Source: an uncultured Myxococcales bacterium (GTDB lineage: Bacteria > Myxococcota_A > UBA9042). From it: 64,000 nt of DNA. The position numbers and the translations under genes are program-made. Positions 1 through 64,000 of this stretch are shown piece by piece. The notes under the pieces were generated by a model. It was not told where the DNA came from. It ran no database searches and was given only the letters and a program-made list of their open reading frames with translations. The DNA is taken from positions 2,833 through 66,832 of the forward strand of contig CAISBR010000081.1 of NCBI GenBank assembly GCA_903883645.1. Direction: 5' to 3'. Within the stretch, counting starts at the first letter, position 1. Every line of letters starts with the position of its first letter.

Positions 1-1598
1 GCGAGCTGTGGCCCGGCTGTGGGTCCGTCAGTGTGGTCCAGCCATCGGTGGCGCGACTCGGGTCGGCGGGAAGCGCAATAAATGGCGTAAATTTAGCCGG
101 TTGCAGATCGACATCGAGCTGACCCTGCCCTAGCCCCAGAGCGCGGGGCTGGCGGTGGCAGTCGCTACAAGTCCTCGAAATCTTGCGGGTACTGTGCGGG
201 TCCAGCGTGGCAAACAGGTGCAGCGCCACACTCCGACCATCCGCGCGCTTGAGCTGGGCCAACATCCCCGGAATTGCAGGCAGAATGCGGCCATCGGGCC
301 CCATGCCCAGCGCGGGCGGCAGCAGGCCCTGCAACTCCCCAGCCTCGACAAACTGCCCCTGCGTCGGCCGTCCGGCGGCAAAATCCCACTGTTCTTTCGC
401 AGCATTCTGACCCGTATGGCAGGTCGGACAGGTCGGAGCCATCGCACTATGGCAGGCCTGACAGCTCAGGCGCTCGTGGCCAGGCCGGCGATGGTCGAGG
501 TTCACAGGCGTAGGCTTGATGTCCCATGGCTCTCCACTAGCTTTCCGCAGCAGTTGCGCTGGGTTACCAGGACCCGCCGGCACAATATTCCACAACAGCG
601 CCCCCAGCTTGCCCAGCCGCGCCGGCGCGCCAGGTTGCCGCGGGTGCGCGCGCAGGCCCGCCAGATGGCTCAGCGGCTCGGGCAGCACGCTCGGCCAGGT
701 GGTCTGCTCGGCGCGCGGCACCGGCCCGTGGCACGACTCGCAGCGCACATCCACCGCCTGAAACTCGCGCTGTTCCGAGCGGTTGCGCCCCATCACGTCG
801 CTGTAACCGTGGCAGTCGATGCACGCTAGGCCGGCCGTTTGGTGCACGTCGGCCTCGGCCTGGCATAGCGTACGACCGTCGGGCAACGCCACGGGCTCAG
901 GGCACTTGGCCCACGCCGCAGGCTCGTAAAGCCCTTGATAGGTCAAGCTAATCCGGCTGCTTCTGCTGTGGCAGCCTTGGCAACGGCGGTCGTCGGGTCG
1001 GCTGTCGAGGCTGGGGTGACCCGGTTGCACTTTTTCGCCGCGCACCGCTGTGTGGCACGCCGCGCAACCTACGCCCTGGCCTTGCAAAACGTCGTCGCGG
1101 TTGCTGCGGCTCGCGCCCATGTGGCAGCCGGCGCAGAGCTTGCTCAAGTGGCGGTCCGCGTCAGAGTGCGGGGGCAGCGTCAGCACTTGTTGGATCGTCG
1201 TCGCGCCAGTGGGCAACTCCGCCTCGCCCCAGGCCCAGCGGTCGACGGCCACGATGCCGCGCGCCGTGGTCATCAGCGAGTCGGCCACCCGCTCGTGCTC
1301 GCCAGGATGGCAGCCCGACTTGCCACATGTCTTTGTAACTACAGCTAAATCACCGGCATCGCGGGTCATGCCTCGGTGTGCTTTCGCTTTGTCGTCGCTC
1401 TGCGGGTCGCCGAGGTGACACGTCGCACAGCCCATGGCCCGCGCGTCGTGTACCCCACCTGGATTTTCGTGCTGATGGCAAGCCAAGCAATGGTCGGGAG
1501 GGGGCGCGGCAGGGCGCTGGCGGCTAGTCCACCAAGCAAAGCCTATGGCCACCAACAGGGCGCAAGCTAGGGCAGCGATGGCGAAAAGGCGGCGCACC
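1..1598 (-). CDS. Multihaem c-type cytochrome, partial (C-terminal part lies beyond the window start). GTG start near 1598 is followed by a signal-peptide-like segment VRRLFAIAALACALLVAIGFAWW.
   Basis: Hand translation of the minus strand gives one open frame carrying at least 10 CXXCH haem-binding motifs (CLACH, CATCH, CAGCH, CAACH, CQGCH, CIDCH, CESCH, CQACH, CPTCH, CSDCH). It is absent from the ORF track only because it runs off the window edge. The overlapping listed ORFs (130..447-, 165..389-, 155..829+) are different frames with no haem motifs. Confidence 0.6.
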
Positions 1599-1758
1599 GC
1601 GCGAGCCTAGCAGAGTCGGGGCGCTCGCGGCGAGAGCCGTGTCGCGGCGCTAGGCGTTCATGTTCAATTTCAGCGTCGTAACTGGCTAGCCGGCCGATGC
1701 GGCCAAATGTCCAGCCCGCACCGCCGCTGCGTGCTCAAGCAACGGAGGCGCCATGCGG

Positions 1759-2940
1759 TCAGCAGCCGCCCCCCTTCTTGGCCGCTGAAGCGGGCGCCGC
1801 CGTGGGCACCACCGCAGCAGGAGCCGCTACGGGCGCTTGGGCACCGGTCAAGCGGGCGTGCAGAGCCCCGCGCAGGCGATACTCGGCAAGCCGGGCCGGC
1901 GACATGCTTTGGGTCGCCTCCGCCGGCAAGTCCGCCAGCAACTCAGCGGCATAGGCCGGGTAGCCGCCCTGCACACTGACCACTTCACCCGCGAATTCTG
2001 CAAGCTGTGTAGGCACTTCTTTAATTGTGTCGCCACCAATTAGCACGAGTTGCTGGTGGCTGGGCATCGCCGCCGCCGCCCCCTTGGTTACGTCGGACAG
2101 GCACACGGCCGCCGGCAGTGTTCTGTCTTTGCACAGTTTTTGCTCGCGCACATCGACCAGCCACAGCTTCTCGGGCTGGCGTAGCGCGGTATCAACTAGC
2201 GGCAACACTTTGATGGTCCCCGCTTTTCTTGCCACAGCGGACTGCACCGTCTGCGGCAAGGCCAGGGTCGCCAGGGCTGCCAGGGCCAAGACCGCCAAGA
2301 CCGCAAAGCTGCGGTTGCGCGGCCGCATCAGGGCATCGGGGGCAACCTGCTGATTCCGCTTTGAGAACCACCGCTCAATGGCCTCGGCGCCAAAGAAGCA
2401 GCCCACGGCCAGCGCTACCACCGCCGCTGCGACCACGCTATAGGGTAGGCCAAAGAGCGTGTCGAGCCGCAGCACCCCCGCCTTGCCCGACAAGTACAGG
2501 TCGGCAAACACCGGGTAAGTAAAGCCAAATACCAGCGACCCCAGCATCACGCCCAGGTAGGTGAGCATGCCGCCGATATCGCCCGAGGCCGCCGCCACGC
2601 ACGCCGTACCCGGGCAGTAGCCGGCGATGATGAAGCCGACGCCCAGCAGCAGGCCGCCGGTAAGTTGCGGCCACCAATAGGTTTCGGGGATGGTCAGCTG
2701 CCCTAGGTCGAGCCATCCTAGCCCCGCCAAGATGGCCAGCCCGGTGGCCGCCGTGGCGATCGCCGTAAACATCACCTTAAAGACACGCATGTTGGTGCCG
2801 TAGAACTGCGCTGCCAATATGGGTGCCCGGCCGAAGCCAGATCGCTCTAGGGCAAAGCCAAAGCCGATACCGGTCAGCGTGCCCACCACCATGCCGGTCG
2901 AACGCCCAAAGAATTCATTGGGATAAAGGGGTAGCATCAT
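1759..2940 (-). CDS. YeeE/YedE-family (DUF395) sulfur-compound transporter half, fused to a C-terminal rhodanese-like domain that has no active-site Cys
   Basis: The ORF track protein from residue 96 (MMLPLYPNEFFGRSTGMVVGTLTGIGFGF...) is polytopic with GYCPGTACV, typical of YeeE/YedE. The C-terminus (LWLVDVRE...QQLVLIGGD...VSVQGGY) has a rhodanese fold but IGGD replaces the catalytic Cys loop. The ATG at 2938-2940 overlaps the upstream gene's stop codon (ATGA overlap). The first 95 residues of the listed ORF are a likely spurious 5' extension. Confidence 0.7.
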   Translation of the reverse strand: MMLPLYPNEFFGRSTGMVVGTLTGIGFGFALERSGFGRAPILAAQFYGTNMRVFKVMFTAIATAATGLAILAGLGWLDLGQLTIPETYWWPQLTGGLLLGVGFIIAGYCPGTACVAAASGDIGGMLTYLGVMLGSLVFGFTYPVFADLYLSGKAGVLRLDTLFGLPYSVVAAAVVALAVGCFFGAEAIERWFSKRNQQVAPDALMRPRNRSFAVLAVLALAALATLALPQTVQSAVARKAGTIKVLPLVDTALRQPEKLWLVDVREQKLCKDRTLPAAVCLSDVTKGAAAAMPSHQQLVLIGGDTIKEVPTQLAEFAGEVVSVQGGYPAYAAELLADLPAEATQSMSPARLAEYRLRGALHARLTGAQAPVAAPAAVVPTAAPASAAKKGGGC

Positions 2941-3467
2941 TTCCAGTACCTCCGCAGCAGGGGCGCGACCAAGTAGCCGCCGCCAAAGACCGCGAACATG
3001 AACACCCACGAACCCGCAGCTAGCGCCGCGCCACCGGTCAGGGCCTGGCCCGAGGTGCAGCCACGACCCAGCCGCGCCGCTACCCCCATGATTACACCGC
3101 CGATTAGTGCCAGAGCCAGTCGCGACAGCACCGTGGCCCGCGGCCCGCGCAGCAGCACAAGCTTCATGCGCCCAGCAGAATAGGCCGCCAGCGCGCCGCC
3201 CAAGAACACGCCCAGCACTTCCCACACCAGCCAGTCGTCTAAAATGTGCTGGCCGGGCGCGACCATCGGCCCCATATAGGCACTATTTTCAACCGCCTGC
3301 GGGGCCACCAGGTGCGCCGCGCCGATCGCCACCCGGTTCGCCGCGCCCGAGCCGCCCAGGCCGTTGCCCATCACCACAAAACTGCCAAGCAGCACCAAGC
3401 CTAAGAAGATACCCGCCAGATACGGATTCCAGAACGGCGCTTCGTTGTGCGTCTTGTCGCTCATCAC
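2937..3467 (-). CDS. YeeE/YedE-family sulfur-compound transporter, second half-size subunit
   Basis: 176-aa polytopic membrane protein with the GRGCTSGQALTG motif characteristic of YeeE/YedE. It is translationally coupled to the downstream YeeE-rhodanese gene. Confidence 0.7.
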   Translation of the reverse strand: MMSDKTHNEAPFWNPYLAGIFLGLVLLGSFVVMGNGLGGSGAANRVAIGAAHLVAPQAVENSAYMGPMVAPGQHILDDWLVWEVLGVFLGGALAAYSAGRMKLVLLRGPRATVLSRLALALIGGVIMGVAARLGRGCTSGQALTGGAALAAGSWVFMFAVFGGGYLVAPLLRRYWK

Positions 3468-3473
3468 AACCCC

Positions 3474-4427
3474 CTATGGCAACAGCCGAAAACCACTATC
3501 TTGCCCCGCCGCCAGCAGCACCGCCCGCAGCGCCAGCCCACCCAGCAGCACCAGCGCCGGCGTCACCGCCACGAGCGGCAGATGTTTCTTTATTTCAATA
3601 CTTTCGAGCACTAGCGGCACCGCGATACCCATCACCACCACCAGCGACCAGAACGACGCGGTCCACGCGCCACCCAGCAGCGCATCCGCCGCCAGCTGCC
3701 CCGCCGCACCGGCATTGGCAAAACCCAATACCATCGAGGCAATCAGCACCCCTTCGACCGCCAGGGCCAGCATGTCCCAACGCACCAGCCGGTGCCGATC
3801 CGCTTCGTCCAACTTGAACAGCAGCAAGAACGCCGCGCCCGACGACAGACCTGAGGTCAGGAACAGGGGCCCCAGCACCGCGGTATTCCACTGGATTCGC
3901 GCCGTCAGCGTTCCCAGCAGCAGGCCGGTGTAAATGCCCAGACCCACGCCACCCGCCAGCGTCGCCCCCAGCAGCACTTGCCGCTGCCGCTGCGCCCAAG
4001 CCAGCACCCCCACCAACGGCAGCTTTTTCAGCAGCTTACCCTGCAGCTCGGGCCCCAGCGCCAGCAGCCCACTCAACGCCGCCACCGGGTAAATCAGCAC
4101 CAGGATCCACGCCCCCCACGACATCGGCGAGGTGGGGCGAAACGCCAGATAGAACCGAAAAACATGGAGTTTGTAGGCCAGGTCGAGAAACAGCGTACCC
4201 ATGCCCAAACTGAGCAGCACCAGCGCAACTAGGGGCGCCAGCTGCAGAATCCGCGCCGGGGCCGTGTCGCGCGGTCGCCACAGCAGCAGCGACGACAGGA
4301 TCAGCAGCCCCGCCACTAGGCCGCCCAAGAACAAATACACCGCAATTTCCCAGCCCCAGATGTGCAGCACCGGATCGATCTCGGCGTTGACGCGGGTACT
4401 GGTGTGTTCAAGCAGGGTCGGAAGCAT
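3474..4427 (-). CDS. NrfD/PsrC-family polysulfide/thiosulfate-reductase membrane anchor subunit
   Basis: 317-aa polytopic protein. The N-terminal HIWGWEIAVYLFLGG motif is typical of the NrfD/PsrC family. It lies directly downstream of the FeS and Mo subunit genes. Confidence 0.8.
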   Translation of the reverse strand: MLPTLLEHTSTRVNAEIDPVLHIWGWEIAVYLFLGGLVAGLLILSSLLLWRPRDTAPARILQLAPLVALVLLSLGMGTLFLDLAYKLHVFRFYLAFRPTSPMSWGAWILVLIYPVAALSGLLALGPELQGKLLKKLPLVGVLAWAQRQRQVLLGATLAGGVGLGIYTGLLLGTLTARIQWNTAVLGPLFLTSGLSSGAAFLLLFKLDEADRHRLVRWDMLALAVEGVLIASMVLGFANAGAAGQLAADALLGGAWTASFWSLVVVMGIAVPLVLESIEIKKHLPLVAVTPALVLLGGLALRAVLLAAGQDSGFRLLP

Positions 4428-4460
4428 CGCAACCTCGCAAAGTTCTAGGCTAATCAGCGC

Positions 4461-5006
4461 CTAGGTCAAAAAGTACAGGTTCGGCTCGCAGCCAGTCTCC
4501 GGGTGCAGCACCTTGTGGCGACGGCTGGCCAGCAGCTGCGCCACCTCGCCGTGCGGGTCGCTAACATCGCCAAAATGCAGCGTCTTCGTTGGGCAAATCG
4601 CCACGCACGCCGTGGTCTTGCCGCTGGCCACGCGGTGCGCGCAGAAGGTGCATTTGTCGACATAGCCCTCGGGGTGCACGTAGCGCGCGTCGTACGGGCA
4701 CGAGGCGATGCAGGCCTTGCAGCCGGTGCACTTGTCGTGGTCGACCAGCACGATGCCGCCCTCGACCTTGTGGCTGGCGCCGGTGGGGCACGCATCGACG
4801 CAGGGCGCATTGCTGCAGTGGTTGCAGCGTTCCGAGCGGATCTCGGCGCGCAGATTGGGGAAAATGCCCCAGATGTCTTCGACGATCCAGTCGCGGCAAT
4901 AGCCGTCGGGGGTGTTGTTCTCGGCCTTGCACGCGAGCACACAGGCTTTGCAGCCCACGCACAGGCGCGTATCGACGACCATCACGTAGCGTTTTTCGCC
5001 ATTCAT
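4461..5006 (-). CDS. 4Fe-4S ferredoxin-type electron-transfer subunit (PsrB/NrfC-like)
   Basis: Four Cys clusters are present (CVGCKACVLAC, CNHCSNAPCVDACP, CTGCKACIASCP, CTFCAHR). It sits between the Mo subunit and the NrfD subunit genes. Confidence 0.85.
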   Translation of the reverse strand: MNGEKRYVMVVDTRLCVGCKACVLACKAENNTPDGYCRDWIVEDIWGIFPNLRAEIRSERCNHCSNAPCVDACPTGASHKVEGGIVLVDHDKCTGCKACIASCPYDARYVHPEGYVDKCTFCAHRVASGKTTACVAICPTKTLHFGDVSDPHGEVAQLLASRRHKVLHPETGCEPNLYFLT

Positions 5007-5015
5007 CTTGCCCCC

Positions 5016-7214
5016 CTACGCCCTCTCGATCGCGACGAAGTTCACGTTCATGCCCGTGCCGCCAAACACCGGGTCGATCTTTGACCGCGACACCAGCGCC
5101 GTATCGTCGACGCCGCGGCCCTTGGCAAAGCGCAGCCCCGGCGCCGTATGCCCGTAACCATGCACCATAAATACACAATCGGGCCGAATGCGCTGGGTCG
5201 CCTTGAGCCGCAGCGGCGTCGACTTGACCCCGTCTTGGTTGGTCAGCCGCACCTGCGCGCCGTCGTCGAGCCCCATGTCGCGCGCCACTTGCGCGTTCAG
5301 CCACAGCTCGTTTTCGCTATAGATCTCCGACAAGAAGCGGTTGTTGGTCGTCCGCCCAAAGGTATGCGTCGGCGTGCGCCCCATCAGCAGCCTGAACTGC
5401 CCGCGCGGCGGCTCTTCGGGCGGCGTATAGTTGGGCAGCGGATCCAGCCCCGCATCGGCCAATTGTTGGCTAAACAGCTCGATCTTCTTGCTGGGCGTGG
5501 CGAAACTCGCCGGGGCACCGTCTTCTAAGAACACCGGCTTGCCCGGCCCCAGCGCCACGCCGTTCTTCAACACGGCCGCTACATCGAATTTGCCTGCCTC
5601 TAAACGGGCTTTGACCAGCTCGCTCGCGTCGTTCCACGGGAAGTAGGCGCCGAGGCCCAGCCGATTGGCCAGCTCCTTGGCGATCCACCAGCCCGGCTTG
5701 CTGTCGTACAGGGGCGCCACAGCCGGCTGCCGCACGGCGATATACTGGGACTTATAAGGGGTTACCACCACATCGTCCCACCGCTCGAGGTAGGTCGCCT
5801 CGGGCAGCACCACGTCGGCGTAGCCCACGATCTCGGCCGGCAGCACGTCTATCGCCACCAGCAGTTCTAAATGCTGAATCGCTTCAAGGGTCTTCTTGGG
5901 CTCCGGCAGCGCCTGGACCAAGTTCGTGCCGTATACAATCCACGCCTTCAGGTCGTAGTCGGCCGTACCCGGAATGGTCGCGTCGCGCAGCCCATGGGCC
6001 AAGCCCTCGTCGCCAAACGGAAACACCTTGCCCTTGGGTCGATCGGGCGCCCGCTTGAACGTATGGGCAAATTCCGGAACGCCCGCATATTTGGGCACAC
6101 CCAGCTTGGTCGGAAAGTAAAAGCCGCCGCGACGCCCATAGTTACCCAGCAGCGCATTGACGATCGCCATCGCCCGCGCCCGCTGCGTGTCGTCGCCATA
6201 CCACGCCGTGTGGCGCCCCGGGTGCAGCAGCGCCGCCGGCCGCGCCCCCGCCAAAAGCCGAATCGAATCGACGATCTGCGCGGGGTCCAGCCCCGTCTCG
6301 AGCGAGGCCCACTCGGGCGTCTTGTCGGCCACGTGTGCGCGCAACTGCTCAAGACCAATCGCGTACTTGGCAATGTATTCGCGGTCGTACAATCCCTCGC
6401 CCAGCATCACGTGGATCCACGCCAGCAGCAGCGCGATGTCGGTACCGGGCTTAATCGGCAGCCAATACCGGGCCTTACCCGCCGCCGTCGAAAACCGCGG
6501 GTCGACCACCACCAACTGCGCGCCGCACTCGATGGCCTTGGCAAATTCTTGCACCTGGGTATTGTGCATGTTTTCGCCTAGATGCGACCCAATCAGCGCG
6601 ATCGCCCGCGAATTCTCCAGGTCGATCACCTCGGGCGAACCCAGCGGCGCGCCAAAAGTCAGCTGAAAACCGACCTCGCGCGCCCCACGGCACTGCGCGT
6701 GCGAGGGCTGCCCCACATTGTCCGAACCATAGGCATTCAGCAGGTGGCGAAAGAACGAGCCGCCAAAGCCGTGCACAAACAGCGCTACCGCCTCGGGTCC
6801 ATGTTTCGTAGCGATTTCTTTGAGCTTATTGGCCACAAAGTCCAGCGCCTCGGGCCACTCGACCTCTTTGAATTTCTGCGCGCCGCGCTCGCCCACGCGG
6901 ATCATCGGCTTCTTGAGCCGATCCGGGTCGTATAGCAGCCCGGTGCCACCCGTGCCGCGCGGACACAGCGCACCATTCGACAGCGGATGCATGGGGTTAC
7001 CCACGATCTTGGTCACCTTGCCATCTTTGACATGCGCGAGCACACCGCACTTCCAAAAGCACAGCTCGCAAAAGGTCGCGACGGTATGGTCGCCGTCCGT
7101 GCCCGGATCGCTCTCGGCTTGGCCAGACTTGGGCAATCCCAGCGAGGTCGCCACCGCCACGCCCAGAGCCGTTGTGCCAGTAATTTTAATAAAGTCGCGT
7201 CGTTGCATTACCAT
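5016..7214 (-). CDS. Molybdopterin (Mo-bisPGD) oxidoreductase catalytic subunit, PsrA/PhsA-like, Tat-exported
   Basis: 732 aa with a twin-arginine signal (MQRRDFIKITGTTALGVAVA) and an N-terminal Cys cluster (CELCFWKCG). It shows family-level similarity to polysulfide/thiosulfate/tetrathionate reductase A subunits. Confidence 0.9.
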   Translation of the reverse strand: MVMQRRDFIKITGTTALGVAVATSLGLPKSGQAESDPGTDGDHTVATFCELCFWKCGVLAHVKDGKVTKIVGNPMHPLSNGALCPRGTGGTGLLYDPDRLKKPMIRVGERGAQKFKEVEWPEALDFVANKLKEIATKHGPEAVALFVHGFGGSFFRHLLNAYGSDNVGQPSHAQCRGAREVGFQLTFGAPLGSPEVIDLENSRAIALIGSHLGENMHNTQVQEFAKAIECGAQLVVVDPRFSTAAGKARYWLPIKPGTDIALLLAWIHVMLGEGLYDREYIAKYAIGLEQLRAHVADKTPEWASLETGLDPAQIVDSIRLLAGARPAALLHPGRHTAWYGDDTQRARAMAIVNALLGNYGRRGGFYFPTKLGVPKYAGVPEFAHTFKRAPDRPKGKVFPFGDEGLAHGLRDATIPGTADYDLKAWIVYGTNLVQALPEPKKTLEAIQHLELLVAIDVLPAEIVGYADVVLPEATYLERWDDVVVTPYKSQYIAVRQPAVAPLYDSKPGWWIAKELANRLGLGAYFPWNDASELVKARLEAGKFDVAAVLKNGVALGPGKPVFLEDGAPASFATPSKKIELFSQQLADAGLDPLPNYTPPEEPPRGQFRLLMGRTPTHTFGRTTNNRFLSEIYSENELWLNAQVARDMGLDDGAQVRLTNQDGVKSTPLRLKATQRIRPDCVFMVHGYGHTAPGLRFAKGRGVDDTALVSRSKIDPVFGGTGMNVNFVAIERA

Positions 7215-7349
7215 CGCCTCGCTACGCTTGTGACCCGCCGGCAGGGGGCGAGCCTCAAGTCGTAGGAGCCGACGCCAATCTGCGACGGTTCGCGGCCAAG
7301 ACGGTGGGGTGACAATCGGCGCGGCAGGTCAAATGCGCCGCAACATGTG

Positions 7350-7715
7350 CTACTTCAGCAGTTCGTTCTCGATGATGTCGCGGTGGTACAGCGAGCCGCG
7401 AAAGCCGATGACGCGCTCGACCTCGGCGCCGCTCTTAAAGTAGACCACCGTAGGCGTCGACTGCACGCCCAGCTGGCTGCAGATGCGCGGCGCCGTCTCG
7501 ATGTTGGCCTCGCACACCTTGACCTTGCCATCAAAGTCCTTGGCAAGATTTAGGATCACTGCCTCAAGCTGGCGGCACGGCGCGCAGGTCGAGCTCCAAA
7601 AATCGACCAACACCGGCCGGTCACTGCGCAGCACCTCTTGCTGAAAGTTGCTGTCGTCGAGCCGCAGCGGCATCGGCGCCGGCTTGCCCCCTAGCAGATT
7701 ACTCAACCACCCCAT
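7350..7715 (-). CDS. Thioredoxin
   Basis: The WSSTCAPC active site and thioredoxin fold run from the internal Met (MGWLSNLL...). The sequence AAGGGGA lies 6 nt upstream of that ATG. The listed ORF start at 7829 is probably a 5' extension. Confidence 0.85.
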   Translation of the reverse strand: MGWLSNLLGGKPAPMPLRLDDSNFQQEVLRSDRPVLVDFWSSTCAPCRQLEAVILNLAKDFDGKVKVCEANIETAPRICSQLGVQSTPTVVYFKSGAEVERVIGFRGSLYHRDIIENELLK

Positions 7716-7858
7716 CGCGTTCCCCTTTGCAGCTGGCCGCCGCACTATTTTGTGCAGCGGACGTACGAGCCTGATCAACAGTGCTGGATTCGCCCCCAGC
7801 TGCGCGAGTATGCTGCGCCGCGAGCCCAACGCACAGAGTGGCTCACTTCGGAGGCAGC

Positions 7859-9142
7859 GTGCGCATCGTCTGGTTGGCCGTAATTCTTTTGGCAGCGTGC
7901 GGAGATCCGACCCTCAGCACCACTACGCTGGGCGCAGACTCGTCGAAAAATAGCGACACCGCGAGCCTCGACGGCGCTGGCGATGCGGGCAACGATGGAT
8001 TGCAAGCCCCCGATACACAAGCAGAAGATCTCGGCGCACCCGATGCCGCTGTCCAAGACGATGCTCCACAAGACGTTGCCGCTCAAGATGTTGCACCACT
8101 CGATACAGCTCCAGCCGATGCAGCTCTGGCCGATACTGGCGTGCCCGATACGTCGCTCGCCGATACAGCTGATGTCGCGGCAGACGTTCAAACCGATACA
8201 ACTGTTGATTCTTCAAGCGATGCAGGCAAGCCGGCTGTCTCGACCGTCACCGGCGGCCACTGCGACGCGCCCTTTGCCCTGCCGGCCACCCAGCCCTGGA
8301 AACACAACATCGCCACCCCGCTCGTCACCATCCAGGGCGGGCCCAACCATCGAATTCGCGATGTGATCTTGCCCCTTGGCAGCGCCGGCCAGCTGCGCGG
8401 CCACTTCACCTACGGCACCCTCGACAGCGATCTGGGCGACGAAACCGTCGAGCTATGGGTTCAGACCTGTCCCGGCTGGGTCAAGTGGGGCGCGGCACAG
8501 ACCGATAGCAATGGTTACGTATACTTCGACGTGCCCAGCAGCCTGCCCGCCGGCGACTACCGCGTCAAGATCGTGGTGCTGGGCGATCAAACCGTGGCCG
8601 ACGGCATGATCGCAGCCTGGCCCGCCGGCATGCAGGTGATCGTCACCGATATTGACGGCACGCTGACCACCAGCGACTGGCAGGCCGTGCAAGACATCAT
8701 TTTCGGCGCCTCGGCCGAGATGTATCCCGATGCCAACACCGCCATTCAGCAGTTTGGCAAGAAGGACTATCGCATGGTGTACCTGACCGGCCGGCCCGAG
8801 CTCGTCACCCGCTACTCGCGCAACTGGCTGATGGACCACGACTTTCCGCTAGGCACCGTGCACGTAACCGACGACATTGCCCAGACCATGCCCACCGAGG
8901 CCGGCGTGCAAAAGTTCAAGGCCGACTTCTTGGCCGGTCTGCAAAGCACCGTAAAGCTGCAGCTGATCGCCGGCTTTGGCAACGCCACCACCGACATTGG
9001 CGCGTATTACGCGGTAAACCTGCCTAAAGACAAGGTGTTCATCATCGGCACCAATGCGGGCGCCAACGGCTCCACACCGATCATCAGCTACACCGCCCTG
9101 CTGCCGCAGCTGTACTCGTGGCCGGCGGCGAGCCAGCCCTAG
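7859..9142 (+). CDS. Lipoprotein with a C-terminal LNS2 (lipin/Ned1/Smp2) HAD-type phosphatase domain
   Basis: GTG start at 7859 preceded by GGAGG. The signal and lipobox are VRIVWLAVILLAAC|GD. A low-complexity D/A/P-rich linker follows. The C-terminus carries a DIDGTLT catalytic motif followed by YRMVYLTGRPELVTRYSRNWL, the LNS2 pattern. Confidence 0.65.
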   Translation: MRIVWLAVILLAACGDPTLSTTTLGADSSKNSDTASLDGAGDAGNDGLQAPDTQAEDLGAPDAAVQDDAPQDVAAQDVAPLDTAPADAALADTGVPDTSLADTADVAADVQTDTTVDSSSDAGKPAVSTVTGGHCDAPFALPATQPWKHNIATPLVTIQGGPNHRIRDVILPLGSAGQLRGHFTYGTLDSDLGDETVELWVQTCPGWVKWGAAQTDSNGYVYFDVPSSLPAGDYRVKIVVLGDQTVADGMIAAWPAGMQVIVTDIDGTLTTSDWQAVQDIIFGASAEMYPDANTAIQQFGKKDYRMVYLTGRPELVTRYSRNWLMDHDFPLGTVHVTDDIAQTMPTEAGVQKFKADFLAGLQSTVKLQLIAGFGNATTDIGAYYAVNLPKDKVFIIGTNAGANGSTPIISYTALLPQLYSWPAASQP

Positions 9143-9145
9143 GGG

Positions 9146-9949
9146 CTAAAAGCTTCGACCTACAATGGTTTTTGCCACCCAGTCCGTGCCCGCAGCGTGG
9201 GTCAGCGCCTTGCCAACCGCCAGGTTCACTTCCCACTCGCCCAGCGGGGTCCCCTTAGCCGCCGCCAGGTCCAGCACGCCAAAAAGCAGGTGTTCTTGCT
9301 GGCTCAGCGGCAGCAGCGTCGTGCCCAGCGGGCCTATTCCTGCGTAGTATTCAGCACCTACTGCCACACCGTGTTGGGTGTCAACGCTCACCTTGCCGGC
9401 CGGCTCAAAGTCAGGCTTAAAGGCGTCTTTGCCCGACAGGGCGTAGCCAAAGATCGGGTTAAAATCGACCAAGATCCAGCGATTGCGCCAGCCGATAAAC
9501 GGGCGAAACTCGTTGGCCCAGCCCGCCTCTTCCACAGTCTTGGGCACGGCACCTAGCTCGATGTTCAGGCCCATAAACACCTTACGATTCCGGAGCTTTT
9601 GCGGCGCCCGCAGCTTGACGCGCAGCTTTGCCCCGGCCCAGTGCGCCTGCCCATCGGGCCCCAGCGCCATCTGCAAATAGGCACCCAACTCCGCGTTTTC
9701 GCTCAGTCCGTACGCGGGCTCCAGGGTAAAGCGCGTCACCCCGGCCGGCGCTAGCTCGCCCGCATAGTCTGGCGTCTTTCGGCCACCGTGCGCGTAGTTG
9801 GTGTGCAGCTCAAGGCCAAAATGCCCGGGATCATTCACATCCTCTTCGTAGACCTGGATCTCGTGGCGGTCGATGGCGTAGGCCAAAGTCGGAGTGATCG
9901 CCGCCGTAGCCACAAGAAGTCTAAGCAATATCGGATGTTGAAGCAGCAT
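9146..9949 (-). CDS. Outer-membrane beta-barrel protein (probable porin or transporter-like), signal peptide, terminal Phe
   Basis: N-terminal signal (LLVATAAITPTLAYA). Alternating amphipathic strands, Tyr/Gly-rich, ending in ...GRSF. It is convergent with the upstream lipoprotein gene across a 3-nt gap. Confidence 0.5.
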   Translation of the reverse strand: MLLQHPILLRLLVATAAITPTLAYAIDRHEIQVYEEDVNDPGHFGLELHTNYAHGGRKTPDYAGELAPAGVTRFTLEPAYGLSENAELGAYLQMALGPDGQAHWAGAKLRVKLRAPQKLRNRKVFMGLNIELGAVPKTVEEAGWANEFRPFIGWRNRWILVDFNPIFGYALSGKDAFKPDFEPAGKVSVDTQHGVAVGAEYYAGIGPLGTTLLPLSQQEHLLFGVLDLAAAKGTPLGEWEVNLAVGKALTHAAGTDWVAKTIVGRSF

Positions 9950-9980
9950 CGCCGCCCACGACTCGCCCGGGATGGGCGTC

Positions 9981-10010
9981 GCCTATAATGATAATGAATT
10001 TCATTTTCAA
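9981..10010. promoter_or_regulatory. AT-rich island with a Fur-box-like hexamer array (ATAATGATAATGAATTTCATT), 30-60 bp upstream of the OMP gene start
   Basis: ATAATGATAAT matches 11 contiguous positions of the GATAATGATAATCATTATC Fur consensus. It also contains TATAAT and the palindrome ATGAAtTTCAT. Local GC is about 25% against ~69% for the genome. Confidence 0.4.
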
Positions 10011-10205
10011 ATACAACCGCCGTGGCGACCAACGCTCCGGGGCGCGCGCAACCGGTGCGCGTGCGCGCCGCAGCGCTTGACAAATACGCTAAATTATCGG
10101 GTTGTTCTAAACATTTACACGATCAACACGCCCAGCACTTGAGGCGATTCGCCGCACGCGCCATAGTGTAGGGGTGCTGTGCCCCGCGCACGCGAGAGTC
10201 GAGCG

Positions 10206-11054
10206 ATGAACAGGCGTATTTTCTTGCTAGTCCCGTGGCTTCTACTGGCCAACTTGTCCGCTTGCTCCGACTCCGCCGTTGCCCCTACCTTGACGTTTGG
10301 CAGCGCGGGCACGGCAGACGGCGGCAGCGATGCGCTGGCCGGTTCAGATACCGCAGGCGACAGCGCCGCCTTCGACACCAGTGACGCAGCGACCCCCGCC
10401 GCCGACACAACTCTCGACGATTCTTCAGGTTCTGACGCTGGGGCCGACAGCAATCCCCCGGCCGACGTCGCTCCGACAGACACGGCCCCAGCCGACGCAC
10501 TGGTCGCCGATAGTGCGCTTGCAGATGCAGACCTACTCGATAGCGTGCCAGCCGACGCCGCAGTGGCCGATGCTGCTGTGCCCGACGTCACCACACCCGA
10601 CTCGGCGGCGCCCGACACAGCAGTGCCCGACACAGCAGCGCCCGACACAACGGTGCCCGACACAGCAGCGCCCGACATTGCCCCGCCAACCGACACCAAG
10701 CCGGGCACCGTCTGCGGCAACGGCACCTGTGAACCGGGCGAATCAACAAGCAATTGCCAGGCCGACTGCAAGGGTGGCAGCAACACCTGGACCTGTGGCG
10801 ACGGCGCGTGCGACATCGGCGAGCAGATCTACTGCGCCAAGGACTGCAAGATCGACCCGGCCACCTGCGTCAAAGATCAGTGCCCCGCCGAGCTGGCCGC
10901 GTGCCTAACCAACACCGTGTGCACGCAAGTCTGGGTGTGCGCCCAAAAGTGCACGAGCAACAGCTGCGTCCAGGGCTGTGTGCCGTTTGGCACGACCGTC
11001 GACCCCACCTTGCTGGCGATCTACAACTGCGCGCAAAAACACACTTGTTTGTAG
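10206..11054 (+). CDS. Secreted Cys-rich lipoprotein: D/A/P-rich low-complexity linker plus C-terminal Cys-rich domain
   Basis: Signal and lipobox MNRRIFLLVPWLLLANLSAC. Repeated (A)PDT(A/T)VPDTA motifs. The C-terminal 120 aa carry about 20 Cys (CGNGTCEPGES...CKGGSNTWTCGDGACD...). Confidence 0.6.
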   Translation: MNRRIFLLVPWLLLANLSACSDSAVAPTLTFGSAGTADGGSDALAGSDTAGDSAAFDTSDAATPAADTTLDDSSGSDAGADSNPPADVAPTDTAPADALVADSALADADLLDSVPADAAVADAAVPDVTTPDSAAPDTAVPDTAAPDTTVPDTAAPDIAPPTDTKPGTVCGNGTCEPGESTSNCQADCKGGSNTWTCGDGACDIGEQIYCAKDCKIDPATCVKDQCPAELAACLTNTVCTQVWVCAQKCTSNSCVQGCVPFGTTVDPTLLAIYNCAQKHTCL

Positions 11055-11061
11055 GTATTGG

Positions 11062-14046
11062 CTACAGGCAGCAGACAGAGCAGGTGTTGGTGACCGACTC
11101 CATGCCGTTTGAGGTGCCGCTGGTGGCCGTGGCTTTGTGCCGCATGAGCCGGGTGTCGTAGCCGCTCGCCCAGATCTGCGTGGCCACGGCGCTGTCGTCG
11201 ATGCAGAGGGTCTTGCCGTGTACTTGCGGGCCGTTATAGGCCTCGACGCCGCCGATGTGACCCGAGTAGGCCGTGCTGTAGCCCGCAGCGCAGGCCGTCG
11301 AGCCCAAGCTGGTATAGCAGCCGCCGGTGCAGCAAATGGCACAATTATTCGGCACTTCTTGCATGCCGTTCGAGCTGTCTTGGGCGCGCATCAAGCGGTT
11401 ATTAAAGCCGCTCGCCCACGCAGTCTTGGTGGCCGCGCCAGTGGTGACGCACTCTAGGTTGCCGTGCATGGTGCCGCCGCCCGTTTGGTAGTTCTCCAAG
11501 CCGCCAGGCCGCCCGGTGACCACCGCAGTAAAGCCAGACGCGCAACTGGTGCTGCCCCAGTGCGTGTAGCACGAACCGGCGTTGGGGTGGCTGTGGTCCG
11601 AACGCGAGGCGGTGACTGCCGAACCGCTGCCGGCAAAGTTGACCGCAACGGTGCCACTGGTGGTAATTGTGCCACCCGACAGGCCCGTGCCTGCGACAAT
11701 CGACGTGACCGTGCCGCCCGAGTTCGCGTCGGCGCTGCAGGTGACCGCACCCGTGGCACTGATGCCAAGGACATGCTGCCCAGACGGGCACGCCTGGTTC
11801 GATATGGCGAAATTGCTTCCTGAATAGGTGGTATTGGCATCGGCCGCGCACGAGACTACGCCGCTCGCGTTGATGCCGCTGACGTACTGCCCGGCGGGGC
11901 AGCCCTGGTTCGAAACCGCAAAGTTTGTGCCCGAGTACGTAGTGTTGGCGTCGCCGGCGCAGGTGACCACACCGCTCGCGTTGATGCCGCTCACATACTG
12001 GCCGCCCGGGCAACTCTGCGCCGATGTGGCGAAATTCGCGCCCGAGTAGGTCGTGTCTTTGTCGGCAGTGCACGTGGGCTTGCCGGTGGCGTCGATGCCG
12101 AGCATGTGCTGGCCCGAGGCGCAAGTCTGGTTCGATAAAGCGAAATTGCTGCCCGAGTAGCTGTTATTGGCGTCGGCGGCACAGGTCACTGCACCGCTGG
12201 CGTTGATGCCCGTGACCACTTGGCCCGACGCGCAAGCCTGGCTGCTGACTGCGAAATTGGCACCCGAGTAGCTGTTGTTGGCGTCGGCGGCGCAGGTGAC
12301 CGCACCGCTGGCGTTGATGCCGCTCACATACTGGCCGCCCGGGCAACTCTGCGCCGATGTAGCGAAATTTGCCCCCGAGTAGGTCGTGTCTTTGTCGGCG
12401 GTGCACGTGGGCTTGCCGGTGGCGTCGATGCCGAGCATGTGCTGGCCCGAGGCGCAAGTCTGGTTCGACAAAGCGAAATTGCTGCCCGAGTAGCTGTTGT
12501 TCGCGTCGGTGGCACAGGTCACTGCACCGCTGGCGTTGATGCCCGTGACCACTTGGCCCGACGCGCAAGCCTGGCTGCTGACTGCGAAATTTGCCCCCGA
12601 GTAGGTGGTGTCTTTGTCGGCGGTGCAGGTGGGCTTGCCAGTGGCGTCGATGCCGAGCATGTGCTGGCCCGAGGCGCAAGTCTGGTTCGACAAAGCGAAA
12701 TTGCTGCCCGAGTAGCTGTTGTTCGCGTCGGCCGCGCAGCTTACTTTGCCGCTGCCGTCGATGCCGGTGACCACTTGGCCCGACGCGCAAGCCTGGCTGC
12801 TGACTGCAAAATTACTTCCTGTATATGTCGTGTCCTTGTCGACGGCGCACACGACGGCGCCGCTGGCCGAGATGGCGGTCGCGACCTGGCCGCTGGGGCA
12901 GGCTTGGCTCGCCAGCGCAAAATCCTTGCCGCTGTAGGTGGTATTGGCGTCGGCGGCGCACTGAGCTTTACCTGTACCATCAATGGCATACACCACTTGG
13001 CCGGGGGCACAGGCCTGGCCCGACACCGCAAAATCCTTGCCGCTGTACAGCGTGTCTTTATCGACCGCGCACACCACCTTGCCGCTGCCATCGACGCCGG
13101 TGGCGACTTGACCACTCGGGCAAGCCTGGTTGGATACAGCGAAATTCTTGCCGTCGTAATTAACCGGGGTGTTCTGGTCGGCCACGCAAGTAATCTTGCC
13201 GTCCGCGCCGATGGCCGCGATGATCTGACCGCTGGGGCACGTTTGACCCGAAAGCGCAAAGTTCTTGCCATCATACACACTCGGCGTGTTCTGATCGGCC
13301 ACACAGGTGAGCTTGCCGTCCGCGCCAATGGCCGCCACGATCTGGCCGCTGGGGCAGGTCTGACCCGAAAGCGCAAACGAATTACCATCGTACGTGGGCA
13401 AGTCTTGGCATGCCACCTTGCCGTTCGCATCCACGCCGACCACCGTCTGGCCTTTGCCACACGCCTGCCCCGTCGGCACCAACTGCGGCGTTCCCTTTAA
13501 ATCCGCGAAGTTGCCAGACGTTGCCACCGCAGCAAGCGAGGCACTTTTGGCATACGGCTGCAGCACTTCGGCGGCCAGCATGTCGGCATTCACACAACCC
13601 GAGCACTGCAGCGCCTGGGCCGACGACGCCACCTGCGCCCGCAGCGCATACGGCACCTGATGCAGCGCCAGCCGCGGCAATTCGGCCTCCGCGCCCACTT
13701 GCGCACTAACCCAGGTCGCCTGACCGCCGAAAAACACGGACTTATCCAGCGGGGTCTTGGCGCCAACCTGCACCGCAAACATGCCCTTGATGACCTTGAC
13801 CGCCGGATCGATATAGGTATATACCGCCTTGGTATCATTCACATTTTCGTAAAATCGTAGCGTCAGCGCGTAGTCACCGTCGGGCACCGGAAAGCCGGCG
13901 GCATTGGTCAAACGCCCCTGCAGCGCCAGTTGGTCCTCGACCGCCAGCGCCGGCAGCGCAACGGTCAGCCCGAGCAGCAGCGCCAGCCCCGCCAGCGCCC
14001 GCAGCCAGGTTTTCCCCATTGTTCTAGTGCGTTGCATCCTCATCAT
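11062..14046 (-). CDS. Large secreted repeat protein: N-terminal beta-rich domain, about 16 tandem 37-aa Cys-pair repeats (consensus YSGxNFAxSxQxCxSGQxxxGIxAxGxxTCxADxNT), then a duplicated Cys-rich C-terminal module
   Basis: Signal peptide MGKTWLRALAGLALLLGLTVALPALA. The repeat unit is 111 bp, and three-unit (333-bp) super-repeats are near-identical at DNA level. For example, the shadow ORFs 11991..12182 and 12324..12515 are offset by 333 bp and are nearly identical. The C-terminus holds two ~85-aa modules ending in CAICC and CSVCCL. The exact start is uncertain (candidate Met codons at 14019-14046). Confidence 0.7.
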   Translation of the reverse strand: MMRMQRTRTMGKTWLRALAGLALLLGLTVALPALAVEDQLALQGRLTNAAGFPVPDGDYALTLRFYENVNDTKAVYTYIDPAVKVIKGMFAVQVGAKTPLDKSVFFGGQATWVSAQVGAEAELPRLALHQVPYALRAQVASSAQALQCSGCVNADMLAAEVLQPYAKSASLAAVATSGNFADLKGTPQLVPTGQACGKGQTVVGVDANGKVACQDLPTYDGNSFALSGQTCPSGQIVAAIGADGKLTCVADQNTPSVYDGKNFALSGQTCPSGQIIAAIGADGKITCVADQNTPVNYDGKNFAVSNQACPSGQVATGVDGSGKVVCAVDKDTLYSGKDFAVSGQACAPGQVVYAIDGTGKAQCAADANTTYSGKDFALASQACPSGQVATAISASGAVVCAVDKDTTYTGSNFAVSSQACASGQVVTGIDGSGKVSCAADANNSYSGSNFALSNQTCASGQHMLGIDATGKPTCTADKDTTYSGANFAVSSQACASGQVVTGINASGAVTCATDANNSYSGSNFALSNQTCASGQHMLGIDATGKPTCTADKDTTYSGANFATSAQSCPGGQYVSGINASGAVTCAADANNSYSGANFAVSSQACASGQVVTGINASGAVTCAADANNSYSGSNFALSNQTCASGQHMLGIDATGKPTCTADKDTTYSGANFATSAQSCPGGQYVSGINASGVVTCAGDANTTYSGTNFAVSNQGCPAGQYVSGINASGVVSCAADANTTYSGSNFAISNQACPSGQHVLGISATGAVTCSADANSGGTVTSIVAGTGLSGGTITTSGTVAVNFAGSGSAVTASRSDHSHPNAGSCYTHWGSTSCASGFTAVVTGRPGGLENYQTGGGTMHGNLECVTTGAATKTAWASGFNNRLMRAQDSSNGMQEVPNNCAICCTGGCYTSLGSTACAAGYSTAYSGHIGGVEAYNGPQVHGKTLCIDDSAVATQIWASGYDTRLMRHKATATSGTSNGMESVTNTCSVCCL
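11900..13300. repeat. Array of 111-bp coding tandem repeats organised as 333-bp near-identical super-repeats
   Basis: Derived from the periodicity of the translated 37-aa units and from duplicated shadow ORFs offset by 333 bp. Confidence 0.65.
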
Positions 14047-14072
14047 CCACCTCACATGGTGCGCCCAGTGCC

Positions 14073-16079
14073 CTAGGGCAACCAGGCCGCCAACCAGCGC
14101 AAAAGCCCCGTCCAGGTCGAATTGCCGTTGCCCGTCGCGTTGGCCGGCCCGATCGTCAGTGACTCGCCGCCCAGCTCGAGCCACGCCGCTTGATCTCCGA
14201 CTGCGGCCTGCCCCGCCAAGCCGGCAAAGCCGATCTCGAGCGCATTGGCCTTGCAGCCCTCGTCGGTAAAGCCGTCGCAGTCGTCGTCGACGCCATCGCA
14301 CGCTTCTACGCCGCTCGGCACGACCTCGCCGTCACATACCCCGAACTTTCCGTCTTTGCAGAGTTTCTTGCCATTATGGCATATCCCTACGCCGTCTGTA
14401 CCGTTGCCGCCGCTGTAGCAGTCGCTGGTAGCGGCATTGGGTAACCCCACGCAACCCTTGGCCGGGTCGCACGAATCGTCGGTGCACGGGTTACCATCGT
14501 CGCAAGACTGGCTAGCCGCGCCGGCCAAGCAGAGCGCACCGCCACCCGGGTCAGCCTCGCAGTGGTCGCCCACGCTGCACGCATCGCCATCGCTGCACGA
14601 CGCGCCGCTCAGCACGCTGTGCACGCAGCCGCCGCTTTGTTTGTCGCAGCTATCGCCGGTGCAGGGGTTGGCGTCGTTGCAACTCTTTAAGTCCGGATTC
14701 AGACACTTGCCCGTCGTGCCATCGCAATTATCGGCGGTGCAGGCGTTGTCGTCGACGCACGTCGCCTCGTCGCTTTTGCCGTTGCAGTCGTCGTCTTTGC
14801 CGTTACAGATCTCGATCTTGGCCAAGTTGCTGGTGGTGCACAGGGCGGTGATGATGGTCTGGCATTGCACGCTGCCCCCGGCGCACAGGCCGCTGCCGCA
14901 GGGCTGGCCCACGCCCACGGTGGCGCCGGTCGACAGTTCGACCACAAAGAAGTCTTCGTCGGTCAGGCCGTCGCAGTCGTCGTCTTCGTTGTTGCAGATC
15001 TCTTTCTTGGGCGTCGCGGCATCGGTGCAGACGAGCTGTCCGCCGCTTGTGCAGGTGGGCTTGCCGGGGCACTTGCCCAAAATCATCTTACAGATCAATG
15101 CGTCGCAACCCTCACCGCTCAGGCAGTCGCCGTCTTGTTCGCAGGCCTTGCCGCTGCCGCCGGCTTGGTAGGCGGTCTTAAAGCAGGTCGCGTCGGGCGC
15201 CAAGTTGTCGATCTTGCCGTCGCAGTTGTCGTCTTCGGCGTTGCACTCTTCGGCCTTGGCTACCTTGCCGCTGCACGCACTCAGGCCGTCGGGGCCGCAC
15301 GAGCGCGAACCGCCGCACATTCCGAAACTATTGACGATCTGGCAATCGGTGCTGAGGCCCGACTGCTTGCCCCAGGTGGTACAGGTGCACAGCGCCGCCG
15401 CAGCTTTCAAGCGGCATTGCTTGCTTTGCGACGCCCCGTCTTTCTGGTCGACGCAGCCGTAGCCATCGGGGCAGTCGCCGTCACTGGCGCAGGTGGCGCC
15501 ACAGAACTTGCCGTCGACAGCATAGTCTAGACACCAAGCGGTCTTATCGCCCCCTACTTGGCAGTCACTGTGCGCTTTGCACGGCGAGCAGAGCGAGACC
15601 TGCTTGGGCAAGCACATCGACACGGGGTCGACCGCGCCGTAGAGCTGGCACTCCCAGCCGATCGGGCAAGTCGATGCGCCGCCACAGGTTTTGCTGCACT
15701 GCTTGCCGTTGGCGGTGGTTATGCACGCGCCCGAGTCGCACTGAGTGTCTTGCGTGCAGGTGCAGAACGGTCCGCCCGGGCACTCGCCGCTGCCCACGTC
15801 GCCCAGGGTGTCGCTGCCCGAGTCGCCGAAGCTGTCGCTGCCCGTGGCGTCCGTTCCTTCATCGAAGTCGTACACATCGGTCTGGGCATCGGGGGGCGCG
15901 GCCAAGTCATTGCTGGTCACGTCGGGCGCGATATCGGTCGGCGCTGCCACCGTGCCCGTCGAGTCGTTGCTGCAAGCAGCTGTCAACAAAGCACAAATCA
16001 ATACGAGCGTGCCGGCGCGCAGCGTCAACACGGCGGCGGGTCGTGGCGTGCGACTCGGGGTTGCAATGGGGCAATGCAT
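14073..16079 (-). CDS. Cys-rich secreted lipoprotein with MopE-type putative metal-binding motifs (CNxEDDNCDG..D, CNNEDDDCDGLTDE, CNGKDDDCNGKSDE, CDGVDDDCDGFTDE)
   Basis: The ORF track protein from Met100 (MHCPIATPSRT...LVLICALLTAAC|SND) carries a lipobox. About 90 Cys are present. It contains four copies of the myxobacterial putative metal-binding motif plus CxxDxxxC modules. The stop lies just before the start of the repeat protein gene. Confidence 0.65.
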   Translation of the reverse strand: MHCPIATPSRTPRPAAVLTLRAGTLVLICALLTAACSNDSTGTVAAPTDIAPDVTSNDLAAPPDAQTDVYDFDEGTDATGSDSFGDSGSDTLGDVGSGECPGGPFCTCTQDTQCDSGACITTANGKQCSKTCGGASTCPIGWECQLYGAVDPVSMCLPKQVSLCSPCKAHSDCQVGGDKTAWCLDYAVDGKFCGATCASDGDCPDGYGCVDQKDGASQSKQCRLKAAAALCTCTTWGKQSGLSTDCQIVNSFGMCGGSRSCGPDGLSACSGKVAKAEECNAEDDNCDGKIDNLAPDATCFKTAYQAGGSGKACEQDGDCLSGEGCDALICKMILGKCPGKPTCTSGGQLVCTDAATPKKEICNNEDDDCDGLTDEDFFVVELSTGATVGVGQPCGSGLCAGGSVQCQTIITALCTTSNLAKIEICNGKDDDCNGKSDEATCVDDNACTADNCDGTTGKCLNPDLKSCNDANPCTGDSCDKQSGGCVHSVLSGASCSDGDACSVGDHCEADPGGGALCLAGAASQSCDDGNPCTDDSCDPAKGCVGLPNAATSDCYSGGNGTDGVGICHNGKKLCKDGKFGVCDGEVVPSGVEACDGVDDDCDGFTDEGCKANALEIGFAGLAGQAAVGDQAAWLELGGESLTIGPANATGNGNSTWTGLLRWLAAWLP

Positions 16080-16110
16080 GGGTCGCCAGCTCCCTTGGCG
16101 TCGTTTGAGT

Positions 16111-17607
16111 CTAGCGACTGCCACCCGTGGCGGCAACGGCATTCTCTGCGGCGACACTGCGATCTTGCCGCGCTCGCCGCGATTTGGCCACCGCCCGTGC
16201 CTGATGGGTCTGGTCGTCGCGGCCCGCGTGCTCGGCTGTTTCTGCAACACAACCGCCATCGCCCACCAGCCAGGCCAGCAGCAACTTGCCCAACCGGTCG
16301 ACCGAAAGCTGGTGCGTCTGCGCCGTGGTCGCGAACAGCCAATCGCCAAACGCCAGCAGCCGCGCAAACGGCGCATCCGCCAAAAGCAACGGCAGCAGGT
16401 GCGGAAAGCGCGCAGAATTACCCACCAAATCCCAGTAGCGCGCCAGCCGACTCAAGCGCTGCAGGTCGGCAAATGGCCAGTCGGGCGTCTGCAGCACGAG
16501 GTACGGCGGTACCGGGTCGAAGTGCAGCCCCAGGTTCTGCGCCCGCTCGGCCAGGGGTGTTCCGCGCAGGCGCTTGAGAACTCCGACCTGGATCTCGTGC
16601 ACGCCCAGGCCATACAACCAGTTGAAGCCCTTAGAAAAACTGGCCATATCCTCGCCTGGCAGCCCGGCGATCAGGTCCACGTGCAGGTGGGCATGGGTGT
16701 GTTCGCGCAGCCAGCGCAGGTTCGCCGCCGAGCGCTCCATGTCTTGCACCCGGTCGATCTGCTTCTGACTCGCGGGGTTCAGCGTCTGGATGCCGATCTC
16801 AAGCTGCAGCGTCCCTGGCAAGAACTGCGCCAAGCGCTCGCGCAGCGGCTCGGGCAGCCGGTCGGGGATCATCTCGAAATGCAAGAACAATTCGGGAGTC
16901 AGCCGCTCCAAGAAGAAGTCGAGAATCGCCGCGCTGTGTCCCAGTTGCAGGTTAAACGTGCGATCGACGAACTTGAAGTGGCGCAGGCCGCGGTCGTACA
17001 AGCGGCGCATCTGCTCAAGAAACCGTTCTAAATCAAACGGAACTGCGGTCTTGTCGAGCGCCGACAAGCAAAACGCGCAACGAAACGGACAACCGCGCGA
17101 GGCCTCGACATACACGAGCCGCGTCTGCAGGTCGTGGTCGCTGTACTCCGCATACGGCCACTGAATTTGCCCCAGCTCGGCCGTCTCGGCGTGGCTGATC
17201 TTGCGCGGAACAGCGCCGGCCAAAATCTGCCGACACAGCTGGGCAAAAGCCAAGTCCGCTTGGCCCGTGATCACAAAATCGGCTTGCTGCACAACGGCTT
17301 GCAACTCGGTCTCGTGGCTCACCTCCGGCCCGCCCAGCACCACCAGCACCTCGGGCGCCACAGCCTTTAGAATCGCAACGATCTCAGCTGTATACACCGT
17401 ATTCCAGATGTACACGCCCAGGCCCACGATGCGCGGCTTCTCGGCCAGGATCTTTTCGACGATCTCGGCCGCGGGGCGATCGTGGGTAAATTCGAGCAGG
17501 CGCGTCTGCGACCTTAGCTCGCCCATATTCGCGAAAAGATAGCGCAAACCCAGCGAAGCGTGGATGTACTTGGCGTTGACGGTGGCGAGGACGATCGCGC
17601 TCGGCAC
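16111..17607 (-). CDS. B12-binding-domain radical SAM protein (DUF4080-type)
   Basis: N-terminal cobalamin-binding-like Rossmann segment (IVGLGVYIWNT...VLVVLGGPE) followed by the radical-SAM CxxxCxxC motif (RGCPFRCAFC). Its start abuts the stop codon of the upstream mutase gene (17607/17608). Confidence 0.85.
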   Translation of the reverse strand: MPSAIVLATVNAKYIHASLGLRYLFANMGELRSQTRLLEFTHDRPAAEIVEKILAEKPRIVGLGVYIWNTVYTAEIVAILKAVAPEVLVVLGGPEVSHETELQAVVQQADFVITGQADLAFAQLCRQILAGAVPRKISHAETAELGQIQWPYAEYSDHDLQTRLVYVEASRGCPFRCAFCLSALDKTAVPFDLERFLEQMRRLYDRGLRHFKFVDRTFNLQLGHSAAILDFFLERLTPELFLHFEMIPDRLPEPLRERLAQFLPGTLQLEIGIQTLNPASQKQIDRVQDMERSAANLRWLREHTHAHLHVDLIAGLPGEDMASFSKGFNWLYGLGVHEIQVGVLKRLRGTPLAERAQNLGLHFDPVPPYLVLQTPDWPFADLQRLSRLARYWDLVGNSARFPHLLPLLLADAPFARLLAFGDWLFATTAQTHQLSVDRLGKLLLAWLVGDGGCVAETAEHAGRDDQTHQARAVAKSRRARQDRSVAAENAVAATGGSR

Positions 17608-19290
17608 TTAAATCACCAGCGTCTCTTGGTGGCGGCCGAACACTTCGCGCAGCGTCGCGCTGATTTCGCCAGTCGTCGCACGGGCTTTCGCCGCCTGCAC
17701 CATCGCGTCCATCACATTTTGGCCACCTTGCGCGGCCGCTCGCAGATTCGCCAATGCTTCGGTGTGCTTAACAGGGTCGCGCGTCGCCCGCAGCTGCTGC
17801 ACCCGGGCAATCTGCTGGCGCTCCACCTCGGGGTCAACCTTGAGCACCGGCATCGGCGCCTCGTTCTCGACCTGGAACTTGTTGACACCTACGATGATTT
17901 GCTCGCCCCTCTCGACTGCAAGCTGCCACCGGTAGGCCGAGTCCTGGATCTCGCGCTGCGGATAGCCCTTCTCGATCGCCGCGACCATGCCGCCCATCTC
18001 GTCGATTCGGCTCAGGTATTCGCGGGCCTTCTTCTCGAGCGCGTCGGTCCACTGCTCGATCAAGTAACTGCCGGCCAGCGGATCGACCGCATCGGCCACG
18101 CCCGACTCATAGGCAATAATCTGCTGAGTTCGCAAGGCAATTTGCGCACTCGCCTCGGTCGGCAGCCCCAGCGCCTCGTCGCGCGAGTTGGTGTGCAGCG
18201 ACTGCGTACCGCCCAACACCGCCGCAAGTGCCTGAAGTGTCACGCGAACAATGTTGTTATCGGGCTGCTGCGCCGTCAGCATCGAGCCGGCGGTCTGGGT
18301 ATGAAAGCGCAGCTTGCACGACTCGTCGCTCTGCGCGCCAAAACGCTCGCGCATGATCGTGGCCCACAGCCGCCGCGCCGCACGGAACTTGGCGACTTCT
18401 TCCAAGAAATTGTTATGGCCATTAAAGAAGAACGCCAGTCGACCCGCAAAATCGTCGATGTCGAGGCCCGCGTCGAGCGCCGCCTGCACATAGGCCATAC
18501 CATCGCCCAGCGTAAAGGCAATTTCTTGCGCGGCATCGCAGCCCGCCTCGCGCACGTGGTAGCCCGAGATCGAGATCGTGTTCCACTTGGGCACATTTTG
18601 GCCGCACCAGGCGAACAGGTCGGTAATCAGGCGCATCGACGGCCGCGGCGGGTAGATCCAGGTGCCGCGCGCCATGTATTCCTTCAAGATATCGTTCTGC
18701 ACAGTGCCCGTCAGCACGCTGGGCGGCAGGCCCCGCTCTTCGGCCACCGCCACCAAGAAGGCCAGCAGCGTCGTCGCGGTCGAGTTGATGGTCATCGACA
18801 CGCTGACCTTGTCGAGCGGCAGATCCTGCATCAAAACATGCATATCCTCTACGCTCGCGATCGACACGCCGACCTTACCGACCTCGCCCAGCGCCATTGC
18901 ATCGCCCGGGTCGTAGCCCATCTGCGTCGGCAGATCGAAAGCCACCGATAGCCCCGTTTGGCCGCGCTGCAAAAGGTAGCGGTAGCGCTGGTTCGACTCG
19001 GCGGCTGTGCCAAAACCTGCGTATTGTCGCATAGTCCAGAGCCGTCCGCGGTACATGGTCGCCTGCACGCCGCGCGTATACGGGTACTGACCGGGCAAGC
19101 CAAGCTGGCTCAGGTACTGCGGATCATCGCCCGCAGGCAGCGCCAAGTCGGCGACCTCCTCGCCAGTCGAGCGAGTAAACTCGGCGCGCCGCAAACCTTT
19201 TTTCTTAGCCGCAGCCAGCAGCCGGCCGGCCCAAGCCTGCTGCGCTTGCTGTACGGTCGGGCTCAGCGGCGAAGATTGGTGTTCCGTCAT
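17608..19290 (-). CDS. Methylmalonyl-CoA-mutase-family acyl-CoA mutase, catalytic (TIM-barrel) subunit only, with no C-terminal B12-binding domain
   Basis: 560 aa with a canonical MCM N-terminal region ([59 protein letters not shown]). It ends before any DxHxxG/Rossmann B12 module, as in the IcmA/MCM-alpha split forms. Confidence 0.85.
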
Positions 19291-19293
19291 GGT

Positions 19294-20325
19294 CTACACT
19301 CCCGTTGGTCCATCTGGCGTTGTTCCATCTGGCGTTGTTCCATCTGGCGTTGTTCCATCTGGCGCGGCGACGTCTACAGGAGCGGGCGGGCGATCACCGC
19401 CGCGGTTGCCCACTACTGCGCCCCAGTCATTATCGCCAAAATCATGATCTTCGGGCCAAAACTCGGCAGGTGGCGGGCAGTAATAGCGCCGCGGCTGCCC
19501 CGTCGCCGGCTCGATTAGGCCCAAAGCGGCCGCGTGCAACGCAATGCGCCCCCGGTGCGGCCCGGTGGGATCGCCATACAGCCGGTCGCCCAGCAGCGGC
19601 CCGATCGCCCACGCCACATGCAGACGAATCTGATGCGTGCGCCCGGTGTCCAGCGCCAATTCGAGCAGCGACAGTTGCCGTTTAGCATCATAAGCCAGCG
19701 GATTTACCCATGTATGCGCCGGCATGCCGGTCGCCGTCAGCGCCATCCGCCCCGGCTCGATCTCGTCGACAGGCTCGTCGATGTCCATCACCCCTGGAGC
19801 ACGGCCGGTACGGGCAACGGCCAAGTAGCGGCGACGGGCGCGATGGCTCCGAAATTGTTCAGCAAGATCGGCAGCAGTCTCCCGATCGAGGGCGTAGACC
19901 ACCAGCCCCGAGGCATCGCGGTCAAGTCGATGAATTTCGCCAAGATACGTGTGCGGGCCCAGCTCGCGCTGCAGGCGCAGATTCAGCGCATCACCCCCGC
20001 GCGGCGGTGGTTGCGTGGGCAGGCCCGCCGGCTTGTTCACAATCCACAGGTGCGCATCGCGGTAAATCGTAACGATCTTGCCGGCATCAATGTCACGCCG
20101 CTCGGCCGGAGCCTGAGGCTGCACCCGCACTTGCTGCCCCTCTACCACGTGCACGCCGGGCTCGCGCACGCGCAGGCCCGCCACATATACCGCGCCGTCA
20201 CGGATCAAGTATTGGGCCTTGCCGCGACTCCATTGCAGCGCGGAGCTGACCGCGACGTCGAGCCGCATCGGCGATTGCACTGCAAACTCAACGGGCTGTT
20301 GATCTATTTCGCCAGTGGGACCCAT
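19294..20325 (-). CDS. RluA-family 23S rRNA pseudouridine synthase (RluD-like, S4 domain) with a C-terminal PDGTT x4 repeat tail
   Basis: From Met245 of the listed ORF (MGPTGEIDQQ...). It has an S4-like N-terminus, the catalytic HRLDRDASGLVVYA motif, and HQIRLH. The first 244 aa of the listed ORF are a spurious extension. Confidence 0.8.
   Translation of the reverse strand: MGPTGEIDQQPVEFAVQSPMRLDVAVSSALQWSRGKAQYLIRDGAVYVAGLRVREPGVHVVEGQQVRVQPQAPAERRDIDAGKIVTIYRDAHLWIVNKPAGLPTQPPPRGGDALNLRLQRELGPHTYLGEIHRLDRDASGLVVYALDRETAADLAEQFRSHRARRRYLAVARTGRAPGVMDIDEPVDEIEPGRMALTATGMPAHTWVNPLAYDAKRQLSLLELALDTGRTHQIRLHVAWAIGPLLGDRLYGDPTGPHRGRIALHAAALGLIEPATGQPRRYYCPPPAEFWPEDHDFGDNDWGAVVGNRGGDRPPAPVDVAAPDGTTPDGTTPDGTTPDGPTGV
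19310..19366. repeat. 15-bp perfect tandem repeat (CCATCTGGCGTTGTT, about 3.8 copies) inside the 3' end of the rluA-like gene
   Basis: Read directly from the sequence. It encodes the PDGTTPDGTTPDGTTPDG tail. Confidence 0.9.
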
Positions 20326-20418
20326 CGTCACGTTCCTATCCGGGCCAAGGCGGGCCGGGCGCGCTCTGCGGCGACAACCCCGCCGGTGCACAAAGTTTTT
20401 GTCTAGGTCACTGCCGGT

Positions 20419-20447
20419 TTGGCAAACTGCCTCACCTGCCGTATCAT
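20419..20447 (+). promoter_or_regulatory. Candidate sigma70-type promoter TTGGCA-N17-TATCAT for the hypothetical/glycosyltransferase operon
   Basis: Hexamers at 20419-20424 and 20442-20447 with 17-nt spacing, about 130 bp upstream of the ATG at 20576, in a divergent intergenic region. Confidence 0.3.
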
Positions 20448-20575
20448 GCCCCTTAGTCGTCGCGCGGGTCCAGCGTCGGAGCAGGCCTCGCCAGAATGAC
20501 CACGCCGAGCCGGTCACTCTGAGCGGATCACCCTGAGCGGCCCCAACCGGTAGAACGCGCGCAGCCGGAGTTGAA

Positions 20576-21460
20576 GTGGCGAACCCCCCGATCACCAATT
20601 TCGCAGTCGAACCCGATGTGCCGAACGACCCCCTCGCAGCGGCCGAAGGTCCCGAGTGGGCCCGTGCGCGCCACATGGCCGTGCTGGGCCTGCCTCTCGA
20701 CGAGCGCACTCTCAGCCTGCTCGCGGCGCTAGAGCACATCGATCTGCTCGTGCCTACCCGCGCAGAGGCCGCCACCAGGACCGTGCGCGTGCGGCAGCAG
20801 ACCGAAGAGTTGCCCGCCGCCGCAGTGGACGTGGCCGCAGCCCTCGACAGCGACCTAGCAGACGAACTGCCCGACGATATTGCTGAGGCGATTGAGCTTT
20901 CGCCGGATGAAGTGAGCGACGCTGGCTTTGCGCCGCCCGCCCCCGACGACGAGACGCTGCCCCAGACGATCAAGATGCCGCAGTTTGCGACGGCCGATAC
21001 CATCGTGCTGTCGGGCCCGGAGATCAAGCGCAAGATTCGCCATAAGCAATCGATCATGCCCAGTTACGTGGCGCAAGTGCTGTACGAAGACATCGGCGCT
21101 CTGTTCGAAATTGGGGATCGCGAAGGCGCGTTGGTATCCCTCGAGCGGCTGCTCGTGGTGGCGCCCATTACCCCGCAAATTGAGAGCTTCTTGGAGCATA
21201 ACGAGGCGCGGCTCGTCGAATACTACGAGTCGGTCCTCGGTCCATGGACGCGCACGGGGCGGCTGCGCGAGGGCGAGACGGCACTGCCCGGGGCGTTCTA
21301 TAGCTTTGAGAAGGTCGCCCAGTTGGTGCGCCACCTCGACGGTACGCTGCCTCTCGGTGAGGTGATCGCGCGCTCGGGTCTGCGCAACATCGAGGCGTGC
21401 TCCGTGCTGTCGCAGCTGTCGCGCTCGTCGAGCCTCGACCTGTCGGACAAGCCCGCTTAG
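20576..21460 (+). CDS. Hypothetical acidic protein (acidic N-terminal half, structured C-terminal domain)
   Basis: 294-aa ORF with sustained coding potential. It is followed 4 nt later by the GT4 gene, so is probably co-transcribed. No confident family assignment. Confidence 0.5.
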   Translation: MANPPITNFAVEPDVPNDPLAAAEGPEWARARHMAVLGLPLDERTLSLLAALEHIDLLVPTRAEAATRTVRVRQQTEELPAAAVDVAAALDSDLADELPDDIAEAIELSPDEVSDAGFAPPAPDDETLPQTIKMPQFATADTIVLSGPEIKRKIRHKQSIMPSYVAQVLYEDIGALFEIGDREGALVSLERLLVVAPITPQIESFLEHNEARLVEYYESVLGPWTRTGRLREGETALPGAFYSFEKVAQLVRHLDGTLPLGEVIARSGLRNIEACSVLSQLSRSSSLDLSDKPA

Positions 21461-21463
21461 CTG

Positions 21464-22696
21464 ATGCCGAGTATTCTGATTGTCAGTGCCTACTTGGCGC
21501 CAGCCCAGGCCGTGGGAGCCCGGCGAGCGGAGCGGATGGCGACCCATCTGCAGGCCCGTGGCTGGCAGGTCACCGTGCTGACCCTGCGGCCCGAGTACAC
21601 CCCGCCCAGTGATCCCAGCCGGGAAGAACTGCAGAATATCGATGTAATTCGAACGCATGCCTTGATGCCCTTGGCCTGGGGCCGTTTGCTGCGCGAGCGG
21701 TACCGGGCTGCGCAAGGCGGTTCGCGAGCGCGGGTGGCCAGCCAAGGCGCAAGTCCGGCGCAAAGCGGGCGGTCGCGGCTGCAGGGGCTCCGCGAGAAGG
21801 TGCTGTTCCCCGATGAATTCAACGGCTGGCTGCCATTTGCCCTGCAAGCCGTGGCCGCACGCCGCTTCGACGTGGTCCTTGGCACGCTGCCGCCGTTTAC
21901 AGTCGGCGTGGTTGCGCGGGCGGTGGCCGAGCGCTGCCGGGCCAAGCTCGTGCTCGACTACCGTGATCCATGGGGTGATCTGAATCAAATTACCCGTCTT
22001 GAGCCCGTGTTGCGCGACCGCCACGGCCGCCTCGAAGACCGGGGACTCCGCCAAGCAGCGCTCGTGGTCGCGGTCACGCCGGTGCTAGCCGAGCAGCTGG
22101 CGCGGCGTACAACGGCACCCGTGGTCGAGATTGCCAATGCGGTCGACAGGGTACCCGAGCACTTGGTGTGCGGGCCCGAGTCAACGCTGGCCTATGCCGG
22201 CAGCTTGGCGTATGGGCGGTCGGTGGCGCCGCTGATGGCCGCAATGGCCGACTTATCGAGTGGCGGCAACGATTTGCAGCTTGTCTATGCAGGACCCGAT
22301 GGCGCCGCCGCCCGGGCCGCGGCTGGTCCGCACGCGGCGCGTCTACGCGATCTTGGCCCCGTGTCGGGCGCCCGCGCTGCGGCCCTTGTCGAGCAGGCGC
22401 GCGCGGGCCTCGTCCTGGCGTCGCCCGACTACCTCTACGCCTATCCCGGCAAGATCTTCGACATTTTGAATGCCTCCCGGCCGATCCTGCTGGTTGGCCC
22501 CGCGCGAAGCGCAGCCGCCGCGCTCGTGCGTCGCCACAACTTGGGCTGGGCCGTGGCCGACGACGACGATGCGGGGATGCGCCAAGCCCTGAGTGAGCTC
22601 GCAGCTGGCCGCAGCTTCACGCCCGTTCATCTTGACGAACTGTCTACCCAGACGACCATGGATCGGCTCGACCTTGAGCTGCGCAATCTGCTGTAA
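21464..22696 (+). CDS. Glycosyltransferase, GT4-like (GT-B fold)
   Basis: 410 aa. Two Rossmann-like halves and a C-terminal EX7E-like region typical of family-4 glycosyltransferases. The family call is moderate. Confidence 0.6.
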   Translation: MPSILIVSAYLAPAQAVGARRAERMATHLQARGWQVTVLTLRPEYTPPSDPSREELQNIDVIRTHALMPLAWGRLLRERYRAAQGGSRARVASQGASPAQSGRSRLQGLREKVLFPDEFNGWLPFALQAVAARRFDVVLGTLPPFTVGVVARAVAERCRAKLVLDYRDPWGDLNQITRLEPVLRDRHGRLEDRGLRQAALVVAVTPVLAEQLARRTTAPVVEIANAVDRVPEHLVCGPESTLAYAGSLAYGRSVAPLMAAMADLSSGGNDLQLVYAGPDGAAARAAAGPHAARLRDLGPVSGARAAALVEQARAGLVLASPDYLYAYPGKIFDILNASRPILLVGPARSAAAALVRRHNLGWAVADDDDAGMRQALSELAAGRSFTPVHLDELSTQTTMDRLDLELRNLL

Positions 22697-22702
22697 CTGC
22701 AA

Positions 22703-23527
22703 CTAAATCGGACAGTCGTGCCCTTCAGCCGCCGCCATGACCGGAATGTTGATGCCGCTCTGTGCTTCGGCCAACATCGTCACAATTCCCTCGTCGTCGC
22801 AACCGGGAGCGTGGTGGGTCAGGCACAGGCGCTTGACCTGGGCCACGGTCGCCATCTCGAGCGCCTGCGCCAGCGTCGAGCCGCCCCAGCGCAACTTCAG
22901 CTCATTCGGCACCTTCCACGTGCAGTCGTGCAAGAGCAGGTCGGCACCGCGGGCAAAGTCGGCCGCGCGCTGCAAAATCGTGCCCGTCGGGTGGTCGATG
23001 CCGGTCATCAGCACCACATCGCGCCCGTCGGCGCTTACCCGCCACGCCGCACCGCTGCCATGTCCGTGGGGCACGCAGAGTTGTTGAACGCGGAATTCAC
23101 CAATCGCAATGTCGCGGTCGCACAGGTCGCTGATCGTGAGCGTCGCGCCTAGATTATCCAGGCTGTTGATGGGGCACACATGCGAGTCGAACAAATCGTC
23201 GAGCACTCCGCGCAGCGAAGTCTGTGATGCAGCACCATAAATATCGATCTTGTTGCCGGGGATGAAGGCCGGAACAAAGAACGGCAGCCCAGCAGTGTGG
23301 TCCAGGTGAGTGTGGGTGAGCAGGACCGACAAGTGCCCATTTCCACGGCCAAATTCTTGCGCCATCAGCGCCCGACCAAAGGGGATCGCCCCCGTGCCCA
23401 GGTCGACCAGCAGCCGTGATCCGCTATCGCTTATCACCTCGATAGCTGCGGTATTGCCGCCGTAGCACTGGGTCGCGGCAGATGCCACCGGATAGAAGCC
23501 GCGGACGCCCCAGAAGTGCAGCTTCAT
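22703..23527 (-). CDS. MBL-fold metallo-hydrolase
   Basis: THTHLDH (HxHxDH) zinc motif. It is a paralog of the upstream gene. Confidence 0.8.
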   Translation of the reverse strand: MKLHFWGVRGFYPVASAATQCYGGNTAAIEVISDSGSRLLVDLGTGAIPFGRALMAQEFGRGNGHLSVLLTHTHLDHTAGLPFFVPAFIPGNKIDIYGAASQTSLRGVLDDLFDSHVCPINSLDNLGATLTISDLCDRDIAIGEFRVQQLCVPHGHGSGAAWRVSADGRDVVLMTGIDHPTGTILQRAADFARGADLLLHDCTWKVPNELKLRWGGSTLAQALEMATVAQVKRLCLTHHAPGCDDEGIVTMLAEAQSGINIPVMAAAEGHDCPI

Positions 23528-24456
23528 GATGCAACCCGTCTGGCCGGCGCGGCACCGCCGATCCGGAGCACCATGCCTTCGCGCGCAGTGGTCACTTCAA
23601 GACCGACTTGCCGACCCAAGTTGGCGTACAGGCCCGACATTTGGTCCAAGATCGCGTCGTTGTGATTGGGCGCGTGATGGTAGAGCACCAGCTGCCGGAT
23701 GCCGATGCCGGTACAGAGCGCCAAGGCCTGGTCGGGCGTCGAGTGGCCGTAATGGGGAAATTTGGCGTACTCTTCGGGGGTAAAGTGGGTGTCGTAGATA
23801 ACAGTGTCGCAGCCACGAATCGCGCGCACGACGCCGTCTCGCATCTCTTGCAGTTCTAGACCGTCCGCCTCGCTAATGGGTTCAAGTCCATGCAAGAAAT
23901 GCTTTTTATGCAGCACTTCGGTGAACGGGGCCGTGTCGCAGACATAGGCGCACGAGGTGCCATCGGCGTCGATGCGGTAGCCCATTGCACCCGACGGGTG
24001 GTTGAGGCGAAATGCCGTAACGCGAAAGGATTGGGGCGTAAACGTCTCGTCGGCCAAGACTTCGTGAAAGTCGAATGGTGCCGCAAAGTCGTCGAGCGCG
24101 GCGGGGAAGAATTCGTGGCGCGCCACACCGGCCAGCACTTTGGCCAGCGGCTTGGCCGTGTCGGGCATAGCGTGGATCGAGATGCGAGCGCGCGAGTCGT
24201 AAGCCGGGGCAAAGAATGGCAAGCCCTGAATGTGATCCCAGTGCAGATGCGACAGCAGAATATGATGCGTGCCAGCGAGTTGCCCGCGGCTCATCAAGTG
24301 GTCGCCAAGGCGCGTGAGGCCGGTACCGGCGTCGACAACAAGTCGCTCGCCGCCGTCAGCCAGCACCTCGACACACGAAGTGTTGCCACCGTATCGAACT
24401 GTCTCGGGGGCAGGCGTGGGATAACTCCCTCGCACACCCCAAAACGTTACTTCCAC
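23524..24456 (-). CDS. MBL-fold metallo-hydrolase (paralog)
   Basis: SHLHWDH motif. Its N-terminus is similar to the downstream paralog (M.VTFWGVRGSYP / MKLHFWGVRGFYP). There is a 4-bp overlap with the next gene. Confidence 0.8.
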   Translation of the reverse strand: MEVTFWGVRGSYPTPAPETVRYGGNTSCVEVLADGGERLVVDAGTGLTRLGDHLMSRGQLAGTHHILLSHLHWDHIQGLPFFAPAYDSRARISIHAMPDTAKPLAKVLAGVARHEFFPAALDDFAAPFDFHEVLADETFTPQSFRVTAFRLNHPSGAMGYRIDADGTSCAYVCDTAPFTEVLHKKHFLHGLEPISEADGLELQEMRDGVVRAIRGCDTVIYDTHFTPEEYAKFPHYGHSTPDQALALCTGIGIRQLVLYHHAPNHNDAILDQMSGLYANLGRQVGLEVTTAREGMVLRIGGAAPARRVAS

Positions 24457-24657
24457 CCAAAGACCTCCGTTCGATGTGGGTCACTCGAAAGGGCACCGAC
24501 GCGGGGCGATCGGGGCTCGTGCCGAGACTGTAACGACCCGTGAGTTGTATCGCAAGCTGTCGGCGGCACATCCCGGCAACTTCAGCAAATTCCGCTCGGC
24601 ACGTGACGCGAACATGACAGCGGCGCTGCTGGCTTGGGGCCGGCGCCTTCTAGCTGT

Positions 24658-24672
24658 TTTTACTTAGTAAAA
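24658..24672. promoter_or_regulatory. AT-rich perfect palindrome TTTTACT-t-AGTAAAA upstream of pntA
   Basis: Read from the sequence. It lies about 210 bp upstream of the pntA start codon (24882) in an otherwise GC-rich intergenic region. Confidence 0.3.
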
Positions 24673-24881
24673 TATCGTTGGTCGGCACCGACCGGCCATG
24701 GGTGTCGCGATGCCCTCCGCCAGGGTTCGACCAGAAATATTCTGCAACAGGGTCGCAATGCAAGGTTTTTTTCGCGATCCATCATTTCGTCGGCGGTTTG
24801 ACTTGTGGCAGCGGTCGCCCCAAACTCCGGCCGCCTCGGAGCGCCTGCGTGGCGCACTGGGCCCCAGCCCGCGAGAAACTC

Positions 24882-26489
24882 ATGCGCATCGCCATTCCCA
24901 AAGAATCCTACCCCGGTGAACGCCGGGTGGCCGCCAGCCCCGAAAGCGTCAAGAAGCTGAAAGGCCTTGGCTTTTCGGTCGTAGTCGAAAGCGGCGCCGG
25001 CGAGACGGCTCACTACCCCGACCGGCTCTACGTCGCCGCTGGGGCTGAGATCGAGAGTGATCCCAAAGCGTTGTATGCCAACGCCCAGATCCTGCTCAAG
25101 GTCCGGCCGCCGTGTGAGCGCGACGGGGTTGGCCACGAGATCGACCTGCTCAAGCCGGGCTCCACGCTGCTGAGCTTTATCTATCCGGCCCGCTCGCCCG
25201 AGCTTCTGCAACGGCTAAATGCCAACAAAATCCAGTGCTTAGCGATGGACATGGTGCCGCGCATCTCGCGCGCCCAGAAGCTCGACGCGCTGAGTTCAAT
25301 GGCCAACATCGCCGGTTACCGCGCGGTGATCTTGGCGGCCAACCACTTCGGCTCGTTCTTCTGCGGCCAGATGACGGCGGCGGGCAAGGTCGCGCCGGCC
25401 AAGGTGCTGGTGATCGGCGCAGGCGTGGCGGGCCTAGCGGCGCTGGGTGCGGCCAAGGGCCTGGGCGCGATCGTCCGGTCGTTTGATACCCGGCCGGCGG
25501 TGCGCGATCAGGTCAAGTCGATGGGCGCCGAGTTCCTCGAAGTGACCATCGAAGAAGACGGCGAGGGTACGGGCGGTTACGCCAAAGAGATGAGCCCCGC
25601 GTTCATCGCCGCCGAGATGGAGCTGTTCCGCCAGCAGGCCAAAGAGGTCGACATCGTCATCACGACGGCGCTGATCCCCAACAAGGCAGCGCCCAAGCTG
25701 TGGCTGAAAGACATGGTCGGGCTGATGAAGCCGGGCTCTGTTGTGGTTGATCTGGCTGCGGAATCGGGCGGCAACTGCGAGTACACGCGCGCCGACGAAG
25801 TCGTGGTCGAGCACGGCGTAACCATTCTTGGCCCCACGGATTTGCCCAGTCAGTTGGCCACCACGGCGAGCCAGCTGTACGCGCAGAATCTGGTGCACAT
25901 GCTGAGCGACATCGGCGGTGCCAAGGCCGAGAAAGACGGGATTTTGGGCCTGAATCTCGAAGACGAGGTCGTGCGCGGCGCCCTGGTAACGCAAAACGGC
26001 GAAGTGACTTGGCCGCCACCGGTGCGCCCTGCTCCCCCGGCGCCAGCTGTAAAGCCTGCGGCGGCGACTGCGGCTCCTGCCAAGTCGGGCCACGGCGGTC
26101 ACGGCGCGGCGCCAGCTCCAGCGGGTCCGGCGAGCAAGGCCGGCTTGACCTGGGGCGCTATCGGCGCGGTTCTGCTGATGTTTGGAGCCGCCCAGATGGG
26201 CCACGACGCCGGCCCCGTGCATTTTATGCAACAGCTGACCGTGTTTGCGCTGTCGTGCTTTGTGGGCTTTCAAGTGATTTGGAGTGTGGCGCCTGCGCTT
26301 CACACCCCGCTAATGGCCGTAACCAATGCCATTTCTGGCGTGATCGTGGTGGGCGGCATGCTGCACCTGCACGGTAAAGCCCATGGTCCTGCGCTGATTC
26401 TGGCCCTGCTGGCCGTGTTGTTCGCCACGGTCAATATCGGCGGCGGCTTCTTGGTAACCCAGCGTATGCTAAAGATGTTCCGCAAGTAA
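24882..26489 (+). CDS. pntA: NAD(P) transhydrogenase subunit alpha (full-length form with C-terminal membrane domain)
   Basis: From MRIAIPKESYPGERRVA. It has the alanine-dehydrogenase/PNT NAD-binding domain (VLVIGAGVAGLAA) and a C-terminal 4-TM segment. It is followed by pntB. Confidence 0.9.
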   Translation: MRIAIPKESYPGERRVAASPESVKKLKGLGFSVVVESGAGETAHYPDRLYVAAGAEIESDPKALYANAQILLKVRPPCERDGVGHEIDLLKPGSTLLSFIYPARSPELLQRLNANKIQCLAMDMVPRISRAQKLDALSSMANIAGYRAVILAANHFGSFFCGQMTAAGKVAPAKVLVIGAGVAGLAALGAAKGLGAIVRSFDTRPAVRDQVKSMGAEFLEVTIEEDGEGTGGYAKEMSPAFIAAEMELFRQQAKEVDIVITTALIPNKAAPKLWLKDMVGLMKPGSVVVDLAAESGGNCEYTRADEVVVEHGVTILGPTDLPSQLATTASQLYAQNLVHMLSDIGGAKAEKDGILGLNLEDEVVRGALVTQNGEVTWPPPVRPAPPAPAVKPAAATAAPAKSGHGGHGAAPAPAGPASKAGLTWGAIGAVLLMFGAAQMGHDAGPVHFMQQLTVFALSCFVGFQVIWSVAPALHTPLMAVTNAISGVIVVGGMLHLHGKAHGPALILALLAVLFATVNIGGGFLVTQRMLKMFRK

Positions 26490-26501
26490 CGGGAGTAGAC
26501 C

Positions 26502-27890
26502 GTGGAATCCTTCCTAACTCTGACCTGGATGGTGGCGGGCGTGCTGTTTATCAGCTCGCTGCGCGGTCTTGGACACCAAGAAACCGCCCGCCGCGGCAAC
26601 GGTTTCGGCATTGTGGGCATGGCGCTCGCGATTGTGGCGCTGCTGGCCTCGGGCAAGGTGGCCAACCTAGAGCTGCTTGTGCCGGCGCTGGTCGGCGGCG
26701 CAGTGGTCGGCGGCGTGATGGCCCAGCGTGTGGCGATGACGTCCATGCCAGAACTGGTTGCAATTCTGCACAGTTTTGTCGGCTTGGCCGCGGTGCTGGT
26801 CGGCTTTGCCGCGTACCTGGACCCACCCGACGGCCAGGGCAACAAGGTGCACGACGTCGAGATCTGGATCGACGTGCTGATCGGCGCGATCACCTTTACC
26901 GGCTCGATCGTGGCGTTCTTAAAGCTGCGCGGCTCGGTGTCGGGCAAGCCCTTGTTGCTGCCCGGGCGCCACATGCTCAACTTGGTGGTGATCTTGGCGA
27001 GCCTGGGCTTGGTCGTGCCGTTTGCGCAGGCCGAGGGCACCAGCGGCATCATCTACCTGGTAATCATGTCGGTTTTGGCGGGGTTACAAGGCATCCACTT
27101 GGTCGCGGCCATCGGCGGCGCCGACATGCCCGTCGTGGTGTCGATGCTCAACAGCTACTCCGGTTGGACGGCGTCGGCCGCGGGCTTCATGCTCGACAAC
27201 AACCTGCTGATCATCACCGGCGCATTGGTCGGTTCCTCAGGCGCAATCCTGAGTTACATCATGTGCAAGGCGATGAACCGCTCGCTGCTTTCCGTCATCT
27301 TTGGCGGCTTTGGCGCCGACCCCAAGCCCGGCAGCGCGGGCCCGGCAGTGGTGCACGAGGGCGAGCCGATCGCCACCAATCTCGACGAGCTGGTCGAAGA
27401 ACTGAGCGAGGCCCGCGAGGTCATCGTGGTTCCGGGCTACGGCATGGCCGTCGCGCGCGCACAACATGCAGTGCGGCAGCTGGTCGATGTGCTCAAGGCC
27501 AAGGGCTGCAACACCCGCTTTGCCATCCACCCGGTGGCGGGTCGCCTGCCTGGCCACATGAACGTGCTGCTCGCTGAAGCCAGCGTCCCCTATGATATCG
27601 TTCTAGAAATGGACGAGATCAACGCCGACTTCCCCAAGACCGACGTGGTGCTGGTGATCGGCGCCAACGACATCGTGAACCCCGGTGCGCAGACCGACGC
27701 CAGCAGCCCGATCTACGGCATGCCGGTGCTCGAAGTGTGGAAGGCCAAGCGCGTGGTCGTGCTGAAGCGTTCGCGCTCGGTGGGTTACGCCGGCGTGGAT
27801 AACCCGCTGTTCTACGAGCAGAACACCCGCATGTTCTATGCCGACGCGAAAGACGGTATGGAGAAAGTGGTCGCGGGTCTGCAGAAGTAG
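26502..27890 (+). CDS. pntB: NAD(P) transhydrogenase subunit beta
   Basis: N-terminal multi-TM domain plus C-terminal NADP(H)-binding domain (GYGMAVA...). It lies immediately after pntA. Confidence 0.9.
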   Translation: MESFLTLTWMVAGVLFISSLRGLGHQETARRGNGFGIVGMALAIVALLASGKVANLELLVPALVGGAVVGGVMAQRVAMTSMPELVAILHSFVGLAAVLVGFAAYLDPPDGQGNKVHDVEIWIDVLIGAITFTGSIVAFLKLRGSVSGKPLLLPGRHMLNLVVILASLGLVVPFAQAEGTSGIIYLVIMSVLAGLQGIHLVAAIGGADMPVVVSMLNSYSGWTASAAGFMLDNNLLIITGALVGSSGAILSYIMCKAMNRSLLSVIFGGFGADPKPGSAGPAVVHEGEPIATNLDELVEELSEAREVIVVPGYGMAVARAQHAVRQLVDVLKAKGCNTRFAIHPVAGRLPGHMNVLLAEASVPYDIVLEMDEINADFPKTDVVLVIGANDIVNPGAQTDASSPIYGMPVLEVWKAKRVVVLKRSRSVGYAGVDNPLFYEQNTRMFYADAKDGMEKVVAGLQK

Positions 27891-27928
27891 TTCGGACCGC
27901 AGATTGCCGCACAACAGCTTGTCATAAA

Positions 27929-30058
27929 TCAGCTATTTAGCGCGCGCCACACCGTCTCGCCGTCCATAGGCAGGCGCCGCACCCGCGCACCTGTGGCGTC
28001 CGCAATGGCATTGGCGATCGCTGGGGCTACGGCCATCAGACCGATCTCGCCGGCGCCTTTGACACCGAGCGGCACACTCGGCTCGGGCTCGCCGCAAAAT
28101 ACTACTTCAAGATCAGGAAGATCGAGCGTCCGCGGCACGCCATAATCGAGCAACCCGCGGGTCAGCAGCTTGCCGTGCGCCGTAAAATCCAGGCGCTCCA
28201 TCAGGGCAAAGCCCAGCCCCTGGGCGGCGGCACCTTGAATTTGCCCTTTGGCCATAAGGGGATTTAGCACCCGACCGATGTCGATGGCCTGCAGCAGTCG
28301 GACCACCCGCGACTGACCGGTCTGGGGGTCGACATCGACCACTGCGGCACACGCGGCGAAGGGCGGGGCATTGGTCTGCGGCGACCAAGCCACGTGGGCG
28401 TCGATCGGCAAAGGGGCGCCATCTGCACGCAGTTGCTTGGCTTTTTCGGCAGCCTGCCGCACGGTCTCGCCGGCAATGTAGGTCCGACCCGAGGCATGGG
28501 CGCCCGAGTCGGCCAGCTCGGCCGCCGTATCCGCCAGAACCACGCGAATCTGCTGCGGCGGCAGGCCCAGCACCTCGCCGGCAATCATCGCCAGACTGGT
28601 GGCCACGCCGGTGCCGCCCTGGTCGGGAGCGCCGCTGTGTACCTCGACGCCGCCATCGGCCCGCAACACCACCTTAGCGTTGCTGATTTCGTTGCGGCCT
28701 TTGCCAGTGGTGTGCATCGCGACGGCCATGCCCTTGCCCCGTATCCACCCCTCGAGCGGCGCGCCCACGGGTTCGCTGAGTGCGCCCTGCACTACATCGA
28801 GGCAACGGTCGAGCGCGCACGACGAAATCGTCGCACCTTTCGCAACGAATTGGCCCGTTTGTGTATCGACGACGCCGACCGACAGGTTCTTGTCGCCGCT
28901 GCGCAGCAAGTGCCGGCGCCGCCACTCGATCGGGTCTAGGCCAAAGCGACGGCACAGCTCGTCGTTGTGCGACTCGACCGCAAACGTGGCTTGGGGATTG
29001 CCAAAACCGCGCGTCGCCGACGCCACCGGCGCGTTGGTCGTCACCAGCCGGCCAGAAAAACGCACGGCCTGGCACCGATACAAGGCCAAGGGGCGCAAAG
29101 CCCGCAGCACTACGTAGGGTCCCAAGTCCAAGTGCGCGCCCGCGTTGTAGTCGGCCTCGATCTCGCGGGCCAGCAGGTTGCCATCGTCGTCCATCGCCGA
29201 GCGCACGCGAATCCGTGCACCGTGACGCACCCGGCCAGCCACCAGCCCCTCGCTGCGTTCGAGTTCGAGCCGCACCGGCCGCTGCAGCTTGCGACAGGCC
29301 AAGGCCGCCACGTACTCCAAGTCGTCCATTCTGCTGCCAAAACCGCCGCCAATCTGCGCCGGCACCACCACGCGGACCTGCTCAGGCCGCAGACCGAGCC
29401 AATGGGCCATCTGGTGGCGCAGCTCGTACGGCGCGGGCGTACCCTTGTGCACGATCAGCCCGCCATCGGCACCGGGCTCAACCAAGCAGGCATAGGGCTC
29501 CATCGCGGCCGCCTGGACCGTACTGGTATGGTAAGTGGTCTCGATGGTATGCGGGGCGCTCGAAAAAACGCCTTTCAGATCACCAGATTCATAGGTAATC
29601 GCCCCAAACGGCAACGCCAGGTTGCTGCGCCCCAAATGGGCCGCCACGGCACCCTTGGCCAGCGCGTCTTCAAGATCGAGGACGTGGGGCAAAACTTGGT
29701 ACCGCACCTGCACTTTAGCCACAGCCGCCCGCGCTTGATCGGCTGTCTCGGCCAACACCACCGCCACCGGGCAGCCCAGCCAAGCCGGCTCGCGCCACAA
29801 AAGCGGTCGCGTCATCAGGTTGCGGCCGTAGAACGCCTCGCCGGGCAGGTCGTGCGGCGGGCAATCGTCGGGGCCGAGCACGGCCAGCACGCCGGGCATC
29901 GCCAAAGCCAGCGCCGGATCAAGCCCCTCGAGCAGCGCGTGGGCGTGGGGCGAGCGCACCAGCACGCCGTGGCACATGCCGGGCAAGTGGAAGTCGGTCA
30001 AGTACTTGGCACGCCCGGCGGCCTTGTCAGCCGCGTCGAGCAGAGGCATGCCGCTCAT
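27929..30058 (-). CDS. Xanthine-dehydrogenase-family molybdopterin-binding large subunit (aldehyde oxidoreductase, CoxL-like)
   Basis: 709 aa with a GGGFGSR motif. No AYRCSFR or AYRGAGR CODH signature was seen. Confidence 0.85.
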   Translation of the reverse strand: MSGMPLLDAADKAAGRAKYLTDFHLPGMCHGVLVRSPHAHALLEGLDPALALAMPGVLAVLGPDDCPPHDLPGEAFYGRNLMTRPLLWREPAWLGCPVAVVLAETADQARAAVAKVQVRYQVLPHVLDLEDALAKGAVAAHLGRSNLALPFGAITYESGDLKGVFSSAPHTIETTYHTSTVQAAAMEPYACLVEPGADGGLIVHKGTPAPYELRHQMAHWLGLRPEQVRVVVPAQIGGGFGSRMDDLEYVAALACRKLQRPVRLELERSEGLVAGRVRHGARIRVRSAMDDDGNLLAREIEADYNAGAHLDLGPYVVLRALRPLALYRCQAVRFSGRLVTTNAPVASATRGFGNPQATFAVESHNDELCRRFGLDPIEWRRRHLLRSGDKNLSVGVVDTQTGQFVAKGATISSCALDRCLDVVQGALSEPVGAPLEGWIRGKGMAVAMHTTGKGRNEISNAKVVLRADGGVEVHSGAPDQGGTGVATSLAMIAGEVLGLPPQQIRVVLADTAAELADSGAHASGRTYIAGETVRQAAEKAKQLRADGAPLPIDAHVAWSPQTNAPPFAACAAVVDVDPQTGQSRVVRLLQAIDIGRVLNPLMAKGQIQGAAAQGLGFALMERLDFTAHGKLLTRGLLDYGVPRTLDLPDLEVVFCGEPEPSVPLGVKGAGEIGLMAVAPAIANAIADATGARVRRLPMDGETVWRALNS

Positions 30059-30516
30059 GGCTCACCTGCACGCAAGCGCTGCAAGCCCGCAACCGCGCCG
30101 GCGACAAGGCCTGCGTAGCCCGTGCAACGACACAGGTTTCCGGCTAAAGCGTGGCGTATGCCAGCCTCGGTCGCGGGTACATCGGTGGACAAGCTGTGCA
30201 CCGCGACCACCATGCCGGGGGTGCAAAATCCGCATTGCACGCCGCCGGCTTCGACTAGGGCGCGGGCTACAGGGCCATCTGCAAACGATGCTGCAGTTTG
30301 AATAACTTGCCCGTAGGCTCGAAAGGCGGGATAGATGCAGCCATGCACGCGCTCGCCGGCGACAAGGCAACTGCAGGCCCCGCAAATCCCCTCGCCGCAA
30401 GCGACTTTGACTGCAGTGTTCTCGGCGCCACCGCGCAAAGCCTCGGCCAGCGAGGCATTGCCTGGCACATCGCACTCGACAAGGCGGCCGTCGACTTCGG
30501 CAGACCAACGCATCAA
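30055..30516 (-). CDS. (2Fe-2S)-binding small subunit of an XDH-family enzyme (CoxS-like)
   Basis: CGEGICGACSC and CGFCTPG motifs. There is a 4-bp overlap with the large-subunit gene. Confidence 0.9.
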   Translation of the reverse strand: MMRWSAEVDGRLVECDVPGNASLAEALRGGAENTAVKVACGEGICGACSCLVAGERVHGCIYPAFRAYGQVIQTAASFADGPVARALVEAGGVQCGFCTPGMVVAVHSLSTDVPATEAGIRHALAGNLCRCTGYAGLVAGAVAGLQRLRAGEP

Positions 30517-31322
30517 TGCACCTCGCGCAGTTCAGTCGGCAGCAACTCTTTTAGCAGTCGCTCGGCCAACACGCCGACCATGGCGCGCCTGTAATCGGCC
30601 GAGCCCCGCGCATCGTCGATTGGACGAACAACATGAGCAATACTTTCAGCCCATTGCGCAACACTGCGCCGGTCCCACCGCCCCTCAAGGTCGCGCAAAC
30701 GCCGCGCTGGCGCCTCGATCCCCGACACCGCCAGCCGCAGTTGATCGCCATCGACAAGCGCTGCCAGCGTGACCAGCGCAGGGCCCACGGGGGTGCGGCG
30801 CAGCGACTGACAACCCGAGCGCGCCATCGGCGAGCCGGGCTCAAGCTCAACACTCAGAATAATTTCGCCGGGATGTAGGCGCAACGGCGCGATCGGCGCG
30901 TGGCGTTCGCCGTCGGGGCCAAGGAGCACGGCGTGCGCCTCGTAGAGCAACAGCGGCGCGACCAGCGAGCCAACCCCTGTGCACAGGTTGCCGCCCAACG
31001 TGGCCTGGGCCGCCACCGGCAAGGGCTCAAAGTGGCCGGCCATGGCCATGATCGCGGCAAGACCGGGTGCACTCAGTTCAGGATGGCGGCGCAAGTCGCG
31101 CATGGTCGTGGTGGCGCCAATCGACAGGTGATGGCCGCGCCAGCCAATGCGGTCGAGGCCCGCGTCGCAAAGGTCGATGAGGTGCGACGGCCGCCCGCCC
31201 CCCAGCTTGCCGAGCGCGAGTGTTGCGCCGCCAATTACGGCTGCACCCTGAAGGTTGGCCAGCAATTCAACTGCCATTTCAGGAGTTTGTGGGCGATAGT
31301 AGTTGGCTGCTTGCGAAGGCAT
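30513..31322 (-). CDS. FAD-binding medium subunit of an XDH-family enzyme (CoxM-like)
   Basis: From Met40 of the listed ORF (MPSQAANYYRPQTPEMAVELL...). It has the FAD-binding PCMH-type domain, a GGGAG Shine-Dalgarno sequence upstream, and a 4-bp overlap with the small-subunit gene. Confidence 0.8.
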   Translation of the reverse strand: MPSQAANYYRPQTPEMAVELLANLQGAAVIGGATLALGKLGGGRPSHLIDLCDAGLDRIGWRGHHLSIGATTTMRDLRRHPELSAPGLAAIMAMAGHFEPLPVAAQATLGGNLCTGVGSLVAPLLLYEAHAVLLGPDGERHAPIAPLRLHPGEIILSVELEPGSPMARSGCQSLRRTPVGPALVTLAALVDGDQLRLAVSGIEAPARRLRDLEGRWDRRSVAQWAESIAHVVRPIDDARGSADYRRAMVGVLAERLLKELLPTELREVH

Positions 31323-31442
31323 GCGCTCCCGAACTAGACAGGGGTAAGCGAACACGGCGACGGTACGCCGGGTGCGCGGAAGGGTCAAGCCTGGCCTGCC
31401 ACCGCTGGACCACAGCCCACGCGCCGTGACCGCGGCCACCGA

Positions 31443-34400
31443 TCAAAAAGCGTAGAGCAGGCCAAAGTTGAACTGACCAAACTCGTCAGTCGTGCACGAA
31501 ATACTGCCCGCTACGTCACTTTTGATGTCGCGGCAGCGCGCGGCGCCCAAGGCAAAGGCGTAGTCGAGGCGCACGGGAATTTGGCCCGAGAGAAGCCAGC
31601 GCACGCCCACGCCCAGGCCGTGGCGAATCGACGCGGAGTGCACGCCACTCCACGTCTCCGAAATCCCGCCAAAATCCCAGAAGGTAGCACCCCATAGGCC
31701 CATGGTCGACACGATCGGAAAGCGCAGCTCGGCCGAGCCGTTGGCCACCACATCGCCGTCGCCGAGCACCTTGTCGCCCGAGGCGAGCGGGGCATTGCAG
31801 GCCTTGGGCTGGCCGTTCACGTCCTCGACCAAGGTACATCCGCTCGCGTCGTACTGGCGCACGCCAAAATCGGAGTAACCGCGCAGCAGCGACTGCGAAT
31901 ACTGACCGCCCAGACGAAACCTGGCGAATTGTGGAAGGTTCTGCCCTGTACTCGCCCCCAACGAGCGGCCAGCGCCACCATGCAACAGCAGCGCCAGCAC
32001 CATCGAGTCGCCGAGGGGCACATACGAGCGGGCGCTCAGCTCCCACTTGATGAAGTTGGCCGGCACGTACACCGTCTTGACTTCGTTCTGTTTTACGCTG
32101 GCGTTGATATACGGCAGGCTGAAGCTGAGCGAAAAGCCGCGGCGGGGATTGAGCGGGCTGTCGGTATTGTCGAACGAAACGGAAGGAATCAAGCTGAGTT
32201 GTGGCTCGGGCGACTCGGCAAAGTCTTGATTGCGCGACTCGGGCAGGCGGGTGCGAATGTAGCCGGCGTCGGTGGCGATCGAGGCGGCCAACTTGCCGAA
32301 ACGTCTGGTGACTTCGATCAGCGCGCCGGCCTTGTCGACATCGATCGGCCCAATGGCGTAATCGTGGATCAGGTAGGGCAGCACCACCCGCAAACCGAAT
32401 TCGGAGCCAAGCAAGCGACTGTCTTGGTATGTAGGCAGAATTGCAGCATAACGCAGTGTATCCGAATACCACGGCGGCGTCTGGCGCGCCGAAGAGCCGT
32501 CTGGCTGGTACCATGGCGCACAACTTTTCGCTTTAGCAAGCAAGGTCTTGCATGCATCCGAGCCTTCATACGGCACAGTATCGTAGCTCGGCGGCACGGC
32601 GGCACCCAGCTTCGCCGATAGCTTGAGCATCTTGCCTGAATGCAAGAAGTTGCGGTTCACATACGCCGCCTCGCCGGTCGCAAGCAGATTGGGCAGCGTC
32701 AGGTTCTGCGCAATGCCAAAGCCAGTGGTCAGCCGGTCGGCCGCCGTGGTGGTGCGATCGATAAAATCCTTAAGCGTTTGAACGGTTTCTTGCTCGTAGG
32801 GCGACCGTGCGGTGTTGATAGTCTGAAAGCCCAGCGACGCCTCCCAATAGCGGTTCTGCCCCTCGACCACGTTGACCAGCGTCGCCAGATGGTCGCGCGG
32901 CGGGCGCTCTTCATCGCCGATCGCCGCCACCGACACCTGCGAAAATAGACCTAGATTCCTCAGCTTTCGCTGCGTCTCAAACACGGCGGCCGCCGAATAA
33001 GGACCACCATAGGGCGGCATGTCGCGCAAGATGACGCTGCGATCCGTTACAAAATTGCCCACAACGAATGACTCGCCGAAATCGACGCGCTCGCCCTCGG
33101 CAATCACCAAGCGCACATCGACATAGCGGGCCAGCATGGTCGCCGGCGTGCACACGGCCTCGTCGCGGTTCGGCTCGACGGAGGAGCACAGTGCCTTGAT
33201 CGTAGTACGGAAAAAGCCGTTGTTGCGGTAGCGCTGTTCGACCGCGCGCATGGCGTCGTCGAGCATCGAGTAGCTGACGACGTCGCCTTGGCGCAAGGTC
33301 GTCAATCGTCTGATTTCATTAAAGGTAACCTGCCCTGCGCCTTCGATCGCGAGCGTGCGCAGGCGGCTGCGCTCACCCTCGTGGTAGTCGATGTCGATGT
33401 AGATGAAGTTTTCGCCGAGTGGCCGCCGAACACGGAATCCTTTGTTGTCATAGCGATAAACAAACTCAGTCTCGCCCATGTGTTCTAGGCGCTGGCGACG
33501 GTTGGCCGCACTCGGGGTCGCACCCTCGGGCAAGCTGACCGCATAGTGGAACTGGTAAAAACCATTGTCTAAATAGTGCTGTCGCAGCGCATCGAGGTCC
33601 GCAAGCACCTGATCGGCCTGCAAATAGCCGCCGGCATCAAAAAAGTCGTACGCCTTGCTGGTCAGCACCGTACGCAGCTTGTCCGGGGCGATCAGGGGCG
33701 CGCTGGGCCGGTCGACCGCATGAAAAAAGATGCCGCGCACCTGCGACACGTAACCCGTAGTCACATAATAGCTAACCGCAGCAATAACTTGCGTTGACAG
33801 GCGCGGCGGCACAGGCCGAAAGTCGAGGCGCACATCGGCAAACAAGAAGCCGCGATTCTCGAGCAGGGCCAACAGGTCCAAGCGCCCGCGCTCGCCCTCT
33901 TCAAAGTCGAACTGGCCGCTGTCGCCAAAGGGCAGCGCGTCGTACAAGCTCTGGTCTTCGCTAAGGACGTAACCCGCCTTGCCGCCACCCGAATCGTCGC
34001 GCACCCAGACCTGCACCAGCGCGCACTTGCCCGGCCGCACATCGATGCGCACCGCCTGGTCGAGCGGGTCGTGCAGCACATCAACCCGCGGGTTGCCATA
34101 GCCCAGCTTGCGCAGGTAAGTCCGCACGCGCGAACGGATTCGATTGGCCTCGCGCTGACTAAACACCTCCATGGTCGAGGTGTCGGCGGCAATGCGCAGC
34201 GCCCGCTCGCCGATGCGCGGGCAGCGCAGGTCGTGGCGCTCTTCAAGCTCGGTCGGCAGCGGCGAATCCTGAAGCTGCACATGGGTTTGCGTAATGCGCT
34301 TGCGCTCGCCTTCGTCGATATCGACCTGCACGCGCAGCTGCCCCGGGCCAGCCGGCACCGTGCGCAGCCGCACCTTCGCATCCAAGAAGCCGTTGCGCCG

Positions 34401-35057
34401 GTACAGCGACTCAATCGATTCCTTTTGCGATTCGAGCTGTTTCTTGCCATCCACCGTGTCGATATTCAGCACATCGCCGTTTTGGATCTGCAGCTTGGCG
34501 CGCACTTCGTCTTGGAACATCGCGCTGTTGCCCACAATGTCGACGCCGCGCACCAGCGTGCTGCCCGCCACCCGCCAGCGAATCGTCGAGCGGCCATCGG
34601 GGTCGCGCCGGCACTGCACCGACACCGACTTGAGGTAGCCCAGGTGCAGCAATCGCTCGTAGGCCTTTTGCAGCTGCCCAATCAACAGGTTACGCCCCTG
34701 CTTCAGGTCCAGCAGGCTCGTCACCGCGCTGTGCACATCGTCGGGCTGGCACGGCGTCGCGTCGCAGCCATCGAGGCGCACCTCAGCAATCGGCAGGCCA
34801 ACACAGGCTTTCTCCGCCGCCGCCACACCGTTTTCGCCAAAGATCAGCCGAGCCGCCGCCAAGCCACTGGCCATACTGACCGGGCTCGCATCTGCCGGGG
34901 CACTCACCGCACTGGCGTCGGCCGGCGGCGGCACTTCGGCGGCCAGGACCGTGCAGGATAGCGATATCCCCAAGATAAACAGCACACTGCAACCCATGCG
35001 CCGCGATGCGATCAGAGCTCGCAACGCAAGACCAAGCTGGGGCAGGGGCAACATCAT
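31443..35057 (-). CDS. BamA/TamA-family outer-membrane protein (POTRA repeats plus C-terminal 16-strand barrel ending in YAF)
   Basis: 1204 aa. It has a signal peptide, several POTRA-like modules, and an Omp85 barrel with a terminal aromatic residue. It sits directly downstream of a TamB-like gene. Confidence 0.8.
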   Translation of the reverse strand: MMLPLPQLGLALRALIASRRMGCSVLFILGISLSCTVLAAEVPPPADASAVSAPADASPVSMASGLAAARLIFGENGVAAAEKACVGLPIAEVRLDGCDATPCQPDDVHSAVTSLLDLKQGRNLLIGQLQKAYERLLHLGYLKSVSVQCRRDPDGRSTIRWRVAGSTLVRGVDIVGNSAMFQDEVRAKLQIQNGDVLNIDTVDGKKQLESQKESIESLYRRNGFLDAKVRLRTVPAGPGQLRVQVDIDEGERKRITQTHVQLQDSPLPTELEERHDLRCPRIGERALRIAADTSTMEVFSQREANRIRSRVRTYLRKLGYGNPRVDVLHDPLDQAVRIDVRPGKCALVQVWVRDDSGGGKAGYVLSEDQSLYDALPFGDSGQFDFEEGERGRLDLLALLENRGFLFADVRLDFRPVPPRLSTQVIAAVSYYVTTGYVSQVRGIFFHAVDRPSAPLIAPDKLRTVLTSKAYDFFDAGGYLQADQVLADLDALRQHYLDNGFYQFHYAVSLPEGATPSAANRRQRLEHMGETEFVYRYDNKGFRVRRPLGENFIYIDIDYHEGERSRLRTLAIEGAGQVTFNEIRRLTTLRQGDVVSYSMLDDAMRAVEQRYRNNGFFRTTIKALCSSVEPNRDEAVCTPATMLARYVDVRLVIAEGERVDFGESFVVGNFVTDRSVILRDMPPYGGPYSAAAVFETQRKLRNLGLFSQVSVAAIGDEERPPRDHLATLVNVVEGQNRYWEASLGFQTINTARSPYEQETVQTLKDFIDRTTTAADRLTTGFGIAQNLTLPNLLATGEAAYVNRNFLHSGKMLKLSAKLGAAVPPSYDTVPYEGSDACKTLLAKAKSCAPWYQPDGSSARQTPPWYSDTLRYAAILPTYQDSRLLGSEFGLRVVLPYLIHDYAIGPIDVDKAGALIEVTRRFGKLAASIATDAGYIRTRLPESRNQDFAESPEPQLSLIPSVSFDNTDSPLNPRRGFSLSFSLPYINASVKQNEVKTVYVPANFIKWELSARSYVPLGDSMVLALLLHGGAGRSLGASTGQNLPQFARFRLGGQYSQSLLRGYSDFGVRQYDASGCTLVEDVNGQPKACNAPLASGDKVLGDGDVVANGSAELRFPIVSTMGLWGATFWDFGGISETWSGVHSASIRHGLGVGVRWLLSGQIPVRLDYAFALGAARCRDIKSDVAGSISCTTDEFGQFNFGLLYAF

Positions 35058-35072
35058 CGGCGCGGGCGGTCC

Positions 35073-38000
35073 TTACTCGTCGCTAAGCGGCACTTTGTAC
35101 CGCAGTTTGCTCTCGTACACATCGACGCTGGTCTCTTGGCTACTCGACGAGTCGAGCAGTTTTTGCCGTCGCCACAGGCCGTTGAGCGACAGCCGGTCCG
35201 TGATGCGGAACGAGAAGTTGGCGTTGTAGCGGTTTTCTTTGCCGGTCTGTACGCGCGTGCCCAGCGCGATCGACTTGCCCAGCTTTTTGGTCACGTCGGC
35301 CGACACGCCCAAGTTCACGGGATCAAAGTCGATCTGCACCGTATCGACCACGGATTTCAGCAGGCCCGTGACGACCGTGTTCAGCGCCTCGCCAAAGAAG
35401 AAGTCGGTGGTTAGGCGCGTGCCACCCGTGCCCTGGTCGTTGCAGCGGCGGCGTGCGGCGATCAGACACATGCAGTCGGCCTCGGTGTCGCCCTTGTTGC
35501 TGGTCAGGTGGAAAGTGAAGTTGCGGCGATCGCCAAAGACGCCCTTGACCTGAACAAAGACCTGAACAATTTCGTCGAGTTGATTAGCATCCGTGGTTAG
35601 GTCGGTGCCGAGTGTCGAGGCCATGGTGCCGGTGCGGGTGCCGGCGCGCACGGGGATGTCAGTGCGGGCCATCGCTTCGAGATAGGGCTTGGTGGCGTCG
35701 CCGTTGAAGTCGAGGGTGCCCGAAACAACTTCAAAAATCAGGTTGTTGAGCGATGCACTGATCTGGCTGCCCGAGCCCTCGACCACCCGCAAGCGGTCGT
35801 GCACCTGCAAGTTGCTCAGATTGCCCGACACGCGCATGTCGAATTCGGTCACCAAGTCGGCCTTACCGCCCGGCACGCGACTCGCCACTTCAAAATTCTT
35901 GCCGTGCACCTTGAGGTCTAGGCCCAGCTCGGCCAGCCAGGGCATCGTCTCGGTAATCGGCTTACTGTAGGTCTCGACTTTGCGATCGCCCGCGTTGCCC
36001 AGCACGCTCGAGATCTGGTCAAAGCTGCGGTAATAGCTGCCCTCGCCAATGTGCACGTCGCCAGCCAGGCGCAGGTCGCGATTCGCTAGGTCGCGCAAGC
36101 GGTTACCACTCAGCACCAAGTCGGGCGAGATGAGCATCTGGTACTCTTTGGGCACCGCATACGGAATATCGCCCGCCCACAGCCGCGCATACACCGAGTC
36201 GAGCTGCAAATCGACCAGCGAGGCGCGCCCCGACACCGTAAAATGCCCATCGTCGACCTGGCCTTTCAGCTCGTGGTCAAGGGGGATCGCCACGGTCATC
36301 ACGCCGCGCGGACTCGTGGCAATCTGCAGGCGCGCGCCATCTTGTATCGTGATATCATGGCCAAAACGCCGTAGTGCCACGCGCCCCGTCTCCGTCTCGA
36401 GCAGGGCCTGCACGTGCAGCCGGTCCAGCGGTCCATCCACGCGCAGCATTCCACCACCCGCCGCCGCCGCTTCAAGGCAGTTCGCCCGCGGGTCCGCCGC
36501 CACCACCGGGTCGCGCAGCACGTTGAGGCGCAGATCCAGGTCCGACAAACTCTGGCTAAGTGCACCAAATCGCTGAATATCAAAGGTGCCCGCGACAAAG
36601 CCGAGCAGCGCTGCAGGCTCGTCGTCGTGCGGGTAGCGCCACTCGCCACACACTTCGATGCCACTGCGGTTGAGCTCGAAGTACGTGCCGCCCAAAGTGA
36701 TTTTGTCGGCCGAGATGCCGATGACTGCGGCCTTGGTGTTGCGAATCGGCCGCGCGCCGCCGCCCGGATCGAGCCACAGCCCTGCCGCCGGCACAATCGT
36801 CTCGACCCGCCAGTCGAACTTGCTGTTTTGCAGCGCCATCTCGACCGCCACCTCGCCTTCGACCCGCACCGCAATACCCTGCGGCCGCGGCAGGCCTAGG
36901 CGCTCAAAGGGGTCGAGCGGATTTTCGGTGCCGATACGCAGGGTTGAGGTCGTTGGCAGCCAGCCCTTAAAGTTGACCTCACTGCCGCTCAGGAGCTTAA
37001 ACGACTCGAAAAAATGGTCGCTTTTCAGCAGTAACGGCCCCAGCGGCGCCTTCTCAAGGTCGAGGTGCGCCGAGCCCAGCTCAATCGCGTCCCAGCCCAG
37101 GCCTTTGATATCCACACCGGCGGCCAGCGACAGGTCTTTGCCATCGCCGCTGAGCTTGATGGTCGCCGCCACCGTGCCCGGCATCGGCAGGTTTTCGAGC
37201 CACGAGAACTGCTTAAAGCGCGTCTCGGGTAGCGCGACGTCGATGTCGAGGCGCTTGGTAGCCAGGTCAAACCGCCCCACGGTCTGGATATCGGCGCTGC
37301 CGTCGACCGGACTGCCTCGCAAGCGCAGCCGCGCATTGGGCAAAACCGTAACAAGTCCGTGCTGCTCGACGTGGCCGCCGCCGCGATCGAACCACTCGCC
37401 GTAGGCGTGCACCCCCTGCAACGCCACATCGCCCGAAAACCGCAGCGACGGCATAAAATGCCCAAGATCAGCACTTAGTTGCCCACCCGACAAGTCGCCT
37501 TGGCCCGTAATGCCGGCGACCCGCCAACGGGCCAGCAGCTTGCCCAGGTCCACCTGCCGCACGGTCAAGTGATCGATGCGCAGTGGTCGCTCGGCGGCCA
37601 GCTCGCCCAAGCTCGCGCCAAACAGCCCCATGCGCAAATCGCCACTCACATCGCCGATATCCGTACTTGCGCGCAGTCCCGTCAGCGCCACCTCGCCACC
37701 GCGAATCCCCAGCATCGCCGTGCCGTGCCGCACCTTGTAGCCGTAGGCCGCCAAGTCGTCGACGCTTACCCTACCCAATACACCGGGCCGCAGCAGCGCC
37801 CCCTCGATACGACCGCCTTCAAGCCGCACTGCCCCCGCCACATCGGCGATGCCAAGGGGCGCAAGCCAGTCTTCTAGCTGCGGAATGGCCAGGTCGGCCC
37901 GCAAATTGGTCGTATCGCCGCTCAGGTCGAGCCGGCCGTCGCAGTGCAGCGCCGCCGTCTGCGCACCCGACTGCTCGGCGTCTTCGGTTCGCAGCTCCGA

Positions 38001-39572
38001 GTCAATAAAGTCAACAAACATGCCAACTTGCGGACCCATGCCAAACCGCAGCCCACCGCGCCACAGCACCCGCGGCAGCTTTTGCGCAATCATCTTCAGC
38101 GGCGCATCGCGGACGAGGTCCAGGTCGGCGTCGAGCGCCACATCCAGGTCGAGCGGCTGGCCGTCGGGCAAGTGCGTCCGGGTATATGTGCCTAAAGTGC
38201 CTGTAATATAACCACTAGCTAGCAGCGGGGTAATGCCACCCAGCTTGATCGCCTCGTCGAGCAGGGGCGCATCGCCGCGCACATGGTCGATCGCGAAAAT
38301 ACCCCGCGTAATGTGCTCGGGGCGCTCGAGGTCCATGCGATAGTCGACCCGCTCAGAGCGGATGTGTCCACCATAGGCCGCTATGCCGATATTGCGCGTA
38401 ATTACACGAACTAGCGAGTCACCAGGCGGTCCCGTCTCGACTCGCACCTCGCCGCGCACCGCCTCGGCATGGAAGCCCGACATGAGCCCGCGCCCCAGAA
38501 TGTGGCATTCGGTCCAAAAGCCGACGTTCGGGTCGAAATGGAACTGCCCAGTCGCCTGCGCCTCGGCGTCGAACAAACGCCCCAACATATCACGAATAAA
38601 CGAGGACTTACTCGATGTCGTCAGCAGCAACCGATCGCCATGCACCATGATCTCGGGCTGTAGCTGCACCACGACCCGCGCCCTCGACAGGGAGGTAATC
38701 GGTTCTTGCAGCGGCTGTTCCAGCGTCGCCGGCGGCATCTGACAGCTCACGCCCGTCACCACCATCTCGCGCAAATCGCCAACGGCCGACTCGGCTTGCA
38801 GCGATCCGGGCGGAATCGCCGGCAGCCGCCGCATCGAGTCAATCGTGGTCTGCGCGTAGGCGGCAACGATGTGGCGCGCGTCGAACTGCACATCCACCGG
38901 CTCGGGCCGCCCCGGCTCAATCGTGACCGCGGCCCCCGGACTGTCGAAGTAAATGCCGCGACTGTCGATGCTCATAGACGGCAAGTCCATGATATAGCGA
39001 CCATCTGTAACCACAGTCTTGCCCAGCCGCACATATACCGGCAGCGGCTTGGGGTTCGGCTTGGGCGGCTCATTCGGATCGACAAAAATGCTGTTGAGTC
39101 GAAGCCTTCCAAGCTGATCTGTGTCGAGTTGCAGCAGTGGCTTGTCGAGCACCACCCGCGGCAGGGTCAGACGCAGCGCCCCGGCCCGCAGACCATCGAT
39201 TAGGCGCGCCGGAGCCATGTCCACTTCGGCCCGCTCCGCGGCAATCAGCACCGCGCCACCCGGCTCGCGCATTTCGAGCCCTCGGGTCTGCAGCCGCACC
39301 CGCAGCTCACCATCGGCAAGCACAGGACCAACGTGCAAAAACTGCACACGCAGAGAACCAGGCAGGATTTCGCTTACGACCCGGCTAGCCACCGCCGCCA
39401 TCGACGGCGAATTGACGGTCAGATAGGCGCCGAGCAGCAGCCAGACCAGGCCCACCAGCGCTTGAATGGTCGCCAAGTACGCCAACTGCCCGACACGACG
39501 CAAGCGGCGCCGAATCAAGGACTTGCTGACTGTACGGGCGATCTTATCGGCCAAGCAAACTCCACCGGACAC
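35073..39572 (-). CDS. TamB-like (DUF490/AsmA-family) translocation-and-assembly-module protein
   Basis: 1499 aa. It has an N-terminal membrane anchor (LAYLATIQALVGLVWLLLGAYL) and an extended beta-rich body. It is adjacent to and co-oriented with the Omp85-family gene. Confidence 0.75.
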   Translation of the reverse strand: MSGGVCLADKIARTVSKSLIRRRLRRVGQLAYLATIQALVGLVWLLLGAYLTVNSPSMAAVASRVVSEILPGSLRVQFLHVGPVLADGELRVRLQTRGLEMREPGGAVLIAAERAEVDMAPARLIDGLRAGALRLTLPRVVLDKPLLQLDTDQLGRLRLNSIFVDPNEPPKPNPKPLPVYVRLGKTVVTDGRYIMDLPSMSIDSRGIYFDSPGAAVTIEPGRPEPVDVQFDARHIVAAYAQTTIDSMRRLPAIPPGSLQAESAVGDLREMVVTGVSCQMPPATLEQPLQEPITSLSRARVVVQLQPEIMVHGDRLLLTTSSKSSFIRDMLGRLFDAEAQATGQFHFDPNVGFWTECHILGRGLMSGFHAEAVRGEVRVETGPPGDSLVRVITRNIGIAAYGGHIRSERVDYRMDLERPEHITRGIFAIDHVRGDAPLLDEAIKLGGITPLLASGYITGTLGTYTRTHLPDGQPLDLDVALDADLDLVRDAPLKMIAQKLPRVLWRGGLRFGMGPQVGMFVDFIDSELRTEDAEQSGAQTAALHCDGRLDLSGDTTNLRADLAIPQLEDWLAPLGIADVAGAVRLEGGRIEGALLRPGVLGRVSVDDLAAYGYKVRHGTAMLGIRGGEVALTGLRASTDIGDVSGDLRMGLFGASLGELAAERPLRIDHLTVRQVDLGKLLARWRVAGITGQGDLSGGQLSADLGHFMPSLRFSGDVALQGVHAYGEWFDRGGGHVEQHGLVTVLPNARLRLRGSPVDGSADIQTVGRFDLATKRLDIDVALPETRFKQFSWLENLPMPGTVAATIKLSGDGKDLSLAAGVDIKGLGWDAIELGSAHLDLEKAPLGPLLLKSDHFFESFKLLSGSEVNFKGWLPTTSTLRIGTENPLDPFERLGLPRPQGIAVRVEGEVAVEMALQNSKFDWRVETIVPAAGLWLDPGGGARPIRNTKAAVIGISADKITLGGTYFELNRSGIEVCGEWRYPHDDEPAALLGFVAGTFDIQRFGALSQSLSDLDLRLNVLRDPVVAADPRANCLEAAAAGGGMLRVDGPLDRLHVQALLETETGRVALRRFGHDITIQDGARLQIATSPRGVMTVAIPLDHELKGQVDDGHFTVSGRASLVDLQLDSVYARLWAGDIPYAVPKEYQMLISPDLVLSGNRLRDLANRDLRLAGDVHIGEGSYYRSFDQISSVLGNAGDRKVETYSKPITETMPWLAELGLDLKVHGKNFEVASRVPGGKADLVTEFDMRVSGNLSNLQVHDRLRVVEGSGSQISASLNNLIFEVVSGTLDFNGDATKPYLEAMARTDIPVRAGTRTGTMASTLGTDLTTDANQLDEIVQVFVQVKGVFGDRRNFTFHLTSNKGDTEADCMCLIAARRRCNDQGTGGTRLTTDFFFGEALNTVVTGLLKSVVDTVQIDFDPVNLGVSADVTKKLGKSIALGTRVQTGKENRYNANFSFRITDRLSLNGLWRRQKLLDSSSSQETSVDVYESKLRYKVPLSDE

Positions 39573-39792
39573 GCCGCGACACCTTGGACGCGCGGGCCTC
39601 CGCCTGCAGTCTAGCCTTTTGGCGGAAACGGGCCAACTTTACGGCGAAAAATGCGAATTGGGGCGTCTTTTGGACCACCACCGCAGGGCAACGGCGAGCA
39701 CTCGGCAAGCGACCGCGACAACCGCCCAAAACTCCACGTCTTGCTCCAGGTAGACCACGCCCTGCTCAGCGTCGAAGTAGCGACCTTCGCTG

Positions 39793-40854
39793 TTGTACGG
39801 CAGGCGAGCGGCAGTGAAGCCCAGCCAGGCGGCCACCACGGTCACCCCAGCTGCAAGCCAAAATACCGACTGGCGACTGCCGACGATCAAGGAACTGTAC
39901 TCGTTGATGCGCTTTGACGGCACCGATCCGCCTGTCGACTGCGGCGATACGTCGAAGCTCGTTGCGTTTATCGACACGAACTTCTTCACCTTTGCCTATG
40001 GACCGGGCACCAGCGCGACCCACATCAACGACCGGCTCATCGACGCGCAATACGCCTCGGCGACGGAGTGCGTCAGCGACCGCGCCCTGATGAAGCGAGC
40101 GTTCGGGCTGAATCTAGCCGATGGACGGATCAAGTCGTACCCGCAGGAGACCGTTGTTTTGCCGCAGGAAAGCTGGGACATGACGTTTTTTGTCAAGTAC
40201 GTCCGCAGCGGCAACGGCAGCTACGGCAAAAACAGCTTTGTCGACAACAAAGACGGGACGATTGCCGACACAGCGACAGGCCTGCTGTGGGCCAAGGACG
40301 ACAGCGGTAAGGGCCTCAACTGGCAAGAAGCGCTGGCGTGGGTGCAGGCGAAAAACGCTGAAAACTACAAGGGACACGCGGACTGGCGATTGCCGAATGC
40401 CAAGGAACTGCAGAGCATTGTCGACTACACGCGCTCGCCGTCTACGACCAACTCGCCGGCGATCGATGCGCTGTTCAACACGTCGACCGTAAAGGATGAG
40501 GCGGGCGACTCGGACTATCCGTTCTTCTGGGCCGGCACGACGCACCAGTCGATGGACGCGTCGAAGGCGATCAGCGGAGGGAGCGCGGTCTACATCGCTT
40601 TTGGCAAGGCTCTCGGGTACTTCAGCATCGATTCGCTCAACGGCGACACGGGCGGCAGCCAAGGACCCGTCGCCTGCACCACCCAGAGCGACTGCTCGGC
40701 CGCCAACGCCTGCCCACCCGATGCCACCAAGGGCTGCGGCTGCACCGCGGGCCCGAGCGGCAAGGCGTGCATCCCCAAGTGCGGCGTCGCGAGCGATTGC
40801 CCCAAAGGGCCCGGAATCACGTTCAAGTGCACCTCGGGGTATTGCACTCCGTGA
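39793..40854 (+). CDS. DUF1566 (Lcl C-terminal domain) protein with a C-terminal Cys-rich segment. It starts at TTG and has no detectable signal peptide.
   Basis: Two DWRLPxxKEL motifs (DWRLPTIKEL, DWRLPNAKEL). There is an in-frame stop at 39778, so the ORF cannot extend upstream. Confidence 0.65.
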   Translation: MYGRRAAVKPSQAATTVTPAASQNTDWRLPTIKELYSLMRFDGTDPPVDCGDTSKLVAFIDTNFFTFAYGPGTSATHINDRLIDAQYASATECVSDRALMKRAFGLNLADGRIKSYPQETVVLPQESWDMTFFVKYVRSGNGSYGKNSFVDNKDGTIADTATGLLWAKDDSGKGLNWQEALAWVQAKNAENYKGHADWRLPNAKELQSIVDYTRSPSTTNSPAIDALFNTSTVKDEAGDSDYPFFWAGTTHQSMDASKAISGGSAVYIAFGKALGYFSIDSLNGDTGGSQGPVACTTQSDCSAANACPPDATKGCGCTAGPSGKACIPKCGVASDCPKGPGITFKCTSGYCTP

Positions 40855-40924
40855 TGACGAGCGAGCGAGTGGCACTGCGGCCGTCGACCGGCGATGATGC
40901 GCCGCGGCAGAGGGGAAGGCTGGG

Positions 40925-41470
40925 TTGAACGAAGTCGAGCTCACAGCGCGGGTGCTGGCGGCACGGAGCGGGGATCGGGCCGCGCAAGAGGCGCTGGTCC
41001 AGGCCTTTTTGCGGCCGGCGTACGCTGTCGCGCTGGGCGTGCTGCGCAATGTGGCCGATGCCGAAGATACCGCGCAAGAGTCGCTGCTCAGGGCACTGCG
41101 AACCCTAGACCAGTGCCGCGAGCCGGCGCACTTTGCGGCGTGGCTGCTCAAGTCGGTGCGCCATCGCGCCCTGAGCGTCGTGCAGCAGCGTGGGAATCGG
41201 ACTCGCCTTTTGGGTACGCTGCCGCCAGGTCCCGATGTCGCGCCCGCCCCGCTGGCCGCGCGGCAACGGCTCATTGCGGCGCTCGAAGTGTTGAACCCGG
41301 CGCAGCGCGAGGTGGTCTTGCTGCACGATCTGCAAGATTGGACGCACGCAGAGATCGCCGCTGCGCTCGAGATCTCGGAGACAATGTCGCGCCAGCACCT
41401 GTTTGTGGCGCGGCGGGCGATGCGCAAACATCTGGATGACGGAACAGGCAAGGAGGTTGTGGATGGATGA
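40925..41470 (+). CDS. ECF (group IV) RNA polymerase sigma-70 factor
   Basis: Sigma-70 region 2 (AQEALVQAFLRPAYAVA...DAEDTAQESLL) and region 4 (EVLNPAQREVVLLHDLQDWTHAEIAAALEISETM). TTG start. Confidence 0.85.
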   Translation: MNEVELTARVLAARSGDRAAQEALVQAFLRPAYAVALGVLRNVADAEDTAQESLLRALRTLDQCREPAHFAAWLLKSVRHRALSVVQQRGNRTRLLGTLPPGPDVAPAPLAARQRLIAALEVLNPAQREVVLLHDLQDWTHAEIAAALEISETMSRQHLFVARRAMRKHLDDGTGKEVVDG

Positions 41471-41789
41471 CGACCGCATCGACTTTACGGCGCTCGATCC
41501 GTGGCGAGAGGCCCAACAGGTTCAGGCGCTTAGCAAAAGCATTGTCGAGGAGCACCGAGCTGCGACGGAGCGCATGCCGCTTTACGCGCTGCTGGTGTCG
41601 CTGGCCCCGCGCGGTGTGCTCACGGCCGCGCTGGCAACCGCGCTGATCTGGTTGCTGCCGAGCTTAATGCCGCACGAGCCGCCTGCAACCGCGCCGACCA
41701 CCGCCACCTTGGCGCACTGGATGGAGCGCGGCCAGGTGCCAAGTGGGGTAGAGCTGCTCAAGCTTGCCGAGGTTTTGCATGAAAAGTGA
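41463..41789 (+). CDS. Putative anti-sigma factor (single transmembrane segment)
   Basis: ATGGATGA overlap with the sigma gene stop codon. One hydrophobic helix (LYALLVSLAPRGVLTAALATALIWLL). The call rests on position. Confidence 0.45.
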   Translation: MDDDRIDFTALDPWREAQQVQALSKSIVEEHRAATERMPLYALLVSLAPRGVLTAALATALIWLLPSLMPHEPPATAPTTATLAHWMERGQVPSGVELLKLAEVLHEK

Positions 41790-42168
41790 GCGCCAACCGA
41801 GTTCGCGGCTTTGGCTCGCCGTGCTGACCCTGGTCGCCGTCTTTGCGCTGGGTGTGGTCGCTGGCCTGGGCTTGGCGTACACGTTTCGGCCGCCACCGCC
41901 GCCGGACTACTTGGCGCGCGAGCCCGATGGCGTGCTGCCGCCGTTCGACCGGCTTGGTCTGAGTGCCGCGCAAAAAGCCCAGGCCCGCACGATCGTGCAG
42001 CGGCACGCGGCGGCGATGGAGGATGCGCTGCACGTGGCGTTTCCCAAGATGCGCGCGGTGCGGCTGCAGCTCGACGCCGACATGCGCACCATCCTGACCC
42101 CAGAGCAGAACAAGCAGCTCGACGCCTTTTTGGCGACGAATCCACCGATGCCCGGCGAGCCGCGGTAG
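41779..42168 (+). CDS. Periplasmic LTXXQ-motif (Spy/CpxP/ZraP-like) metal-stress protein
   Basis: Signal peptide, then LSAAQKAQARTIV and LTPEQNKQLDAFL motifs. The ATG overlaps the upstream gene's stop codon. Confidence 0.6.
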   Translation: MKSERQPSSRLWLAVLTLVAVFALGVVAGLGLAYTFRPPPPPDYLAREPDGVLPPFDRLGLSAAQKAQARTIVQRHAAAMEDALHVAFPKMRAVRLQLDADMRTILTPEQNKQLDAFLATNPPMPGEPR

Positions 42169-42262
42169 TTCAAATTTCTCCGCGCACCGCCTAACGCTAG
42201 CACCCTTTGAGCGGTCTACTAGCGGGGTGCAGTTCCGCACTCTCGTCACCAAGGACACATCT

Positions 42263-43822
42263 ATGCCCATGCCCACTTCTCGTCGCCGTCGCTTGCTTTT
42301 GTGGCTGAGCGGCACGGTTTTCGCCGTCACCGCCTGCGGCAGCGATCCTGCGCCCACCAGCAGCGCCAAAGCCGACACGACCGACGGCATGGGCGGCATG
42401 GACATGAGCTATGTCGACTCGACCACCGGCGACATTCCCCCGTTCGACGGCACGACGATTACGCCCAAACTGCCTGGAACGCTGTGGATTCCGCCCGCGC
42501 TGGCTGCCAAGTCGTTCAATCTGAACCTAGCCAAGACCACCAAGCAGCTGCGTACCGGCGCGGCGACGGCCACGTACGGCTACAACGGCGCGGACTTTTG
42601 GGGGCCGACGCTCATCATGAAGAAGGGCGACCACGTCAAGCTGAACGTAACCAATAACCTAGCTGCCGACACGACGACGCACTGGCACGGGCTCCACCTG
42701 CCCGCAGCGATGGACGGCGGGCCGCACCAAGTTATCGCGCCGGGAGCGACCTGGTCGCCCGAGTTCGACGTCATGAACCACGCAGCGCTGTTCTGGTATC
42801 ACCCGCACATGCACGAGCACACCAAGGAGCAGCTGGCTTACGGTGCGGGCGGTTTCATCCTGATTCAAGACGACGAAGAGGCCAAGCTGGCGCTGCCGCG
42901 GAGCTACGGCGTCGATGACATTCCGATTGTCTTTAGCAGCCGCCGCTTTACCACCGACAACCAGTTTGATCTCACGGGCGAATACGGCGACTACCTGATG
43001 GCCAACGGCATCATCGACGCGACTACGACGTTGCCGGCGCAGGTGGTGCGGCTGCGGCTGCTCAACGCCGAGACCGAGCGCAGCTACATGGTGGGCTTTG
43101 CCGATGGGCGCACGTTCCAGCTCATCGGCACCGACGGTGGCCTGCTCGATGCACCTGTGCCGCTGCAAAAGCTGATGCTGTCTGCGGGTGAGCGCGTCGA
43201 GATTCTGCTCGATCTGTCGAAGGATGCGCCCGGGGCGACGCTGGCGATGCAGGCCTTTAACGGCGGATTCTCGCTCGGCTTTCCGGGCGGTGAGCCGGCG
43301 AGCAGCGGCCAATTCGGCAGCCTGCTAAACAACAAGACGTTCGACATGCTCAAGATCACTGTGGGCGCCGCAACGACCGGCGCGGTCACAACAATCCCCG
43401 CTGCGCTCGTCAAGAACACCTACTGGACCGCCGCCGACGCAACCAACAGCCGCACGCTCAAGGTCACCGACAAGGGCCCCGGCACGCCGTTCACCTTTGA
43501 CAACGCGAGCTACAACATGGACACCATCAACCAGACCGTGGCGCTGAACGCCATCGAGAAGTGGACCATCACCAACGACCAAGTCTTTGGCCACGTGTTC
43601 CACATCCACGACGTACAGTTTAAGATCGTGTCGCGGAGCTCGGGGAAGGTCGACGCGTGGGAACAGGGCTGGAAAGACACGGTATTTTTGCCGATCAACG
43701 AATCCGTAAGCTTTGTCGCCAAGTTTGACGACTTTGCCAGCGCGACCGACCCGTACATGTACCACTGCCACATGGCCAACCACGAGGACGGCGGGTTGAT
43801 GGGGCAGTTCTTAGTAAAATAG
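42263..43822 (+). CDS. Multicopper oxidase (CueO-like), Tat signal plus lipobox
   Basis: SRRRRLLLWLSGTVFAVTAC|GS. Copper-binding motifs HWHG, HPHMH and HCHMANHED, and a Met/Gly-rich segment. Confidence 0.85.
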   Translation: MPMPTSRRRRLLLWLSGTVFAVTACGSDPAPTSSAKADTTDGMGGMDMSYVDSTTGDIPPFDGTTITPKLPGTLWIPPALAAKSFNLNLAKTTKQLRTGAATATYGYNGADFWGPTLIMKKGDHVKLNVTNNLAADTTTHWHGLHLPAAMDGGPHQVIAPGATWSPEFDVMNHAALFWYHPHMHEHTKEQLAYGAGGFILIQDDEEAKLALPRSYGVDDIPIVFSSRRFTTDNQFDLTGEYGDYLMANGIIDATTTLPAQVVRLRLLNAETERSYMVGFADGRTFQLIGTDGGLLDAPVPLQKLMLSAGERVEILLDLSKDAPGATLAMQAFNGGFSLGFPGGEPASSGQFGSLLNNKTFDMLKITVGAATTGAVTTIPAALVKNTYWTAADATNSRTLKVTDKGPGTPFTFDNASYNMDTINQTVALNAIEKWTITNDQVFGHVFHIHDVQFKIVSRSSGKVDAWEQGWKDTVFLPINESVSFVAKFDDFASATDPYMYHCHMANHEDGGLMGQFLVK

Positions 43823-43845
43823 CGACAAATTCAAGGGGTTTGTAG

Positions 43846-44553
43846 ATGCATCGTTTTGCTCCTGCGCTTTTGGCGCTCCTTGTTGCATGTAGCGATTCAA
43901 GCGCCGCCAACACGGCCGACAGCAGCGGTGGCGACAGCTCCGCAGCGGGCAAGCGCAATTCCCGCTACTGCGAAATCCTGTTCGGCAGCATTGGCGCAGG
44001 CGCGGTGCACATCGATGTGTACTCGACCGAAGGCCTGAACAGCTGCCCCGACGCCGCGTGGAAAGCCCTGGATACTTCAGCGCTAAAGGCCGCGGCGGGT
44101 GCGGATATCGTGGTGCTGAACGGTCCGCGGTACTGGATGCTCGATTCGCTGGCCGGGTCGGTGCTGCAAGACACCGCGGTCAAGTCCTTTGGCGGCATCG
44201 GCATGCGCATCGCGGGCAAGATCGAAGTGCCGCTGGCCGACCTGTCGAAGATGCAGCAGCCGTATGCGCTGCACATGATTCACCGGCAGAGCGCGTTCCA
44301 CTGGCTGGCCGGGCAGCCGGCGTACGAGCTGCACGACGCGAGTGGCCACGCGTATGTGATGCAGTCGTATAGCGCGCAGAAAATGGCGTTAACTATCGAG
44401 GATTTGGCCGGTCTAGCGACGAAGCTGACGGCGCTGCCGACCGGCTGGAGCTATGCGCCGCGGACCCTGGATAAGGGCCTAGATCTGCTGGCGACTGCCG
44501 GCGACGCCACGGTCGTGCAAGATGAGCTGGGCAATACGTATTCGATGGAGTGA
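43846..44553 (+). CDS. Lipoprotein, hypothetical (probable member of the copper-stress module)
   Basis: Lipobox LLVAC|SD. 235 aa. It immediately follows the MCO gene. Confidence 0.5.
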   Translation: MHRFAPALLALLVACSDSSAANTADSSGGDSSAAGKRNSRYCEILFGSIGAGAVHIDVYSTEGLNSCPDAAWKALDTSALKAAAGADIVVLNGPRYWMLDSLAGSVLQDTAVKSFGGIGMRIAGKIEVPLADLSKMQQPYALHMIHRQSAFHWLAGQPAYELHDASGHAYVMQSYSAQKMALTIEDLAGLATKLTALPTGWSYAPRTLDKGLDLLATAGDATVVQDELGNTYSME

Positions 44554-44583
44554 CGGGGGGCGATGTCTTGTCCCCGTTCCGAT

Positions 44584-44889
44584 CTAGGCCGCCGCCGGCT
44601 TCAGCACATGCACTTCGCCCAGAATCCGCGCCTCCGCCTCATCACGCTGCCGTTCCAGGTCGTACCGCGACTGCAGGTTCATCCACAGCTCCGCCGACGT
44701 GCCGAAGAACCGCGCCAACCGCAACGCCGTGTCCGCACTGATGCCACGAATGCCGTGCACGATCTCGTTGACCCGCCGCGGCGGCACGGCGATGTCCTTG
44801 GCCAAACGGTACTGCGACACACCGAGCGGCAGCAGGAAGTCTTCGAGCAGCACTTCGCCCGGGTGAATCGGCGCCAGTTTGTCGTTCAT
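44584..44889 (-). CDS. higA: HigA-family antitoxin (XRE helix-turn-helix), copy 1
   Basis: HPGEVLLEDFL...G.SQ..LA..I.V...R.NEIV.G.R.I.A..A.RLARFFGTS...W.NLQ is the HigA/VapI signature. It lies downstream of a RelE/HigB-like gene. Confidence 0.8.
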   Translation of the reverse strand: MNDKLAPIHPGEVLLEDFLLPLGVSQYRLAKDIAVPPRRVNEIVHGIRGISADTALRLARFFGTSAELWMNLQSRYDLERQRDEAEARILGEVHVLKPAAA

Positions 44890-44900
44890 GGTTGACTCCT

Positions 44901-45188
44901 TCAGTGATAGTCCACGATTTCAACCGATTCAGCGCCGCCGGCCGTCCACAGGAAGCACACGCGCCACTGGTCGTTGATACGGATGCTGTGCTTCCCCACA
45001 CGGTCGCCGCTCAAGGCTTCCAGCCGATTGCCGGGCGGCACACGGAGATCGTCCAGCGCAATCGCCGCGTCCAGGTGCACCAACTTGCGCAGCGCCGTCC
45101 GCTGGATGTCGGGCGGCAGTTTACGCACCCGCTCGCGGCGGAAGAGCTTCTCGGTTTCGATGTCGGCGAAGGACCGGATCATGGCCAC
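44901..45188 (-). CDS. higB: HigB-family toxin (RelE/ParE superfamily), copy 1
   Basis: ...PPGNRLEALSGDRVGKHSIRINDQWRVCF.W..GGAESVEIVDYH is the HigB killer-protein signature. Confidence 0.8.
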   Translation of the reverse strand: MAMIRSFADIETEKLFRRERVRKLPPDIQRTALRKLVHLDAAIALDDLRVPPGNRLEALSGDRVGKHSIRINDQWRVCFLWTAGGAESVEIVDYH

Positions 45189-45309
45189 ATAATAACGGGG
45201 CCCGGTAGTAACGGCAAGCGTTCATACCATCCCAGCCACCAGCGCTGCGGGCAGAACGTCCCAGACCTGTGTACAAGCGCGGCCAGTGGCCCACAGCATT
45301 CGCTGAAAG

Positions 45310-45432
45310 ATCGTCGGCCAGAACGTCGCGCAATGTTTCGATTTCACACATTAAACCGGTGTTTGGCTAGCTCGTGGTTTCAATGGGTTGTGGCGGTTTT
45401 CCCCGTTTTGTCCCCGTTGAGATCTACGCCGC
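45310..45432. repeat. Cassette junction element A (~95 bp). The left part (AACGGGGACAAAACGGGGAAAACCGCC, minus-strand orientation) abuts the higA copy-2 stop codon. The right part ends in CCGGTTTAATGTGTGA, a copy of the ychF 3' terminus.
   Basis: Direct sequence comparison with element B (46200-46290; about 85% identity) and with the ychF 3' end (47180-47195; 16/16 identity). Confidence 0.7.
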
Positions 45433-45711
45433 ATCCCGCAGAAGCTTGACCGCTTTGCCAGGCCGCGTCCGGCCCAAATCATGCGCGGCCTGCAGGTTCA
45501 TCCAGAACTCTGGCGTCGTGCCCAAAGCCTGCGACAACAGCCACGCCGTCTCGGGCGTAACGCCCCGCTTGCCCTTGACCAACTCGTTCACCCGCTGCAC
45601 CGGCACGCCCAGGTGGGCGGCAAACGCGACCTGGGTCACGCCGAGCGGGGCCAAGAACTCTTCAAGCAGGATTTCGCCCGGATGCGTCGGCGTACGGTTC
45701 TGCGGCAACAT
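45424..45711 (-). CDS. higA: HigA-family antitoxin, copy 2
   Basis: Paralog of 44584..44889 (THPGEILLEEFL...RVNELVKGKRGVTPETAWLLSQALGTTPEFWMNLQ). Confidence 0.8.
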   Translation of the reverse strand: MLPQNRTPTHPGEILLEEFLAPLGVTQVAFAAHLGVPVQRVNELVKGKRGVTPETAWLLSQALGTTPEFWMNLQAAHDLGRTRPGKAVKLLRDAA

Positions 45712-45720
45712 CTTGACCTC

Positions 45721-46011
45721 CTAATGGTAGTCCACCAGCTTCACATCATCGGCTTGACCGTCGACCCAGCGCAAGATGATCCGCCACTGGTCGTTCACAC
45801 GAATGCTCAACCAGCCTTCCAGGTCGCCATGCAAGGCTTCCAAGCGGTTGCCGGGTGGCGAACGCAGATCCTGAACGGCTGCTGCCGCCACGATCATGTC
45901 CAACTTGCGGGCGGTCGCCTTGACGAGTGCCGCATCGAGCCGCCTGACCTCGCGGGTCGCGTGGCCGTGGAACACGTCCTCAGTGCGTTGGTCGCCAAAG
46001 CTGCGGGTCAC
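45721..46011 (-). CDS. higB: HigB-family toxin, copy 2
   Basis: Paralog of 44901..45188 (...SPPGNRLEALHGDLEGWLSIRVNDQWRIILRWVDGQADDVKLVDYH). Confidence 0.8.
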   Translation of the reverse strand: MTRSFGDQRTEDVFHGHATREVRRLDAALVKATARKLDMIVAAAAVQDLRSPPGNRLEALHGDLEGWLSIRVNDQWRIILRWVDGQADDVKLVDYH

Positions 46012-46199
46012 GCCGGTCTCGTCGCCGCCAAAATGCGGCTTGGCTTCAAGATAGCGGATACACGGATACCGTGCAAGCGTGATAACGTGTTGACCCAGTG
46101 AAGCCGATCAACCGGCCCGAATTCGATCCCCGCTGCGGGACACGCCAGGCAGTGCGGGGAGGTGATTTGGCAAGGCGCATGTGTTGTAAGTATCTGAAA

Positions 46200-46290
46200 T
46201 TACGCGATTCACTACACATTAAACCGATGTTTCGCGGCGTAGTGATTTCATGGGGTTGCGGGCGGTTTCCCCGTTTTGTCCCCGGTGCGG
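46200..46290. repeat. Cassette junction element B (~95 bp), homologous to element A. It starts right after the hicA stop codon (CCGGGGACAAAACGGGGAAACCGCC...) and ends in ATCGGTTTAATGTGTAG.
   Basis: Direct sequence comparison. Confidence 0.7.
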
Positions 46291-46512
46291 TCAAAGATGC
46301 TTCCGGAGTTCCTTCTCGTCGAGGCCGAACAGCAGACACGCCTTGCGGATGTAAATCTCAGCAATTTCAGTCTTGTCGCCGTGGCTCGCGGGAATCGGGT
46401 AGGTCTTGCCGTCCTTGGCCAGTTTCCAATGCGAACCACCGCCGGTTGGCGGCGTGGCTTCGACGCCAAACTGCTCAAACGCTCGTTTGACGTTGCGAAA
46501 ACGCGGAGGCAT
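46291..46512 (-). CDS. hicA: HicA-family toxin (YcfA-like mRNA interferase)
   Basis: GGSHWKLAKDGKTYPIPASHGDKTEIAEIYIRKACLLFGL matches the HicA pattern GSH...G...T.P.H...el..gt...I.kqaGl. It lies downstream of a HicB-like gene. Confidence 0.65.
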   Translation of the reverse strand: MPPRFRNVKRAFEQFGVEATPPTGGGSHWKLAKDGKTYPIPASHGDKTEIAEIYIRKACLLFGLDEKELRKHL

Positions 46513-46527
46513 GGGTGCTGGCCTCGG

Positions 46528-46986
46528 TTACGCTGCCGTCGGCCAAACGACGGGTTGACGCTGCAGGACCGGCTCGGGTGCTTTGGGCTTGGAACTTCTT
46601 ACCGAAGTGCCAATGGATACGAGCTTTTCGGCGTCCGAGGTGGGCATTTCGAACTGAAACAGACACAGGGCCTGAACGGCCAACGTGTGAATCTTGCTCT
46701 CGACGAGGTTTTCCAATCCCGCCGTAGCTTGTCCGTGCGTCACGACATCGAAGAAAGTGTCCCAATCCTCGGGCGGGGCCCGCCGGTCAGCTGGATCCTT
46801 GCCGGCGACAACGTCCCATTGCACCACGAGTGCCGACGCTTCGACCGCCATCTTCAGGGCGTGCTGCAAATCGTCGCCCTGGGTGATCACGTCGAAGTCG
46901 AGAACATGCACCGCCCAGACCGACGGCAAGTCGTCCGGGTGGTGAAAGTGCATCGACAGATTGTAGAACTTCGCGACCATGGCCAT
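46528..46986 (-). CDS. hicB: HicB-family antitoxin (UPF0150 / RNase-H-like N-domain)
   Basis: From Met77 of the listed ORF (MAMVAKFYNLSMHFHHPDDLPSVWAVHVLDFDVITQGDDLQHALKMAVEA). This is the HicB N-terminal signature (...P.lpGc.tqGdt.eEAl.na.EA). Confidence 0.65.
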   Translation of the reverse strand: MAMVAKFYNLSMHFHHPDDLPSVWAVHVLDFDVITQGDDLQHALKMAVEASALVVQWDVVAGKDPADRRAPPEDWDTFFDVVTHGQATAGLENLVESKIHTLAVQALCLFQFEMPTSDAEKLVSIGTSVRSSKPKAPEPVLQRQPVVWPTAA

Positions 46987-47179
46987 CGGGCCTCCAGCCC
47001 TGTGGCCATGATAGTCGGCGGTGCACGAACGTGCAATCTGGGTGCGAGAACCATGCGAAATTAGTGGGTTGTGCGACACTCCGACGCGAACCGGCGGGAG
47101 CGAGTCGACGGCGACGGCCGATGCCGGCGGGCACACGGCTTCGGAGAACGGGCCAGACCGGGCAATGCGGGGCAATGTC

Positions 47180-48271
47180 TCACACATTAAACCGGAAGTT
47201 GCAAACATCCCCATCGCGCATCACGTATTCCTTGCCTTCCATGCGCTTCTTGCCCGCGGCGCCGACCGCGCTCTCTGACCCCAACACGAACAAATCCTCG
47301 CAGTTGTAGATCTCGGCCTTAATGAAGCCGCGCTCAAAGTCGGTGTGAATCACGCCCGCGCCCTGCGGCGCCGTCCAGCCCTTGTGAATGGTCCACGCCC
47401 GCGCTTCTTTGACGCCCGCCGTATAATAGGCTTGCAATCCAACGAGATCATAGGCCGCGTGCGCCAAGCGATCCAGGCCCGAGTCGTGCAGGCCCAGCGC
47501 GGTCAAGAACTCGGCGCGCTCGTCCTCGTCGTCTAGTTCCGAGATCTCCGCCTCCGTCTTGCACGACAGCTCGACCACCGCCGCCCCCTCGGCCTTGGCC
47601 AGCGCCCGCACACGCTCTAAGTACGGATTTTCGGTGCCCGGGTCGGTGGTATTGGCCACGTACAGCATCGGCTTGCGCGTCATCAGCTGCAGATTCTTAA
47701 GGTGAATCTCTTCTTCTTTGGCCACTTGCATCGTGCGAGCCGGCTGTCCCGAGTTGAGCACCGCGTACACGCGCTCGAGCAGCGCAACCTCGGTCACGAT
47801 GTCTTTATCGCCCGTTTTCAGCAGCTTCTGCTGCTTGTACAGCCGCCGCTCCACTTGCTCCAGGTCGGCCAGCGCCAGCTCGGTGTTGATGATCGCCGCA
47901 TCGCGCTCGGGGTCGACCGAGCCCTCGACGTGGACCACATCACCGTCGTCAAAGCAGCGCAATACATGGGCAATTGCGTCCGTCTCGCGGATATTCGCCA
48001 AGAACTTGTTGCCCAGCCCTTCGCCTTTGCTGGCACCCTTGACAAGTCCTGCGATGTCAACGAACTCCATGGTTGTATAGATGATCGTCGGCGTACCCAC
48101 AATCTTGGCAATCCGGTCGAGGCGCGGATCACGCAGCGGCACGATGCCCTTGTTCGGCTCAATGGTGCAGAACGGGTAGTTGGCCGCTTGGGCACCGGCG
48201 CGCGTCAGTGCATTGAAAAGCGTAGATTTTCCAACATTTGGCAGCCCAACAATACCGCACGACAGACCCAT
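47180..48271 (-). CDS. ychF: Ribosome-binding ATPase YchF (Obg-family)
   Basis: From Met75 of the listed ORF (MGLSCGIVGLPNVGKSTLFNALT...). It has the G1 to G4 motifs and the TGS domain, and ends ...RDGDVCNFRFNV*. The last 16 bp (CGGTTTAATGTGTGA) are reiterated in the downstream junction elements. Confidence 0.9.
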   Translation of the reverse strand: MGLSCGIVGLPNVGKSTLFNALTRAGAQAANYPFCTIEPNKGIVPLRDPRLDRIAKIVGTPTIIYTTMEFVDIAGLVKGASKGEGLGNKFLANIRETDAIAHVLRCFDDGDVVHVEGSVDPERDAAIINTELALADLEQVERRLYKQQKLLKTGDKDIVTEVALLERVYAVLNSGQPARTMQVAKEEEIHLKNLQLMTRKPMLYVANTTDPGTENPYLERVRALAKAEGAAVVELSCKTEAEISELDDEDERAEFLTALGLHDSGLDRLAHAAYDLVGLQAYYTAGVKEARAWTIHKGWTAPQGAGVIHTDFERGFIKAEIYNCEDLFVLGSESAVGAAGKKRMEGKEYVMRDGDVCNFRFNV

Positions 48272-48437
48272 GGTGACCTCGTTGCGCCAAGACGGGGTCG
48301 GCGCGGGGGCGCGGATTTCACCACGGTAGCGCGGCGGCAGCAAGCCATGTCGGCGCAAACAGTTGACAACCCTCCGCACGATCGGCAGTTTGCGGTTCGC
48401 GGCGGTGTAGCGAGGCGCTCTCGCTTCGCCGCAGACG

Positions 48438-51400
48438 ATGTCGAGCCAGCCGCCGCCAATTCTGCAAAGCATCACAGGGGTGTTTGCCCCCACGTCGCTC
48501 GCGCGCGGCAGTCGGGGTCATGCCGAAGCTGCGCCCTTGCGTGCCGCCGATGGCTTGACCCGGCGGCTGCTGCTCGCGCGCGCGCGCTGGCGTTGGGTCA
48601 CGTCGGTCGAAGCCGTGCTGCTGGGCCTTGTGGCTGCCCTGTTTGTGACGGCTTTTGGCTTAGCGATCGCTACGTTGCTGCACAAGACCCTGGGTGTGGG
48701 GCGCCTGCTCGCGTGGACTGCACTGGTGCCGGCGCTGGGCACAGCCCTAGCGATGCTGGTGCACCGGTTCAACTCGGGACGCGACTTGCCGCAGTGGGCC
48801 GCACTGCGGGCGGTGCGCCATGCCGAAGTTGATGGTGAATTGCTAAAGACTGGAGCAGAGCTAGCCAAGCAGCTGCAGGCCGGAGCGCCCGCTTTGAGTC
48901 TGGGCTCGCCGTGGTTGCTGGTCGAGACCCTGCACCAAGCCGAAGAACAAGCGCGCGGGCTCGACATCGACGCAGCCGCGATCGGTGCCCGCTGCCAGCG
49001 CTACTCGGCGTCGCTGGTGGCTGCGCTGCTGCTGGCGGTGCTGGCCTGGCGGGTAGTGCCCGATACCTGGCACGACTGGTGGGCAGACCCCGTGCAACCT
49101 GAAGTAGCCCCTCGCGATATTGGCACAATGGTCAGCGATTCGCGGGTGCGCGTGGACCCGCCGGCCTACGCGGCCACGGTAGTGCCGGCGCGCGACGACG
49201 AAGGAGCTGAAACGACGGTGCTGCGAGGAAGTCATGTCACCATCGAGACTTCACCCCTTCCAGGCATGATCATCGAAGCCGTCGAAGTTCAGTCGACCGT
49301 GGCGGGCCACACCCACAGCGAGCGCCAGCCTGTGGCTGAGTTGCCAGGCAAGGGCATGGTGTGGCAGGCGACGTTGCTGGACCCGGCGAAATACCGCTAC
49401 TTGGGTCGCGACGACCAGCACCAGCCGGTGCGCGAGACCGCGTGGCGCGAGCTGCGCGTGCAGGCTGACCATCCGCCGCGGGTGGCGCTCGATAAGCCGG
49501 GCGGCGATGTCGAGGTTCGGCCCGGCCAGAGCGTCGCGCTACAGGCCCAAGTTGATGATGATATTGGTCTTTTACAGGTTGAACTGGTGATCCAGCGGCC
49601 GGCCACGGGTCTGGAGCGCCGGCCCATCGAGGTGCGCGGTAACCCGGCGCACCACACGCTGCGCGAGAGTCTGCCGGTCGACGGACTCCAACTGCGCCCT
49701 GGGGAGTCTGCCGAGATCTATGTCGAAGCGGCCGATACCAACCCGTTTGATGGCGCCCGCAAGGGCACCTCGCGCAAACTGCGAGTGCGCATGTTCTCGG
49801 CAGACCGGCAGCACAGTAAAGTACTCGATTCGCTTGGGCAAGTGGCCGACGCGTGGACCCTGCGGCTGGCCGACCGCGTCGAACGCGATCCCGGCGAGAC
49901 CCACGCCGAGCTAACCGAAGCCCTCAAGCGCCGCGAAGAGCTCTCGAGCGAAGAGCGAAAGTCGCTTGATTCCCTTCATCAACTGCGCATCGACTTGGCC
50001 GACGACGCACTGGCCCGCCCGCGCTCGCTCGCCGACCTCGACGCGATCGACAAGTTGCTGAGCGACGCCCTGAGCGACGAGGCCCGCGCGGTGCCAAGTG
50101 GCGACACCATCGCCGAGGGCTATGCCGCCGTACGCCAGCTGTACCAAGTGCAGCGCAACCACGCACAAGTCGTTGCCGCGCAAGAACAAGCCGTGGTGGC
50201 CCTGACGGAGCTAGCCGGCGACGAGCGCGAGGCCGCCTTGGTACGCGACAGTGCTATGCTGGCGGATACACAACGCAAGCTCTTGTCAACGCTCGAAAAA
50301 ATGGCCGACACCAACAGCAAGCCGATGCAGGCCGAGGCGGAACGCTTACTCGACTTGGTCGAGCAGCAGATCGACCGACTGGCCACCACCGCGCAAAAGC
50401 AGGCGCGGCAAGTGCCGCACGAACACGTTAATGCCCAGGCCATCGATCCCAGCGGACTGCCTCGCGATTTGGCGGATCAGCGCAGCGGGCTGGCCGAGGT
50501 GCGGCGGCTGCTGCGCGAGGGCAAGAGCCGTGAAGCGCTTGAAAAGATGCGGCAGCTCGCCGAGAACTTGGCGCAATCGACCGGCGGCGTGCAGCAGGGG
50601 CTGGCGCAGCACCGCGGTGCCGAAGATCGCTCGTATGAACGGCTTTTGCAGGACCTCCGCCGCGGCATCGACCGCGCGCTCGATGGCCAGGGCCGCATCC
50701 GCGACGAGCTGCGCAGCCCGGCCGAAGAGCAGCAGCACGGCCAAGACGATGTGATGCGGCAAATGCGCGACACGCTTGCCCCGCAGCTACTTGATATGAT
50801 TGGCGATATTCGCGAAACGCTCAAACCAGCGCGGCTGCGCACCACGGCCCTGCGCAGTGGCGGGGCGATGGCCGATGCCCGGCGCGCCCTAGATAGCGTG
50901 GCCGATGCCCTGCAGCGCGGCAGCCTAGATGCGGCCATGCAGTCGCTGCAAGAGGCCCAAGACGAGGCGGGCGCGGCGCGGCGGGCTTTGGCCCAAAGTG
51001 GCGAAAATGCCAAAGACGTTCAAGCAGATGCCAAGCGAGTCGATGCCGCCCTCGACCGCCTAAACAAAGTGGCTGAACGCCTGCGCGAAGCCATGCCCGA
51101 GGCGGCCGAGTTGATGCGCCCCGCGAGTCGTCAGCGGGTTGCCAGCCTGGGTGAGCCGCAGGCACAGGTACGCAATGCCCTAGAGCGACTTGAGAAGCAC
51201 CTGCGCGAGGCCGGCGATGCCCATCCTGCCCTGCAGCAACAGGTCGGCGAGCGGCTGGGGCACGCGCTGCAAGTCCTGCGCGAGGCCGAAGATAGCCTGC
51301 GCCGCAGCGATGCCAAGCGCGCCTTCGAGCAAACTGCTGAAATTCTCGACACCTTAGAGCGTGCGAGCGAGATGCTGCAGCAAGGCCAGGGCTCGGGCCA

Positions 51401-51584
51401 AGCTGTGCCCGACGATGTGGAGCAAGTGGGCATGGATCCTGGCGGTTCGGCCGAGATTCGCGCGGGCAACCAGAACGACGCCGTCGACCGCTTCCGCGAC
51501 GAAGTGCTGAAATCGATGCAGCAACCCGAGCCCGGCGGCTGGCACGACCGCCTGCAGCGCTACTACAAGGCCATCTCGCGCTAG
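48438..51584 (+). CDS. Large membrane-anchored coiled-coil protein (DUF4175-like), hypothetical
   Basis: 1048 aa. Two N-terminal TM helices (VEAVLLGLVAALFVTAFGLAIATLL, LLAWTALVPALGTALAMLV), a beta-rich central part, and about 500 aa of Ala/Arg/Glu/Leu/Gln-rich heptad-like sequence. It is divergent from ychF. The DUF4175 label is from memory of the family and is not certain. Confidence 0.6.
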   Translation: MSSQPPPILQSITGVFAPTSLARGSRGHAEAAPLRAADGLTRRLLLARARWRWVTSVEAVLLGLVAALFVTAFGLAIATLLHKTLGVGRLLAWTALVPALGTALAMLVHRFNSGRDLPQWAALRAVRHAEVDGELLKTGAELAKQLQAGAPALSLGSPWLLVETLHQAEEQARGLDIDAAAIGARCQRYSASLVAALLLAVLAWRVVPDTWHDWWADPVQPEVAPRDIGTMVSDSRVRVDPPAYAATVVPARDDEGAETTVLRGSHVTIETSPLPGMIIEAVEVQSTVAGHTHSERQPVAELPGKGMVWQATLLDPAKYRYLGRDDQHQPVRETAWRELRVQADHPPRVALDKPGGDVEVRPGQSVALQAQVDDDIGLLQVELVIQRPATGLERRPIEVRGNPAHHTLRESLPVDGLQLRPGESAEIYVEAADTNPFDGARKGTSRKLRVRMFSADRQHSKVLDSLGQVADAWTLRLADRVERDPGETHAELTEALKRREELSSEERKSLDSLHQLRIDLADDALARPRSLADLDAIDKLLSDALSDEARAVPSGDTIAEGYAAVRQLYQVQRNHAQVVAAQEQAVVALTELAGDEREAALVRDSAMLADTQRKLLSTLEKMADTNSKPMQAEAERLLDLVEQQIDRLATTAQKQARQVPHEHVNAQAIDPSGLPRDLADQRSGLAEVRRLLREGKSREALEKMRQLAENLAQSTGGVQQGLAQHRGAEDRSYERLLQDLRRGIDRALDGQGRIRDELRSPAEEQQHGQDDVMRQMRDTLAPQLLDMIGDIRETLKPARLRTTALRSGGAMADARRALDSVADALQRGSLDAAMQSLQEAQDEAGAARRALAQSGENAKDVQADAKRVDAALDRLNKVAERLREAMPEAAELMRPASRQRVASLGEPQAQVRNALERLEKHLREAGDAHPALQQQVGERLGHALQVLREAEDSLRRSDAKRAFEQTAEILDTLERASEMLQQGQGSGQAVPDDVEQVGMDPGGSAEIRAGNQNDAVDRFRDEVLKSMQQPEPGGWHDRLQRYYKAISR

Positions 51585-51771
51585 TCGCCGGTGCCTTGAC
51601 AGCCGCGGCCGCCGTCCTTTCCTGACTTCTGTCGCCGACGCGAGGGTTGCGATAACCTTAACCACCTCAACCGACTAAGTATTCGCCGGCCATTGCGCCG
51701 TGTGAATGCAAAGCAACGGGCAGAGAGGCGCGCAGGACAAGCGTCGAACCAAGCCGGCACAAGGAGTTTCT

Positions 51772-54357
<2,586 letters not shown>

Positions 54358-54363
54358 TGGCCC

Positions 54364-55740
54364 CTACGCGCCAATCGCCGCCACCACACTATCGGCAATG
54401 CGCATGGCATGGGCGCGCACCTGCTCGGCGTCGCGGCCTTCGACCATCACCCGGCACTTGCGCTCAGTGCCCGAATAGCGAACCAGCACGCGGCCTTGGC
54501 CCAACAGCTCGCGCTCAACTTCGCTGATGATGCCCGACACGGCCAGCAACGTGTGGATCGGCGGCTTCTCGCGCACCGGCAGGTTCAGCAGCACCTGCGG
54601 CACCGTGTGCATCACCGCCGCCAGTTCCGATAGCGGCCGCTGCTCGCGCTGCAAAATCCCCAGTACTTGCAAGGCCGCCAGCACCCCATCGCCCGTGGTG
54701 GCGTGGTCTAAGAACACCAAGTGCCCCGACTGCTCCCCGCCCAGATTGTAGCCGCCCCTGCGCATCGCCTCGACCACCAGCCGGTCGCCCACATCGGTAC
54801 GCAGCACGTCGATCCCCGCCTCGCGCAAGGCAATTTCAAAGCCGTAGTTACTCATCACGGTGGCCACCACGGTATTGCCCCGCAGCGTGCCCTGCGCCTT
54901 CATCCGCGTCGCACAGAGCGCCATGGTGTGGTCGCCATCGACCACTTGGCCCTTTTCATCGACCAGCACCAATCGGTCCGCATCGCCGTCGAGCGCCACG
55001 CCCAGTTGACAACCGTGTTCAACCACCGCCCGCGCCAGCCCTTCGGGGTGCAACGCGCCGCAGCCTTCGTTGATGTTCACGCCGTCGGGCCGGCCATTGA
55101 GCAGCACCACCTCGGCGCCCAGCTCTTCAAACACCATCGGCGCCACTTTGTAGGCCGCACCGTGGCCAGCATCCACAGCAATTTTCAGACCATCCAAGGT
55201 CAAGTCGTTGGCCAACGTCGTCTTTAGCTTGACCGTATAGCGCCCCCAGGCGTCGTCGACGCGATGCGCCCGGCCAATGTCGAGCCCGCGCGCCAGACTC
55301 GCCAGCAGCGGCGCTGGGTCAGCCACCCAGTCCTCGATCTGCACTTCGAGCTCGTCGGGCAGTTTAAAGCCGTCCCGACCAAACACCTTGATGCCATTGT
55401 CGCCATAGGGGTTGTGCGAGGCGGAGATCACCACACCCGCATCGGCGCGCATACCCACGGTCATAAAGGCGATTCCCGGCGTCGGCAGCGGCCCGACCAG
55501 GTACGCATCGGCGCCCACCGAGCACAGCCCAGCGACCAGAGCATTCTCGAACAAATAGCCCGACCTGCGCGTGTCCTTGCCAATCAGCACCCGGGGCCGC
55601 TCGTGGCGACTGCTGCGACCACAGAGCACACCAATGGCCCGGCCGATCTGCACCGCGTTCTCGACCGTCATCGCCCCCGAGTTGGCTTCGCCGCGCACGC
55701 CGTCCGTGCCAAAAAGCTTGGCTCTAGCCTGTCTTGCCAT
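54364..55740 (-). CDS. glmM: Phosphoglucosamine mutase
   Basis: From Met139 of the listed ORF (MARQARAKLFGTDGVRG...). The active-site serine loop is SASHNPYGDNGIK. GGAG lies upstream of the ATG. Confidence 0.9.
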   Translation of the reverse strand: MARQARAKLFGTDGVRGEANSGAMTVENAVQIGRAIGVLCGRSSRHERPRVLIGKDTRRSGYLFENALVAGLCSVGADAYLVGPLPTPGIAFMTVGMRADAGVVISASHNPYGDNGIKVFGRDGFKLPDELEVQIEDWVADPAPLLASLARGLDIGRAHRVDDAWGRYTVKLKTTLANDLTLDGLKIAVDAGHGAAYKVAPMVFEELGAEVVLLNGRPDGVNINEGCGALHPEGLARAVVEHGCQLGVALDGDADRLVLVDEKGQVVDGDHTMALCATRMKAQGTLRGNTVVATVMSNYGFEIALREAGIDVLRTDVGDRLVVEAMRRGGYNLGGEQSGHLVFLDHATTGDGVLAALQVLGILQREQRPLSELAAVMHTVPQVLLNLPVREKPPIHTLLAVSGIISEVERELLGQGRVLVRYSGTERKCRVMVEGRDAEQVRAHAMRIADSVVAAIGA

Positions 55741-55778
55741 GGTGGTCTCCGCTCGATTCAGCTTGGGGATTGCGCCGC

Positions 55779-58700
55779 CTACGGGCAAAGATTGGCATAG
55801 CCCGGTGTGCCGCGATCGCGCGCGCCGCAGCGGCTCTGGACGGCAAACAGGTCGTATTTCCACAAGACCTTGCTGCCATCTTGCACCGCCGTCATCGGCT
55901 GACACACGGTGGGCGCGGGGCAGTCGCTCGCCGATGCACAAGGTGGCGGGTCGGTGGCGTACGTCGATGCGCCCATGTACAGGCCGTAGCCGCAGGTCGG
56001 TCCGGCCGCAAGCCAGCACTCGGGCTTGTCGTTGTCGGCTGGCGTCAAGCAGGTGGGCGACAGCATCGCCGAGTTCCCCAGGCCCCACGGCAGCTTGCCG
56101 GCATTCACCTCGTCGACCACCGCCCCCGCAGTGTTGACGAGCTGCAGCTTCCAATCCAAGTGGATGTTCTTCAACTGAAACAGCCCTGCCGTTGCCATAT
56201 CGATCCAGGCGTACACGGGCTTCAAGTTGTTGTTTTGCGCCGGGTCTGCCACCGCGAGCAGCAGCGCGTACGACTTGGCCGGCACCACCGGCGGGTTGGC
56301 GACGTTCGGCCCGCCCGCCGTCACAACATGGCTATATACGTCTGAAACCAGCTTCCAACCGGTCAGGTCGATGGTCTCGCTGGTTGGGTTATACACCTCA
56401 AACCACTCGCCCTTGCTGTCGATGACCGCATCGGGGTCGACCATCACTTCGCTAATCACCAGCGTGCCCTTGGGCTGCGGCGGCGCTTCTTTCTTGCACT
56501 GACCCGAGCAGCCGTCGCCATCGGTCTGGTTGCCGTCGTCGCATTCCTCGCCAATGGCCGCAGTGATGAGGCCGTCGCCGCACTTGGGCGCAGGCTTGCA
56601 CTGGCCGCCGACGCAGATCAGGTCGGTGCCGCACGCTGTATTGTCGGCTTGGCCCTCGCACGGGTTGATGCACGGCGGATTGGCCTGCCCAGGTGAGCCA
56701 AAGTCGCCCGCACCGTAAGCAGCCTTGCCTTCGCACCAATTCTTGGCATCGTCGTTCTTGGCAGGGTCGTAGGCTGACGGATCGAGCTGCATCGACTTGC
56801 CCTCGACCACGGGGAACTGCGTCGCACAGCTGCCGGGGGGCCCTGGCGCATAGCAAGCCGCCTGCTTCGGAATGTACGTCACTCCGTCGATCGTCTTGCC
56901 ATTCCAGTCCAAAACCACATCGTCGCCCGTGATATTGCCCAGCGAAAACGGCGACGGCGGAGCGGTGAACCAACCTACTTGCGTCGGCGCGCCGCCATTG
57001 AGCAGCTTGTCCGCCGAGCCGCCCACCACAAAGTAGCTGCCGGGCGCGATCCAGAGTGGCTTGGGCGACGACAGCACAAACTTGTTGGTACCGTTGTCGC
57101 GCAATACCCACCCGTTGATGTCGACCGGCAGGTCGCCGGGATTGAACAACTCAACCCACTCGCCATACTCGTCGCCCACCGCCTTGGGATTCGCCATAAT
57201 TTCAGTAACTAGAACTTGCCCGGCAACAAAATTCTCTTTTTGGCAGTTCAGCGAGCAGCCATCGCCGCCCGAGGTGTTGCTGTCGTCACAAGTCTCGGCG
57301 GCTTCAACAGTGCCGTTGCCGCAAGTCGGCGAGTCGCAGCCGTCGCCCAGTCCATCGCCATCGCTGTCGATTTGCGTCGGGTTGGGCGTGCCGGGGCAGT
57401 TGTCACACACATCGCCCACGCCGTCGCCGTCCATGTCGCCCTGCTTGGGATTGGCCACTTTCGGGCACACATCGCACGCATCGCCCAGCTTGTCGCCGTC
57501 GCTGTCGGTCTGGCCCAAATTGCCTACAAACGGGCAGTTGTCGATCTCGTTGAGCACCGCATCGCCGTCTTGGTCCTGACCGGCAGGCGTGCAAGTGGGG
57601 TTGGGCTGGCCAGGGCTGCCAAAGTTGCCCGGCACGCCGCTAATCGCCGTCGACGAGTAGCACCAGTACACCAGCTTGTCGTTCTGCAGCGTCGTCGCAT
57701 AGCTGGGGTCGAGCTGCAGCGAAATGTTGGTCTTGACCGGGGGGGTATTCAGGCCATAAGCTAGGATATCCACGATCTTTTTACCCGGCACATCGACAAT
57801 TGTCAGGGTATCGCTCGTCGGGTCGAGCAAGAACTCCGCGCCCGGCTTGTTAAAGGCGTACTGCGCATTCACATTGCCATTTAGCGCCTTGTTGTTATTC
57901 GCCGCCAACACCACAAAGCCCTTGGCCGGCACGATGACCGTATCGGTAATCACATGCGTCTTAGGCTTGCCGGCGACACCATTCTTTACCTGCAGTTGCC
58001 AGCCCTTAATCGGCACCGGCGCGCCCGTATTGTTGTACAGCTCGAACCACTGCCCCGTGGCGTCGTCGATGTTGTCGCCGTGGGGCACAATTTCGTTGAT
58101 CACCAAGTTGCCGGGCAAAGCTGCGCCGATCACGCATGCATCGCAGCCGTCGCCCACATAGTCATTGCCGTCGTCGCAGCTCTCGCCTAGGTCGAGCTCG
58201 CCGTCGCCGCAGATGGCCGGATCGCATGCATCGCCTTTGCCGTCCTTATCGGCATCAGCCTGGTCAGGATTGGGCTCGGCCGCGCAGTTGTCGCAAGCAT
58301 CGCCCGCGCCATCGCCGTCGCTGTCTGGCTGCGAGCCGTCGGACTCGGCCGGGTCAAAGTTGTTCGGGCAGTCGTCCATCGAGTCGGGCACGCCATCTTG
58401 GTCCAAGTCGGGCGGCGCTGGGCAAGCTGGATTGGCCACGCCCGGCGTGCCGTAGTCGCCACTCGGCAGCTTGTTCGGCGAGGCGCAAAAACCCTTCCAG
58501 TCGTCGTTGCCAGTGGCCGAAGTCATGGTCACATCAAGGTTCAGTGCCGCGCCCTTCCAGTCGATGATCGGCCACGACTGCGTCCACGCCACCTTGTCGA
58601 GCACCACCGGCACGGCGTAATCGGCACGAATCAGCAGCGTATCCTTTAGGTTATTGAACGACGTGCTGGCATACACATAGTCGTACATGTTGCCGCCGTT

Positions 58701-59447
58701 GGTCGTCTTGTTGCCGTTGCGCCCCAGCACCTTGTATTCGCCGGGCTTGATCGTCAGCTTGCCCGTGCAGCCATTGATCACATGCTTGTCGGTGCCGCTG
58801 TCGTCGGTCATGGTCAGACCGTTTAAGTCGACGTCTTTGCTCGAATTATTCTTGACCTCAAACCATTCACCCGCATCGTCTTTGACGGCGAGCGGCCACA
58901 CCATGATCTCGGTAATCACCAAGTCGCCGGCCTTCAAGCTCTTCTGCGGCGCTGGCGCGGTCTTGGGCGGGGTGCATTTTTCGCCACACGTGCCGTCGGT
59001 TTGCAGCTCGTAGCCGATGTTGCAGTTGCACTGCGCCTTGTTATTCAACTTGGTACACAGGGTCTTGTTGGGGTCGGTGCACGGATTGGGCGTGCAGGGG
59101 TCGCTGCTCACGACTTCGCTCTTGGCGTCGCCGGTGTCGGTTTTGACGTCGCCCGTGTCGTCGCCTGAGCCGTCCGCGGCATCCGTGGTCACTTCCTCCG
59201 CGACGGAGTCCCAGCCGCTGTCGAGGCCGCTATCTTTGCCTACGTCTGGGCCGCCGCTCTGGGTGTCCGTTCCCCCCACGCTGACATCAAAGCCGGGGAA
59301 CACATAGCCACCCGCGTCCGCCGGCGAGGCCGTGTTGCTGCCGCAACCTGTGGCCAACACGAGCATGGCCAAGTTGGTCGCAGTAGCAGCCCATACCACC
59401 GCAAGGCGGTTGCGGAATCGGACGGCAGGTAGCAGCACGTGGGGCAT
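55779..59447 (-). CDS. Giant secreted lipoprotein: four lamin-tail (LTD) domains, thrombospondin type-3 Ca-binding repeats and Myxococcus cysteine-rich repeats
   Basis: Lipobox LVLATGC|GS. LTD signatures occur four times (LVITEIM...[15 protein letters not shown]...[15 protein letters not shown]...[15 protein letters not shown]...GEWFEVYN). TSP3-type DxDxDGxxDxxD runs are present. CGDGxxxxGExCDDGNxxxGDGCSxxC repeats occur three times. Confidence 0.8.
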
Positions 59448-59646
59448 CTCAATTTCCTCGTCCAGGGCCAGGGCCTGGCTCTTCCCTCTGGCCGGGGCAG
59501 GTCCGCGAGGCCACTGAATTCAGCCGCGCGGCGAGCCTACCGCTCCAAACCCCACAGTATAAGGATCGCGTCCACCGCAGCGCAAGGACACGGCTGCCTC
59601 GGATTTGCCAGGACCTGTCGGCGCCAATTGCGTTTCGAGTACCTGC

Positions 59647-59667
59647 CCCTATCCAGCGCGCGGATAG
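59647..59667. promoter_or_regulatory. Perfect inverted repeat CCTATCC-N7-GGATAGG, about 80 bp upstream of mmsA
   Basis: Read directly from the sequence. It lies in the divergent intergenic region between the LTD lipoprotein gene and mmsA. Confidence 0.35.
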
Positions 59668-59743
59668 GACTCGAGAGCGATTGATCTACGCCGCGGGCAG
59701 CGCTACCGTGCGCGGCGCAGCCAACGCGCTGCCTGGAGCGAAC

Positions 59744-61249
59744 ATGGGTAGCAACATCGCATCGATCGGGCACTTTATCGCCGGCCAGCACGTCGCCGGG
59801 CAGTCGGGCCGCTTCGGCGCCGTCTACAACCCCGCGAGCGGCGAGCAAAGTGCCGCAGTCGCCCTCGCCAGCGCCGACGAAGTGCGCACCGCCATCGCCA
59901 GTGCACAAGCCGCCTTTGGCCCCTGGTCCGAGACTCCGCCTTTGGTGCGCGCCCGTGTGATGTTCAAGTTCAAAGAACTGCTCGAGAAGCACAAAGACGA
60001 GCTGGCTGAGCTGGTGACGCGCGAGCATGGCAAGACCTTCGAAGACGCCAAGGGCTCGGTCACCCGCGGCATCGAAGTGGTCGAATTCGTTTGTGGCATT
60101 CCACACTTGCTGCGCGGCGAGCTGACCGAGAACGTCGGCCGGAACATCGACTCGTACAGCCTGCGCCAGCCGCTGGGGGTGTGCGCGGGCATTACGCCAT
60201 TCAACTTCCCCGCCATGGTGCCGATGTGGATGTTCCCCGTGGCGATCGCCTGCGGCAACACCTTCGTGCTCAAGCCGTCGGAGAAAGATCCCTCGACTTC
60301 GATGCGCTTGGCCGAATTGCTGACCGAGGCCGGGCTGCCCAAGGGTGTGCTCAACGTGGTGAACGGCGATCGCGAGGCCGTCGATACCCTGCTGACCGAC
60401 CCGGGAATTGCGGCGATCAGCTTTGTGGGCTCCACGAACGTGGGCGAGTACATCTACAAGACCGGTTCCGCCCACGGCAAGCGCGTGCAAGCTCTGTGCG
60501 GCGCCAAGAACCACATGGTGGTCATGCCCGATGCCGACATGAACCTGGTGGTCGACGCGCTGATTGGCGCGGCCTATGGCTCGGCGGGCGAGCGCTGCAT
60601 GGCAATTTCTGTAGCGGTGGCGGTGGGCGACGTGGCCGACGAGCTGGTCGCTCGGCTGATCCCGCGCACCCAGAGCCTGCTTGTGGGTCCGGGCATGGAC
60701 CCGGCGAGCGAGATGGGGCCGCTGGTCACCAAAGAACACTACACCAAAGTGCGCAGTTACGTGGACTTGGGCGTCGACGAGGGCGCAGTGTTAGCCGTCG
60801 ACGGTCGGCAGCTGGTGGTCGAAGGCTCGGAGCACGGCTTCTTCCTCGGCGGCTGCCTGTTCGACCATGTGACCCCCGACATGCGCATCTACAAAGAAGA
60901 AATCTTTGGCCCGGTGCTCTGCGTGGTCCGCGTGCCCGACTTCGAGACCGCGCTAAAGCTCGTCAACGACCACGAATATGGCAACGGCACTGCCATCTTT
61001 ACCCGCGACGGCGACAGCGCCCGCACCTTCGTCAACCGCGTGCAGGTCGGCATGGTTGGCGTCAACGTGCCAATCCCGGTCCCCATGGCCTTCCACAGCT
61101 TTGGCGGCTGGAAGCGCTCGATTTTCGGCGACCGCAATGTGTACGGCACCGAGGGCATCGGCTTCTACACGCGGCTGAAGACCACGACCGAGCGGTGGCC
61201 CACGGGGATTCGGGCGGGCGCAGAGTTCGTCATGCCCACGATGAAGTAG
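59744..61249 (+). CDS. mmsA: CoA-acylating methylmalonate-semialdehyde dehydrogenase
   Basis: From [21 protein letters not shown] superfamily with the catalytic Cys context ([11 protein letters not shown]) and an MmsA-type N-terminus. The listed 59537..60739(-) ORF is its antisense shadow. Confidence 0.9.
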
Positions 61250-61273
61250 CCGCTGCGCAATGGCGGGCATTTT

Positions 61274-62296
61274 CTACTGCCCGTTTTCATTGAGGTATGG
61301 CCGTTGCCCACCACCCGCCCCCTGCCAGATCGGGCTACTGCGCGCAGCGGCAGGGAAGGCGTAGGGTGGAAACTCCACATGCAAGGCCGGCCCCCCGCGC
61401 GCAGCCTGCGCCGTCGCCGCACGCAACTCCGAGCACGCAACCGCGCAGGCTTCCCGGAACAGCTTCAACCGTTCGCAGTAGTTCGCCTGGGCCGTGGCGT
61501 CGGGGGCAATGCACGGGCTCTGCGGCTTGCGCTCAGGCTTAGGGGAGGTCGGCAGGTCCTCCCAGTCCACACCGCGCGTATGATTCTCGATAGATACACT
61601 ATGCCGGGCATGTTCTGAATCTGCCGTATCGAGCGCTTCGTCGGGTGCCGCCGCCGGGCACAACTCCGCAACGGTGGCTGCAAGTTGCCGGCGCCAAGCC
61701 TCGTCGGCGAGGCCAGCGAAGCACGGCAGCGGGGTCATCGCTACGACCAGATCATCGGTAAAATCCTCAGCATTCGTAGGGTTCTTGCCGTTACGGCCAG
61801 CCAAGGTCCACTCAGTCTGGCGGAACCGCCGCCCGGCCACCTCCTCTCCACGAAGCAGCCACTGCGCGCTCGATGCCCCGGGCCATTCGCACGGATGCGC
61901 CGCCAGCCCCGCCTTGCAAGCCTGTAGCAAAACGTACTGTAAGGCCACGAGTTCACTAGCCTCCCCCGGCAGCACGGCCTTGACATGGGCCCGCGGGTGC
62001 CACATCGGGCCCTTACGCCCAAACGCCCTGTTCACCAACCGCGACGTCGCGGCATGGAACTGACAGAGGAATGCGGCGAATTGTTCTGGGTAATCAAACG
62101 AGTAGAGCCCGTGGTAGTGGTTCGACAAGAAGGTAAATGCGTGGACACGAACCCCCGTTTCCTGCTGCGCAGCGGCGAGCGCGCCAATGAATTCAGCCTG
62201 CATCGCCACATCTTCGGGCATCAGCGCCCACCGACGCTCGATCGTGGCAAGGCTGACCATGTGCAGGTGGGCGGGGTCGTAGAATCGGCGGCTCAT
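61274..62296 (-). CDS. IS200/IS605-like Y1 (HUH) transposase-domain protein, extended form (possibly domesticated)
   Basis: From Met41 (MSRRFYDPAHLHMV...). The HUH motif is HAFTFLSNHYHGLYS, followed by ...ATSRLVNRAFGRKGPMWHPRAH. 340 aa is longer than a canonical TnpA, and no terminal hairpins were examined. Confidence 0.5.
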   Translation of the reverse strand: MSRRFYDPAHLHMVSLATIERRWALMPEDVAMQAEFIGALAAAQQETGVRVHAFTFLSNHYHGLYSFDYPEQFAAFLCQFHAATSRLVNRAFGRKGPMWHPRAHVKAVLPGEASELVALQYVLLQACKAGLAAHPCEWPGASSAQWLLRGEEVAGRRFRQTEWTLAGRNGKNPTNAEDFTDDLVVAMTPLPCFAGLADEAWRRQLAATVAELCPAAAPDEALDTADSEHARHSVSIENHTRGVDWEDLPTSPKPERKPQSPCIAPDATAQANYCERLKLFREACAVACSELRAATAQAARGGPALHVEFPPYAFPAAARSSPIWQGAGGGQRPYLNENGQ

Positions 62297-62493
62297 AGCG
62301 GTCTCCCTCCGGGCGTTCTTCCGCTCGGTACTAGGGTGATCGATCTGGCCACTGGTTTTGCCGCGGCGCTGGGCGAAAAAAGTTCCCGCGACAGGCAACA
62401 AGATTGTCAGTCCCAATCAATTCAACGGGTAGAAAATGCCCACCATTCGTATTTGGCCTCGCGGCGGTGATCACCTGGCGCCCGTGTCTGCGT

Positions 62494-63786
62494 TCAGGCG
62501 ATGCCCGCCTCGGTCAAGACCTGGCTCGCCCGCGGCCCCACCCCCAACTCATAAAACAGCCGGTCCACCCCGTCCAAGTCGAGCGTCGTCGCCACAAAGG
62601 GCTCGCCGACCTTGAGCCGCCCCGTGTAGCCGCCCGGTTCGCGCAGAGCCAGCGCCGCACACCGGGTGACACCCCGCAAGACCTCTTGCGGACTCAGCTT
62701 TGCCCCCAACACCGCCATCTGCATCGCCAGCACCAGGTTCGTGGTCATGGCCGAGCCGGGGTTGCAGTCCGTCGCCACTGCCACCAGCGCGCCCGCGTCG
62801 ACCAGTTGCCGCAGCGGCGCATACGGCTCGCGCAAGAACACCGACGTTAGCGGCAGCCCCACCGCCACAGTATCCGACTTTGCAAGTATTTCAAGCGACT
62901 TAGAAGCTGTTTGCAGTAGATGCTCGACCGACGCCGCGCCCTGCTCCACCGCCCACTGCACGCCGTCCAGGTCGGCAAACTCGTCGACATGGGCCTTCAT
63001 GGGCAGCCCCAGCGCGTCGGCAACTTTCGCAATCTTCTCGGCCTGTTCGACCGTAAAGTAGCCCTTCTCGACAAACACATCGACAAAGGCCAGCTCGGGG
63101 TCGGCCGCGCGCATCGCCGGCAAGATCTGCTCGCACACCAGCGCCACGTAACCTTCTGGATTCGCTTTGAACTCCGGCGGAATCGCATGAGCCGGCATCG
63201 CCGTACTCACCAGCCGCAGCTGCCCGGCAAACCGCTGTCGCAGCACCGCAATGGCTTGTAAGATCTTGACCTCACTAGCTAACTCCAGACCGTAGCCGGT
63301 CTTACACTCGACCACCCGCACGCCCCACTCGGCCATCTGCTGCAGTCGGGGCGCCGCGGCCTCGACCAGCTCGGGCACACTCGCCGCGCGCGTCTTGGCC
63401 ACCGTGTGCAGGATCCCTCCGCCCGCCGCCGCGATCTCACCGTAACTTTTGCCATTTAGCCGTTGCACGAACTCGCCGCTGCGATCGCCCGCGAACACCA
63501 CATGGGTATGGCAGTCGATCAGACCTGGCAGCAGCAAACGCCCACCAAGATCAATGGTTGCGTCGGCATGGGGCTGCTCAGCGCTGCCAGTCGGCCCCAG
63601 CCACTCCAGCTGCCAGCCACCCCAAAGCTCATGGCGAATCACCAGATCAACGCCCGTGTGCCGCCCCAGCTGCTCCCAAGAGGTCAGCGGCCCGCGCTCC
63701 GGCCCGGTACAAGTCAGAACATGCCCGGCACCTGTCAGGCGCACCCGGCGTCGCGGCAGGGGTCCAGTTAGGCGGGGTTCGCGCAT
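62494..63786 (-). CDS. hutI: Imidazolonepropionase
   Basis: Amidohydrolase fold with GLIDCHTHVVFAG and a C-terminal DCNPGS motif. It lies directly downstream of hutU. Confidence 0.9.
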   Translation of the reverse strand: MREPRLTGPLPRRRVRLTGAGHVLTCTGPERGPLTSWEQLGRHTGVDLVIRHELWGGWQLEWLGPTGSAEQPHADATIDLGGRLLLPGLIDCHTHVVFAGDRSGEFVQRLNGKSYGEIAAAGGGILHTVAKTRAASVPELVEAAAPRLQQMAEWGVRVVECKTGYGLELASEVKILQAIAVLRQRFAGQLRLVSTAMPAHAIPPEFKANPEGYVALVCEQILPAMRAADPELAFVDVFVEKGYFTVEQAEKIAKVADALGLPMKAHVDEFADLDGVQWAVEQGAASVEHLLQTASKSLEILAKSDTVAVGLPLTSVFLREPYAPLRQLVDAGALVAVATDCNPGSAMTTNLVLAMQMAVLGAKLSPQEVLRGVTRCAALALREPGGYTGRLKVGEPFVATTLDLDGVDRLFYELGVGPRASQVLTEAGIA

Positions 63787-63789
63787 GTA

Positions 63790-64000
63790 CTACTCCTGCA
63801 TCGGGATTTTGACGCCGTTCTGCTTGGCACAGGCCACCGCGCTCGGATAGCCCGCATCGGCGTGGCGCAAGAGGCCCATCGCCGGGTCCGAGGTCAGCAC
63901 CCGCTCGATCCGCGCCGCCGCCTCAGGCGTGCCGTCGGCCACGATAACTACGCCTGCGTGCTGCGAATAGCCCATGCCTACACCGCCGCCGTGGTGCACG
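63790..64000 (-). CDS. hutU: Urocanate hydratase, C-terminal ~70 aa only (gene continues beyond the window end)
   Basis: ...[28 protein letters not shown]... is the conserved HutU C-terminus. The gene is partial at the window edge. Confidence 0.7.

Follow-up and report, generated by a model that had tools for sequence, protein, structure and literature searches.

The window analysed here is a stretch of 64,000 nt of contig CAISBR010000081.1 (assembly GCA_903883645.1), which derives from an uncultured freshwater Myxococcota (Myxococcales) bacterium. Its minus strand carries a gene at positions 11062..14046 that we refer to as the fibre gene. In the ORF list, the open reading frame extends over 11062..14301 on the same strand; the ATG at 14046 or the one at 14019 may serve as start codon, the latter giving a protein of 986 aa, and the stop codon is found at 11062-11064. 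As stated in the initial annotation, the gene is flanked by two lipoprotein genes. A lipobox protein is encoded on the plus strand (10206-11054) and converges on the fibre gene, with the stop codons 7 bp apart, and a Cys-rich probable lipoprotein, to which Pfam assigns MopE/Dicty_CTDC repeats, is encoded upstream on the same strand as the fibre gene (14073..16079, minus), 27-54 bp from the fibre start. Further neighbours are housekeeping genes, including those for methylmalonyl-CoA mutase, a radical SAM protein, BamA/TamB and ClpB. A scan for promoters and terminators was uninformative, and the "terminators" that it reported are the repeat sequence of the gene itself.

The fibre protein starts with a putative Sec-type signal peptide, MGKTWLRALAGLALLLGLTVALPALA|VEDQ, which comprises aa 1-26 (13942..14019, minus strand), ends in ALPALA and was read by eye from the sequence letters rather than taken from a predictor. 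It is not followed by a lipobox cysteine, and the fibre protein itself is, contrary to what had been implied, not a lipoprotein. The earlier description as a secreted, surface-type and adhesin-like repeat protein is supported. After the signal peptide, a beta-rich domain (aa 27 to ~121) and a helical neck with a conserved CSGC motif (aa 139-142) are encoded at 13519..13941 on the minus strand. All further modules lie on this strand as well: a stalk of 16 tandem two-Cys units of 37-41 aa with a period of 111 bp (11722..13518), as supported by TRF, splitting of the protein and AF2; a connector module, SGGTVTSIVAGTGLSGG...FAGSGSAVTASRSDHSH, with an HxH motif at its end (11581..11721); and a tip with two subdomains of six cysteines each, supported by AF2 and profile matches, of which the first (aa 814-897, 11329..11580) ends in CAICC and the second (aa 898-985, 11065..11328) in CSVCCL. 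There is no collagen Gly-X-Y run in the window protein. A search of the whole protein against Pfam, NCBIfam and PADLOC-type libraries gave no match, PHROGs gave one weak match to a repeat unit, and an exact look-up, tried with both alternative starts, found no record. Within the 64-kb window, the fibre gene is the only match to the N-domain or the tip.

The N-terminal domain had been described as matching no nameable family, but it belongs to a very large one. A full HMMER scan with a joint profile of N-domain and tip matched 27,375 representatives at E<=1e-3; among the matches listed, about 40 match the tip, and nearly all of those below match the N-domain part. This family came to light only in the full scan, as a word-indexed homologue search had given a single match. 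The AF2 model of the domain reaches a pLDDT of 87-98 over the first ~100 residues, and Foldseek against the PDB returned weak Ig-like matches only, while sequence searches of the PDB with the N-terminal part, the tip and the tip-family profile returned nothing. When Pfam was applied to 88 N-domain relatives, the tips were found to include COLFI, Fibrinogen_C, P_proprotein, ALK_LTK_GRD (a TNF-like domain), Peptidase_S74, tail Collar and pectate lyase. Such a build is known from the MAT fibres, which were defined by a signal peptide, a conserved ~130-aa beta-rich N-domain that has no homologue in the PDB, a trimeric stalk and a swapped tip, and the members listed include Myxococcales and Bradymonadaceae (PMC10769870). 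The PDB entries of Bdellovibrio MATs cover C-terminal fragments only. The fibre protein agrees with this definition at both ends, as the signal peptide is followed by the confidently modelled beta domain of a very large family, and as the tips of syntenic cassettes vary between type-1 NC1-like, type-2 spongin-like, tail-collar, fibrinogen-like and unknown ones. The assignment to the MAT type is one of architecture. In our view, the product of the gene is fairly likely to be a modular and probably trimeric fibre of the cell surface, with the build of the Bdellovibrio MAT fibres.

Splitting of the protein places the 16 two-Cys units at aa 168-766 (11722-13518), with 13 of them exactly 37 aa long, and TRF detected periods of 111, 222 and 333 bp over 11722-12867 as well as a 117-bp pair at 13165-13377, so that the ~16 repeats with a 111-bp period given in the initial annotation are confirmed. 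Units 5-12 follow each other in the order A B A B C A B C and constitute the central part that was recently amplified or homogenised (11938..12825, minus strand), as seen in the identity matrix and the exact repeats. At the nucleotide level, A7 and A10 are 95.5% identical, the three B copies 95.5-98.2% and C9 and C12 91%, compared to ~57-70% for unrelated units. The longest stretches that recur exactly measure 91 bp at an offset of 222, 81 bp at an offset of 333 and 50 bp at an offset of 555. The blocks of three units are less uniform than the "almost base-for-base" repetition claimed before, since 17 mismatches separate the two 333-bp blocks (94.9% identity), and the shadow ORFs at 11991-12182 and 12324-12515, said to be identical over 60 aa, differ at 8 nt and in their translations. 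When the first five units were modelled by AF2, every unit formed one hairpin (pLDDT ~80-90), joined by linkers with a pLDDT of ~50, and the pTM was 0.38; each two-Cys unit is thus predicted to be a beta-hairpin that is bracketed by its Cys pair. The unit also occurs in 49 of the 154 retrieved proteins, mostly N-domain relatives, with 1-10 copies each, and is a recurrent stalk module of the N-domain fibre family.

At the protein level, the central units are 92-100% identical to each other, and their identity to units of the syntenic orthologues L006 and L007 does not exceed 81%. The N-proximal units have positional orthologues, whereas the central core has no counterpart in either of the two. 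This bears out the earlier view of a recently expanded or homogenised array, and the comparison indicates that each lineage has amplified or homogenised its central units recently and on its own. Related cassettes contain 1, 2, 5, 9, 11, 15 or 16 units. The designation as a contingency locus in the usual sense did not hold, as the unit is an in-frame one of 111 bp and neither the gene nor its upstream region was found to contain a homopolymer or short SSR; with such a unit, slippage would alter the length of the stalk and not switch expression. A further explanation is that the array, or at least the number of copies and the order of the A, B and C units, is an artefact of the assembly, in which strain variants were chained or repeats collapsed or expanded. 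The only same-species sequence, L005, which is an independent scaffold with 99-99.7% identity, contains a gap of 100 N at ~12122-12217 and has its mismatches to the window gene clustered in repeat units, and the contig of the closest genome orthologue terminates inside the array. As these two independent short-read assemblies break within the array, the caveat already attached to the exact copy number stands, but the repeats as such are not affected by it: only synonymous sites distinguish the three B copies, the frame is intact across 1.8 kb, and arrays of 9-15 units, each with near-identical central units of its own, were assembled in independent MAGs. Moreover, exact repeats of at most 91 bp can be bridged by ordinary paired reads, and we regard an artefact as a rather unlikely explanation.

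The cassette of MopE-like lipoprotein and fibre is found with other tips in related Myxococcota MAGs. L006 is syntenic with the window (methylmalonyl-CoA mutase, radical SAM, MopE-like and fibre genes), and L007 has at the same locus 15 units and the same connector start, followed by another tip. Spongin-like type-2 tips are present in L008 and L013, and a tail-collar tip in L018. Whatever the type of tip, the fibre gene of L006-L013 and L018 is immediately preceded on its strand by a gene for a full-length MopE-like homologue. The connector module also precedes different tips in P0003, P0004/5, P0008, P0011, P0053, P0056, P0078 and P0121. These cassettes show that tips are exchanged between otherwise orthologous loci. 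Searches for further relatives gave none with a tip-motif genome scan of 185,579 species representatives and none with a metagenome scan using the tip, and a metagenome scan with the N-domain gave distant cassettes only. Modular swapping of tips, the HxH motif, the tail-collar and S74 tips of relatives and the weak PHROG match could also fit a tail-fibre gene of a prophage or tailocin instead of a cellular surface fibre. The fibre locus, however, is a chromosomal context of uniform GC without any phage gene in 64 kb, its housekeeping surroundings are conserved in synteny across MAGs, and the protein begins with a Sec signal and has no viral structural match (BFVD). Prophage origin was rejected on the basis of this conserved housekeeping context, and a phage fibre is in our view hardly credible.

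The C-terminal part had been described as a duplicated Cys module of ~85 aa, and indeed its halves of 84-88 aa each are 42% identical (E 6e-24); the duplicated module defines a small family. It had likewise been held to match no nameable family. AF2 modelled the tip with a pLDDT of 91.3 and a pTM of 0.87, and among 350,542 PDB chains the best Foldseek match of this model, although a weak one, is the collagen IV NC1 hexamer 8txn (E 0.03, TM 0.24), followed by a second-best match with an E of 1.9. In collagen IV and spongin, NC1 is the module at the C-terminus that mediates trimerisation and network formation. In hhalign comparisons, the tip family aligned over its full length to an NC1 profile of animal spongins only (Prob 95.8, P 7.3e-9, 162 columns, identity ~25%), and it aligned to all type-2 tips with Prob 97.1 (P 5.8e-11); the type-2 tips in turn aligned to collagen IV NC1 with Prob 95 (P 2.6e-8), all from alignments of low diversity (Neff 2-3.6). 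The window tip alone matched the animal spongin HMM with an E of 2e-6. Controls with 40 column shuffles and reversed profiles, run on comparisons parallel to the animal-only spongin one, scored 11-24 against 57-61 for the real profiles, and real scores were 57-71 overall. Tip and spongin NC1 also share the layout of two subdomains, a WG...C(P/A)SG...G start and a C-x-x-C at the subdomain end, and in the tip the position of the HSQ motif is occupied by HWGS and SLGS.

A direct profile match between the tip family and collagen IV NC1 (7 PDB-verified sequences) was discarded, as its hhalign score of 17.7 (P 0.076) lies within the noise of the controls, and Pfam C4 (PF01413) did not match the fibre protein at E<=1. 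The link to collagen IV rests for this reason on spongin and the type-2 tips as intermediates. These two results, together with the low TM of the Foldseek match and the low Neff of the alignments, are what would be expected if the likeness between tip and NC1 had arisen by convergence or were due to the composition of small domains rich in Cys and Gly, without homology. The alignment, however, is collinear over the full length and scores far above shuffled or reversed profiles, the subdomain layout, the start and end motifs and the fusion to collagen repeats are held in common with the animal proteins, and NC1 is the top fold match in the whole PDB set, so that we judge convergence quite improbable. 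At the profile level, the tip can be shown to be a divergent spongin/collagen-IV NC1-like domain, and the alignments place it as a remote homologue of spongin NC1 and not as a close member. Type-2 tips from sister Myxococcota cassettes are 42-48% identical to animal spongin NC1. Animal contamination was rejected as a source of these spongin-like tips, as they are part of the cassette of MopE-like gene and N-domain on Myxococcota contigs, and as a crude NJ tree groups them in a clade of their own, apart from the animal sequences.

Collagen Gly-X-Y repeats fold only as trimers, and the HxH motif is typical of trimeric fibres such as T4 gp37. In several family members (P0007, which is encoded on a bacterial contig, P0009, P0014 and P0047) the tip directly follows Gly-X-Y repeats, so the tip probably trimerises, and by analogy with these collagen-fused relatives and from the HxH motif, the fibre is probably a trimer. 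The protein could alternatively be a monomeric, Cys-rich adhesin or matrix protein, in which independent two-Cys mini-domains are arranged like beads on a string and the C-terminal module is a Cys-knotted binding domain without a role in oligomerisation. The AF2 monomer fits this picture, with confident isolated hairpins, flexible linkers, a low pTM and a tip that folds confidently on its own. Neither the tips behind Gly-X-Y repeats nor the HxH motif at the end of the connector is explained by it, and every solved structure from the fibre family that the protein resembles is a trimer (PMC10769870). We therefore think that a monomer is unlikely.

For the trimeric fibre that we prefer, the following assembly can be envisaged. 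The protein would be exported by Sec, and the ~125-aa N-terminal beta domain would hold the fibre at the cell surface, as suggested by analogy; the co-conserved upstream Cys-rich lipoprotein may, speculatively, be its partner there. The sixteen disulfide-stapled beta-hairpin units would form a long, stiff stalk, the length of which could shift in whole units through recombination among the 111/222/333-bp repeats. The conserved connector with its terminal HxH motif would lead into the tip, which most likely nucleates and registers the trimer from the C-terminus, as in collagens, and which may also be the distal binding or contact surface. As tips are exchanged between cassettes, the tip presumably sets target specificity.

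Among known domains, the NC1 of spongin short-chain collagen (C4) and of collagen IV (PF01413) is closest to the tip, both being C-terminal and composed of two tandem homologous Cys-rich subdomains, which in the tip are predicted to be all-beta. With spongin NC1, the tip further shares the absence of the HSQ motif, the profile match over the full length and relatives that are fused after triple-helix repeats. It differs in its shorter subdomains (84-88 vs ~110 aa), an additional Cys pair (first residue and terminal CC) and its place after a Cys-hairpin stalk instead of collagen, and it is bacterial and below every Pfam threshold. The beta6-beta7 hairpin with its Cys bridge, by which NC1 trimers are clipped together (PMC6211539), is absent from the tip as well. 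The disulfides predicted for the tip are Cys2-Cys5 and Cys3-Cys4, which correspond to those of NC1, and additionally Cys1-Cys6. In the literature searched, NC1 is treated as confined to animals and one filasterean (10.1101/2021.10.08.463732; PMC5395295). It is conceivable, although we put the likelihood slightly short of even, that NC1 is an older and wider superfamily, that bacteria use NC1-type tips exchangeably on surface fibres and bacterial collagens, and that the window tip represents a compact, undescribed bacterial (and algal) "type 1" branch. If so, there would be a bacterial reservoir or origin for animal NC1, or an ancient transfer between domains of life, and bacterial fibres with NC1 tips might connect head-to-head and build networks like collagen IV. 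With bacterial NC1 homologues at hand on contigs that are verifiably bacterial, some ~45% identical to animal ones and some fused to collagen, the origin of this basement-membrane module becomes testable by structure and phylogeny.

Bacterial collagen-like proteins are comparable in that they form surface filaments with a globular terminal domain that nucleates the trimer and with a repeat number that varies between strains. The trimerisation folds are different, as BclA of Bacillus has a C1q-like C-terminal domain and Scl of Streptococcus an N-terminal V domain, and Gly-X-Y repeats are found only in some members of the family described here. Streptococcal alpha C/Rib and staphylococcal Sdr/Bap proteins similarly contain near-identical in-frame repeats of ~100-250 bp in a surface-protein gene, with a copy number driven by recombination. 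These are wall-anchored proteins of Gram-positive bacteria with an unrelated repeat fold, and strain-level variation is documented for them; the locus in the window offers a clean natural case of independent, lineage-specific amplification or homogenisation of in-frame repeats that would tune the length of a fibre. A close likeness is also seen to the MAT fibres of Bdellovibrio bacteriovorus and others (Caulton et al. 2024, PMC10769870), with which the protein shares the signal peptide, the beta-rich N-domain of ~125-130 aa, the long stalk, the exchanged C-terminal tip, relatives with S74, TNF-like, lectin-like and collagen-like tips, and the presence of the family in Myxococcales. Whereas the crystallised segments of MAT fibres are beta-helices or prisms, the stalk here would consist of disulfide-stapled 37-aa hairpins, and neither an NC1-like tip nor a conserved upstream lipoprotein partner is described for MATs. 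What appeared to be an orphan Cys protein can now be read as anchor, adjustable stalk, connector and exchangeable tip, and it would add a disulfide-stapled hairpin stalk module and a conserved lipoprotein partner to these recently defined MAT-type fibres.

The fibre gene lies on the minus strand within an ORF spanning 11062..14301, its likeliest start being the ATG at 14046 or 14019. From the ATG at 14019 the product has 986 aa, and its N-terminus, MGKTWLRALAGLALLLGLTVALPALA|VEDQ, has the sequence features of a Sec-type signal peptide and no lipobox cysteine. An N-terminal domain (N-domain), a stalk of two-Cys units, a connector and a tip follow in this order, and the 46 cysteines of the mature protein are distributed over a CSGC motif in the neck (2), the units (32) and the tip (12). 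The minus-strand gene order is mutase, radical-SAM, MopE/Dicty_CTDC Cys-rich probable lipoprotein (14073-16079, assigned by Pfam) and fibre gene, which begins 27-54 bp downstream of the latter. The large ORF beside the radical-SAM gene was named by reading its sequence, and we take it to be a methylmalonyl-CoA mutase. A lipobox protein gene on the plus strand (10206-11054) converges on the 3' end of the fibre gene, so that both neighbours described in the initial annotation are present. This convergent gene contains a 15-bp tandem repeat (10552-10677, 5-8 copies), which encodes an (A/V)PD(T/A)(A/T)-type low-complexity linker before a Cys-rich C-terminal domain. The surroundings are chromosomal (molybdopterin oxidoreductase, radical SAM/B12 protein, BamA/TamB homologues, ClpB), GC is uniform across the window (0.60-0.68), and no phage genes were found in its gene content. 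Elsewhere, the plus-strand gene at 7781-9142 encodes a protein with a signal-like hydrophobic segment at its N-terminus, then a long low-complexity region rich in Asp, Ala and Pro, and after it PITM beta-sandwich and LNS2 (lipin/Nir2-type) domains, a combination unusual in bacteria.

A scan of the genome collection with the N-domain returned 11 loci, according to their record titles largely from lake-water MAGs and mostly labelled Myxococcales or Myxococcota. One of these, L006 (Myxococcales MAG STS170223_bin_369), aligns collinearly with the window over the stretch between the mutase and the first repeats (76-81% nucleotide identity). The window accordingly stems from a related member of the Myxococcota. 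The pairing of the MopE-like gene with the fibre gene is conserved: in the related loci L006-L013 and L018 a full-length homologue (43-77% amino acid identity) immediately precedes the fibre gene in the same orientation, whatever the tip, and this probable lipoprotein of ~640-670 aa has that position in 9 of 14 related loci. It is a candidate for the fibre anchor or an assembly partner. In the syntenic locus L007 the N-domain, 15 units and the first part of the connector are retained, and an unrelated end domain of ~170 aa follows; further cassettes end in spongin-like (type-2) NC1 tips, a tail-collar domain (L018), a fibrinogen-like domain (L019) or unknown domains. The chassis is thus conserved, while the tip has been exchanged and the stalk length drifts. 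The GenBank titles of L008, L011 and L012 read 'Klebsiella pneumoniae' or 'Enterobacteriaceae', but as these contigs hold the Myxococcota-type cassette of MopE-like and fibre genes, they are probably mislabelled.

The repeat array had been described as ~16 tandem two-Cys repeats of 37 aa with a 111-bp period, which is borne out. With unit boundaries set by the Y-[SDT]-G motif plus two N-proximal variants, 16 units cover aa 168-766 (window 11722-13518), 13 of them exactly 37 aa long, with the consensus Y-S/T-G-x-N/D-F-A-x-S-x-Q-x-C-x-x-G-Q-x-V-x-G-I-x-x-x-G-x-x-x-C-x-x-D-x-D/N-T. Tandem Repeats Finder detects 111-, 222- and 333-bp periods across 11722-12867 and a 117-bp pair at 13165-13377. The 333-bp super-repeat therefore exists as a period, but it is not repeated almost base for base as claimed, since 17 mismatches separate the two 333-bp blocks (94.9% identity); likewise, the shadow ORFs thought to be identical differ at 8 nt and in their translations. 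The units numbered 5-12 (window 11938-12825) belong to three subtypes, in the order A B A B C A B C. At the nucleotide level A7 and A10 share 95.5% identity, the three B copies 95.5-98.2% and the two C copies 91%, compared with 57-70% for unrelated units. Exact repeats reach 91 bp at an offset of 222, 81 bp at an offset of 333 and 50 bp at an offset of 555. Only synonymous substitutions separate the three B copies, which argues for real, selected, distinct copies.

In an AF2 monomer model each unit folds into a hairpin of two strands flanked by its Cys pair (pLDDT ~80-90), and low-confidence linkers join one hairpin to the next (pTM 0.38). This model is compatible both with beads on a string and with a stalk that requires partner chains. 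At least one copy of the unit occurs in 49 of 154 retrieved proteins, mostly N-domain relatives; several of the 49 reach copy numbers of 5-10 with a shared flanking motif, and the highest number, 16, is that of the window protein. Judged from these sequences, the two-Cys unit is a recurrent stalk module of this N-domain family.

Comparison with the related loci supports the view that the array was recently expanded or homogenised, in its central part. The N-proximal units have positional orthologues in L006 with 65-85% amino acid identity, above that of any paralogous unit, whereas the central units are 92-100% identical among themselves and at most 81% identical to any unit of L006 or L007. 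Amplification was thus recent and lineage-specific, and blocks of 90-97% identical central units arose independently in L007, L013 and L009. Excluding three arrays that run off contig ends and L012, which has an N-gap inside its array, the unit number per cassette is 1 in L014, 2 in L015 and L018, 5 in L009, 9 in L008, 11 in L013, 15 in L007 and 16 in the window. As the 111-bp unit is in frame, changes in the array would alter stalk length and not expression. The locus therefore resembles length-variable repeat adhesins rather than the phase-variable contingency locus to which it had been likened. A long array certainly exists, but the count of 16 and the order of the central units are as assembled and provisional. 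An independent metagenome scaffold of the fibre gene, L005, is 99.0-99.7% identical to the window, with mismatches clustering in repeat units and a 100-N gap (L005 1167-1266) at window ~12122-12217, and the contig of L006, the closest genome orthologue, ends at 7351 after about nine units, which indicates that short-read assemblies fail there. The final ~30 bases of L005 diverge from the window, suggesting a chimeric scaffold end.

Stalk and tip are separated by the connector SGGTVTSIVAGTGLSGGTITTSGTVAVNFAGSGSAVTASRSDHSH. This module of ~45 aa, whose end is always [AS]-R-[SA]-D-H-x-H, is also found ahead of unrelated tips in eight further proteins among those retrieved, and P0121 contains eight copies of it. 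HxH motifs are typical of trimeric phage fibres such as T4 gp37, in which they coordinate metal ions on the three-fold axis. By analogy, we infer that the connector may be a trimeric-fibre feature.

The tip comprises the last 172 aa and consists of two tandem subdomains with 42% mutual identity (E 6e-24), each with six Cys, a start C-Y-T-x-(W/L)-G-S-T-x-C-A-x-G and an end C-x-x-C-C. About 40 clusters of a 1.84-billion-protein library carry this type-1 tip behind very different N-terminal parts: N-domain and two-Cys units (P0008, P0011, P0017), long Gly/Thr/Ser-rich stalks (P0021, P0028 and P0031 without an N-domain match, P0036 with an N-domain-like start) or coiled-coil-like stems. Most tellingly, in P0007, P0009, P0014 and P0047 an N-domain is followed by collagen Gly-X-Y repeats (Pfam Collagen) that abut the tip; the P0007 contig is bacterial, with DNA polymerase I and a LysR regulator as neighbours. 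A pelagophyte alga, Chrysophaeum taylorii (P0052, KAJ8598089.1), has the type-1 tip as well, and so do the eukaryote-looking proteins P0035, P0038 and P0055; P0035 combines two double modules with a Ser/Thr/Pro-rich region and a hydrophobic, TM-like stretch at its C-terminus. The AF2 model of the tip (33-sequence alignment) is confident and all-beta (pLDDT 91.3, pTM 0.87). Its best Foldseek match among 350,542 PDB chains is a Drosophila collagen IV NC1 hexamer (8txn_A, E 0.03; second-best match E 1.9), but with a low TM score of 0.24.

Direct profile-profile comparison of the tip family with collagen IV NC1, represented by seven sequences from PDB alignments, was not significant (score 17.7, P 0.076). 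The relationship is seen through the type-2 tips, found in the related Myxococcota cassettes L013 (4821-7244) and L008 (4113-6239), in P0045 and in further proteins (P0155-P0206), with the motifs CPSGW..GY, ECGSLxC and C-x-V-C. The type-2 sequences of L008, L013 and P0045 all gave sub-threshold matches to Pfam C4 (E 0.025-0.11), and phmmer against the PDB found collagen IV NC1 as best match (6mpx_A, E 0.0015; 1li1_A, E 0.073). With hhalign, type 2 and collagen IV NC1 align across 175 columns (Prob 95.2, P 2.6e-8), and the window's tip family aligns to type 2 over the full length (Prob 96.2, P 2.7e-9); 40 column shuffles score 13-15 +/- 3 (max 24) and reversed profiles 11-13, against 57-61 for the real profiles. 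A homologue search with the type-2 profile yielded 1,346 proteins, including animal 'short-chain collagen C4-like' proteins of sponge, cnidarians, amphioxus, starfish and octopus. These are spongin short-chain collagens, and type 2 matches their NC1 domains over 100% of the domain with 42-48% identity (E 1e-50 to 1e-55). Pfam's precomputed column lists them under PF01391 alone, so the C4 model misses the whole group. Bacterial matches include Ca. Venteria ishoeyi, Ca. Parabeggiatoa and many metagenomes, some with collagen repeats or a MAT-like N-domain (MAT, mosaic adhesive trimer). Animal contamination or very recent transfer is an unlikely source of the bacterial sequences, because they and the animal ones fall into separate clades in a crude NJ tree.

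It is accepted that spongins are variants of collagen IV; their NC1 domain has no HSQ motif (PMC5395295; 10.1101/2021.10.08.463732). The tip family aligns to ten animal spongin domains alone over 162 columns (Prob 95.8, P 7.3e-9), and the window's single tip sequence matches the animal spongin HMM (E 2e-6) and, by hhalign, the combined type-2 and spongin alignment (91%). We conclude from these profiles that the tip is probably a compact, divergent member of the spongin/collagen-IV NC1 superfamily, so that a C-terminal module at first assigned to no nameable family now has one. It stands outside Pfam C4, whose model it does not pass; it has neither the HSQ motif nor the beta6-beta7 clip hairpin with its Cys bridge known from NC1 (PMC6211539), and it carries an extra Cys pair of its own. 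The literature searched treats NC1 as confined to animals plus Ministeria (10.1101/2021.10.08.463732; PMC5395295), and we found no report of NC1-type domains in bacteria in it. UniRef has automatically named one bacterial protein 'Short-chain collagen C4', so the type-2 similarity is visible to annotation pipelines; the type-1 branch appears to be undescribed. A second window protein with eukaryote-ECM-like domains (55779-59447, minus strand; 1,222 aa) contains four lamin-tail domains, thrombospondin type-3 repeats and DUF4215.

The N-domain gave no match by Pfam, NCBIfam or PDB sequence search, but, contrary to the first impression, it belongs to a large family. A full HMMER scan of 1.84 billion representatives, with a profile of N-domain, connector and tip built from the window protein and its single full-architecture relative P0002, found 27,375 proteins (threshold E<=1e-3). 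Of these, about 40 are tip matches; the other matches listed cover the N-terminal ~130-200 positions of proteins of 150 to 1,500 aa. Among 88 N-domain proteins Pfam finds mosaic C-terminal domains, with COLFI in six, the proprotein-convertase P domain in six, fibrinogen C in four, and further IPT/TIG, ALK/LTK glycine-rich, shufflon N, Peptidase_S74, phage tail collar, discoidin and pectate lyase domains. COLFI (the fibrillar-collagen C-propeptide) and fibrinogen C are trimer-associated 'animal ECM' domains that occur here as bacterial fibre tips (P0037-P0135, alignment A4); L019 too has a fibrinogen-like end. AF2 models the N-domain confidently as beta structure (pLDDT 87-98), with a helical neck behind it, and Foldseek against the PDB returns weak Ig-like similarities at best. 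In the closest subfamily the neck carries a CxGC motif directly after the N-domain (aa 139-142, window 13594-13605), which is CSGC in the window protein and CTGC in several relatives; its residues C113, G115 and C116 do not vary in alignment A6. The motif might link chains by disulfides.

A fibre of this kind would be exported by Sec, with disulfides forming in the periplasm, and displayed at the cell surface by its N-domain, possibly through the upstream lipoprotein. The NC1-like tip could nucleate the trimer as in collagens, reinforced by the HxH connector, and the stalk would act as an adjustable spacer. The tip may offer a binding surface for prey, substrate or kin, or make head-to-head contacts like NC1 hexamers. 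The MAT fibres of Bdellovibrio have a ~130-aa beta-rich domain without PDB homologue directly after the signal peptide, a trimeric stalk and tips swapped in evolution, and members are known from Myxococcales, Bradymonadaceae and Bacteroidota, one of them 'collagen-like' (PMC10769870). The window protein shares this published architecture, and membership in the MAT type is supported by that likeness, not by an N-domain alignment. Compared with the MAT-type fibres, its stalk module, its tip and its partner gene are all new.

Follow-up and report, generated by a model that had tools for sequence, protein, structure and literature searches.

Gene organization of the locus

The region lies within a 64,000-nucleotide stretch of DNA from an uncultured Myxococcales bacterium, hereafter the window, and carries a compact run of genes transcribed from the minus strand that code for a predicted RluA-family pseudouridine synthase, a methylmalonyl-CoA mutase (MCM) large subunit and a B12-binding radical-SAM protein (Table 1). 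The three open reading frames share one common frame, with a 3-bp gap between the rluA-like and mutase genes (...GTG TAG ACC ATG...) and a 0-bp gap between the mutase and radical-SAM genes (...GTG ATT TAA GTG CCG...). The coordinates, gaps and tight coupling given for these genes in a preliminary description of the DNA are thus borne out by the reading frames and junction sequences.

Table 1. Genes and sequence features of the mutase region
Feature	Position	Strand	Basis
Cys-rich Dicty_CTDC-repeat protein	14073-16079	-	Gene calls on L001-L005, PF00526
B12-binding radical-SAM protein, DUF4080 family, 498 aa	16111-17607	-	PF02310, PF04055, borderline PF13311
Abutting TAA|GTG stop/start, mutase/radical-SAM	17605-17610	-	Junction sequence
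MCM large (catalytic, TIM-barrel) subunit, split form without B12 domain, 560 aa (predicted)	17608-19290	-	PF01642, TIGR00641
RluA-family pseudouridine synthase with N-terminal S4 domain, 343 aa, RluD/RluC-like architecture	19294-20325	-	PF00849, PF01479
15-bp tandem repeat, 4.1 copies	19303-19364	-	TRF score 117
294-aa protein, no Pfam match	20576-21460	+	Divergent from rluA-like gene; in conserved synteny block

The rluA-like open reading frame spans 19294-21057 (minus strand), and an internal ATG at 20325, called as the start on five independent assemblies (L001-L005), gives the 343-aa protein. It matches PF00849 (8e-27) and PF01479 (2e-8), with TIGR00005 at 169 bits falling under its cut-off of 192.7. 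The 15-bp tandem repeat codes for PDGTT repeats at the C-terminus of the RluA-like protein and ends just ahead of the mutase start; one assembly (L003) has an extra repeat copy, and its RluA-like protein is 348 aa long.

The abutment of mutase and radical-SAM genes is also present in a relative whose mutase is 90% identical, where the stop codon is a different one (TGA|GTG; L006). Between these two genomes dS is about 0.7-0.9, and the retention of the abutment at this distance could reflect selection for coupled expression. In this lineage the two genes probably share a transcript and have coupled translation, and the abutting stop and start codons would be compatible with termination-reinitiation coupling. 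The change of stop codon from one genome to the other makes a specific recoding or readthrough signal unlikely. Programmed readthrough, or a mutase-radical-SAM fusion from in-frame reading frames with a single stop between them, is rejected on the same grounds (TAA vs TGA); it is also countered by the start of the radical-SAM gene, which fits its homologs, with many alignments beginning at query residues 1-5. A scan of the window at Rfam gathering thresholds finds neither a cobalamin riboswitch nor any other Rfam element. The tight packing is not specific to these three genes, since the same-strand run goes on past the radical-SAM gene: the Dicty_CTDC-repeat gene, which probably continues the run and may be on the same transcript, lies 31 bp downstream on the same strand, and another gene for a large protein follows 29 bp further.

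The mutase and its partner subunit

The mutase is matched over its full length by PF01642 at 744 bits (cut-off 22.1), its sole Pfam domain, and it scores 782.6 bits with TIGR00641 (acid_CoA_mut_N; cut-off 303.8). The DxHxxG motif of B12-binding small subunits is present in none of the RluA-like, mutase and radical-SAM proteins. The best 120 matches to the mutase are all about 550 aa long with PF01642 only, and many of these are annotated as 'methylmalonyl-CoA mutase N-terminal domain/subunit'. Judged by these features, it is an ordinary large-subunit-only MCM and a member of a large family of split mutases of about 550 aa. The preliminary description of a 560-aa, catalytic-subunit-only mutase therefore stands, with PF01642 only and no DxHxxG, but its implication that a mutase without a B12 domain is an oddity does not, this being a very common form, shared by all of the best 120 matches and usually unlinked from its partner.

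The residues expected to set substrate class are those of an MCM. The Tyr of RQYAGF, the Gln of TVQND, the Arg of MARGT and the Tyr-His of SGYH correspond to the aligned residues of human MMUT, and in the alignment to its structures (8gju/2xij) a segment of 21 residues (letters not shown) and SGYH are conserved throughout; we take these active-site residues to be equivalent to P. shermanii Tyr89/Gln197/Arg207/Tyr243/His244. In isobutyryl-CoA mutases (IcmA/IcmF) the Tyr89 position is taken by Phe and that of Arg207 by Gln, and an isobutyryl-CoA mutase (ICM) identity is ruled out by the Tyr and Arg found here and by the scores of the IcmF and MCM models (349 vs 673 bits). The best-scoring solved structure is that of HcmA (PDB 4r3u), which shares the split architecture and aligns over the full length at 525 bits. 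A 2-hydroxyisobutyryl-CoA mutase (HCM) is expected to carry Ile90 and Asp117 where MCM has Tyr and Ala, and to replace Arg207 by Gln. In the alignment to 4r3u_A, HcmA shows Ile within RQIAGF, Thr-Asp within STDFD and Gln within MAQKE, whereas the window mutase has Tyr, Val-Ala and Arg, as in human MMUT. An HCM identity is ruled out by these three differing positions (I/Y, TD/VA, Q/R). Placement by specificity residues, a check proposed in the preliminary description, thus gives an MCM type, neither HCM nor ICM. The gene is under purifying selection, with a dN/dS of 0.09 relative to the 90% identical mutase.

Split MCMs are known from archaea, Geobacterales, Anaerolineae, Bacillota and Myxococcota, and the window mutase shares with them the length of about 550-560 aa, the restriction to PF01642/TIGR00641 and the MCM residues. 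Their genes are commonly unlinked from those for the small subunit and MeaB, as in the window. The window mutase differs from them in nothing substantive, just in its immediate gene neighbours (rluA upstream, a DUF4080 radical-SAM gene downstream). The biochemically characterised split MCM of Metallosphaera sedula, Msed_0638/Msed_2055, is encoded by unlinked genes according to the accounts of Han et al. (2012) given in PMC7078158 and PMC6759758.

Searches of the six-frame translation of the window with HMMs of the small subunit and of MeaB, both built from related loci, gave no match to either at E<=1e-3, and among the other large open reading frames in the window a Pfam survey revealed neither a B12 subunit or MeaB nor an epimerase or propionyl-CoA carboxylase; the earlier statement that neither small subunit nor MeaB is encoded nearby thus holds across all 64 kb. 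Among 80 genome loci of mutase relatives, a small subunit is found within the flank in 15 and is absent in 65, and MeaB is found within the flank in ten. In none of the seven lineages of the clade to which the window mutase belongs does a small subunit lie within 8-10 kb, and the partner of this clade is thus not directly seen in any of its members. In an identity-based UPGMA clustering the clade falls beside Myxococcota clusters in which the small subunit and MeaB lie 3-7 kb from the mutase (L052, L085, L088), and the window mutase is 63-68% identical to large subunits adjoining canonical small subunits and MeaB. Three independent small subunits of the Myxococcota type lie in a conserved module shared with MeaB; in related Myxococcota this module, separate from the mutase, consists of genes for an acyl-CoA dehydrogenase, the small subunit, a cupin and MeaB.

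The three best candidates retrieved with a Kofleriaceae small-subunit query (P0316, P0271, P0315) are from organisms other than the source of the metagenome-assembled genome (MAG). The location of the partner elsewhere in the source genome is thus deduced from the relatives, whose gene arrangements favour it over the other alternative raised previously, that of an uncharacterised unit formed with the radical-SAM protein. As a rule, the genes for the catalytic subunits of this mutase family lie apart from those for the small subunit and MeaB. An 'orphan' large subunit is a common annotation pattern, and it should be read with caution before a new B12 system is proposed.

The B12-binding radical-SAM protein

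The preliminary description of a cobalamin-binding domain fused to a radical-SAM core is supported by matches to PF02310 (B12-binding, 53.8 bits) and PF04055 (Radical_SAM, 55.9 bits), with the CxxxCxxC motif present as CPFRCAFC at residue 173. The assignment to PF13311 (DUF4080), the type named in that description, is borderline, at 22.8 bits against a cut-off of 22.9 and covering the first half of the model only. Among the matches listed, 118 of 120 homologs carry PF13311, including those at 56-63% identity; the closest listed homolog (P0121, 78% identity) is one of the two that do not. Relative to the genome with the 90% identical mutase, dN/dS for the radical-SAM gene is 0.18.

The B12-binding domain of this protein is, as far as profile and motif comparisons can tell, unlike those of mutase small subunits: it gave no match to the small-subunit HMM, has no DxHxxG and aligned to the small-subunit profile with an hhalign probability of 6.8%. 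The nearest solved structures, at about 1e-10 over the core, are those of the class-B cobalamin-dependent radical-SAM methyltransferases TokK and CysS, with which it shares a B12-binding domain at the N-terminus and, after it, a radical-SAM core with CxxxCxxC; the C-terminal region, which would correspond to DUF4080, is specific to its family. The protein belongs to class B and is most likely a cobalamin-dependent methyltransferase. Its closest relatives outside the two genomes with the three-gene arrangement are from other phyla. The DUF4080 family is abundant, with at least 8000 matches scored, and has no mention in the literature searched.

Gene order in relatives and its interpretation

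The three-gene arrangement is present only in the source organism (L001-L005) and in GCA_037441385.1, which carries the 90% identical mutase, so that the mutase/radical-SAM adjacency is seen in two of the seven lineages of the mutase clade. In each of the other five (mutases of 82%, 78%, 76%, 75% and 74% identity) a different gene follows the mutase, coding for a Ser/Thr kinase, a DsbA-like protein, a TPR/CHAT protein or others. The rluA-like gene adjoins or lies near the mutase in six of the seven lineages. The divergent 294-aa gene belongs to the conserved synteny block as well: four further lineages of the clade have a counterpart of 286-294 aa in the equivalent place, likewise without a Pfam match. 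No radical-SAM homolog lies within 10 kb on either side of the mutase at any of the 80 loci of mutase relatives, and no mutase or rluA homolog is found near the radical-SAM relatives (0/47 loci). Clustering of neighbours shows no conserved neighbour of the radical-SAM family either, with no gene family in more than five of the 47 loci.

Because the adjacency is confined to two closely related genomes, it is most likely a recent accident of gene order. We favour, with a probability of roughly 0.8, an ordinary split MCM with an unlinked partner and a radical-SAM protein that is an independent enzyme, the two being adjacent through compact packing. The mutase would be the catalytic large subunit of a two-component adenosylcobalamin-dependent MCM that interconverts (R)-methylmalonyl-CoA and succinyl-CoA, its partner being a separately encoded DxHxxG B12-binding small subunit of about 135-140 aa which, like the MeaB G-protein chaperone, would be encoded elsewhere in the genome. 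The radical-SAM gene would have become the downstream neighbour of the mutase in a recent ancestor shared by the two closely related genomes, perhaps by transfer or rearrangement, and the stop/start coupling would reflect compact gene packing and no shared biochemical function. The significance of the pairing itself is little, and the wider interest lies in an abundant DUF4080 radical-SAM family that has no conserved gene neighbourhood to hint at its substrate.

The best surviving alternative, although an improbable one, is a lineage-specific 'B12 regulon', in which independent enzymes without physical interaction are co-expressed since both need cobalamin. The pair does consist of two cobalamin enzymes with translational coupling in two genomes, but neither a cobalamin riboswitch nor any other regulatory RNA is recognisable, the run also includes genes for a Cys-rich protein of secreted type and an rRNA/tRNA pseudouridine synthase, both unrelated to B12, and the arrangement is not kept in relatives.

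It is very unlikely that the radical-SAM protein is tied to translation (e.g. as an RNA or ribosomal-protein methyltransferase alongside the RluA-like enzyme) with the mutase as a bystander. The radical-SAM gene does share a run with rluA here, and there are two anecdotal associations elsewhere: the ortholog in Methylococcus sp. EFPC2 lies downstream of efp and shares a 4-bp overlap with epmA, and on another contig the ortholog precedes rpsP-rimM-trmD-rplS. Neither the neighbour clustering of the 47 loci nor the lack of rluA near any other radical-SAM relative agrees with such a role, and the rluA-mutase pairing predates the arrival of the radical-SAM gene.

The least probable reading, to which we give hardly any weight, is the new functional unit contemplated in the preliminary description, in which the radical-SAM protein or its cobalamin domain supplies or processes the cofactor of the mutase, or acts on the same acyl-CoA-derived metabolite; it can point to the 0-bp abutment kept in two genomes, to purifying selection on both genes, to a 64-kb window devoid of small subunit and MeaB and to small-subunit candidates none of which comes from the source genome, but the adjacency is not conserved in relatives, an outcome that the description itself named as refuting it, being absent at 80 of 80 mutase loci and 47 of 47 radical-SAM loci, five other clade lineages keep an intact mutase without it, the radical-SAM B12 domain does not resemble a small subunit, and the mutase is close to large subunits that have canonical partners. 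It is comparably doubtful that a freshwater Myxococcota lineage recruited the radical-SAM protein as a mutase partner held by strict translational coupling, where it might be an alternative module that carries cobalamin or processes the cofactor, or might act on the mutase product.

Organization of the rluA-like, mutase and radical-SAM genes

The three genes are transcribed leftwards in one common reading frame, and direct reading of the sequence gives TAG-ACC-ATG at the rluA-like/mutase junction and TAA-GTG at the mutase/radical-SAM (rSAM) junction; the 3-bp and 0-bp gaps of the preliminary description are therefore real, and its coordinates are borne out by the ORFs. The mutase is, as proposed there, a catalytic-only form, with the acyl-CoA mutase catalytic domain as its sole domain (PF01642, 744 bits; TIGR00641, 783 bits), and a motif search found DxHxxG in none of the three proteins. 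The downstream gene does code for a B12-binding domain and a radical-SAM core (motif CPFRCAFC, residue 173), although its assignment to the DUF4080 type is borderline (22.8 bits vs a 22.9 cut-off).

An identical mutase is present on at least 18 lake-metagenome contigs and in the MAG GCA_903878715.1, and the order of the three genes is the same in all six displayed places that carry it. In these, a Cys-rich protein with Dicty_CTDC repeats is called 31 bp downstream of the rSAM gene, followed after 29 bp by a further large protein in four of the six; the tight same-strand run therefore exceeds three genes. The large Pfam-less protein downstream of the Dicty_CTDC protein varies strongly in length or is fragmented among assemblies with the identical mutase (L001-L005, downstream of 15248), with lengths of 958, 1069 and at least 708 aa (contig end) and pieces of 135-495 aa, and the region is hypervariable or hard to assemble. 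The PDGTT units forming the RluA-like C-terminal tail number four in the window and five in lake assembly L003, so copy number is variable within the population.

Coordinates of features in the window and in retrieved loci (L-numbers)
Feature	Position	Strand	Basis
RluA-family pseudouridine synthase, N-terminal S4 domain, 343 aa	19294-20325	minus	ORF and domain search
Acyl-CoA mutase catalytic domain protein, 560 aa	17608-19290	minus	ORF and domain search
B12-binding and radical-SAM protein, DUF4080 borderline, 498 aa	16111-17607	minus	ORF and domain search
15-bp tandem repeat (PDGTT), 3' end of rluA-like gene	19303-19364	minus	
Large Pfam-less protein	about 11062-14043	minus	
Pfam-less 286-294-aa protein	20576-21460	plus	
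Same, relatives	L156 7928-8788; L007 5695-6561; L157 9104-9976		
Small subunit/cupin/MeaB module, acyl-CoA dehydrogenases preceding	L088 8001-10548; L146 4001-6749; L158 3001-5551		
DUF4080 rSAM ortholog with efp, epmA	L098 4450-7512		
DUF4080 rSAM ortholog with rpsP-rimM-trmD-rplS	L099 6001-10023		
HigB-like toxin/HTH antitoxin, two tandem adjoining pairs	44584-46107	minus	
Psr/Nrf-like respiratory cluster	1-7328	minus	

The mutase and its partner subunit

The best 120 database matches of the mutase are 522-570 aa long (nearly all ~540-565 aa) with PF01642 as sole domain, come from Myxococcota, Anaerolineae, Bacillota and Geobacterales, and in many cases are named 'methylmalonyl-CoA mutase N-terminal domain/subunit'. 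The top-scoring solved structure is the split 2-hydroxyisobutyryl-CoA mutase HcmA (4r3u), but at three aligned positions, which we take to be substrate-discriminating, the window mutase matches human MMUT and differs from HcmA: the Tyr of RQYAGF (Ile in HcmA), SVAFD (STDFD in HcmA) and the Arg of MARGT (Gln in HcmA). The Gln of TVQND and the Tyr-His of SGYH are likewise kept as in human MMUT. With these MMUT-type rather than HcmA-type residues, the protein is predicted to be the catalytic subunit of a split-type methylmalonyl-CoA mutase. Biochemical characterisation of this type exists for Metallosphaera sedula, where the two subunit genes are unlinked (Msed_0638/Msed_2055; Han et al. 2012, cited via PMC7078158 and PMC6759758).

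HMMs from the small B12-binding subunits and MeaB chaperones of related loci had no match at E<=1e-3 in the six-frame translation of the 64-kb window, in keeping with the earlier view that neither is encoded nearby. A mutase without a neighbouring partner is not unusual: among 80 loci of relatives (one-genome-per-species contigs, 53-82% identity, flanks up to 10 kb), 15 have a small subunit within the flank and 10 have MeaB. Identity-based clustering groups the window mutase with L006, L007, L009 and L010, adjoining Myxococcota clusters (Kofleriaceae, Polyangia, Haliangiales) in which, at several loci, a small subunit and MeaB are encoded 3-7 kb from the mutase (L052, L085, L088). Three independent small subunits nearest to a Kofleriaceae query, all from organisms other than the source of the window, each lie in a conserved acyl-CoA dehydrogenase/small subunit/cupin-domain protein/MeaB module, with the large subunit either ~5.7 kb off on the opposite strand or beyond the flank. 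We strongly favour (probability about 0.8) a partner encoded elsewhere in the genome and a recent, lineage-specific adjacency to the rSAM gene; the gene arrangement first observed is correct, and the case would be an ordinary instance of the known split-mutase type.

We note that the cupin-domain protein (389-414 aa) between small subunit and MeaB is conserved in three Myxococcota-type lineages. The MAG Baikal-deep-G138 has two mutase copies on separate contigs (L009, SHZF01000110.1; L010, SHZF01000034.1), both ~75-76% identical to the window mutase by tblastn, which may be paralogs or reflect a mixed bin.

Conservation of the mutase-rSAM adjacency

In the clade whose mutases share at least 74% identity with that of the window, the order rluA, mutase, rSAM is found only in the source organism and the 90% relative GCA_037441385.1 (TGA-GTG abutment). 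The mutase follows rluA but precedes a Ser/Thr kinase gene in the 82% relative and a TPR/CHAT protein gene in the 74% relative; the 78% relative lacks both rluA and rSAM, the 76% relative (Baikal locus L009) has rluA ~1.4 kb upstream and lacks rSAM, and the 75% relative has an inverted rluA, a 290-aa gene and then the mutase. No rSAM homolog was found at E<=1e-5 in any of the 80 genome loci of mutase relatives. Viewed from the rSAM, the relatives listed are a 78% ortholog and then only proteins of 56-63% identity to the window rSAM, the named ones from Gammaproteobacteria, Massilia or Obscuribacterales; three individual contexts and 45 metagenome loci contain no mutase or rluA homologs, and all-against-all clustering of neighbouring ORFs of 47 rSAM loci gave no neighbour family in more than five loci. 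The Pfam-less ~290-aa protein, present at the same position beside the rluA-mutase block in five clade lineages, persists there more than the rSAM does. The ~290-aa gene and the rluA-mutase block are therefore the older, partly conserved unit, which the rSAM gene most likely joined recently, on the 3' side.

The preliminary description had also offered, as an alternative, an uncharacterised functional unit of mutase and B12-rSAM, which is now very improbable. The abutting stop and start are retained in two genomes at dS ~0.7-0.9, and purifying selection acts on each of the three genes (dN/dS 0.11 for the rluA-like gene, 0.09 for the mutase, 0.18 for the rSAM), but the adjacency is confined to two lineages and the mutase is 63-68% identical to large subunits located near canonical small subunits. 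The small-subunit HMM does not pick up the rSAM, and profile-profile comparison aligns only the central Rossmann strands (57 columns, 6.8% probability), which, with the missing DxHxxG, speaks against its cobalamin domain as a stand-in for the small subunit. The retained junction and purifying selection make co-transcription and translational coupling plausible in this lineage, short of the almost certain co-translation first suggested; the data support no more.

In Methylococcus sp. EFPC2 (CP070491.1) a DUF4080 rSAM ortholog downstream of efp overlaps epmA, the EF-P lysylation gene, by 4 bp, and at another locus an ortholog precedes rpsP-rimM-trmD-rplS. These neighbours hint at a translation link, with no conserved neighbours in the clustering of the 47 loci.

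Chromosomal neighbourhood

An Rfam scan of the whole window gave no match above threshold for any family, the cobalamin riboswitch among them, and a Pfam survey of its other large ORFs found no propionate or methylmalonyl pathway genes. These ORFs form an ordinary chromosomal neighbourhood, including a Psr-like molybdopterin oxidoreductase, PntAB, a xanthine-dehydrogenase-family enzyme, BamA/TamB, a multicopper oxidase, two HigBA pairs, YchF, ClpB and an aldehyde dehydrogenase. The respiratory cluster at the left end codes for a multihaem cytochrome c, a sulphur-transport-like protein, NrfD, a 4Fe-4S protein and a molybdopterin oxidoreductase.

Follow-up and report, generated by a model that had tools for sequence, protein, structure and literature searches.

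How did three small gene pairs come to stand in tandem behind ychF in the genome of an uncultured lake myxobacterium (Myxococcota), separated by elements that repeat the last bases of ychF itself? The answer that we consider probable is that non-autonomous cassettes accrete at the 3' end of ychF by site-specific recombination, the recombinase acting in trans. Metagenome assemblies were used throughout. The stretch of DNA analyzed here is 64 kb long (the window), and loci in relatives are given as L numbers. Features of the locus are listed in Table 1.

Table 1. Features of the ychF-linked array in the window, ordered from ychF toward the distal flank
Feature	Position	Strand	Evidence
ychF, redox-regulated ATPase/GTPase, array target gene	47180..48274	-	Pfam MMR_HSR1 and YchF-GTPase_C
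Core copy 1, final 16 bp of ychF, proximal junction, attL-like	47180..47195	-	exact 16-mer common to element A
Leader type 3 and promoter region of HicAB-like pair	46984..47179	-	89% conserved after ychF in L010
HicB-like putative antitoxin, 151 aa, cassette 1	46528..46983	-	PHROG 497 'HicB-like' E=6.5e-5
HicA-like putative toxin, 73 aa, cassette 1	46291..46512	-	HicA_toxin E=0.027, below Pfam cut-off
Element B, full junction element	46212..46292	-	nhmmer E=3e-24; alignment
Leader type 2 (conserved over 46127-46211)	46082..46211	-	79-83% identity to leaders elsewhere
higBA2 module, cassette 2	45424..46081	-	Pfam HigB-like_toxin 1.5e-21, HTH_3 1.5e-10
higBA2 parts	promoter ~46012-46081, higB2 45721-46011, higA2 45424-45711	-	
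Element A, full junction element, ends in exact ychF 16-mer	45344..45424	-	repeat search, nhmmer, alignment
Leader type 1	45223..45343	-	82-86% identity to L015 and L029 leaders
higBA1 module, cassette 3	44584..45222	-	Pfam, TIGR02607, promoter scan
higBA1 parts	promoter TTGCCG-17-TATTAT 45217-45189, higB1 44901-45188, higA1 44584-44889	-	
Element D, truncated, left arm only (ATCGGAACGGGGACAAGAC)	44565..44583	-	repeat family D2/D3
Lipoprotein gene, 235 aa, convergent, chromosomal flank distal to array	43846..44553	+	ORF list

Anatomy of the array

The ychF open reading frame is intact, and its stop codon is the first position of the cassette array. At the other end the same lipoprotein gene flanks the array in L001-L006. 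Independent metagenome contigs of this species, 17 of 17, show an identical array, which is therefore not an assembly artefact; none of them gives direct evidence of cassette excision or insertion. Three toxin-antitoxin (TA) cassettes, two higBA and one hicBA, had been named in the initial annotation, and both higBA pairs are confirmed. The HigB proteins match PF05015 (1.6e-17 and 1.5e-21), both antitoxins match HTH_3, and HigA1 additionally matches TIGR02607 (1.5e-31). The two pairs are indeed related, with identities of about 49% in protein and 68% in DNA. The assignment of the remaining pair as hicBA is weakly supported by sequence. Beyond the hit in Table 1, its putative toxin matches PDB 5yrz HicA (E=0.5) and PHROG 353 'toxin' (E=0.0078); its putative antitoxin has no match in Pfam or NCBIfam, and the AlphaFold single-sequence model of that protein has a pLDDT of 40.6, too low to be of use. 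The higBA1 module is 98% identical in L006 and 87-90% identical in L010, L019, L021 and L025, while higBA2 is 83-90% identical in L015, L016 and L025, with similarity starting at the promoter.

Elements A and B are two copies of one ~80-bp element, being 76% identical over 91 nt, and the 19-mer CGGGGACAAAACGGGGAAA occurs within the window solely in these two (0.02 expected). The left arm of element B consists of two CGGGGA-N5 repeats, CGCAAC and TGAAATCAC, followed by the core TCGGTTTAATGTGTAG. Directly after the copy-1 higA stop the left part GTCTTGTCCCCGTTCCGAT stands at 44565-44583 as the truncated element D. This remnant, 11 nt from the convergent lipoprotein stop and identically truncated in L006, is the array's decayed distal end. 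As had been observed initially, the left parts start at the cassette stop codons, all three elements beginning 0-3 nt past the stop of the last gene of the upstream cassette. The CGGGGA direct repeats are in tandem and spaced one helical turn, and the leaders contain inverted copies of left-arm motifs; by analogy, both resemble arm-type protein-binding sites, a predicted function.

The same ~80-bp element stands at every junction. The unit is more complex than the cassette plus scar first proposed, since leaders of ~85-130 nt to the right of each core fall into about four types that reassort independently of the genes. Leader type 3 holds a 10-bp VNTR at 47150-47179 (CGCATTGCCC on the minus strand), of which the window has 2 copies; same-species contigs have more, from 3 to about 7. 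Leader type 2 contains the inverted repeats AGTG..CAGATACT and GTCCCGCAGCGGGGA; its relatives, which stand ahead of different genes, follow ychF in L020 and elements in L016, L021 and L025. Leader type 1 matches L015:1871-2004, between ychF and higBA2, and also L015:3696 onward and L029, both before higBA1. The leader types (1-4) at the ychF-proximal junction are those found at internal junctions, as entry of cassettes at the ychF core would predict. A second boundary, at which gene modules reassort against leaders, is the -35 edge of the promoter, so that crossover in the core alone is insufficient as an explanation.

Element family and array content in relatives

YchF homologues in related metagenome-assembled genomes are 98-77% identical. 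The 25 non-redundant element copies recovered represent at least 12 lineages of related freshwater Myxococcota. When aligned they show strongly conserved sequence blocks, with a mean column identity of 76%. At every locus with visible ychF the array begins at the ychF stop codon. The alignment to relatives suggested in the initial annotation revealed 0, 1, 2 or 3-5 or more cassettes exactly at this site, varying in kind and order; the site is empty in two relatives (L035/L036 and L009). The window carries HicAB-like / higBA2 / higBA1, L006 (YchF 98%) carries Mrr-higBA1, and L010 (89%) carries HicAB-like / higBA1 / ... AbiE. L015 has higBA2 / mqsRA / higBA1 / SRPBCC-TetR and L033 has HTH_17 / mqsRA / DUF4160/DUF2442. 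Cargo across genomes comprises higBA1, higBA2, HicAB-like, mqsRA, vapBC, GNAT toxin, Mrr, helicases and TetR. The rank of a given cassette type varies: higBA2 opens the array in L015, takes second place in the window and comes third or later in L016.

The compact cassette layout of core, 130-200-nt non-coding stretch (leader and promoter region), cargo and, 0-3 nt past the stop codon, element is found with at least 10 different cargos. Units range from 0.12 to 3.3 kb, and a cargo-less 122-bp unit is conserved in seven loci. Some cassettes are joined with no intervening element (Mrr-higBA1; higBA1-higBA2 in L025), and the near-identical contigs L010 and L011 diverge at a non-element point. Decayed distal elements are D, L021_1956 and L015_5784, and truncated ones also occur in L010 and L033.

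Element copies outside ychF arrays were absent from the 64 kb window and ~20 flanking loci. A dispersed MITE family, which had been named as a refutation of the initial annotation, was not seen in the sequence searched, namely the window, the retrieved flanks and the GTDB species representatives, the last scanned once for an exact 19-mer. These searches argue against the cassettes being MITEs or mobile-insertion-cassette transposons with terminal inverted repeats, served by a transposase in trans, with the 16-mer as target-site duplication. Leader types 2 and 3 do carry an inverted left-arm motif (TGCCCCGCAYTGCCCGG vs CCGGGGACAAAACGGGGAA), so many cassettes have imperfect inverted ends, but types 1 and 4 lack it. 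Moreover, unlike a target-site duplication, the repeat is 13-16 bp long and codon-constrained and keeps an identical register from junction to junction. We give this explanation almost no credence.

The core as a putative former ychF terminus

Core copy 1 reads CCGG TTT AAT GTG TGA, or R-F-N-V-stop. On the plus strand this 16-mer, TCACACATTAAACCGG, forms the ychF end at 47180-47195 and has an exact copy in element A at 45344-45359, initially placed 2 nt off at 45346-45361; an exact 16-mer duplicate is expected ~3e-5 times in 64 kb. In element B, where it had also been noticed, it lies at 46212-46227 with mismatches at 3 of 16 positions, or 2 of 15. The ychF ends of 13 lineages read CGG TTY AAT GTN plus a stop codon (TGA/TAG/TAA), and R-F-N-V-stop is still read by 19 of 28 element cores. 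Variant codons in the cores were synonymous in 30 cases and non-synonymous in 22, against 22% synonymous expected (p=3e-8), and the variants TTT/TTC, GTG/GTC/GTT and TGA/TAG are the same ones found in ychF ends. Mainly synonymous variation is what would be expected of elements that had each once been the end of ychF. When the window is compared with L006, the last 89 nt of ychF are 92% identical, yet three of the five final nucleotides differ (GTG TGA vs GTC TAG), which fits a swapped ychF terminus.

Repeated site-specific integration at the ychF 3' end with regeneration of the terminus, as initially proposed, is thus supported by the variable cassettes, the shared junction element and the codon-constrained cores. 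Neither is the block fixed vertically, nor does the 16-mer fall apart on alignment. A vertically inherited defence or TA island, with homologous turnover via the flanking core genes, would make the elements 3' regulatory sequences (insulators, operators or RNA-processing sites) and their likeness to ychF a by-product. Allelic replacement could account for the difference between the window and L006, a block that ends at ychF on one side and at the higBA1 module common to both on the other; tandem CGGGGA motifs also lie, operator-like, upstream of an HTH_17 gene. However, such an island leaves unexplained the in-frame, synonymously varying R-F-N-V-stop at each element end, the start of arrays exactly at the ychF stop, and the identity of proximal and internal leaders. 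No terminator-like or folded structure is present, and we regard this island as improbable.

Folding, dif-like sites and the recombinase

A test for attC-like structure had been suggested initially; the elements are not attC-like, with no fold, covariation or R'/R'' boxes. Folded as single strands, four elements did no better than shuffles on either strand (z between -1.7 and +1.0), RNAalifold on the 25 copies gave 0 consensus pairs, and the elements contain no GTTRRRY / RYYYAAC box. These results make it very unlikely that the array is a CALIN, an integrase-less attC cluster for which an integron integrase from another locus would have used a secondary G|TT site in ychF as the starting point. 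The co-orientation of the cassettes, the TA cargo typical of chromosomal integrons (PMC13108822) and the match of GGTTTAAT in the core to 6/7 positions of GTTRRRY would agree with it. However, the elements are conserved as sequence blocks and not as structure, and a coding target matched over 13-16 bp does not resemble attC x attI.

Movement of the cassettes between dif-like sites by host XerC/XerD, as for Acinetobacter dif modules/IMEX, seems to us equally unlikely. Such modules (PMC6449649, PMC13141974) are likewise small, often TA and without a recombinase of their own. Yet the 28-bp dif consensus or XerD arm, from which the host dif may differ, matched elements A and B and the ychF end no better than shuffles. 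The sites also measure at least ~80 bp and all lie in direct orientation, and the target is the 3' end of a coding sequence rather than dif at the terminus.

No linked integrase had been noted initially, and this was borne out. Integrase, resolvase and transposase domains were absent from the genes called within 10 kb either side of the window array and from the ORFs of the window scanned from 24.6 to 63.8 kb. No recombinase lies in or beside any array (7-10 kb flanks of ~15 loci, 40 kb of window), and four complete arrays lack even a fragmentary integrase. The key enzyme is therefore hypothetical. In L033 an excisionase-family gene adjoins ychF (TIGR01764, 47 bits; PHROG RDF and excisionase families). 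Larger island-like inserts occupy the ychF site in L014/L049, L048 and L032, with an HTH_17 gene in L014, L048 and L049 and none in L032.

These larger islands with an excisionase-family gene could also mean that full-size integrase-bearing islands integrated serially at ychF, and that deletions left TA modules next to each attR as inert scars, the cassettes never having been mobile. We judge this possible but unlikely. The truncated elements, the reassortment of leaders and gene modules, which suggests secondary rearrangement, and the invariance of the array within the species speak for it. However, trimming to the stop codon each time is not expected of random deletion, and cassettes are uniformly compact across their many cargos. 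In addition, the same cassette types occur at different ranks with complete elements, and the cargo-less unit has been kept in seven loci.

Proposed mechanism

For accretion in trans, we infer a site-specific recombination system whose primary attachment site, in this Myxococcota lineage, is the 3' end of ychF and through which small non-autonomous cassettes accrete there in tandem. Each cassette would consist, in this order, of a leader of ~85-130 nt as right arm, a cargo that brings its own promoter, a conserved left arm of ~65 nt and a core of 13-16 bp. Type II TA pairs would be the usual cargo, defence or regulatory genes occurring in some cassettes. The core (CGG TTY AAY GTN stop) would duplicate the last four codons and stop of ychF, so that a crossover inside it puts the cassette's copy at the ychF end with the protein intact. 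The earlier ychF terminus would be displaced to the distal side of the incoming cassette, and distal sites would decay afterwards, as in the decayed elements above. A recombinase encoded elsewhere would read the sites as double-stranded DNA; the likeliest candidate is a tyrosine integrase, assisted by an HTH_17 protein of the excisionase family and supplied by the larger islands that some relatives carry at this site. The array may be stabilised by its TA cargo and further reshuffled by homologous exchange through ychF, shared cassettes and repeated elements.

Comparison with known systems

The initial annotation took ychF to be rarely reported as an integration site. It has, however, been discussed in connection with Streptococcus pneumoniae prophage integration (PMC6375853), where the same housekeeping gene plays a part in site-specific integration. 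That case differs in phylum and in being, reportedly, a single prophage with its own integrase and no cassette array.

Tandem accretion at gene or tRNA 3' ends is known from ICE/IME/CIME arrays (PMC5812530, PMC5704250) and Prochlorococcus tycheposon islands (bioRxiv 10.1101/2020.12.28.424599). Direct repeats of the target 3' end at each junction, a regenerated target, newcomers that push older units distally, degenerating distal sites, and integrase-less units that would rely on an integrase in trans are common to both. In contrast, ychF units are of only 0.12-3.3 kb and essentially cargo plus a highly conserved ~80-bp arm, with no integrase, even fragmentary, in the four complete arrays. The target ychF, the mostly TA cargo and the few leader types common to unrelated cargos are further differences.

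Acinetobacter dif (pdif) modules also have short conserved bounding sites and are shuffled by an enzyme encoded elsewhere. Unlike these plasmid-borne modules, the ychF array is chromosomal and anchored to a gene 3' end, and its elements lack a dif-like 28-mer and are in direct, not alternating, orientation.

Sedentary chromosomal integrons and CALINs (IntegronFinder, PMC4889954; TA cassettes, PMC13108822) share with the ychF array an ordered row of small cassettes that mostly point the same way, a family-conserved recombination site at the end of each cassette, and a single primary insertion point at one end of the row. TA cassettes with their own promoters, cargo-less cassettes and content highly variable among relatives are also shared. 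However, the ychF sites are conserved as double-stranded sequence blocks without the features of attC, and the primary site lies inside a housekeeping ORF, is codon-constrained and has no adjoining intI. By analogy, the ychF-linked array looks like an integron-like gene-capture site with different DNA sites and another, putative enzyme.

Gene content and repeats of the array

Behind ychF, on the minus strand of the window, lie three two-gene operons, and the array ends against a convergent lipoprotein gene (see the table). Both hig pairs of the initial annotation were borne out by Pfam: in each a HigB-like toxin (PF05015) is encoded upstream of an HTH-XRE HigA with an HTH_3 domain (PF01381), the arrangement of HigBA type II systems, and HigA1 is an equivalog HigA by NCBIfam (TIGR02607). 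The remaining pair, annotated as hicBA, held up less well and on its sequence can be termed HicAB-like only weakly. HicA_toxin matched the 73-aa protein with an E-value of 0.027 and 15 bits, under the family cut-off of 27, and HicA structure 5yrz in PDB matched the putative HicA at E=0.5. The PHROG 'HicB-like' match to the 151-aa protein (6.5e-5) is limited to residues 5-55, or the N-terminal ~50 residues, and a single-sequence AlphaFold model of that protein was unusable (pLDDT 40.6). The order of the two genes is opposite to that of E. coli hicAB. Just past the lipoprotein gene are genes for an ECF sigma factor, a putative anti-sigma/Metal_resist protein and a multicopper oxidase, and by its predicted products this set resembles a copper-stress module; the multicopper oxidase and lipoprotein genes recur as remnants beside the array of L021, one of the related contig loci (L numbers) described below.

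Positions of the array features in the window and at related contig loci
Feature	Location	Strand	Remark
ychF	47180-48274	minus	head of array
10-bp tandem repeat	47150-47179		directly 3' of ychF stop, within leader 3
151-aa and 73-aa pair (HicAB-like)	46528-46983, 46291-46512	minus	first operon
Element B copy of ychF last 16 bp	46212-46227		3 mismatches
Start of higBA2 module homology	46081		at promoter -35
higB2-higA2	45721-46011, 45424-45711	minus	second operon
Element A copy of ychF last 16 bp	45344-45359		exact
Start of higBA1 module homology	45222		at promoter -35
higB1-higA1	44901-45188, 44584-44889	minus	third operon
Truncated left part of element (D)	44565-44583		after higA1
Lipoprotein gene stop	44551-44553	convergent to array	end of array flank
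ECF sigma, anti-sigma and oxidase genes	40925-43822		just past lipoprotein
122-bp unit	L014:8093-8214, L032:11099-11220, L048:5366-5486, L049:10704-10827, L025:1004-1131, L018:176-301, L030:539-657		leader 4 and variant element, cargo-less
Mrr and higBA1 cassette	L006:8122-9670, L019:45-1600, L025:1911-3480		three genomes
X/Y cassette	L016:479-2824, L020:5580-7937, L029:912-2399		first after ychF in L020
Leader 2 with tandem 19-bp unit	L021:2070-2180
higA remnant	L010:10355-10519		also in L011
Island genes adjoining ychF	L049:1-10400, L048:1-5200

Element A contains an exact copy of the last 16 bp of ychF (CCGGTTTAATGTGTGA), 2 nt away from where the initial annotation had placed it, and element B contains an imperfect one. 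Together with the alignment of A to B (76% over 91 nt), the exact copy confirms that the ychF terminus is repeated at the cassette junctions. A 19-mer, CGGGGACAAAACGGGGAAA, is present within the 64 kb window in A and B only, with 0.02 occurrences expected, and a truncated left part follows higA1. The array comprises at least two cassettes that each close with a conserved site, and the direct repeats of the ychF 3' end lie at the junctions with the ychF ORF regenerated, as accretion predicts.

In the same species the array was found unchanged on 17 independent metagenome contigs, save for a few SNPs and the copy number of a 10-bp repeat by the ychF stop. This tandem repeat (GGGCAATGCG on the plus strand) has 2 copies in the window and 3, 4 and ~7 in the near-identical same-species contigs L001, L005 and L003.

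The element family in related genomes

An HMM built from the recovered element copies matched A and B alone in the window, and array copies alone in the other loci searched, all of them in ychF arrays. A dispersed repeat or MITE family, which the initial annotation had listed among the findings that would refute an att-site reading, was not seen in the 64 kb or in the searched loci. Alignment of 25 non-redundant copies gave a mean column identity of 76% and the consensus CCGCAcCGGGGACAAAACGGGGAAA..C..CGCAAC....TGAAATCAC.........GAAACATCGGTTTAATGTGT, which is made up of a tandem pair of CGGGGA repeats spaced by one helical turn, the CGCAAC block, TGAAATCAC and the core, four parts in all. The core of the array junctions can be written as CGGTTYAATGTN. 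What is conserved in the element is its sequence and not a structure.

Contigs carrying YchF homologues (98-77% identity) revealed that the ychF 3' flank is hypervariable. L006 (YchF 98%) contains an Mrr-type endonuclease and higBA1 and shares the truncated element D and the lipoprotein gene with the window, while L010-L013 (89%) contain the HicAB-like pair, a truncated element, higBA1, a full element, a higA remnant and AbiE. L033 (79%) carries an excisionase-family HTH_17 gene, an mqsRA-like pair, an element, DUF4160/DUF2442 and then core genes, and L032 (81%; ena:ERZ27310456:k141_7541546) carries a large defence island. The array is absent from L009 (92%) and from L035/L036 (80%). Cassette content behind ychF differs among relatives, and occupied sites, empty sites and differing inserts occur at one position, again as accretion would predict.

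A scan of the GTDB species representatives with the 19-mer found nine loci in MAGs of lake Myxococcales/Myxococcota, in all of which a CGGTTTAATGTGT-like core follows 58 nt after the 19-mer (51 nt in one shorter copy). Several elements alternate with cassettes at these loci, and wherever ychF is on the fetched stretch (L015, L025 and L020, the last on the 410 kb contig CAIMLR010000002.1) the array begins at its stop codon. Eight further 19-mer matches, in phyla other than Myxococcota, are without the core and look like chance. In the JGI metagenomes a first two-part pattern gave nothing, and a second gave one chance match and the array of L051, which reads ychF, higBA1, element.

L010 and L011, whose YchF proteins are identical, are 99.7% identical over 12.5 kb and unrelated beyond position 12545. 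The breakpoint is at neither an element nor a core, so that this polymorphism is uninformative; its cause is a rearrangement of another kind or else chimeric assembly.

Coding constraint on the core

R-F-N-V-stop can still be read from 15 nt in 19 of 28 element cores. Variant codons of the core are synonymous in 30 cases and non-synonymous in 22, against an expected synonymous share of 22% (p=3e-8, a value that ignores the kinship of the copies); the count is conservative because two rows are mis-registered. The variants themselves (TTT/TTC, GTG/GTC/GTT, TGA/TAG) are those found at the ychF ends of different species. Over its last 89 nt the ychF of L006 is 92% identical to that of the window, but three of the five final nucleotides differ. 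Coding-like variation of this kind is expected if the crossover falls within the core. The exchange would then be placed within CGGTTTAATGT, and the core copy of each cassette would become the real end of ychF for a time. Since the core also supplies the C-terminal codons of ychF, a housekeeping gene of essential type, selection on that gene would police the recombination site.

Leaders and cargo

Homology between copies of a gene module begins at the promoter -35 and not at the core; the higBA1 promoter reads TTGCCG-17-TATTAT. The 85-130 nt between core and promoter fall into about four leader types, which recur with different cargos. Leader 1 stands after element A and before higBA1 in the window, and after ychF and before higBA2 in L015. 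Leader 2 links element B to higBA2 in the window, but in L016, L020 and L021 the genes behind it are unrelated. Behind ychF, both the window and L010 have leader 3. At seven loci leader 4 is joined to a variant element in a cargo-less unit of 122 bp. Most leaders have the motif sTTGC, inverted relative to the CGCAAC block, and in types 2 and 3 the CGGGGA repeat block recurs in inverted form. In our reading the leaders form the right arm of an att site of ~180-220 bp common to many cargos; this does not account for the promoter edge, a second boundary prone to recombination. Sharing among many cargos is likewise a property of the repeats of Vibrio cholerae integrons, which are common to unrelated cassettes. 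In L021 leader 2 has at least four tandem copies of a 19-bp unit (CACTGCCCCGCGTGTCCCG), and the GC-rich motif of the leaders seems liable to expand into repeats.

Beyond the three pairs of the window the cargo includes mqsRA-like pairs, vapBC (PSK_trans_fac and PIN), a GNAT toxin, DUF4160/DUF2442, AbiE, a Schlafen-type helicase with an S24 peptidase domain, SWIM with SNF2, TetR with SRPBCC, an excisionase-family protein, a two-gene unit without assigned function, and Mrr, mostly in one cassette with higBA1. The rank of a given cassette type differs between genomes. No element intervenes between Mrr and higBA1 in the three genomes tabulated, and the higBA1 pair may stabilise the adjoining nuclease gene. 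A recurrent cassette of ~3.3 kb (X/Y) encodes a reverse-oriented wHTH protein (IclR/MarR-like) and a 402-aa protein with no relative in Pfam, NCBIfam or PDB; considered as a source of recombinase, it has no recombinase signature. The 54-aa higA remnant of L010 and L011 is HigA2-like at its N-terminus (88% nt, window 45632-45723) and goes on as HigA1 (86% nt, window 44774-44873), which by sequence makes it a putative chimeric relic of recombination between paralogous cassettes.

Tests against known site types

The initial annotation had proposed a test for attC-like folding. Four elements were folded as single-stranded DNA on both strands, giving z-scores of -1.7 to +1.0 against shuffles, and RNAalifold found 0 consensus base pairs in the 25 copies. 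Neither the R' box GTTRRRY nor the inverse R'' box RYYYAAC is present in A or B, the core matching GTTRRRY at 6/7 (GTTTAAT). These results rule against an attC-like fold. An Rfam scan of 44000-47600 gave nothing relevant (Rfam is without an attC model), so that a known RNA family is also set aside, and no terminator-like sites lie within the elements. The best matches to a 28-bp dif-like site (XerC arm, 6 bp, XerD arm) have 10-15 mismatches of 28, no better than in shuffles, for a dif consensus that may differ from the dif of the host. As to a phage or plasmid source of the att site, IMG/VR scans gave chance matches alone and blastn against PLSDB and INPHARED gave nothing.

No Phage_integrase that could stand for an intI beside the primary site was found in gene tables or in scanned ORFs (window 24.6-63.8 kb); that position is held by ychF. 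More broadly, integrase, resolvase and transposase domains were absent from the arrays and visible flanks in the gene tables of ~15 loci and 40 kb of the window, and Pfam, NCBIfam and PHROGs gave no recombinase among cassette and flank ORFs, in agreement with the earlier statement that no integrase is linked to the array. Integron/CALIN, Xer/dif-module, MITE and purely homologous-recombination readings each fail a defining feature that was tested or leave the codon-constrained core unexplained.

Larger islands at ychF

The excisionase-family gene was traced to contigs of its homologues, and larger islands were found at ychF in this way. In L014/L049 (L049 being logan:SRR24750920_23721), L048 (ena:ERZ27313264:k141_354935) and L032 the 122-bp unit comes directly after ychF and is followed by a conserved module of ~200 bp and then by island-like DNA with DUF4314, a reverse transcriptase, a methyltransferase and many small ORFs. 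The core of the 122-bp unit matches ychF further to the left (ACTTCGGTTCAATGTGTAG). The ~200-bp module accompanies this unit at five loci out of seven, namely L014, L032, L048, L049 and, at an internal position, L025. It bears CCCCG...CGGGG as an inverted motif, and AACCAAAGTTAGC, of which L032 has one copy and L014, L048 and L049 have two at a spacing of 30 nt. An HTH_17 excisionase-family gene is in the islands of L014, L048 and L049 and not in that of L032. The visible stretches of L049 and L048 hold genes for a 761-aa reverse transcriptase (RVT_1), a ComM-like Mg-chelatase ATPase, DUF4314, an N6/N4 methyltransferase and the excisionase-family protein, adjoining ychF.

A family of larger island elements therefore targets the same core. 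No integrase lies in the 10 kb visible of the L048 and L049 islands, which like that of L032 run past the fetched DNA; an island integrase encoded beyond it would be the simplest candidate for an enzyme working in trans. The main rival explanation takes the cassettes for inert remains of such full-size islands, which we think unlikely. The reading we favour, with moderate confidence, is that non-autonomous TA and defence cassettes accrete site-specifically at the 3' end of ychF by way of an enzyme acting in trans, probably of the tyrosine-recombinase type, the core keeping the last ychF codons.

Significance and comparison with known systems

More tentatively, and with rather less confidence than in accretion as such, the locus could be a hitherto undescribed, integron-like gene-capture platform, in which a dedicated recombinase would insert, excise and reorder compact cassettes at a primary site in the last codons of ychF. 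Its sites would be double-stranded and ~180-220 bp long (a left arm of ~65 nt, the codon-preserving core and a leader) instead of folded attC, and its cassettes would amount to a TA and anti-phage defence library of freshwater Myxococcota. Should the recombinase be identified, the arrays would offer a new model for the pooling and exchange of TA and defence genes in an uncultured, environmentally abundant lineage, the element HMM together with ychF would serve as a marker for such arrays in metagenomes, and a new site-specific integration tool for Myxococcota might follow. Even read most conservatively, the data make ychF a hot spot of integration and defence that recurs across the clade.

Keyword searches of a paper library found no description of arrays of this kind at ychF; the sole mention of the gene there was in Streptococcus pneumoniae, where ychF is reportedly linked to prophage integration. 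By mechanism the closest known systems are tandem CIME/ICE accretion and tycheposon accretion. By cassette economy they are chromosomal integrons and dif modules. Integrons are the textbook platform by which bacteria stockpile small gene cassettes, and the dif modules of Acinetobacter reach a similar modular economy from quite different recombination chemistry. The ychF locus looks like a third solution beside these two.
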